Position numbers and translations under genes: made by a program
Notes under the pieces: generated by a model
The model's database searches: none
What the model saw: the letters and a program-made list of their open reading frames with translations, nothing else
Told to the model about the DNA's origin: nothing
From: a virus
IMG/VR virus record: IMGVR_UViG_3300045988_066371
Direction: 5' to 3' (one strand)
Length of the DNA: 17,171 bases
Shown: positions 1 to 17,171 of the stretch, in pieces
How positions within the stretch are numbered: position 1 is the stretch's first letter
Layout of the letters: every line of letters begins with the position of its first letter

Positions 1-71
1 TTTGTCTATAATTTAAGCGCGTAGTTTTTTCTCTGTTTTTGTGTTGTTCGGCGTGTCGTGTTTTTGTGGTG

Positions 72-80
72 TGGTATTAT
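72..80 (+). promoter_or_regulatory. Candidate extended -10 promoter (TGGTATTAT) inside the left ITR, reading inward
   Basis: TGnTATTAT at 72-80, about 40 nt upstream of the ITR ORF start. There is no good -35. The related TGGTATAAT recurs at 1347 and 3110 on the same strand. Confidence 0.45.
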
Positions 81-121
81 ATAACTATCAACCAAGGAAT
101 ACGGAAAGGATGGTGGTTGAG

Positions 122-307
122 ATGATGTATCGTCAAGACATTAAGAATGAGGTTATTGATTATATTCGCAACAGTGGCGAGCGTGTTGTGGATTATGATG
201 TTGATGCCGTTGTGGATTGTCTTGTTGTTATGTATGAGCGTAAGGGTGTTGAGTTTTATCGTTATTGTTTTGAGACTGTGGTTTTTATGAATCGTGTAGC
301 CGAGTGA
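122..307 (+). CDS. ITR-encoded small hypothetical protein (61 aa from ATG122; mildly acidic), left copy
   Basis: The ORF is open from 41 to 307. A GTG41 start would overlap the promoter-like element. The in-frame ATG122 follows SD-like GGAAAGGATGGTGG (103-116); ATG110 is an alternative. There is clear G-nonG-N codon periodicity with NNT codons. I recognise no family. Confidence 0.6.
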   Translation: MMYRQDIKNEVIDYIRNSGERVVDYDVDAVVDCLVVMYERKGVEFYRYCFETVVFMNRVAE

Positions 308-328
308 GCAATAAGGAAAGGAGAGATA

Positions 329-589
329 ATGTGGTGTTTTATTGTTACGCCTGATGATTTTACAGTATATGAGCTCACGCCTGAGTATGTGGATGTGTAT
401 GGCCCGTATTCGGCGGATACGTTTAAGAAAGCGTTAGATGGCGTGCTTGACACTGTTCGCCATGCGTTTGCCGGACTTGATGTGTATGTTGGTTTTGCTC
501 ATTCCTCGTTTGACCCAAAAACGGGGTTTTTGAATGGTATTGTTAAAGTGTGTTTGTCGTTTGAGGGGGAGTCCGATGATGGCAAATGA
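329..589 (+). CDS. Hypothetical early protein (86 aa, acidic)
   Basis: ATG329 is preceded by a strong SD, AAGGAAAGGAGAG (313-325). It is the first gene after the ITR boundary. No family recognised. Confidence 0.7.
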   Translation: MWCFIVTPDDFTVYELTPEYVDVYGPYSADTFKKALDGVLDTVRHAFAGLDVYVGFAHSSFDPKTGFLNGIVKVCLSFEGESDDGK

Positions 590-827
590 TGAAGTTGTGG
601 CTGTGTTTCCATCCGAGTTTGAGTCTGGTGATGTGCGGCTGGTGTATTGTCCTCATAGGAGGGTGTATGAATTACGGTATGCGGTATTGGAGCGGTTTCA
701 GTCTGGCGGTCGCCGTCGTTTGGTTTGGTCGGCTGTGGCGTTTGATGCGTGTGATTACGTGCAGGTGGCTCATATGTTGGTTGATGCGAGGGCGTTGGCT
801 GATACGTTGTTGTTGGAGAGGTGTTGA
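576..827 (+). CDS. Hypothetical early protein (83 aa)
   Basis: The ORF is open from 534. ATG576 is preceded by GAGGGGGAG (562-570) and overlaps the upstream stop by 14 nt, suggesting translational coupling. No family recognised. Confidence 0.6.
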   Translation: MMANDEVVAVFPSEFESGDVRLVYCPHRRVYELRYAVLERFQSGGRRRLVWSAVAFDACDYVQVAHMLVDARALADTLLLERC

Positions 828-829
828 TT

Positions 830-1333
830 ATGAAAAGCAATGATGACCGTACGAATTGGTTTGATGATGGCGTGCTGGACGATGACCGTGTGCGCCGTGT
901 CATTCGCGGTCGCCGACGTAATCTGCATTTGCGTGAGTACAATAAAGGTGAGGGCGACTGGGAGACGTTTTGCCGTACTATAGCACTGCTCAAGGACTTC
1001 TACAAGCCCCAAGGTGGTCAGGTGGCGTTTGCCGACAGTATCGAACATGCGGCGAACATTTGTCTAAGCATCTCGCCAAGTTCGTCAATGTATGCCGCAT
1101 TGGCACGAACGCAGGACATTGAAATGTTGTCCGGACTTATCTACTGTCCGGCGATGGTGGCGTGGTGCGCGGTCTGTCATGTCAAGGGCGCGACTTGCTA
1201 TGAGATGTGCAAGACTTGGGATGGTAATGGGTTTGCTCAAACCATCATCAAGGTTGCGTGTCTCCGTTTTGACAACTTGACCGATGCACGGTATACTGAT
1301 GAAGACATTGCAAGAATGTCGCGACAGCAGTAA
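830..1333 (+). CDS. Hypothetical early protein (167 aa) with a Cys/His cluster (WCAVCHVKGATCYEMC)
   Basis: ATG830 lies 8 nt after GGAGAGG (815-821) and 2 nt after the upstream stop. The N-terminus is mixed-charge, with acidic runs (NDD, DDG, DDD) followed by basic RVRRVIRGRRRN. A CxxCH-x7-CxxxC cluster lies at nt 1166-1210. No family recognised. Confidence 0.65.
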   Translation: MKSNDDRTNWFDDGVLDDDRVRRVIRGRRRNLHLREYNKGEGDWETFCRTIALLKDFYKPQGGQVAFADSIEHAANICLSISPSSSMYAALARTQDIEMLSGLIYCPAMVAWCAVCHVKGATCYEMCKTWDGNGFAQTIIKVACLRFDNLTDARYTDEDIARMSRQQ

Positions 1334-1356
1334 CATTGAAATAAGGTGGTATAATT

Positions 1357-1671
1357 ATGGCATATATTAAGCGAGCCAAGCACTATAGTATTGTGCGCGG
1401 CGTTACGCGCAGTGAAAACGGCGAACTCGTGGACACCGAAGTAGTCGTGGATGGCGCGTGCCGCACGGCTGACATGGCAATGAAAAAAGCCCGCAAGATT
1501 AACAAGGACATGCTCCCCATGTCCGCCGAGTATCATGCGCAGGTGACGCGCATGGATGAGGCAATCTATTGGGCTAATTGTGAGTTTGGAGATGATACCG
1601 TCATTGACTATCCGGGGTCGGTTAACGGCAACGTGGTTGAAGATGATATCATCTCCGAGGGAAATAATTAA
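1357..1671 (+). CDS. Hypothetical early protein (104 aa, acidic C-terminal tail); positional analogue of phi29 p6 dsDNA-binding protein
   Basis: SD AAGGTGG (1343-1349) precedes ATG1357. It lies two genes upstream of the terminal-protein candidate, as gene 6 does in phi29. The functional assignment rests on position only. Confidence 0.6.
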   Translation: MAYIKRAKHYSIVRGVTRSENGELVDTEVVVDGACRTADMAMKKARKINKDMLPMSAEYHAQVTRMDEAIYWANCEFGDDTVIDYPGSVNGNVVEDDIISEGNN

Positions 1672-1701
1672 TAAACCATTATAAGGAAGGCAACAATAAT
1701 C

Positions 1702-2139
1702 ATGGCTGACAACGAACTGACCGTAGCAAACGGCAATAATTTTGCGGCTAACGGCGCAAACGCCGTATCCCATTTTTTCAACACTGACACTATGGACGGC
1801 AAAATGGCGCTGTACAACGCCATGCAGACCGCCGATAAGGTGGACGAACATCTCAATGAGCCACTTCATGTGACCAACGTGCTTGCGCAGGCCATCGAGG
1901 TTGCCAACCAAGAGACCGGTGAAATCAACTCATCCACCCGCGTCGTTATCCACAGCGAAGAAGGCGATTTCGCCGCCGCCTCCCCCACGTTGGCGCACGC
2001 TTTTGGCAATCTGTTCGCTATTTTCGGCACGCCGGACACGTGGAATCACCCACTTGCTCTCAAGGTGGTGGAAAAGAAGAGTCGCCGTGGATTCAAGTTC
2101 TTCGATATTGAACTGGTGTCGGAAAAAGACCGTGGATAG
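1702..2139 (+). CDS. Hypothetical early protein (145 aa); possible phage ssDNA-binding protein (positional analogue of phi29 p5)
   Basis: SD AAGGAAGG (1684-1691) precedes ATG1702. It sits immediately upstream of the terminal-protein/PolB pair. The ETGEI...R.VI...G and FG.P...P..LKV pattern reminds me of small phage SSBs of Gram-positive phages. This is not verified. Confidence 0.6.
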   Translation: MADNELTVANGNNFAANGANAVSHFFNTDTMDGKMALYNAMQTADKVDEHLNEPLHVTNVLAQAIEVANQETGEINSSTRVVIHSEEGDFAAASPTLAHAFGNLFAIFGTPDTWNHPLALKVVEKKSRRGFKFFDIELVSEKDRG

Positions 2140-2158
2140 AATATTTGTCTATACCATA

Positions 2159-2167
2159 TGATAACAT
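2159..2167 (+). promoter_or_regulatory. Candidate extended -10 element (TGATAACAT) in the intergenic region upstream of the terminal-protein gene
   Basis: It matches the TGATANNAT pattern that sits 6 nt upstream of two SD-less ATGs (9403, 13147). It is intergenic, but the motif also occurs by chance (see rejected list). Confidence 0.3.
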
Positions 2168-2174
2168 GACAATG

Positions 2175-2186
2175 TCCCTATAGGGA
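2175..2186. promoter_or_regulatory. Perfect 12-bp palindrome TCCCTATAGGGA (possible operator or 5' hairpin)
   Basis: The sequence is self-complementary and lies in the intergenic region between the putative -10 at 2159-2167 and the terminator-like hairpin. Confidence 0.35.
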
Positions 2187-2201
2187 TGTTGCCGCCAGAC
2201 T

Positions 2202-2244
2202 CACCCCCCGCCGTTTCCATCCTTGCGGCGAGGGGTGTTTTATA
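2202..2244 (+). terminator. Rho-independent terminator-like hairpin ending the left early gene block
   Basis: CACCCCCCGCCG (2202-2213) pairs with CGGCGAGGGGTG (2226-2237): a 12-bp stem with one C-A mismatch. It is followed by TTTTATACT. Confidence 0.6.
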
Positions 2245-2263
2245 CTCACAAGGAGAGAGGGCT

Positions 2264-3208
2264 GTGGCAAAACGTAAAAACAATCGACGTGTTAACAGCC
2301 TGAAACGTAATGCCGCCATCAGGTCGGCGCAGGTACGCCGAGAGCAAGCGGTCAGAGATTACAGTACCGGACACCTCCCCAAGCAAATCACCGAAACGTT
2401 TCTAGGAAAACTCAGCGCCCAACAGCTCGAACAGGTTGCCCGCCGCGTCGGGCAGGAATTCGGGGAACGACAGCAGGCATTAAGGGCTCGGGACAGTGAG
2501 CCGTATCAGGTTGTCCCGGATGTGCATATTACGAAACTCGATAGGGAGTTAGCGGCGCGTCCGCTGATAACCGACGCGGAAATCGCCGCCGCCCCGTCGA
2601 AACGTCGGAAAACATTACGACAGCAACAGCGCCGCCGTATCGAAGCACGGCAGAAAATCAAACGCGCCCAACAATTCGAAGCCTTGAGCATGGCACGCTA
2701 CACAGTGGGCGAAATACGCGAAATGGAACGCGCCGGAGAATCTCCGTTCGACGTGTTGGGCACTCATACGGTTGGCGGTTCGGCGCGTGACGAACTCACT
2801 CGCAACCGGGCGAACGTGTTCGGCTCGGAGCGTGGCATAAGCCACGCACGTATGATGATACGAGAAGGAGGTAGGAGGAAACTTGAACGAGAGATACTCG
2901 AATACGCCGGTCTTATAGGTCGAGCACCATTGCACGCAGGCGCTAGAAAGATTTCTGAGAATGAGGGGGTTTCGGATTTTGATAGAGTCGCGCAACAGCT
3001 CGAAGCATTTGACTCCAATATTGCCCAAAAATTCGCTGCTTTATCGAACCGTCAAAAACGATGGCTGATAAACAACACGAATTTTAGCGCCGTGGTACGG
3101 GAAGCCGCATGGTATAATGATAAAACACATAAATGGGAGACAAAGGCGGACGCGGGCGATGTAGAGACACGACTTGATGAATGGATGGCCAGCGCGGCAC
3201 GACATTAA
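2264..3208 (+). CDS. Candidate terminal protein (314 aa from GTG2264)
   Basis: It lies directly upstream of the protein-primed PolB, as in the phi29 gene 3-gene 2 arrangement. GTG2264 is preceded by AAGGAGAGAGGG (2250-2261). The protein is very R/K-rich (KRKNNRRVNSLKRN; SKRRKTLRQQQRRRIEARQKIKR), consistent with the DNA-binding/nucleoid-targeting N-terminus of terminal proteins. I could confirm no sequence family by eye. Confidence 0.55.
   Translation: MAKRKNNRRVNSLKRNAAIRSAQVRREQAVRDYSTGHLPKQITETFLGKLSAQQLEQVARRVGQEFGERQQALRARDSEPYQVVPDVHITKLDRELAARPLITDAEIAAAPSKRRKTLRQQQRRRIEARQKIKRAQQFEALSMARYTVGEIREMERAGESPFDVLGTHTVGGSARDELTRNRANVFGSERGISHARMMIREGGRRKLEREILEYAGLIGRAPLHAGARKISENEGVSDFDRVAQQLEAFDSNIAQKFAALSNRQKRWLINNTNFSAVVREAAWYNDKTHKWETKADAGDVETRLDEWMASAARH
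3110..3118 (+). promoter_or_regulatory. Consensus extended -10 (TGGTATAAT) inside the 3' end of the terminal-protein gene, about 100 nt upstream of PolB
   Basis: Perfect TGnTATAAT. It belongs to the same 9-mer family as the ITR element (72-80) and 1347-1355. Confidence 0.35.
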
Positions 3209-3220
3209 AGGGATGGAATC

Positions 3221-4681
3221 ATGAAAGAGCGTCGAATGGCGGCAACGGACGGCGCAACACTATTGACGGACGACGGCATGGAACCATTGACAGTGAACGC
3301 CGTCATCCGTCTCACCATGCTCGACTATCATACGCGCGTATGGTGTGCCCACGGATGGCAGGACATCAAGCCCATAGCCGCCGAACTATTGACACGACTC
3401 CCCTTGCAGTCGAACCCAGCCAAGAACGGCGTATGGGGAACATTTAACATCCGTGGCCGCTTTTACAGTTTTCGCGTGCGCATGGGCGGTATCACCGTGG
3501 ATTTTCTGGACGTGCGCAACATCACGCGCGACGATGGTCTGAATGTTTCACGTGGAACATTCGGCGGTGCGGACGATTTGGAAACCACGTGGAATATCGC
3601 ACAGGAATGCGCCGCCCTGAACCTCAGGGGCACTACTATAGCGTCTATGGCAATGACCGACTATATCGGCGGGGATTACGCCGGATTCAAACGCCATTTC
3701 CCGCCGTTGAGCAGGGATGATTATCATCGGATGCGCCCCGCCTACTATGGGGCGATAGTATACAGCAAGCCGGGCGAATACCGGGATTGCCGGAGTTGGG
3801 ATGTGAACAGCCTCTACCCGAGTATCATGCGTGAGGCGCCCATGCCGGTAGGCTCACCCATATGGTACGACGGGAAGTATCAATATGACCCTGATTATCC
3901 GCTCCATATCGATGTTATCGCGTTTGATGCGCGCTTGAAGACGGGGAAAACGGCGACACTCACCAATATCCTACCCGTATGGGGGTATGAGGGTGAACGC
4001 TTGGATAGTACGCTCGGCGTCGTTACTATGCCCGTCACGGATGTGGATTGGGAGACGCTGACCGAAAACTATGATATCCACGTGTGGGAGCATGTCGGTG
4101 GATGGAAGTTTCGCAAATCGCATGGACTTTATTATACGTATGTGGACAAATGGTTTCACGTGAAACAGACCGCGACGGGGGAGCGCAAGCAGATGGCGAA
4201 ACTGTTGTTGAACTCGTTGGTGGGGAAATTCGGGGCCTCGCTGTACCGTCCCATGTTGCATCCGAAACCGTCTATGGACGGTGGTGTGGATTTTACCGTG
4301 GACAAGCCCGAGTCGGCCAACAGTCTAGCGTGGTTGCCGACCGCCGCTTATGTCAACGCCTATGGGAGGCGAATACTGTCACGTGCAATGAACGCGAACA
4401 CCGACCGCGTGCTCTACGCCGACACTGACGGCATGATACTGGAAGGATTGGATACGCCCGCAGGCATAGAAACGGATGACCGGAAACTAGGCGCGTGGAA
4501 AAACGACCATACCTATGAGAGGCTCCGTATTCTCGGCAATCGCAAATATTGCGGCGTGGAAACAGGCGGCGATACCGTCATGCGGTTGAGTGGCGTGCAT
4601 CGTGCCGCCCCCATCCCCTACGATGAGTTCCTGCCGGGGTCACGCCACATCAACGACGATGGACATACTTTTATGCTATAA
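3221..4681 (+). CDS. Protein-primed family-B DNA polymerase, phi29 type (486 aa)
   Basis: SD AAAGGGA (3207-3213) precedes ATG3221. Motif A is DVNSLYPS (nt 3800-), followed by GKYQYDPDYPLHI, very close to phi29 GKYVWDEDYPLHI. Motif B is KLLLNSLVGKFG (4199-), motif C is YADTDG (4415-4432), and an RKY (KxY-like) motif is present. There are insertions in the TPR1/TPR2 positions. Confidence 0.95.
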   Translation: MKERRMAATDGATLLTDDGMEPLTVNAVIRLTMLDYHTRVWCAHGWQDIKPIAAELLTRLPLQSNPAKNGVWGTFNIRGRFYSFRVRMGGITVDFLDVRNITRDDGLNVSRGTFGGADDLETTWNIAQECAALNLRGTTIASMAMTDYIGGDYAGFKRHFPPLSRDDYHRMRPAYYGAIVYSKPGEYRDCRSWDVNSLYPSIMREAPMPVGSPIWYDGKYQYDPDYPLHIDVIAFDARLKTGKTATLTNILPVWGYEGERLDSTLGVVTMPVTDVDWETLTENYDIHVWEHVGGWKFRKSHGLYYTYVDKWFHVKQTATGERKQMAKLLLNSLVGKFGASLYRPMLHPKPSMDGGVDFTVDKPESANSLAWLPTAAYVNAYGRRILSRAMNANTDRVLYADTDGMILEGLDTPAGIETDDRKLGAWKNDHTYERLRILGNRKYCGVETGGDTVMRLSGVHRAAPIPYDEFLPGSRHINDDGHTFML

Positions 4682-4682
4682 T
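4674..4682 (+). promoter_or_regulatory. Consensus extended -10 (TGCTATAAT) overlapping the PolB stop codon
   Basis: Perfect TGnTATAAT; the TAA stop at 4679-4681 lies inside it. The predicted start, about 4688-4690, coincides with the 5' edge of the structured GC-rich region. Confidence 0.45.
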
Positions 4683-4688
4683 GTCCGG

Positions 4689-4856
4689 TAGCGGGGTGTG
4701 CGTCCCAAGTCGATTCGATGGCCCGACCGGTAGGCAATCGGTAAGGCGGTTCGGTCGGATGTAGACGTGCGTAGCCAACGCCCAGCGACGGCGAGGGAAC
4801 CCGCACAGCCTAGCAAACCGGCATGACGGCGTGATTGCCGTCATGCCACTTACTTT
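4689..4856 (+). ncRNA. Candidate structured non-coding RNA (about 165 nt; pRNA-like candidate, or a structured leader of the late operon)
   Basis: This is a 186-nt non-coding gap between PolB and the scaffold gene, and it is GC-rich. Compatible helices: 4694-4706 with 4795-4810 (5'/3'-proximal pairing); 4723-4729 (CCGACCG) with 4752-4758 (CGGTCGG); 4769-4772 with 4778-4781; and a perfect 11-bp hairpin 4820-4830/4837-4847. A consensus extended -10 sits immediately upstream. There is no credible ORF. Confidence 0.4.
4820..4856 (+). terminator. Hairpin GGCATGACGGC-GTGATT-GCCGTCATGCC followed by ACTTACTTT (terminator of the early operon and/or the candidate RNA)
   Basis: Perfect 11-bp stem with a 6-nt loop. 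The downstream tract is only moderately U-rich. Confidence 0.55.
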
Positions 4857-4867
4857 AAGAGGTGATT

Positions 4868-5209
4868 ATGGACGATACCGAAAACACCGAACCGGACACC
4901 ACGCCCGACACTGAGCCGGACGCCAAGCCGACCGACAACAATACGCCGAACCCGGAGCCTGAAACGCAGGACGATGGCGAACCGGAGGACGCGGGTGATG
5001 ATAAAACCGCCGACATGGCCAACCGGTTGAGCGCCTTGGAGGCGACCGTGGCGGAGCTATCTAAAACCATTGAGGCAATGCGCGACGCCGCCGCAGACCA
5101 TGTGTTGAACGATGGTCCGGATGGCGACACGGAGCCGGACGCCACGGAAATGACCGACGATGACTACAACGGCACCTACAGTACGTTTGATGACCTGTTT
5201 GAAGACTGA
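4868..5209 (+). CDS. Probable scaffolding protein (113 aa, highly acidic, central coiled-coil)
   Basis: SD AAGAGG (4857-4862) precedes ATG4868. It lies immediately upstream of the major capsid gene, as phi29 gp7 does. It has a D/E/P/T-rich N-terminus (TEPDTTPDTEPD...), a heptad-like helix (ANRLSALEATVAELSKTIEAMRDAA) and an acidic tail. Confidence 0.6.
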   Translation: MDDTENTEPDTTPDTEPDAKPTDNNTPNPEPETQDDGEPEDAGDDKTADMANRLSALEATVAELSKTIEAMRDAAADHVLNDGPDGDTEPDATEMTDDDYNGTYSTFDDLFED

Positions 5210-5231
5210 TAATTAGGAAGGATTTCTCATC

Positions 5232-6962
5232 ATGCCAACCACTCCAGTGGTGACGCCGAAACAGCAGTTGCGACCGCTCACCGAATTCAATAACGCGCAG
5301 ATTCTCAATATGATTCGCAACGAGGCGTCGCCCGAATATCAGAGGCGTATGCCAAGTGCGACTCAGATGAACATGGACCGCCAAATGGCTACGCTCATGT
5401 CCAGCACCCAGCTGAAGAACGAGTTTTACTCGGCTCTGGTGAATCGTATCGGCGGCACCTACGTGAACACGTGGCGTTGGAATAACCCTCTTGGCATTTT
5501 CCAGCGTGCATCTCAGGCGTATGGCGACACGTGGCAGGAAATCGCCGTCGGTATGCCGCTCGCTCAGGTGTACGACCCGGACGCGGAGTACTTGGGCGCG
5601 GATAATTTCCGCAAGTGGAAAATCGACGTGGACAGCCTCTACCACCGTCTTGACTTTGCCCACTTCTACCCTGCGACAACGGATGATAAGACGCTCCAGC
5701 GTGCGTTCACCTCCGAAAATGGTTTGGCCTCGCTCACTTCACAGATTCTCACCTCCTGCTATAACGCGGCCGAGGTGGACTTGTTCGAGGCCATGTGTCA
5801 CCAGTTCGTCGAGTACGCAAAGCTCGGCGGATATTGGCGCGTACACATGGGACATGACCTTAACGACATGGGTTCGACGGAAACCGACGCGCGCGACATG
5901 TTGAGGCAGATTCGCGCATGGGCCGACACGCTGAAATTCGTCTCCACCCGATATAATGCGCGTCACATGCCGACCTTTGCCCGCCCGGATGAGCTTGTGT
6001 TGTTCTGCTCCCCCGAGGTCAAGTCAGCGCTTGATGTTCAGGGTCTGGCCACGGTGTTCCAGCGCACGGATGCGGAGCCGACCATCGACCGGATTATCGT
6101 CATCCCACAGGACAGGTTCGGCATGAATGGCGTGCAAGCCATCCTCACCACTGATAAATTCCTCATTGATATCCCCGTCATCAATGAGATGACCCAGCAG
6201 ACCAACCCGGTGAACATCAATTCAGTCAACCATTACCTGCATGTCCAGCATATCATCTCGGTGTCCGGCTTCGCCCCCGCCGTCATGTTCTGGACGGGCG
6301 CGGGTTCCACTGCTAACGTGGTGACGCCTACCAGTACGGCAGCCAAGACGCCGACCTTCCAGCTCAAACTCACCATGTACGGCGGCGGCGCGGAAACCCC
6401 AACGAACGTAACACGTGGAGGTGCGGTACAGGTCACTGCCGACACGACCATCTCCAACGACGGTACGGCCACATTCCGCTCGAATGCCGTCGAGTACGCC
6501 ATCGGCGACACCGCCAAGCCGAAGAGCAATTACACCTACATTTCGCCTACCGGCGTGCTGGTGGTCGGTTTGGATGAGCCGAACACCGCTATCCCGGTCA
6601 CGGCGACCGCCCTGTACACGAATCCGGCGACGCCTGAAGTGCCGGGCGCCGTGTCCGCAGCTCTGGACGTGCCGGTGGTCGGTGACGGTGTTATCGGATT
6701 CAACCCGTCCATCATTGCATCGATTGCCGTCAACGCCTCGAACGTGACTATGGGTCATACGGCACAGGCGACCGCCACGGCGACCATGATTGACGGGCGA
6801 ACCGCCGACGTGACCGCGCAAGCCGCATGGACGTCCGGCACTCCGGCGAACGCCACCGTATCCGAGTCCGGTGTGGTGACTGGAATCAAGGCGGGCAGCT
6901 CTGATATCACCGCCACGTTGTTCGGCGTGTCCGGTAAAAAGAGCGTGACCGTGACCGCGTGA
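5232..6962 (+). CDS. Major capsid protein, phi29 gp8 family, with C-terminal Ig-like (Big_2) domain(s) (576 aa)
   Basis: SD AGGAAGGA precedes the start. N-terminal matches to recalled phi29 gp8: ILNMIRNE...MPSAT versus IVNAIRNS...VPLAT, and FYSALVNRIG...NNPLGIF versus FITSLVDRIG...NNPLKKF. The C-terminal approximately 80 aa (nt about 6720-6959; VTMGHTAQATATATMIDGRTADVT...WTSGTPANATVSESGVVTGIKAGSSDITATLFG) is a textbook Big_2 fold signature. A second Ig-like segment probably lies upstream of it. Confidence 0.93.
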   Translation: MPTTPVVTPKQQLRPLTEFNNAQILNMIRNEASPEYQRRMPSATQMNMDRQMATLMSSTQLKNEFYSALVNRIGGTYVNTWRWNNPLGIFQRASQAYGDTWQEIAVGMPLAQVYDPDAEYLGADNFRKWKIDVDSLYHRLDFAHFYPATTDDKTLQRAFTSENGLASLTSQILTSCYNAAEVDLFEAMCHQFVEYAKLGGYWRVHMGHDLNDMGSTETDARDMLRQIRAWADTLKFVSTRYNARHMPTFARPDELVLFCSPEVKSALDVQGLATVFQRTDAEPTIDRIIVIPQDRFGMNGVQAILTTDKFLIDIPVINEMTQQTNPVNINSVNHYLHVQHIISVSGFAPAVMFWTGAGSTANVVTPTSTAAKTPTFQLKLTMYGGGAETPTNVTRGGAVQVTADTTISNDGTATFRSNAVEYAIGDTAKPKSNYTYISPTGVLVVGLDEPNTAIPVTATALYTNPATPEVPGAVSAALDVPVVGDGVIGFNPSIIASIAVNASNVTMGHTAQATATATMIDGRTADVTAQAAWTSGTPANATVSESGVVTGIKAGSSDITATLFGVSGKKSVTVTA

Positions 6963-6968
6963 TATGAT

Positions 6969-6996
6969 GAGAGGGTAGCCGGTTGGCTACTCTCTC
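6969..6996 (+). promoter_or_regulatory. Stem-loop GAGAGGGTAGCC-GGTT-GGCTACTCTCTC just after the capsid gene
   Basis: 12-bp stem with one G-U pair and a 4-nt loop. It lies upstream of the stronger terminator hairpin. Confidence 0.4.
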
Positions 6997-7018
6997 TCAT
7001 GGTGTGATGCAGGACAAG

Positions 7019-7059
7019 GCCCGGAGCGTAACCCACGTGAGCGCTCCGGGCTTTGTTAT
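7019..7059 (+). terminator. Rho-independent terminator after the scaffold-capsid pair
   Basis: GCCCGGAGCG (7019-7028) pairs perfectly with CGCTCCGGGC (7042-7051) and is followed by TTTGTTATAT. Confidence 0.75.
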
Positions 7060-7071
7060 ATCGGAGGTTGG

Positions 7072-9405
7072 ATGATGATTGACGATGTGAATACCTACGT
7101 GGAAGCTAATTTTTCTTGGGCGGAATGGACGCCCAACACTACGCTGAAACTCTGCCGCGTCCCGTGGGATGCATCCTACCGGGATGTCGTGCGGTTTGTT
7201 TCACGTGAAACACAGGAACAATGGTTCGATAAGTTGGATGGCGTGGAATGCCGACCGGCCACCATGCATATTTTCAACGCGCCTGCCCGCGTCGAACTTC
7301 CGTTTAATGAGGCGTCGAACTGGAATTATCTGGTGGCCTATAATGATTACCCCGGTTTGGAGGGGCCGCGCGCTTGGTATTACTTCATTCAGCGTGTCGA
7401 ATACGTCAATGCCCATTGCACGCAACTGGTTTTGATGTTGGACGTATGGCAGAGTTTCCAGCATGATGTCACGTTTGGCAGTTGTTATGTGACGCGCGGC
7501 CATATCGGTGTGGCCAATGAACGCCAGTGGGATGGTTATGGGAGAACCTATCTGGCACTTCCAGAGGGTTTGGATACCGGCAGTGAGATGGTAACGACGG
7601 CACAGCGGTATCATTCCATCATATCCGGAGAGCATCGGGATACTGTCGATGGGAAGGGGTTGGATTGGGTTGATTATGGCGTTATCATTGTGAGCACCAC
7701 GGATTTGACCAAGGCGCCCGGCAGTGAGTCGAAACCCGATTTGCGCACGGCGACGGGCAGTATATTCGAGGGTGCGACGGACGGATGCAATGTCTACTAT
7801 TGCAACTCTCGAATAAGTTACGTGTGGAACATCATGGCGGCTGGCACATCATACCCGTGGGTCACTCAGGGCATTTGCGCCGTGTACATGGTGCCGAAAA
7901 TCCCACAGGATTACATCAATCGCTACGGTCAGGAGGTAACACAAATCTTCGGCCAGTCGGTTGACGCGCAACATGGACGAGTCTATGGTTTCCAAAGCGG
8001 CGTGGACTCGGACATGCGTTACGAGGATATCATGACGGTAGACAATTTCAGGAATCTTTTTAACATCCCGCAACGATACCGCAATCTCCGTAAACTCCGC
8101 TGTTACCCCTATTGCGTCGTGGAATGCAGTTGCCTCAACGGAACGACCGTCAACTATAGGCCGGAGGATATCCAGTCCGATAACCTTACCATTCGAGAAA
8201 CGTACACATATGCCCCGTCCGGTACACGAATCAATTTCTACGCCCCCGGATACAATGAGGCCGGAGCGGACACGCTGCATCCAATCCAAATCAACAACCG
8301 AGGTTACGGTCTGCCTATCGACGGTGGGGAAATGCTCAATGCAAGCTTCGGTATCACCAACCTCCCTCATTTCAGCGTTGTCAACAATGGCGGCGCACTG
8401 GCTATGGCAAACAGTGCGTACACTCGCGCCTACGCTCAGGAATCCGCGCAGTGGACGCGACAAAAAGCATTGGCGTCGGCGGATGTCGCCAATTCAAACG
8501 CAATGTGGCAACGCGAATACGCCGCACAGCAAACCAATTGGGCCAATGAGAATCGCACCGCGAACAATGCAATCACGGCCAACTCGCTGAACCAGTCCCT
8601 TGCCATCAGTCAAGACCGAACCAGCCAGATGGCCGGATTGCAGGTGCAGCAGAACATCAGCAACAATAATCTCAACGGCATGGCCGGGGCCATCGGCGGC
8701 AGTCTGAACGCCATTGCCTCTCGTAACCCGATGGGAGTGGTGAACGCTGTCGGCGGCGCGTTCCTCGGCACCGCGCAGATGGACATAGCCAACCACGGCA
8801 TTAATTCCTCGGCGGCAATCTCAAACTCCACCGCCGCATCCAGTACGGCGAATCAGATAGCCACCAATACGGCGGCCACCTCGCAGGCAAACGCCTACGC
8901 GAGCGGAGCAACCGGATTGGGTAACCAGCTCAATGCCATCACCTCACAAGCCAATTATGGGCTGGCCGCCTACGCCGCCCAAGGAGACTATCAGAACGCT
9001 ATCGCGGGAATCAACGCGCAGGTACAGCAAATGCAGTTGACGCCGCCGACCGTCTCGGGCGCGCTTGGTGGAGACATGTTTAATCTGAGCAATGGTATCA
9101 TGGGTGTGTTGGTCAGGTTTAAGACGTGCGCCCCCAGTGCTCTGAGGGCCGCAGGCGAGTACATGCTAAGGTATGGGTATTTTGTTCAGCGCTTCATCAC
9201 CCCGCCCGCCTCGTTGGAATGTATGGAGAAATTCACGTTTTGGCAGATGCAGGAAGCGTATGTGAGAGGCACGTTGCCGGAGGAATACCGTTTGACCATC
9301 AAGGGCATGTTCGAGCGGGGCGTGACCGTATGGAGCAAGCCGGAGTATATTGGGGTGACGGACTGGGCGGACAATGAGCCGCTTTCGGACATTGGTTACG
9401 AGTGA
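7072..9405 (+). CDS. Tail knob / distal tube protein, phi29 gp9 family, with a large central Q/N/A/G-rich insertion (777 aa)
   Basis: SD GGAGG (7063-7067) precedes the start. The N-terminal pattern L.LCRVPWDASYRDVVRF.S...Q.QWF ... WYYFIQRVEYVN...DVWQSF matches recalled phi29 gp9 (ILADVPFSNDYKNTRWF.S..NQYNWF ... WFYAFVTELEFKN...DVLQTW). It occupies the gp9 position, just upstream of the portal gene as in phi29. Confidence 0.85.
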   Translation: MMIDDVNTYVEANFSWAEWTPNTTLKLCRVPWDASYRDVVRFVSRETQEQWFDKLDGVECRPATMHIFNAPARVELPFNEASNWNYLVAYNDYPGLEGPRAWYYFIQRVEYVNAHCTQLVLMLDVWQSFQHDVTFGSCYVTRGHIGVANERQWDGYGRTYLALPEGLDTGSEMVTTAQRYHSIISGEHRDTVDGKGLDWVDYGVIIVSTTDLTKAPGSESKPDLRTATGSIFEGATDGCNVYYCNSRISYVWNIMAAGTSYPWVTQGICAVYMVPKIPQDYINRYGQEVTQIFGQSVDAQHGRVYGFQSGVDSDMRYEDIMTVDNFRNLFNIPQRYRNLRKLRCYPYCVVECSCLNGTTVNYRPEDIQSDNLTIRETYTYAPSGTRINFYAPGYNEAGADTLHPIQINNRGYGLPIDGGEMLNASFGITNLPHFSVVNNGGALAMANSAYTRAYAQESAQWTRQKALASADVANSNAMWQREYAAQQTNWANENRTANNAITANSLNQSLAISQDRTSQMAGLQVQQNISNNNLNGMAGAIGGSLNAIASRNPMGVVNAVGGAFLGTAQMDIANHGINSSAAISNSTAASSTANQIATNTAATSQANAYASGATGLGNQLNAITSQANYGLAAYAAQGDYQNAIAGINAQVQQMQLTPPTVSGALGGDMFNLSNGIMGVLVRFKTCAPSALRAAGEYMLRYGYFVQRFITPPASLECMEKFTFWQMQEAYVRGTLPEEYRLTIKGMFERGVTVWSKPEYIGVTDWADNEPLSDIGYE

Positions 9406-9411
9406 TACAAT
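9403..9411 (+). promoter_or_regulatory. Candidate extended -10 (TGATACAAT) positioned for a leaderless portal mRNA
   Basis: The last T of the -10 is at 9411 and the A of ATG is at 9418 (+7). There is no SD upstream of the portal ATG. The geometry is identical at 13147-13164. Confidence 0.4.
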
Positions 9412-9417
9412 AGCGAT

Positions 9418-10368
9418 ATGAGTAGGTCTAAAAAGAATCGAGTTGGCGGCGCGTTGCATCCGCGTGGCAACTACGCGAAAACACGCGCGGCCACACTTGA
9501 TGACATGTATCTTCATTTGCTGATGGAACTGGCGTTAAACCGTTTCAGTTGGCGAGGATTACCGCCCACCGTGGACGAACGTTGGCTGGAAATATGTCTG
9601 TGCGAATACGGTTGCGCGTTGTTTTTCGAGGATAAACGTATAGGCCGGTTCCTCGTAACACAGGCCGGATATCAAGGCAGATTGAACGTGTACAATAATC
9701 CAACATGCTTCGAGCCGGTAGGTGTCAACTACCATTATCGGCAGCTCAAAGCGGGGGCGGAATGCATTCCGATTTGGGATAATCGAATGCGCGTCGGATT
9801 CAAGCCGACGTTATGGCAGTACGCGCGACGCCTTGCCGATATCGACAAGGCGTATGATATGAATCTGGAAAGCCTGAAACTACCGACCATTATCACCGCC
9901 GACCCCCGCACGAAACTCACCGTGCAAAACATGCTTCAGCAACGGCAGGACGGGCAGGATTATATCATCGGATACGACTCTCTCGACCCCGGTAGCATGT
10001 TTCAGCCGTGGCCCAACACAACACCCTACCTTTTAGACAAGTTCGTCCAGCAAAAAACGCAGGTGACTAATGAGGTGTTGGGATACCTCGGTATCCAGTC
10101 ATCCGGCACCGAAAAAAAAGAACGGCTTATCTCCGACGAAGTGGCACAAGCCAACGAGAAGGTAGACGTGTTTCGATTGAGTTTCCTCAAGGCGCGGCAG
10201 GCTGCGGCAACCGAGATTAACCGATTGTGGCCGCAGCTTAACGTCTGGGTAGAGTACGCGGACGCGCAAAGCTCCGGCGTACCCAACGCGCTGGACTCCA
10301 GCGCAAGCGGTACGACGGATATTGACATGCCCGCCTCGTATGATGCGGGTATCGGGGGTGTGTTGTAA
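9418..10368 (+). CDS. Portal (connector / upper collar) protein, phi29 gp10 family (316 aa)
   Basis: Matches to recalled phi29 gp10: NRFSWRGLPPT versus QLFEWENLPPT; VYNNPT versus VYNQAT; GTEKKERLISDEVAQANEKVD versus [21 protein letters not shown]. The basic N-terminus (MSRSKKNR...) resembles the pRNA-binding N-terminus of gp10. Confidence 0.93.
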   Translation: MSRSKKNRVGGALHPRGNYAKTRAATLDDMYLHLLMELALNRFSWRGLPPTVDERWLEICLCEYGCALFFEDKRIGRFLVTQAGYQGRLNVYNNPTCFEPVGVNYHYRQLKAGAECIPIWDNRMRVGFKPTLWQYARRLADIDKAYDMNLESLKLPTIITADPRTKLTVQNMLQQRQDGQDYIIGYDSLDPGSMFQPWPNTTPYLLDKFVQQKTQVTNEVLGYLGIQSSGTEKKERLISDEVAQANEKVDVFRLSFLKARQAAATEINRLWPQLNVWVEYADAQSSGVPNALDSSASGTTDIDMPASYDAGIGGVL

Positions 10369-10601
10369 TGATGACTTGTGACACTATGGTAAGACTTGTA
10401 TCTGAAATGTATGAAATCGCCAATAAAATCAGTAAGGCGCAAAAAGCTCTGGATAGCTATGAAAACGGGGGCTTGTCCATGTCCGACCAATCTGCGGAGC
10501 TACTGAAAAAACAGGTTATTGCAATGAAAGCATATCATGATATCGTCGCCGAACGTATTAACCACCAAACAGGGGAGGCCATGTATGGTACAGAGTTTTA
10601 G
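10368..10601 (+). CDS. Small helical hypothetical protein (77 aa) between portal and lower collar
   Basis: ATG10368 overlaps the portal TAA by 1 nt (TAATG), and the 3' end overlaps the next gene by 17 nt. The composition predicts a helical protein. I know of no phi29 counterpart at this position. Confidence 0.5.
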   Translation: MMTCDTMVRLVSEMYEIANKISKAQKALDSYENGGLSMSDQSAELLKKQVIAMKAYHDIVAERINHQTGEAMYGTEF

Positions 10602-11379
10602 CGCCTACGCAATGGAAACACCGGGCGAATACACCGAAACTCTCGGCAATCTCATTGACATGGGCTACGACACGGACACTAAACTACATCTCAGCGCCAA
10701 CTATTACCCGATTTATGATGAATCACATCGTGCGGAACTGAACGAGAAAATCATCCGACATTACGCGCTAAGGGAGATTGGACAGGAAACCGCGCAGATG
10801 TTCGTCTTCTATCTGGGCGCGACCATGGCGGAAATCATGCCGTATTTTAACGAGCGCTACCGGACGTTGGACATGGAATACAACCCGCTGGACTCTATGG
10901 ACATGACAACGGACAGTGAGAACGGCAGTGAATCCCAGTCATCCGGCAGGGCATCCAGTACGCAGGATTCCACCAGCTCCAGCACGTCCAAATCGGACAA
11001 TTCGAGTACCACCACATCCAAGAGTTTCGATAGTGACGTGCCTCAAACCGGCGTCGTGGGCGACTTCGCACGCTACGCCTCCCACGCGAACGAATCGCAG
11101 GCGGACAGCTCGGGCACCGCTTCCAGTTCGCAGGATTCAACCAGCCACACCACCGCGCAAAGCGCGACCGACTACCAACACGACTCCAGCAATTCCAGAG
11201 GCAAGAGCCGTGTAACCGGCAGGAGTCAGAGCGCCATGAGCCTGATTCAGGAATACCGGAACGCCATCATCAATGTGGACATGGAAATCGTGCGGAGCCT
11301 CGAACCGTGTTTCATGCAGGTGTGGGGCTCGTATGATACTATTTTCAGTAACTGCCATAATTATGGAGAATGGGAGTAA
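10585..11379 (+). CDS. Lower collar protein, phi29 gp11-like, with an S/T-rich internal insertion (264 aa)
   Basis: GGGGAGG (10572-10578) lies 6 nt before ATG10585. The YPIYDESHRAELNEKIIRHYALREIGQET..F...L...M....P.FN.RY signature is typical of lower-collar proteins of phi29-like/P68-like phages (recalled). The gene lies downstream of the portal gene. Confidence 0.7.
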   Translation: MVQSFSAYAMETPGEYTETLGNLIDMGYDTDTKLHLSANYYPIYDESHRAELNEKIIRHYALREIGQETAQMFVFYLGATMAEIMPYFNERYRTLDMEYNPLDSMDMTTDSENGSESQSSGRASSTQDSTSSSTSKSDNSSTTTSKSFDSDVPQTGVVGDFARYASHANESQADSSGTASSSQDSTSHTTAQSATDYQHDSSNSRGKSRVTGRSQSAMSLIQEYRNAIINVDMEIVRSLEPCFMQVWGSYDTIFSNCHNYGEWE

Positions 11380-11381
11380 TC

Positions 11382-12044
11382 ATGGTTGCCATTAACGCTT
11401 TGATTCCACGGCAACGCCTGTTTGACGGGGTGCCCACATCCGTTCCGTTCACGTATCGGGACGGATTGACCACGTTGCAGTTAATCGAATGCCTGCGTCA
11501 CAATCTTGATGCTTTGCAGTCAGATTTTAACGCTCTGGTTGAGTCGGTAAATACTGCGATTGACGCCAACAATCAGGACATCAAAAATATGGCCGATAAC
11601 CTGCTCAGACAGATGGCCACCCTCCGTGAGGAACTCATCAGGCTTATCGAACAATCACAGGTCACAGGGTTGGCATGGTCACCGGTATATGGCGAACAGG
11701 ACGCCTTGCAAACAGTGCTTGACGGAATGTACGACAACGCTCGTAATCATGGACTGTTTTGGGGGGATTATGACAATATGCAGCTCGAAGCGTCCATGTA
11801 TGACGCTCTGGGGTTGTCCGCGCGTGAATATGATTTACGCGCCACTGCCGTTGATAATTGCGTACCCGGCGATTTTCCGGGACGTTCGCAATTCCCGTAC
11901 GGCAAGAGCATCCCCGAGGGCGAACCCGCTGATGTTTACCTTACTCAGGACAGCGCGGACGCCAAATATGTCCAGCGCAACCCAACGGCGAGCCTAAACC
12001 GTCTGATGACTCATGGTCAGCATGGAACCTTATCGTATAAATAA
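11382..12044 (+). CDS. Putative tail/appendage structural protein (220 aa, central coiled-coil)
   Basis: GGGAG (11372-11376) lies 5 nt before ATG11382, 2 nt after the upstream stop. It sits between the lower collar and fibre genes. The function is inferred from position only. Confidence 0.5.
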   Translation: MVAINALIPRQRLFDGVPTSVPFTYRDGLTTLQLIECLRHNLDALQSDFNALVESVNTAIDANNQDIKNMADNLLRQMATLREELIRLIEQSQVTGLAWSPVYGEQDALQTVLDGMYDNARNHGLFWGDYDNMQLEASMYDALGLSAREYDLRATAVDNCVPGDFPGRSQFPYGKSIPEGEPADVYLTQDSADAKYVQRNPTASLNRLMTHGQHGTLSYK

Positions 12045-12105
12045 TATTCCAACGATAATAGTATCGAAAACTATCGGATAAAATCATTGTCAAGGAGGTA
12101 TCATA

Positions 12106-13089
12106 ATGTCCAGTATTAACAAAACCCCGCACTATAATCTCAGCCAGTTCGGAGACAGCCCGGACGATAAACCGTCATGGCGCGGCGACTACACCGGCGA
12201 CATGAGCAAAATCGATTCGCAGATGTACCGCAACGAAACCGACGCCACCACCGCAACGTCTACCGCCAACACGGCCAAGACCACAGCGGACAGTGCGCTC
12301 TCATTGGCGCAAGCCAATAAAGCGGATATCACCGAACAGGAATCGTATTTTAATGCGCTTGGCGTCACGTCCGCGCAGACCGCGCAAGCACTCATGTCTA
12401 CCATCAACGGCAAGGCGGAAAATACGGCGCTCACCTCACTGCAAGGCACGGTGTCCTCGTTGTCCGATACCGTCAACGGCAAGGCGAACACCGCTGAGGT
12501 GTACACCAAAGCGCAGGCGGATGCACGATATACTCAGCAGGGCGGGTATTCGGGCACCGCACAGGCGCTTAATCAGCGCATCGATACCAACACATCCAAT
12601 ATCACTGCGATGCAGTCATGGCAAGATGCATGGCACGATTGGACTTCGTTAGGTGATTTCAATTACACTGTAACCCCCTCTCAAATTGCGGTACTGCCCA
12701 ACATCTCCAACATCCAATGCTATTACAATGAGACGCTGGGGATGATTAAGGTTTTCGGCAGCTTTGGGTGCGAGGGTAGTTCGCAGAGTGCGCCTAATTT
12801 TAACTCCATCACCATCAAGAGCTCACAACCGCTCCCCGCAGGAATGCGGCCAAGCTCGCAAATTAACATGATTGCAACTATGTGGTGGTTCATGAACGGG
12901 TCGGGATATAATCTTTATTCCTACGACCAGCTTCTATCAAGTCGTGCCGCCGTCATCGTCGATACCAGCGGATATGTGCATATAGGTGAAATGACCTCCT
13001 CGGGCACGTACACAACGAGCGTGGGCACGCATGCAAGGCAGGGTGCTCGAATAGTGTTGCCGCAAAGCATTTACACACTCACTCAATGA
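12106..13089 (+). CDS. Tail fibre / receptor-binding appendage protein (327 aa)
   Basis: Strong SD AAGGAGG (12092-12098). The N-terminal YNLSQFGD....W.GD...DM.KID motif and the TKAQADARY motif are common in Gram-positive phage fibres. There is an A/T/S-rich coiled stalk followed by a globular C-terminal domain. Confidence 0.7.
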   Translation: MSSINKTPHYNLSQFGDSPDDKPSWRGDYTGDMSKIDSQMYRNETDATTATSTANTAKTTADSALSLAQANKADITEQESYFNALGVTSAQTAQALMSTINGKAENTALTSLQGTVSSLSDTVNGKANTAEVYTKAQADARYTQQGGYSGTAQALNQRIDTNTSNITAMQSWQDAWHDWTSLGDFNYTVTPSQIAVLPNISNIQCYYNETLGMIKVFGSFGCEGSSQSAPNFNSITIKSSQPLPAGMRPSSQINMIATMWWFMNGSGYNLYSYDQLLSSRAAVIVDTSGYVHIGEMTSSGTYTTSVGTHARQGARIVLPQSIYTLTQ

Positions 13090-13101
13090 AACAACTAACC
13101 C

Positions 13102-13139
13102 ATGCCCCACGGTCATTGCCGTGGGGCATACTTTATTAT
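13102..13139 (+). terminator. Rho-independent terminator after the fibre gene
   Basis: ATGCCCCACGG (13102-13112) pairs perfectly with CCGTGGGGCAT (13119-13129) and is followed by ACTTTATTAT. Confidence 0.75.
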
Positions 13140-13146
13140 CGGGGAA

Positions 13147-13155
13147 TGATAGTAT
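13147..13155 (+). promoter_or_regulatory. Candidate extended -10 (TGATAGTAT) positioned for a leaderless tail-lysin mRNA
   Basis: It lies just downstream of a terminator. The last T is at 13155 and the A of ATG at 13162 (+7). There is no SD within 12 nt of the ATG. Confidence 0.45.
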
Positions 13156-13161
13156 ATAAGC

Positions 13162-14376
13162 ATGGTAGACGTACAGGCATGGTTGGAACGTACCCAAAAC
13201 CAATACTGGGATATGGACGGTAGGTATGGCGCACAGTGCTGGGACCTGTGGGCGAAATATTGTATGGATAATTACAATCTGTCGTTAGGCGACTGTATCA
13301 CCCCAACAGGATACGCGGGGGGTAATTACACCATGTTCCCCACCACGGCGGCGGTTGGACGTGTTTTTGAGAAAAAAGACGTCAACTATACGCCCGGCAT
13401 GGGGGATGTCGTGTTTTGGAGGTTCGGCAGTCAAAACTACCCCGGCAGTCACGTAGCCATCGTCTGGGGTGGCGTCCAAGGCGACAGTATCGACGTGTTG
13501 ACACAAAACCCGACGCCCGCCGTGCATCAAACCCTACCGCTCGCGAGGGGGTCACAACTTCTCGGTTATCTGCATCCCACGGCATTGCCGGAGCCGCCGG
13601 AATCCGGCGATAATCCGACAGGAGGAAATAATCCGGGCGTGAACGTGGATGGCAATATCTCCGCGTGGATACAATTGCAGGGCGATAATCTCGTATATCA
13701 CAGTGGTTCGGGCACGGCATCATCGCAAGCCATTTTCTATAAAGCAAGCGCCCAGACGTGGATATATCGCGGCGGCACAGGTCAGCCGGACGCCGACCAC
13801 GGTCAGGGTACGCCAAGCGTAGGCGATGGAAAAAGCTCATACGCATTCTATGTCATCGGTACCGTTGAATCATCATTGCGTTGGGATGCGGTTGAACCTA
13901 ACAATCAGGGTATCGGTATCGCACAATGGAGTTTTGGGCGCCGTTTGCAGGTGTTGAATGCGATGAGGGCGGTGGATGCTGCGGGGTATGAGGCGTTTGC
14001 CGCCGCCGCGCCGGGTGTCGCCGCGCTCATGGAATCAGGCGGCACGTTCGATAGGGCGATGACCGGTAGCGAAGTCACGGCATTCCAGACGTGGGCGCGG
14101 CGTGCGGAATCACGGCAGGGGCAGCGAAACCAGTTTGCCGAGGATTACGAGAGCTACCCGCAGATGTATGATGATGTGAAAATGCAAATACTGTGGGTGA
14201 GCGCTTATCATCAAAGCCCGGCGGGCGCGTTGAATGTGCCTCATGCTTCATCTCTTACCCAACTGTATAATAATATCCTCAATACGTCCCCGTTCGGGCC
14301 ATATGGGACACGCTATAATACCGTCTATTCGCTGCTGAACGTGTGGGATGGCACCAGCGCACCACCGAACTTTTAG
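13162..14376 (+). CDS. Tail-associated peptidoglycan hydrolase: N-terminal CHAP domain plus C-terminal gp13-type tail lysozyme domain (404 aa)
   Basis: CHAP signature: GAQCWDL (catalytic Cys) and YPGSHVAIV (His). The linker is P/G/N-rich. In the C-terminus, GTVESSLRWDAV...GIGIAQWS and ILWVSAYHQSP match recalled phi29 gp13 N-terminal lysozyme-like motifs (GNMQSESTINPGLW...GFGLVQWT; IFLASYERP). The gene occupies the gp13 position. Confidence 0.85.
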   Translation: MVDVQAWLERTQNQYWDMDGRYGAQCWDLWAKYCMDNYNLSLGDCITPTGYAGGNYTMFPTTAAVGRVFEKKDVNYTPGMGDVVFWRFGSQNYPGSHVAIVWGGVQGDSIDVLTQNPTPAVHQTLPLARGSQLLGYLHPTALPEPPESGDNPTGGNNPGVNVDGNISAWIQLQGDNLVYHSGSGTASSQAIFYKASAQTWIYRGGTGQPDADHGQGTPSVGDGKSSYAFYVIGTVESSLRWDAVEPNNQGIGIAQWSFGRRLQVLNAMRAVDAAGYEAFAAAAPGVAALMESGGTFDRAMTGSEVTAFQTWARRAESRQGQRNQFAEDYESYPQMYDDVKMQILWVSAYHQSPAGALNVPHASSLTQLYNNILNTSPFGPYGTRYNTVYSLLNVWDGTSAPPNF

Positions 14377-14382
14377 CACAAC

Positions 14383-14412
14383 GACAGACCGGCAGATATC
14401 TACCGGTCTGTC
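14383..14412. promoter_or_regulatory. 30-bp near-perfect palindrome GACAGACCGG-C-AGATATCT-A-CCGGTCTGTC (terminator-like hairpin or operator)
   Basis: The 10-bp perfect arms are 14383-14392 and 14403-14412. The centre AGATATCT is itself palindromic. It is flanked by CAAC...GTTG. The downstream tract TGTTGTAT is only weakly U-rich. Confidence 0.5.
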
Positions 14413-14428
14413 ACTGTTGTATGGTAAG

Positions 14429-15535
14429 ATGGATATTATGGAGAGATTGTTAGCGGAGGGTGATTATTACGATTATGGGCGCGTATTATCCTATCACGCG
14501 CCTTGGATGTTCGTAATCGGCGCTCGCGGCCTCGGCAAAACCTATGGTGCTAAAAAACTGGTCATCGGGGACTGGATTAGAAAACGCTGGCAGTTCATCT
14601 ATTTGCGTAGGACGGCGGAGGAGCAGAAAAACAAGGGCACGTGGTTTGCGGACATTGCGGAACAGTATCCGGAATTGGAGTTTCGCGTGTCCGGGAATCA
14701 GGCGGAATGTCATTGGCTGGATGACAGGGACGCCACCACGGACAAGCACGGCAAGACGCGCCCCACGTGGCATATCATGGGGTACTTTATCGCCCTCAGT
14801 CAGGCAGGGCAGGTTAAATCAGTCGCGTATCCCAAGGTACGAACCATTGTTTTTGATGAGATATTCCCCGATAATATGCGGTATTTGGGCGGTGAAGTAA
14901 CCGCGCTTGAGGAGTTTTATAATACGGTTGACCGTTGGAATGATAGGACTCGCGTTATCATGTGCAGTAATGCCGTGACCCTCGCCAACCCGTATTTTTC
15001 GGCATTTAACATCAATCTGAAACCACAGTTGGATAATCATACGCAATACCAGCGCTATTGCGATGGCTTTATTATGGTGGAACTGGCCGATTATGGCGGG
15101 TTCAGCGCCAAGGTGGCCACATCCAAATTCGGAACGTTCCTACGCAGGTATGATGAAAATTATGCGAATTATGCAATCAATAATGATTTCAGGGATAACG
15201 CCAATACTCTCATTAGTGATTTTAATAACGCCGGTTATGCGTTCACATTAAGGACCACCGAATACGGTATTTTCAACGTGTATCAGCAATTAAGCGACAC
15301 TGACGAAGTGTTATATATAATCACAAAAAAACAGCCGAAAATCACCCGTAATTTTACGTTCGATTACCGACTAGTCGATAATGATTGCATGATGCTCAAA
15401 CGTTCCGACGATATGACGCAGAAAATACTGAACGCCTATCGCGTCGGACGAGTACGGTTTGAAACACCTCAGATTAAAGCTGAGTTCAGTATGATTCTTG
15501 GCGGCTTGTTGCAACAGTCAGGCATAAGAAAGTGA
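14429..15535 (+). CDS. DNA encapsidation (packaging) ATPase, phi29 gp16 family (368 aa from ATG14429; ATG14438 is an alternative)
   Basis: Matches to recalled phi29 gp16: Walker A VIGARGLGKTYG versus VIGARGIGKSYA; QFIYLRR versus QFIYVRR; Walker B TIVFDEIF versus TIVFDEFI; CSNAVTLANPYFSAFNI versus LSNAVSVVNPYFLFFNL. The ORF is open from 14348, but that stretch spans the palindrome and has no SD. Confidence 0.93.
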   Translation: MDIMERLLAEGDYYDYGRVLSYHAPWMFVIGARGLGKTYGAKKLVIGDWIRKRWQFIYLRRTAEEQKNKGTWFADIAEQYPELEFRVSGNQAECHWLDDRDATTDKHGKTRPTWHIMGYFIALSQAGQVKSVAYPKVRTIVFDEIFPDNMRYLGGEVTALEEFYNTVDRWNDRTRVIMCSNAVTLANPYFSAFNINLKPQLDNHTQYQRYCDGFIMVELADYGGFSAKVATSKFGTFLRRYDENYANYAINNDFRDNANTLISDFNNAGYAFTLRTTEYGIFNVYQQLSDTDEVLYIITKKQPKITRNFTFDYRLVDNDCMMLKRSDDMTQKILNAYRVGRVRFETPQIKAEFSMILGGLLQQSGIRK

Positions 15536-15543
15536 GGAAATTC

Positions 15544-15900
15544 ATGCCAATCCACGAATTAATCGTTATCGGTATCGTATTTTTATTGGTACTGATTGAC
15601 TATATTACCGGCGTGGTCAACGCGATTATGCACGGCGAATTATCCAGCGAGAAAATGAGACAGGGACTCGGGCACAAGTTCGCGTACCTAGCGATTATTT
15701 GCGTCGCGTTAATCGTTGAATACGGTTCGGACTACATCAATCTGGGGATTGAACTACCGGTATTCATTCCGGTATGTGCGGGTATTTGTATGATTGAAAT
15801 CACGTCAATCATGGAGAATTGCGTGAAAATCAACCCAGAATTATCAAACTCAAACATTCTTGACACTTTCAGCGCCACCCCAAAACACAGGAAAGGATAG
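15544..15900 (+). CDS. Holin, Phage_holin_4_1-like (118 aa, about 3 TM segments)
   Basis: GAGGA (15534-15538) lies 5 nt before ATG15544. Family-typical motifs are LIDYITGVVNA, SSEKMRQGLGHKF and MIEITSIMENCVKI. There are three hydrophobic stretches, and the gene is directly upstream of the endolysin. Confidence 0.85.
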   Translation: MPIHELIVIGIVFLLVLIDYITGVVNAIMHGELSSEKMRQGLGHKFAYLAIICVALIVEYGSDYINLGIELPVFIPVCAGICMIEITSIMENCVKINPELSNSNILDTFSATPKHRKG

Positions 15901-15908
15901 AGAAACCT

Positions 15909-16802
15909 ATGGATAATATTATATGGGTAGGCTCCCCAAACCACTACAATGGGCGAGGCGGATACCACGTAACACACATCACCCTACACATCATGGTAGG
16001 CTATCTAACCAGCGCAGACAACTTTTTCCAGTCCCCCCAAAGCATGGCATCAGCCCACTACGGGGTAGGCGGGAACGGAGCCATTCACCAATACGTGGAC
16101 GAAAATAACGGCTCATGGTCTGACGCCAACTACGCGAGCAACAACAGCACCATCAGCATCGAACACGAAGGCGGAACGGCTGGAATCCCTTGCACGCAAG
16201 CATGTATAGATGCATCTGCCGCACTATGCGCCGACATTGCCCAACGATACGGATGGAACCACCTATGGCACGACGGGCTCAACGGTAACGTCTGGCTACA
16301 CCGCGAAGTCCCCGGGACCAACCACGCCGGGTGCCCCGACCTCGCAACGAACGGCCTCCCATACCAACAGGTCATAGACAGAGCTAACGCCATACTTAAC
16401 AGCAAAAACAGCAAAAACAACGAAAGGAATACTCCAATGGCAGAACTACTTATAGTTGATGACAGCGATAACGGTACCGTATGGTACTGGAACAACCTTA
16501 TTGGACGCCATAAACTCGGCAACACTGACCAGATGCACATCTACGAAGCGGCTGGCGTAAAAACAATTCATTCATCGAACGCCGCAAACTGGATAGCAGT
16601 ATGCGATACACAGGACATTCACGGAAGCGAGGCAGGCACTGGAATCCTCAATGATATTAAAATAACCTCAACCGCACAGTCAGCCGCAATCAAAGCACTA
16701 TCGGAATCAATGGGCGCAGACCCCGACACCATAGCAAAAATCGTACAAAACGCCGTCAAAACCAAACTGGACAGTCTCAAAATTACAGTGACAGACAAGT
16801 AG
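15909..16802 (+). CDS. Endolysin: N-acetylmuramoyl-L-alanine amidase (Amidase_2/PGRP fold) plus an uncharacterised C-terminal wall-binding domain (297 aa)
   Basis: Signatures are HITLHIMVG...SAHYGVGGNGAIHQYVDENNGSW...NNSTISIEHEG and HREVPGTNHAGCPD (Zn ligands). An N/S/K-rich linker is followed by a domain of about 120 aa with no family I recognise. Confidence 0.9.
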   Translation: MDNIIWVGSPNHYNGRGGYHVTHITLHIMVGYLTSADNFFQSPQSMASAHYGVGGNGAIHQYVDENNGSWSDANYASNNSTISIEHEGGTAGIPCTQACIDASAALCADIAQRYGWNHLWHDGLNGNVWLHREVPGTNHAGCPDLATNGLPYQQVIDRANAILNSKNSKNNERNTPMAELLIVDDSDNGTVWYWNNLIGRHKLGNTDQMHIYEAAGVKTIHSSNAANWIAVCDTQDIHGSEAGTGILNDIKITSTAQSAAIKALSESMGADPDTIAKIVQNAVKTKLDSLKITVTDK

Positions 16803-16812
16803 TGACGGCAAT

Positions 16813-16839
16813 ATAAGCCCCGCATATCGCGGGGCTTAT
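16813..16839. terminator. Bidirectional terminator hairpin between the endolysin and the inward-facing right ITR gene
   Basis: ATAAGCCCCGC (16813-16823) pairs perfectly with GCGGGGCTTAT (16829-16839). It is T-rich downstream on the plus strand (TTCATT) and on the minus strand (ATATTGCC). Confidence 0.75.
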
Positions 16840-16864
16840 TCATTACGAGACAGTCACGCGTTGC

Positions 16865-17050
16865 TCACTCGGCTACACGATTCATAAAAACCACAGTCTC
16901 AAAACAATAACGATAAAACTCAACACCCTTACGCTCATACATAACAACAAGACAATCCACAACGGCATCAACATCATAATCCACAACACGCTCGCCACTG
17001 TTGCGAATATAATCAATAACCTCATTCTTAATGTCTTGACGATACATCAT
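16865..17050 (-). CDS. ITR-encoded small hypothetical protein, right copy (identical to 122..307)
   Basis: Exact inverted duplicate of the left copy. It is the only minus-strand gene called and is convergent with the endolysin. Confidence 0.6.
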   Translation of the reverse strand: MMYRQDIKNEVIDYIRNSGERVVDYDVDAVVDCLVVMYERKGVEFYRYCFETVVFMNRVAE

Positions 17051-17091
17051 CTCAACCACCATCCTTTCCGTATTCCTTGGTTGATAGTTAT

Positions 17092-17100
17092 ATAATACCA
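17092..17100 (-). promoter_or_regulatory. Right-ITR copy of the TGGTATTAT extended -10, reading inward
   Basis: Mirror image of 72-80. Confidence 0.45.
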
Positions 17101-17171
17101 CACCACAAAAACACGACACGCCGAACAACACAAAAACAGAGAAAAAACTACGCGCTTAAATTATAGACAAA

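Follow-up and report, generated by a model that had tools for sequence, protein, structure and literature searches.

Can a phi29-type replicase still proofread when its exonuclease domain has been cut down in size? This question is raised by the polymerase gene of the window, the whole 17,171-nt stretch of viral DNA that we analyzed. Its product is 89 residues shorter than phi29 DNA polymerase, and only 193 residues precede motif A, versus 248 in phi29, a shortening that had been recognized in an earlier sequence-only reading. According to one study (PMC11161782), mavirus has the only family B polymerase in which the exonuclease domain is not conserved, and we found nothing in the literature on phi29-like phage polymerases that are exonuclease-deficient or carry a degenerate exonuclease.

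Results

The locus encodes a compact phi29-type polymerase

The polymerase open reading frame translates into 486 residues (Table 1). Pfam family PF03175 matches it with an E-value of 7e-34 (117.9 bits; cut-off 25.8) over residues 134-402 only, and the phi29 chain 1xhx is matched in sequence searches at 1e-45 over residues 155-443 only, such that residues 1-133 remain unaligned by sequence searches alone. The AF2 model (pLDDT 90.7) finds its best Foldseek match in phi29 DNA polymerase 2pyj (E 4e-40, TMq 0.84) over the full length, and hhalign runs against canonical polymerases return probabilities of 99.9-100. Each of the PolB motifs claimed in the sequence-only reading, DVNSLYPS, GKYQYDPDYPLHI (residues 218-230), NSLxGKF (here NSLVGKF, residues 331-337) and YADTDG, was located in the translation. 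Palm motifs A (DxxSLYP), B (KxxxNSxYG) and C (YxDTDS) all have counterparts, as does KxY, which reads RKY443 and aligns with its phi29 equivalent. Residues 194-443 align nearly without gaps to phi29 249-500, a region that takes in TPR1 and TPR2, so that both are represented. The gene product is best explained as a compact protein-primed replicase that is predicted to be active as a polymerase.

An in-frame TAA at 3206-3208, four codons 5' of the ATG, rules out a longer N-terminus, and a Shine-Dalgarno-like AAGGGA stretch lies just 5' of the same ATG. The protein corresponds to DAL11722.1, from a metagenome-assembled Caudoviricetes contig, while megablast returned no near-identical record in the phage collection.

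Inspection of the surrounding genome reveals features suggestive of a linear, protein-primed replicon: perfect 311-bp inverted terminal repeats flank the genome, and a candidate terminal protein (TP) gene, assigned by position only, adjoins the polymerase gene. The 340-residue candidate occupies the place of the annotated TP genes in Av-1, Momos and Tillums, and no family match was detected for it. The candidate and the polymerase gene share one frame and are separated by a single TAA, which raised the idea of a TP-polymerase read-through fusion; the two genes differ in frame in relatives L010 and L012, and the shared frame was therefore taken as a coincidence. Six early open reading frames (41-1671) have no family assignment. 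Searches with Pfam and PHROGs across every open reading frame of the 17-kb genome detected neither a separate exonuclease gene nor a helicase gene. The source is a small gut phage whose host is probably Bifidobacterium.

Table 1 Coordinates of the features discussed in the text and the evidence on which each assignment rests.
Feature	Position	Strand	Evidence
Left inverted terminal repeat	1..311	.	311 nt, 100% complementary to 16861-17171
phi29-type SSB	1702..2139	+	PF17427 E 1e-13; phrog_6243
Candidate terminal protein, 340 aa, directly upstream of the polymerase gene	2186..3208	+	Position only
phi29-type protein-primed PolB gene	3221..4681	+	ORF list; PF03175; phi29 DNA polymerase match; AF2 model
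Miniaturised exonuclease-fold (DnaQ-like) N-terminal domain, aa 1-133	3221..3619	+	Secondary-structure order, hhalign, dN/dS
Exo I remnant D10-G11-A12 (Asp kept, Glu to Ala)	3248..3256	+	hhalign: D10 vs D12, A12 vs E14
Strand β4 and Exo II remnant RVWCAHGWQD (aa 39-48); D48 = phi29 D66	3335..3364	+	Both HH alignments
Y82 = phi29 Y101, template-tunnel DNA contact	3464..3466	+	Invariant in alignments A1, A2 and A3; HH mapping
D97 = phi29 D121	3509..3511	+	Almost without variation among both short and long forms; HH mapping
Exo III remnant G115-G-A-D-D119-LETTWN; D119 = phi29 D169; 27-residue deletion site	3563..3595	+	Both HH alignments
T139 = phi29 T189, inter-domain loop DNA contact	3635..3637	+	28/28 short-family representatives; invariant in A1-A3
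Polymerase motif A DVNSLYPS (aa 194-201)	3800..3823	+	Translation; aligned to phi29 DVNSLYPA
Polymerase motif B KLLLNSLVGKFG (aa 327-338)	4199..4234	+	Translation, alignment to phi29
Polymerase motif C YADTDG (aa 399-404)	4415..4432	+	Translation, alignment to phi29
Truncated thumb, aa 457-486	4589..4678	+	DSSP, HH mapping
Right inverted terminal repeat	16861..17171	.	Complementarity to 1-311

The N-terminal domain keeps a trimmed exonuclease fold

Residues were mapped by profile-profile (HH) alignment together with two AlphaFold models, one of this polymerase and one of the canonical relative P0109, with structure tools providing scores and DSSP assignments only. In both models the N-terminal domain follows the same order of elements, β1-β2-β3-αA-β4-αB-β-β-β5-α-αC, which contains the β1-β2-β3-αA-β4-αB...β5...αC succession of a DnaQ-like fold. 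hhalign of the domain against 108 canonical N-terminal domains gives a probability of 99.9 (E 3e-32). Three deletions account for its reduced form: ~17 residues from the β2-β3 hairpin, ~5 residues from an inter-strand loop, and 27 residues before helix αC, the last of which takes away the counterparts of phi29 K143 and of the Exo III tyrosine, Y165. Two other alignments were not relied upon. hmmalign of the short family to the canonical N-domain HMM failed to align the larger part of the domain and was informative for D119 only, and hhalign of the immediate sub-clade alone (7 sequences, first 150 residues) reached a probability of 28% in an unreliable register and was set aside.

Three aspartates remain of the catalytic site

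Aligned with the D12-E14-D66-Y165-D169 pentad of phi29, the site reads D-A-D-(deleted)-D, with D10, A12, D48 and D119 at the four surviving positions. Three of the four carboxylates are present (D10, D48 and D119), while the Exo I glutamate, the Exo III tyrosine, K143 and N62/F65 are absent. At Exo I, the D-x-E motif is represented by D10-G-A12, which leaves one carboxylate, and no D-x-E is found anywhere in the first 60 residues. The same register appears in sub-clade runs, where the relative P0123 retains D-G-E-T. This register is weak, with an HH posterior of 1-2 on a 0-9 scale and with the gap placed elsewhere in the full-length and small sub-clade runs; anchoring on the strand start would instead make D10 the Glu equivalent, and a shift of +/-2 leaves the carboxylate count the same. 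At Exo II, H44-G-W-Q-D48 stands in place of N-x2-3-(F/Y)-D, keeping the Asp and lacking both Asn and Phe; N62 is replaced by G45, and nothing corresponds to F65. D48 lies 6 residues past the end of β4 in the model, the same as D59 in P0109. At Exo III, the Y-x3-D motif is reduced to D119, the Tyr position falling inside the 27-residue deletion and G115 in a loop. The 20 residues between D119 and the invariant Thr equal the distance for D159 in the P0109 model.

The position of the auxiliary lysine is deleted in both HH alignments; K143 of phi29 reportedly serves as this catalytic lysine within a Kx2h motif, as de Vega et al. are said to have described in 1997, and the effects of mutating E14, Y165 and K143 were reportedly documented by Bernad (1989), Soengas (1992), Esteban (1994) and de Vega (1997). 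The phi29 ssDNA ligands S122 and L123 are replaced along with N62 and F65, and two further positions are kept in the HH mapping, with T13 matching the ssDNA ligand T15 and H44 matching H61.

This map revises the sequence-only reading, which had aligned the domain by eye. The segments it named are all present: D35-Y-H37 at nt 3323-3331, FNIRGR at residues 75-80, and E121-TTW-N125 ahead of QECAAL. Their assignments, however, do not hold. RVWCAHG, used as the anchor for D35-Y-H37 as Exo I, is flanked in the AF2 model by helix 25-32 on one side and helix 46-59 on the other; it forms strand β4 (E37-42) rather than phi29 β2 and is HH-aligned to phi29 DLYF-HN rather than RVWAYGY, so that D35 and H37 are not Exo I positions. 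Exo II had been described as apparently deleted, yet HGWQ-D48 fills the site and D48 pairs with D66 in both HH runs; N125 had been set opposite the Exo III Asp, whose equivalent is D119. The broader statement that the domain lacks the Exo I/II/III catalytic residues is correct insofar as no canonical D-x-E, N-x3-F-D or suitably positioned Y-x3-D is present, and overstated given the three of four carboxylates. The central idea of a shortened domain with a kept scaffold and a non-canonical site stands, whereas all three residue assignments behind it were wrong. A D/E/D/Y/D set, which would have contradicted that idea, was sought at the five positions, shifted registers included, and is absent. 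Among the candidates for such a shift, D18/D19 sit in the variable β2-β3 turn; the D94/D97 pair includes the equivalent of phi29 D121 (D97), which canonical enzymes keep besides D66; and Y148/D152 align with phi29 F198/T203, beyond T189 and outside the exonuclease domain.

The thumb is truncated

DSSP assignments of the two models place the thumb hairpin strands at E475-477/E483-485 in this polymerase versus E529-539/E542-551 in P0109, with 3+3 strand residues left. HH mapping indicates that the counterparts of phi29 K557, Q560, L567 and T571 are deleted and that K555 corresponds to D479; 17 residues are deleted after KxY relative to phi29. In phi29, thumb-tip residues L567 and K555 stabilise the primer terminus at the exonuclease site (PMC1475753).

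Conservation and selection across the short-polymerase lineage

Short polymerases of 454-496 residues form ~28 clusters at 50% identity, including those of the cultured phages BP1 and BadAztec; homologues in the database number roughly 10,000 in total. BD811P2 falls in the same group, and its annotated polymerase start (445 residues) looks too late. An NJ tree, which is a rough distance tree, was used only to show that the short family groups together. A length of exactly 486 residues recurs in >80 clusters from independent samples; the polymerase's own cluster has 936 members, and that of one close relative has 2144.

The N-terminal domain is under purifying selection, with dN/dS values of 0.08-0.16 versus 0.07-0.09 for the polymerase part. 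Its best-conserved residues are Y82, D97 and T139, whose phi29 equivalents are implicated in DNA binding (PMC6351526). Among 80 close relatives D10, D48 and D119 are invariant, while position 12 is A, V, T, S or G and positions 117/118, beside D119, are hypervariable; within the sub-clade the three aspartates are kept down to ~46-55% identity. Invariance next to variable neighbors points to a function for the triad. Some catalysis could be that function, and residual exonuclease activity is thus possible. Outside the sub-clade, D48 and D119 are not conserved in the short family, the pattern expected after loss of catalysis. The full D-E-D-Y-D pentad is kept by Av-1, LE1-1, Momos, Tillums and CI461P2, and since these are other actinobacterial picoviruses, loss of the exonuclease site is not dictated by host phylum.

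Discussion

Proofreading has probably been lost or strongly weakened

From the residue map, the fold and the conservation pattern, we infer that proofreading has probably been lost or strongly weakened in this polymerase and that the scaffold persists for its part in strand displacement, in TP binding and in forming the template tunnel. Efficient proofreading would have gone from a trimmed 3'-5' exonuclease fold in which Glu is changed to Ala, Tyr and K143 are lost, the ssDNA ligands are replaced and the primer 3' end no longer has a thumb tip to keep it at the exonuclease site. The domain, together with TPR2, palm and fingers, would still build the downstream-template tunnel on which strand displacement and processivity depend, and it would also contact the terminal protein; these two roles are the likely reason for purifying selection on it. 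Asp10, Asp48 and Asp119, which persist, may act as leftover metal ligands, or their role may lie in strand displacement. In phi29, the exonuclease domain is part of the template tunnel, and the D12A/D66A enzyme is exonuclease-deficient, error-prone and also defective in strand displacement (PMC6351526).

That the domain still works as an exonuclease, through a non-canonical site, is an unlikely reading, although several observations lean toward it. Here D10, D48 and D119 would bind two metals, another residue or water would replace Glu14 and Tyr165, and proofreading would be kept, perhaps at a slower rate. The invariance of the triad in 80 relatives while 117/118 and 12 vary, its retention across the sub-clade, the preserved T13 and H44, and the strong purifying selection on the domain are all compatible with such an enzyme. 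It would nevertheless have to function with Glu, Tyr and K143 absent, with four ssDNA ligands replaced, and with no thumb-tip residues left to keep the primer at the site, and the sister clades, cultured viable phages among them, do without D48 and D119. Literature searches, which were not aimed at this point, found no protein-primed PolB exonuclease lacking the Exo I Glu, and the strand-displacement defect of D12A/D66A (PMC6351526) gives a reason other than catalysis for retaining the aspartates. Alternatively, a host exonuclease or an unannotated small early phage protein might supply proofreading in trans, leaving the mutation rate unraised. The six early open reading frames and the 340-residue frame without a family could hide a nuclease, yet no open reading frame of the window carries a Pfam or PHROG exonuclease signal, no example for a phi29-type replicase was found in literature not specifically searched for one, and a processive replicase encloses its primer terminus (PMC6351526); we regard this arrangement as improbable.

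An artefact, whether a wrong start, a faulty assembly or an N-terminal domain that has no relation to exonucleases, is scarcely credible. The failure of sequence searches to align the first 133 residues would be in keeping with it, but the upstream stop and SD-like site, the recurrence of the 486-residue length in clusters from independent samples, the same architecture in cultured phages, and the hhalign probability of 99.9% with a full-length fold match had already ruled it out.

If proofreading is indeed lost or strongly weakened, a 17-kb tailed phage can do without polymerase proofreading, a result relevant to how fast phages mutate and to their arms races with hosts in the gut of infants and adults. 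The lineage stays viable in culture minus catalytic residues, thumb tip and ~90 residues, and would form a natural deletion series that separates what the exonuclease domain contributes structurally (tunnel, strand displacement, TP binding) from catalysis. It would likewise offer a compact, naturally exonuclease-deficient strand-displacing enzyme for amplification and nanopore uses, which now rely on engineered D12A/D66A phi29 with weakened strand displacement. Evenly balanced, in our estimate, is a wider proposal: that an abundant gut-picovirus lineage replicates with a naturally proofreading-free, strand-displacing, protein-primed polymerase of 454-496 residues, in which loss of Glu/Tyr/Lys and of the thumb tip co-evolved, the Asp triad kept in the present sub-clade serves strand displacement instead of catalysis, and mutation would run 1-2 orders of magnitude above that of canonical phi29-like phages.

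Comparison with known systems

phi29 DNA polymerase (gp2; PDB 1XHX, 2PYJ, 2EX3) resembles the present enzyme in its protein-primed PolB class, its fold, motifs A, B, C and KxY, and TPR1-TPR2 continuity, and the phi29 genome likewise combines an SSB, a gene at the TP position, a polymerase gene and terminal inverted repeats. The differences lie in E14, which is Ala here, in the trimmed β2-β3 hairpin and in the removed tip of the thumb hairpin, as well as in the terminal repeats, which span 311 bp versus 6 nt in phi29 (PMC4974454). The Bifidobacterium phages BadAztec1/4, BP1 and BD811P1-3 share the short architecture (469-471 residues as annotated), 33-37% identity and the same gene order, and the BadAztec1 model superposes with TM 0.86/0.89 and rmsd 2.4. 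In contrast to the polymerase described here, these phages have no counterparts of D48 and D119, and BadAztec4 has its N-terminal TDG strand absent or shifted. The sub-clade of the present polymerase is the least degenerate of the short family.

Engineered phi29 D12A/D66A offers the closest functional parallel, with incomplete carboxylates in an intact exonuclease fold, and by that analogy the natural enzyme is expected to be error-prone but processive (PMC6351526). The two arrive there from opposite sides: D12A/D66A loses two Asp, with Glu, Tyr, Lys and thumb left in place, whereas the natural enzyme keeps its Asp and loses the others. Strand displacement is weakened in the engineered enzyme and must have been preserved or compensated in the natural lineage. 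Precedents for a family B polymerase losing proofreading while staying active as a polymerase are the pPolBs of mavirus and polinton-like viruses, in which the exonuclease domain is a remnant or missing, and Pol zeta, in which it is inactivated (PMC11161782; PMC7544198). Those enzymes are eukaryotic or come from eukaryotic viruses, whereas the present one belongs to a phage, and where mavirus discarded the greater part of the domain and acquired a helicase, the phage polymerase keeps the fold.

Genome context and identity of the polymerase

Perfect 311-bp inverted terminal repeats identify the window as a complete linear phage genome; the phi29 repeat is far shorter, given as 6 nt in one abstract (PMC4974454). 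Each repeat contains two 19-nt direct repeats (GTTGTGGATT...) spaced 24 nt apart. The gene order is phi29-like, running from small early ORFs through the SSB, an ORF at the terminal-protein (TP) position and the polymerase to the structural genes. The phage collection holds no record near-identical to the window. No Pfam or PHROG match was obtained for the ORF at the TP position, where TP genes are annotated in Av-1, Momos and Tillums. This ORF and the polymerase gene lie in one frame, parted by a single TAA and four codons. A read-through TP-polymerase fusion was rejected because relative genomes L010 and L012 do not keep the shared frame, which is therefore probably coincidence.

Three copies of a 14-bp palindrome, GTTTCACGTGAAAC, lie in the window (at most 1 mismatch; 0.10 expected), two within the polymerase gene in differing reading frames and one near the start of the tail gene. 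Both polymerase copies recur at identical gene offsets in L012, and L011, a 75%-identity relative, has one polymerase copy and one elsewhere. The palindrome may be a regulator target or a restriction/modification target. The major capsid protein has a C-terminal extension (aa ~450-575) matching Ig-like 'tail protein' families, and its orthologue in one relative matches Big_2.

Positions of genome features (nt) and of N-domain secondary-structure elements (aa) in the models of the query and a canonical relative
Feature	Position	Strand	Assignment
Inverted terminal repeats	1-311; 16861-17171		311 bp, perfect
Direct repeats in each terminal repeat	185-227		two copies, 19 nt
SSB	1702-2139	+	phi29-type, PF17427
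340-aa ORF	2186-3208	+	terminal-protein position, by position only
Polymerase	3221-4681	+	phi29-type PolB, 486 aa
Genes downstream of polymerase			major capsid, tail, connector, collar, lysis, packaging ATPase
Major capsid protein	5232-6962		
GTTTCACGTGAAAC copies	3545-3558; 4153-4166; 7198-7211		
Query N-domain, first half	b1 4-9, b2 13-16, b3 19-22, aA 25-32, b4 37-42, aB 46-59		
Query N-domain, second half	three strands ending at 97, helix 107-114, aC 119-132		
P0109 N-domain, first half	b1 2-9, b2 18-25, b3 31-34, aA 37-44, b4 49-53, aB 56-69		
P0109 N-domain, second half	strands ending at 111, helix 120-126, 23-residue loop, aC 150-172		

Motifs, TPR regions, fold and genome context all place the enzyme in the protein-primed PolB family. 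Its sequence is identical to DAL11722.1 ('MAG TPA_asm: DNA polymerase B [Caudoviricetes sp.]'), and its 90%-identity cluster has 936 members; one close relative is annotated from a Bifidobacterium breve MAG. Among cultured phages, Bifidobacterium phages BP1, BadAztec4 and BD811P2 come closest (33-37% identity). The BD811P2 polymerase (L001 3096-3386) appears to be annotated from too late a start (445 aa): the in-frame sequence upstream has the short-family N-terminal strand '...IRFTDGTELH...', which makes a true length of ~480 aa probable.

The N-terminal domain is a trimmed exonuclease fold

Inspection of the translated sequence recovers every string and coordinate quoted in the sequence-only reading and bears out its shortened N-terminus, with 193 residues before motif A against 248 in phi29. 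An annotation artefact is rejected by an in-frame TAA four codons upstream of the ATG. An AAGGGA Shine-Dalgarno-like stretch also lies upstream of the ATG, and a length of exactly 486 aa recurs in >80 clusters from independent metagenomes. Plain sequence searches align the polymerase part only (Pfam, aa 134-402; phi29, aa 155-443), a pattern consistent with strong divergence of the N-terminal domain.

A confident AlphaFold2 model generated from 37 homologues has a pLDDT of 90.7 (87-95 in the N-domain, aa 1-133). Against the PDB, it matches phi29 DNA polymerase best, along its full length (E 4e-40, TMq 0.84); among viral proteins, the BadAztec1 polymerase ranks first (TM 0.86/0.89). The N-domain elements correspond one-to-one with those of P0109, a canonical relative modelled in the same way, and profile-profile alignment of 28 short-family representatives with 108 canonical N-domains (phi29 first) gives a probability of 99.9 and E 3e-32. 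We infer from both comparisons that the domain is a trimmed DnaQ-like exonuclease fold; they also dispose of the idea of a new domain.

Residue map of the exonuclease site

All three residue assignments of the sequence-only reading fail. Its anchor, RVWCAHG equated with phi29 RVWAYGY, is strand b4, between aA and aB, and pairs with phi29 DLYF-HN; D35-Y-H37, placed at Exo I by that anchor, is not the site. Because b4 leads into Exo II, this motif is not deleted as claimed but present as the remnant H44-G-W-Q-D48. D48 pairs with phi29 D66 in both hhalign runs (N-domain and full-length) and lies 6 residues past the end of b4, like D59 in P0109; phi29 N62 is replaced by G45, and F65 is without counterpart. 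The Exo III Asp is D119 instead of N125: it pairs with phi29 D169 in both runs, and query D119 and P0109 D159 each precede an invariant Thr (T139, T179) by 20 residues. A 27-residue deletion takes in the positions of phi29 Y165 and K143, and helix aC begins at D119, versus nine residues earlier in the P0109 model.

The Exo I register, judged from alignments, is the least certain part of the map. The N-domain run and two sub-clade runs pair D10 (the 'DG' Asp that the short family conserves) with D12 and A12 with E14, and the relative P0123 retains D-G-E-T here. The full-length run shifts a 14-residue gap at Exo I (posterior 1-2), and anchoring on the strand start would make D10 the Glu equivalent. 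Only one of the two carboxylates exists whichever register is chosen. Shifted registers do not restore D/E/D/Y/D: D18 and D19 are turn residues, D97 (of D94/D97) corresponds to phi29 D121 and is present in canonical enzymes too, and Y148/D152 pair with phi29 F198/T203, beyond the domain boundary. That is to say, the proposed lack of catalytic residues holds for the Glu and Tyr but not for three Asp, and the canonical D-E-D-Y-D reads D-A-D-(deleted)-D. The query has lost or replaced the counterparts of phi29 K143, N62, F65, S122 and L123; it lacks the motifs of an active DEDDy exonuclease (Exo I, II, III, auxiliary Lys) and retains the fold.

A trimmed thumb and a constrained N-domain

At the C-terminus the query is shorter than phi29 by 32 residues, and a 17-residue stretch following KxY is missing. 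The thumb hairpin strands comprise 3+3 residues versus 11+10 in P0109; deletion has removed the counterparts of phi29 K557, Q560, L567 and T571, and D479 takes the place of K555. In phi29, the thumb coordinates synthesis with degradation, and L567 and K555 steady the primer terminus in the exonuclease site (PMC1475753). These losses fit an enzyme without primer shuttling to the editing site.

In pairwise comparisons of four relatives, dN/dS is 0.08-0.16 over aa 1-133 and 0.07-0.09 over the remainder, values that are approximate as dS is near saturation; judged by these ratios, the N-domain is not decaying. Y82, D97 and T139, kept in short and canonical forms alike, correspond to phi29 Y101, D121 and T189. 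The phi29 downstream-template tunnel is formed by the exonuclease domain, TPR2, palm and fingers; Y101 and T189 are linked to stabilised DNA binding within it, and D12A/D66A is exonuclease-deficient and error-prone with weakened strand displacement (PMC6351526). Most simply, the domain would be retained as a scaffold that forms the tunnel and serves strand displacement, processivity and TP binding, its exonuclease catalysis having presumably lapsed.

The remaining Asp residues bear on how complete such a lapse would be. D10, D48 and D119 are invariant in 80 close relatives (86-93% identity), which carry A/V/T/S/G at position 12 and are hypervariable at positions 117/118 beside D119. The triad is kept to ~46-55% identity in the sub-clade (P0083, P0089, P0091-P0094), with D119 replaced in P0094. 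This suggests, at the level of sequence conservation, selection on the three Asp within the sub-clade: either they sustain a residual metal-dependent activity, or their retention reflects a non-catalytic function, for example strand displacement. Such invariance among variable neighbours would favour residual activity, which we nevertheless consider unlikely. Across the 28 representatives, the D48 position is D in 10 and the D119 position D/E in 11; since the short family lacks these residues outside the sub-clade, the cultured phages BP1 and BadAztec4 included, the lineage overall does not depend on them. Loss of proofreading is predicted, and likely, for the query polymerase.

Distribution of degenerate sites

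Searching 1.84 billion representative proteins with a profile returned 10,180 homologues. Among the best 150 of these, ~28 clusters at 50% identity fall into the short family (454-496 aa). Degenerate exonuclease sites also occur in about a dozen proteins of intermediate length (516-564 aa). The canonical D-E-D-Y-D is present in 108 of 156 analysed representatives, and a canonical site is found in picoviruses from other Actinomycetota (Av-1, Eggerthella LE1-1, Curtobacterium Momos and Arthrobacter Tillums) and in Clostridium phage CI461P2. In a rough NJ tree the short family forms one group, inside which the query sub-clade is nested.

Ten metagenomic proteins of 516-561 aa (P0253, P0257, P0139, P0161, P0173, P0215, P0216, P0219, P0221 and P0246) have near-full-size N-domains lacking the canonical exonuclease residues, among them P0257, with D-F-Q and HDLKFF, and P0253, with ATFET and HDLKFY. 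Because such domains are also degenerate, decay of the proofreading site may be recurrent in metagenomic picoviruses.

Comparison with known polymerases

The query polymerase is a phi29-type replicase in miniature, whose proofreading site is degenerate and whose thumb is trimmed, a form that typifies an entire lineage of Bifidobacterium-associated picoviruses. The degenerate site originally proposed is real, and partly mis-described in its residue assignments. We found no literature report of such a site in phi29-like phages, and it goes unmentioned in both a 2024 review of the group and the BP1 paper. In a diverged phage PolA described in the literature, all three catalytic Asp are replaced. 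Eukaryotic viruses and cells provide family B polymerases without proofreading, namely the mavirus remnant domain, PLV pPolB-helicase fusions and Pol zeta (PMC11161782, PMC7544198).

Follow-up and report, generated by a model that had tools for sequence, protein, structure and literature searches.

A covarying structured RNA between PolB and the scaffold gene of a phi29-like phage is a probable packaging RNA

We found that the single large noncoding gap in the small genome of a phi29-like gut phage holds a real, selected plus-strand RNA structure of about 165 nt, and we propose that positions 4690 to 4856 are probably the gene for the packaging RNA (prohead RNA, pRNA) of this phage. A pRNA-like candidate had been put forward in the original prediction, and this reading is now supported by the topology of the RNA, its covariation, its complementary ("kissing") loops, the protein partners encoded by the phage, and the organization in a clade of relatives (the BD811P clade) where the RNA forms an independent unit.

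The window, i.e., the whole stretch of DNA analyzed, is a complete phi29-like genome of 17,171 bp with terminal repeats (ITRs) of 311 bp. Megablast returned one match only (5%), to another record, and the ATPase of this phage is only 36.7% identical to that of phage Av-1. Its similarity to cultured phages points to Actinobacteria (Bifidobacterium-like) as hosts. All genes are on one strand. The gap is internal in the genome, between PolB (upstream) and the scaffold gene (downstream), with all late genes downstream of it; its length is 186 nt (4682 to 4867), as first reported, with the scaffold ATG at 4868 and not at 4869. As the genome is complete and every other gap is at most 110 nt long, there is no alternative site for such an RNA gene. 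The gap and its borders contain the following elements.

4674 to 4682, plus strand: extended -10 promoter TGCTATAAT, TGnTATAAT (or TATGAT) in 79/79 sequences
4683 to 4690, plus strand: variable spacer; every column varies (majority frequency 0.763, neutral-like)
4691 to 4721, plus strand: closing ("A-like") helix, 5' strand, with blocks GCGGG, UGUGCG, UCC, GUCG, UCG, and UGG
4722 to 4722, plus strand: 1-nt strand from the closing helix to the C-like helix (three-way junction)
4723 to 4729, plus strand: C-like helix, 5' strand CCGACCG, partner of 4752 to 4758
4730 to 4735, plus strand: CE-like bulge GUAGGC, 6 nt on the 5' side only, no unpaired base opposite
4736 to 4751, plus strand: E-like stem-loop AAUCG / GUAAGG loop / CGGUU (5 bp, 6-nt loop)
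4752 to 4758, plus strand: C-like helix, 3' strand CGGUCGG
4759 to 4768, plus strand: single-stranded C/D junction AUGUAGACGU, highly conserved
4769 to 4781, plus strand: D-like hairpin GCGU / loop AGCCA / ACGC (4 bp, 5-nt loop)
4782 to 4814, plus strand: closing helix, 3' strand (from RNAalifold and pair counts)
4815 to 4819, plus strand: variable linker AAACC; 80% of columns vary, with indels
4820 to 4847, plus strand: 3' hairpin, domain-II-like and terminator-like, 12-bp stem with compensatory changes
4848 to 4856, plus strand: tail ACUUACUUU, a weak U tract
4857 to 4870, plus strand: scaffold gene start, with ribosome-binding site AAGAGG and the ATG at 4868, the frame being confirmed by the codon-position pattern

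The plus strand folded with an MFE of -83.5 kcal/mol (z = -3.55, versus -2.16 for the minus strand), and the consensus fold lies only 2.9 kcal/mol above the MFE. Folding with covariation analysis across related phages had been suggested as a check; the helices were kept, and compensatory changes were found. Among 78 distinct relatives, standard pairs occupied 99.1% of the pair cells, compared to 27 to 43% with slid partners, and 0/500 shuffles attained the observed pairing values. G·U cells outnumbered A·C cells in the relatives of this phage (291 versus 28), showing that the structure reads on the plus strand. The majority-base frequency of domain I (4691 to 4814, 124 nt) was 0.962, equal to that of PolB codon position 2 (0.963); it was 0.77 to 0.78 at PolB codon position 3 and 0.763 in the 8-nt spacer that follows the -10 element. 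These data bear on the view that the gap has no RNA function and contains a GC-rich fold that arose by chance, an element acting at the DNA level, or a small protein gene on the minus strand. GC-rich sequence folds easily, and minus-strand ORFs of 46 to 62 codons do traverse the gap, but 1- and 2-nt loop indels in relatives shift any frame and disrupt these ORFs. Purifying selection at the level of nonsynonymous sites, compensatory and G·U-specific changes on the plus strand, and the retention of the fold by unrelated sequences in other clades (see below) also argue against this view, which we regard as very improbable.

On the plus strand, the RNA folds into a 24-bp interrupted closing helix around a three-way junction with two arms, followed by a 12-bp hairpin. 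A closing helix between the 5' and 3' ends with small bulges had been anticipated; it is present with interruptions and is longer than first stated (4691-4721/4782-4814). Its 24 bp fall into six blocks that are 99 to 100% paired in the 78 relatives (RNAalifold and pair counts), with a G-C/A-U exchange at 4717/4786 in 12 sequences. The predicted pairing of CCGACCG with CGGUCGG (4723-4729/4752-4758) and the small hairpin at 4769 to 4781 were both recovered. The former, the 7-bp C-like helix, is 99.6% paired, and its changes are solely from G-C to G-U or from A-U to G-U, while the closing pair of the D-like hairpin (4772/4778) exchanges among U-A, U-G, and C-G, with 16 sequences changed on both sides. 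The strands of the three-way junction measure 1, 10, and 0 nt, and the 10-nt C/D strand has a counterpart of related sequence, AUGUAAAAU, in a sister group termed clade C. An outer CCGG/CCGG pairing (4685-4688/4816-4819) found in the single-sequence MFE structure was rejected, as its 5' side varies freely (AACTAACA and others) without a matching change.

We compared this fold with the curated Rfam structure of phi29 pRNA. There, a single nucleotide separates the closing helix from the C helix of 9 bp, which is followed by a bulge of 9 nt confined to the 5' side and by an E stem of 4 bp capped with the 6-nt loop UUGAGU. Three nucleotides then lead to a D stem of 6 bp with a loop of 5 nt, which joins the closing helix directly (0-nt junction). 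In the full-length phi29 fold, a domain II hairpin with U4 comes after domain I, and the GA-1 pRNA has a 6-nt bulge, a 4-bp stem, and the 6-nt loop GUAAAA. The RNA of our phage has the same topology as the pRNAs of phi29, B103, and GA-1, helix by helix. As in phi29, domain I is of similar length (124 nt here versus 117 to 120 nt), the closing helix has about 22 to 24 bp with bulges, and junction strands of 1 and 0 nt flank the closing helix at the three-way junction. Further likenesses to phi29-family pRNAs, known from the Bacillus phages phi29, B103, M2/Nf, SF5, and GA-1, are the bulge on the 5' side only, an E stem of 4 to 5 bp capped by a loop of 6 nt, the short D stem with its loop of 5 nt, the complementarity of the 3' end of the bulge to the D loop with a paired sequence that varies by lineage, and a transcript closed by a 3' hairpin (domain II). 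Unlike in phi29, the C and D helices are 2 to 3 bp shorter, the C/D junction has 10 nt instead of 3, and the kissing core consists of 3 G-C pairs versus 4 pairs. Also unlike the Bacillus-phage pRNAs, the RNA here is GC-rich, and it has no detectable sequence or covariance-model similarity to them.

A scan with the Rfam pRNA model, another suggested check, gave no match: RF00044 had no hit at an E value of ≤10 on the whole genome or on positions 4670 to 4870 (201 nt), and no other relevant family, including riboswitches, leaders, and antiterminators, was found in the same regions. In control searches, RF00044 scored 145 bits for phi29 and 50 bits for B103 (gathering score, 100) and missed the genuine GA-1 pRNA at an E value of ≤10, so that the negative result is uninformative. 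Published covariance models do not reliably detect the pRNA of Cp-1 (PMC6266182). Putative pRNAs have been proposed for Cp-1 (Streptococcus) and Av-1 (Actinomyces), phi29-like phages outside Bacillus. In Av-1, the GenBank misc_RNA "packaging RNA" (16295 to 16402) overlaps minus-strand right-end ORFs, is unstructured (MFE, -14.6; z = +0.53), and lacks synteny with our RNA; it has no counterpart in our genome, and we discarded it as a guide to a right-end pRNA location. What Av-1 does contain, immediately upstream of ORF8, is a structured stretch with a 14-bp hairpin and U5.

Three further clades share the topology with unrelated sequences, namely, BD811P-like phages, clade C, and Arthrobacter Mendel-like phages, and RNAalifold returned a consensus three-way junction in each of them as well as in the clade of our phage. 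The 69 distinct RNAs of the BD811P clade are 95.9% paired, with 18 pairs changed on both sides versus 11.8 ± 1.7 in shuffles, and their D helix is 100% paired, with 5/7 pairs covarying; they have a 7-nt bulge, a 4-bp E stem, and a 7-nt loop, with C and D helices of 9 to 10 bp and 7 bp. Bulge, E stem, and loop measure 6 nt, 4 bp, and 6 nt both in clade C (loop GUAAGG) and in the Mendel group (loop UUGAAU). Compensatory changes affect 16/33 pairs in the Mendel group, where the closing helix covaries strongly and where no promoter dedicated to the RNA is obvious. When the BD811P-clade alignment was turned into a covariance model (R1), default filters gave no hit in our genome or in those of BadAztec, Mendel, Reje, and RHph, and switching the filters off brought up only terminator-like hairpins; a P2 motif common to the clades, UCGAxUGG...CCxxCGA, was seen by eye only. 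Since there is no cross-clade covariance-model match, homology between the clades and to phi29 rests on topology and synteny, not on sequence.

Two other resemblances were set aside. In BadAztec, the C/bulge/E arrangement costs 14.5 kcal/mol above the MFE and is not readily adopted, so a forced pRNA-like interior was rejected; only two nearly identical sequences are available, and their compensatory changes are in the closing helix and the hairpin only. The motif GCGUGAU, found in the hairpin loop of our phage and at the 5' end of the Mendel-group RNA, is probably a coincidence, because the Mendel-group copy is mostly the last codon and the stop (TGA) of the upstream gene. Altogether, the phage genomes from gut and soil that contain covarying GC-rich RNAs with pRNA architecture number in the hundreds, among them those of the cultured phages BD811P, BP1, and Mendel.

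We then examined the complementarity between the bulge and the D loop. The GGC of the bulge (4733 to 4735) is complementary to the GCC of the D loop (4774 to 4776) over 3 bp, and each motif is kept in 77/78 distinct relatives, with variation in the flanks of GGC. Within this clade alone, GGC/GCC is invariant and the complementarity is not significant (P = 0.15 to 0.26). Clade C has UGGCA/UGCCA, 5 bp (P = 0.003 to 0.015), and the BD811P clade has RCCA/UGGY, 4 bp, with a covarying kissing pair (58 G-C, 7 G-U, 4 A-U, and none unpaired) in which A occurs solely where U occurs (P = 4e-4, ignoring phylogeny). An alternative G101-C105 pair in that clade, giving a 3-nt D loop, was less consistent than the bulge/loop pair, being broken in 2 sequences, and was rejected. 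The Mendel group has GCU/AGC, with AGCU/AGCU in Mendel itself. The 3' end of the bulge supplies the proposed kissing sequence in all four clades, with sequences that differ between clades. Natural pRNAs have 2 to 5 kissing pairs (PMC4201828). By analogy with phi29, the pairing would be between molecules and not within one, the sequence being compatible with either cis or trans pairing.

Pairing in cis is conceivable because the C and D arms emerge from a shared junction and vary in length in concert from clade to clade (7 and 4 bp here; 9 to 10 and 7 bp in the BD811P clade). This observation would suit a trans-acting structured small RNA with another function (a regulator, a decoy, or a protein scaffold) in which bulge and loop form an intramolecular pseudoknot. 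A discrete transcription unit is plausible for such an RNA, and the GUGAUU apex of the 3' hairpin, conserved across clades for no known reason, could also point in that direction. However, the match to the pRNA topology and the restriction to phi29-like genomes bearing gp16 and gp10 would then be coincidental, and neither target complementarity nor an Rfam family match was identified; we therefore judge such a function to be quite unlikely.

Transcription signals are found at both ends of the candidate pRNA. The perfect TGnTATAAT reported at 4674 to 4682 indeed overlaps the PolB stop (TAA at 4679 to 4681), no -35 element lies upstream of it, and a matching extended -10 is located at the 3' end of PolB in the BD811P clade, clade C, and BadAztec. 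The distance from the -10 element to the closing helix is 8 nt in our phage, the BD811P clade, and clade C, and the transcription start is predicted at about A4690/G4691, 8 to 9 nt past the -10. At the other end, the hairpin at 4820 to 4847 comprises the 11 Watson-Crick pairs foreseen, an additional G·U pair, and a loop of 4 nt and is followed by ACUUACUUU; compensatory changes affect five of its pairs (in 35, 31, and 27 sequences, among others). The conserved apex GUGAUU, which we interpret as the 4-nt loop UGAU closed by a G·U pair, is identical in the BD811P clade despite different stems; it shows conserved complementarity neither to the ribosome-binding site of the scaffold gene nor to domain I. 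The 3' end region of the small RNA is probably at 4848 to 4856. The signs of a putative discrete small RNA are the consensus extended -10 and the covarying hairpin, the U tract being weak in this phage.

The position after PolB had been likened to that of the phi29 pRNA gene. This parallel holds in that the gene follows the replication genes, an analogous location, but the gene here is internal and on the same strand as all the others, whereas that of phi29 is at the left genome end. As in GA-1, it comes after the replication genes with a promoter overlapping the end of the preceding ORF, and the GA-1 layout (promoter A1b, pRNA, terminator TA3, promoter A1c) is that of the BD811P clade. GA-1 illustrates that the position of the pRNA gene is not fixed within the family (PMC6266182). 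As for the "self-contained" unit of the original prediction, the promoter and the terminator-like hairpin are there, but in this genome the stretch from the hairpin to the scaffold ribosome-binding site is free of promoters, so that the late genes must rely on read-through from the promoter of the RNA and the unit is not fully self-contained. Unlike in phi29, the RNA thus doubles as the 5' leader of the late operon, and it may have a leader role in addition to its proposed pRNA role.

This layout also fits a cis-acting late-operon leader that would control read-through by attenuation or antitermination and have no packaging role, modeled on lambda PR'-6S RNA-tR' or on a put-like RNA modifying RNA polymerase. 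The lambda RNA and the HK022 put RNAs act in cis on RNA polymerase. As in lambda, late genes that need read-through and that lie downstream on the same strand come directly after a short transcript that starts at a strong promoter and ends in a terminator. A structured region with a strong hairpin directly before the scaffold gene recurs in RHph_N3_8 as well as in clade C, BadAztec, Mendel, and Av-1, of which the last four resemble our phage in having no promoter after the hairpin. In several soil relatives, this hairpin has an A/U-tract stem and qualifies as a canonical terminator. Furthermore, GACGGC is present both in domain I (4788 to 4793) and in the 5' arm of the hairpin (4826 to 4831), making an alternative pairing conceivable. 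However, a by-eye check revealed no antiterminator pairing common to the clades: the terminator arms vary in relatives without a matching upstream change, and no GACGGC-type equivalent was seen in the BD811P clade. No Rfam leader or antiterminator family matched, and no Q-like antiterminator domain was found among the ORFs scanned, the small early ORFs having been looked at shallowly. The lambda and HK022 leaders have no three-way junction, closing 5'/3' helix, or loop-loop complementarity, and a leader function leaves unexplained the one-sided bulge, the fixed sizes of helices and loops, and the bulge/loop complementarity that varies between clades. The BD811P clade has a promoter, the RNA, a canonical terminator with a U tract (GUUUUAUUU), a second extended -10, and the scaffold gene, in this order. 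The late genes of this clade have their own extended -10, yet the RNA is equally conserved and covarying; unlike the lambda late leader, it is uncoupled from the late promoter, and the second promoter after the terminator implies that the RNA there is not just a leader. We consider it unlikely that the RNA acts solely as a leader.

A pRNA would need protein partners, and two candidates are encoded downstream.

9418 to 10368, plus strand: phi29-type connector (gp10 family; PF05352, 1.1e-41)
14348 to 15535, plus strand: gp16-type packaging ATPase (PF05894, 1.3e-41)

The translated N terminus of the connector, MSRSKKNRVGG, is basic, as had been pointed out for the portal, and by analogy with phi29 it would be the expected docking partner of the pRNA. 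The ATPase matches phi29 gp16 (PDB 7jqq) at 8.7e-31 over residues 6 to 318 of 332, the C-terminal domain included, and would, by the same analogy, be the expected partner of the closing helix.

We propose the following model for the function of this RNA as a pRNA. Host RNA polymerase would start at the extended -10, about 8 nt before the closing helix; some transcripts would end at or after the 4820-4847 hairpin, yielding an RNA of about 165 nt, and others would read into the scaffold and capsid genes. Conservation and covariation show that the 124-nt domain I adopts a long interrupted 5'/3' helix capped by the three-way junction. The GGC of the bulge may pair with the GCC hairpin loop of a neighboring molecule, allowing several copies to close into a ring, which in phi29-family pRNAs has 5 to 6 members. 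By reference to the phi29 motor, the ring would be seated on the basic connector N termini, at the portal vertex of the prohead, and the protruding closing helices would dock the gp16-type ATPase, itself devoid of a portal-binding module. The 3' hairpin would correspond to the dispensable domain II and would also serve as terminator.

This RNA might be one member of a large unrecognized pRNA family in phi29-like phages of Actinobacteria, perhaps of Rhizobium too, a proposal that we make tentatively. The range proposed for the family spans gut Bifidobacterium-type, honeybee, and soil Arthrobacter and Curtobacterium phages. Our findings indicate that pRNA genes of other phi29-like genomes should be sought just upstream of the scaffold gene, and they show the current Rfam model to be too narrow for pRNA annotation.

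To our knowledge, pRNA is the only natural RNA that forms a functional ring of identical molecules. One of the most powerful molecular motors cannot work without it, and RNA nanotechnology, where it has found wide use, could draw on the RNAs described here for new three-way-junction and kissing-loop scaffolds of very different sequence and probably higher stability. A 2024 review describes pRNA as unique to phi29 and related Bacillus phages (PMC11476376). Since the RNA is present in cultured phages (BD811P of Bifidobacterium dentium, BP1, and Mendel of Arthrobacter globiformis), the need for an RNA in phi29-like phages outside Bacillus, which have the gp16 ATPase and the gp10 connector in common with phi29, is directly testable. 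If the family proposed above is real, most of its phages would carry a pRNA gene fused to the leader of the late operon, with a single promoter yielding motor RNA as well as structural mRNA and with read-through of the domain II hairpin setting their ratio, and an RNA-dependent packaging motor would be ancestral to the whole phi29-like lineage instead of being a peculiarity of Bacillus phages.

The gap between the PolB and scaffold-like genes (4682-4867) is the only noncoding stretch longer than ~110 nt in the window, and the RNA it encodes is best read as a candidate packaging RNA (pRNA). The perfect inverted terminal repeats of 311 bp (1-311 and 16861-17171) identify the window as a complete linear protein-primed genome; phi29 has a much shorter repeat, of 6 bp. 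The plus strand carries all genes but one, located within the right repeat. Besides a holin and an amidase, they include the following:

1702-2139, plus strand: phi29-type SSB
2186-3208, plus strand: probable terminal protein
3221-4681, plus strand: protein-primed PolB (PF03175)
4868 (ATG) to 5209, plus strand: small scaffold-like gene
5232-6962, plus strand: major capsid protein, phi29-type
7072-9405, plus strand: tail knob gp9
9418-10368, plus strand: connector gp10, phi29-type
14348-15535, plus strand: gp16 packaging ATPase (PF05894)

The closest cultured relatives are the Bifidobacterium phages BadAztec, BD811P, and BP1 (capsid identity, 37 to 42%), followed by Arthrobacter and Curtobacterium phages. 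BD811P1-3 grow on B. dentium, BP1 on B. pseudocatenulatum, and the Arthrobacter phage Mendel on A. globiformis. A 77-aa protein (10368-10601), encoded between the connector and the lower-collar region genes, matches a crAss001_48-related family (PF21825, 4.7e-11).

The original prediction placed an extended -10, a set of compatible helices, and a terminator hairpin at 4674-4867; all of its elements were found in the sequence, with small coordinate corrections. It also saw no credible ORF in the gap, and the minus-strand ORFs that cross it were indeed excluded because relatives carry loop indels of 1 to 2 nt. The plus-strand fold of the gap reached -83.5 kcal/mol (z = -3.55 versus shuffled sequence), and the minus strand gave z = -2.16. 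We then applied RNAalifold to 78 relatives from IMG/VR (capsid, 91 to 95% identical; gap, 82 to 95% identical at the nucleotide level). The consensus comprises these elements, with C-, E-, and D-like named after the phi29 helices:

4691-4721 with 4782-4814, plus strand: closing helix, 24 bp in six blocks
plus strand: 1-nt junction between the closing helix and the C-like helix
4723-4729 with 4752-4758, plus strand: C-like helix
4730-4735, plus strand: bulge GUAGGC, on the 5' side only
4736-4740 with 4747-4751, plus strand: E-like stem with loop GUAAGG
plus strand: 10-nt junction between the E/C arm and the D-like hairpin
4769-4781, plus strand: D-like hairpin GCGU[AGCCA]ACGC, with a 0-nt junction back to the closing helix
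plus strand: 5-nt linker between the closing helix and the 3' hairpin
4820-4847, plus strand: 3' hairpin

Covariance across the 78 relatives upheld the fold: 99.1% of the pair cells contain standard pairs, versus 27 to 43% when partners were slid by 1 to 3 columns. Both sides changed at nine pairs, and 0 of 500 shuffles reached the observed values. Compensatory changes are mostly located in the 3' hairpin (35, 31, and 27 sequences), with others in the D-like hairpin (U-A to C-G, 16 sequences) and the closing helix (G-C to A-U, 12 sequences). G·U cells far exceed A·C cells (291 versus 28), which indicates that the structure is that of a plus-strand transcript, not of DNA or of the opposite strand. 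Evaluation of majority-base frequencies revealed that domain I (4691-4814; 0.962) is under purifying selection as strong as at second codon positions (0.963); free drift is seen at third positions (0.77 to 0.78) and in the 8-nt spacer that separates the -10 from the helix (0.763). The -10 element is conserved in every window-clade sequence aligned.

The equivalent gap was also found in distant relatives of the window; an IMG/VR search turned up roughly 400 relatives. The BD811P clade (BD811P2, BP1, MT836241, and 80 IMG/VR contigs) contains 69 distinct RNAs, with mutual identities of 71 to 90%. There, the end of PolB is overlapped by TGCTATAAT and the closing helix begins 8 nt further on; the interior holds a C-like helix of 9 to 10 bp, a one-sided bulge of 7 nt in the 5' strand, a 4-bp stem capped by a loop of 7 nt, and a D-like stem of 7 bp with a 5-nt loop. 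Next come a hairpin that runs into a proper U tract, another extended -10 (TGATATAAT), and the scaffold gene. Our manual structure paired 95.9% of the cells, versus 35 to 48% in slid controls, with both-side changes at 18 pairs versus 11.8±1.7 in shuffles; the D helix is 100% paired, and 5/7 of its pairs covary. Clade C (8 contigs) has a different sequence again, and its MFE and consensus folds share the layout, as does the Mendel group of Arthrobacter phages (10 diverse sequences), where 16 of the 33 predicted pairs show compensatory changes. In BadAztec, the shared features are the promoter, the hairpin, and a closing helix with compensatory changes. A structured stretch with a strong hairpin lies right before the scaffold gene in Rhizobium phage RHph_N3_8 (z = -4.8) and Actinomyces phage Av-1 (z = -3.9).

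In the Mendel group (loci L252-L269; L166, 2440-2470), a small ribbon-helix-helix gene ends with the stop codon (..CGTGA..) at which the RNA starts. No promoter was recognisable there, and the RNA may be excised from a longer transcript. Its E-like loop, UUGAAU, is invariant and one base off the E loop of phi29.

For comparison, the phi29 pRNA was extracted from its genome record and folded, and its curated structure in Rfam was consulted:

closing helix: 22 bp with bulges, then a 1-nt junction
C helix: 9 bp, then a 9-nt bulge on the 5' side only
E stem: 4 bp with the 6-nt loop UUGAGU, then a UUU junction
D stem: 6 bp with a 5-nt loop, then a 0-nt junction
3' part (seen when the full length of 174 nt is folded): linker, then domain II hairpin and UUUU

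In GA-1 pRNA, the 5' strand alone is bulged (6 nt), and the 6-nt loop GUAAAA caps a 4-bp stem; the BD811P clade shares the GA-1 gene layout, namely, a promoter overlapping an ORF end, the pRNA, a terminator, a new promoter, and further ORFs. In phi29, the kissing pairs AACC/GGUU join the 3' end of the bulge to D-loop positions 2 to 5, and the bulge/loop pairs of the BD811P clade lie in the same register. In all four clades, the small hairpin has a loop complementary to the 3' end of the one-sided bulge, the part that adjoins the apical stem. The window has GGC/GCC (3 G-C pairs, kept in 77/78 relatives though flanking loop bases vary), clade C has UGGCA/UGCCA (5 bp), the BD811P clade has RCCA/UGGY (4 bp), and the Mendel group has GCU/AGC (AGCU/AGCU in Mendel and Anjali). 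The first BD811P pair is G-C in 58 sequences, G-U in 7, A-U in 4, and unpaired in 0; A was seen only opposite U (hypergeometric P = 4e-4 ignoring phylogeny, with about three independent lineages). Tested against random loops of equal length, the lengths of these complementary runs gave P values of 0.15 (window), 0.003 (clade C), 0.03 (BD811P clade), and 0.013 (Mendel itself). At P = 0.15, the window complementarity alone is not significant, and the argument for the putative loop-loop pairing is carried by its recurrence in clades whose sequences differ. The number of kissing pairs in natural pRNAs is reported as 2 to 5 (PMC4201828). Given this range and the comparison with phi29 and GA-1, the predicted fold of the window RNA fits the pRNA family element by element in topology and sizes.

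The Rfam pRNA model (RF00044), proposed as a check in the original prediction, did not match the window RNA, and membership based on sequence fails. This carries little weight, since B103 scored only 50 bits, under the gathering score of 100 (phi29, 145 bits), and the GA-1 pRNA had no match at E<=10. RF00044 is essentially a phi29/PZA model, and pRNAs are thus under-annotated by standard pipelines; the Cp-1 pRNA is likewise not reliably found by published models (PMC6266182).

The protein partners are present. The window ATPase is a full-length phi29 gp16 homologue (PF05894, 1.3e-41; PDB 7jqq, 8.7e-31, residues 6-318 of 332), and the phi29-type connector has a basic N terminus (MSRSKKNR). In phi29, pRNA is the only route of the ATPase to the prohead and binds the basic connector N termini (PMC4201828, PMC11476376, PMC8104870); by analogy, this arrangement may also hold in the window phage. 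Together with the pRNA topology and sizes and the recurrence in other clades, these homologues make a pRNA, as first suggested, the best-supported reading, and we consider it probable. We propose that the transcript from the extended -10 would partly end at the 4820-4847 hairpin and fold into a three-way-junction domain, that the GGC/GCC loops would join copies into a ring, and that this ring would link the connector to the ATPase.

The main rival, also raised at the outset, is a purely cis-acting leader of the late operon with a regulated terminator. That the window and most clades lack a promoter 3' of the hairpin gives it real support, but in the BD811P clade a canonical terminator and a second promoter insulate the RNA, which is equally conserved, and the pRNA-specific anatomy would be left unexplained. 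We therefore regard the leader as unlikely on its own, although the two roles may coexist. Another trans-acting function, with an intramolecular pseudoknot, is about as unlikely. The second extended -10 (CATGATATAAT; 4905-4916 in L081) is invariant between RNA terminator and scaffold gene in all BD811P-clade loci and missing in both the window clade and clade C, so the two groups differ in late-gene transcription.

The apex of the 3' hairpin, GUGAUU (window, 4829-4838; L081, ~4872-4882), is identical in the window and BD811P clades, on wholly different, covarying stems (alignments A1 and A2); clade C has AUUAUU at this place, and BadAztec has GAAA. We found no complement to GUGAUU, which may be a protein-binding site. 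A 12-bp hairpin at 13102-13129, 3' of the gene at 12106-13089, has nearly the same apex (ACGG-TCATTGCCGT versus ACGGCGTGATTGCCGT), the same ACTT..TT tail, and a terminator-like call on both strands. The palindrome GTTTCACGTGAAAC occurs three times (3545-3558, 4153-4166, and 7198-7211; 0.1 expected by chance), always within genes (PolB twice, tail knob once), and in a relative (L207) it lies in a hairpin just 3' of a TGATATAAT promoter; it could serve as an operator or regulator site. Two hairpins between the capsid and tail knob genes (6963-7071; ~6972-6999 and 7020-7053, the second followed by TTTGTTAT) probably serve as an attenuating terminator downstream of the capsid gene, which is highly expressed. 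A GC-rich hairpin (GCCCCGC..GCGGGGC, 16809-16845) between the amidase gene and the minus-strand ORF of the right repeat looks like a bidirectional terminator; it was the best match of the BD811P-derived covariance model and of Rfam asX2, both judged spurious.

In the literature searched, no pRNA was described for phi29-like phages of Actinobacteria or of the gut, and according to a 2024 review, pRNA occurs only in phi29 and its relatives among Bacillus phages (PMC11476376). The sole earlier claim found is a "packaging RNA" feature in the Av-1 GenBank record (16295-16402); this feature is unstructured (z = +0.53), overlaps minus-strand ORFs, and lies elsewhere in the genome. It is the structured stretch just before ORF8 of Av-1 (4465-4620, with a 14-bp hairpin and U5), not the annotated feature, that is syntenic with the window RNA. 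The window RNA, possibly fused with a late leader, has an architecture and a presumed role known from pRNAs; its sequence family, genomic position, and hosts are new.
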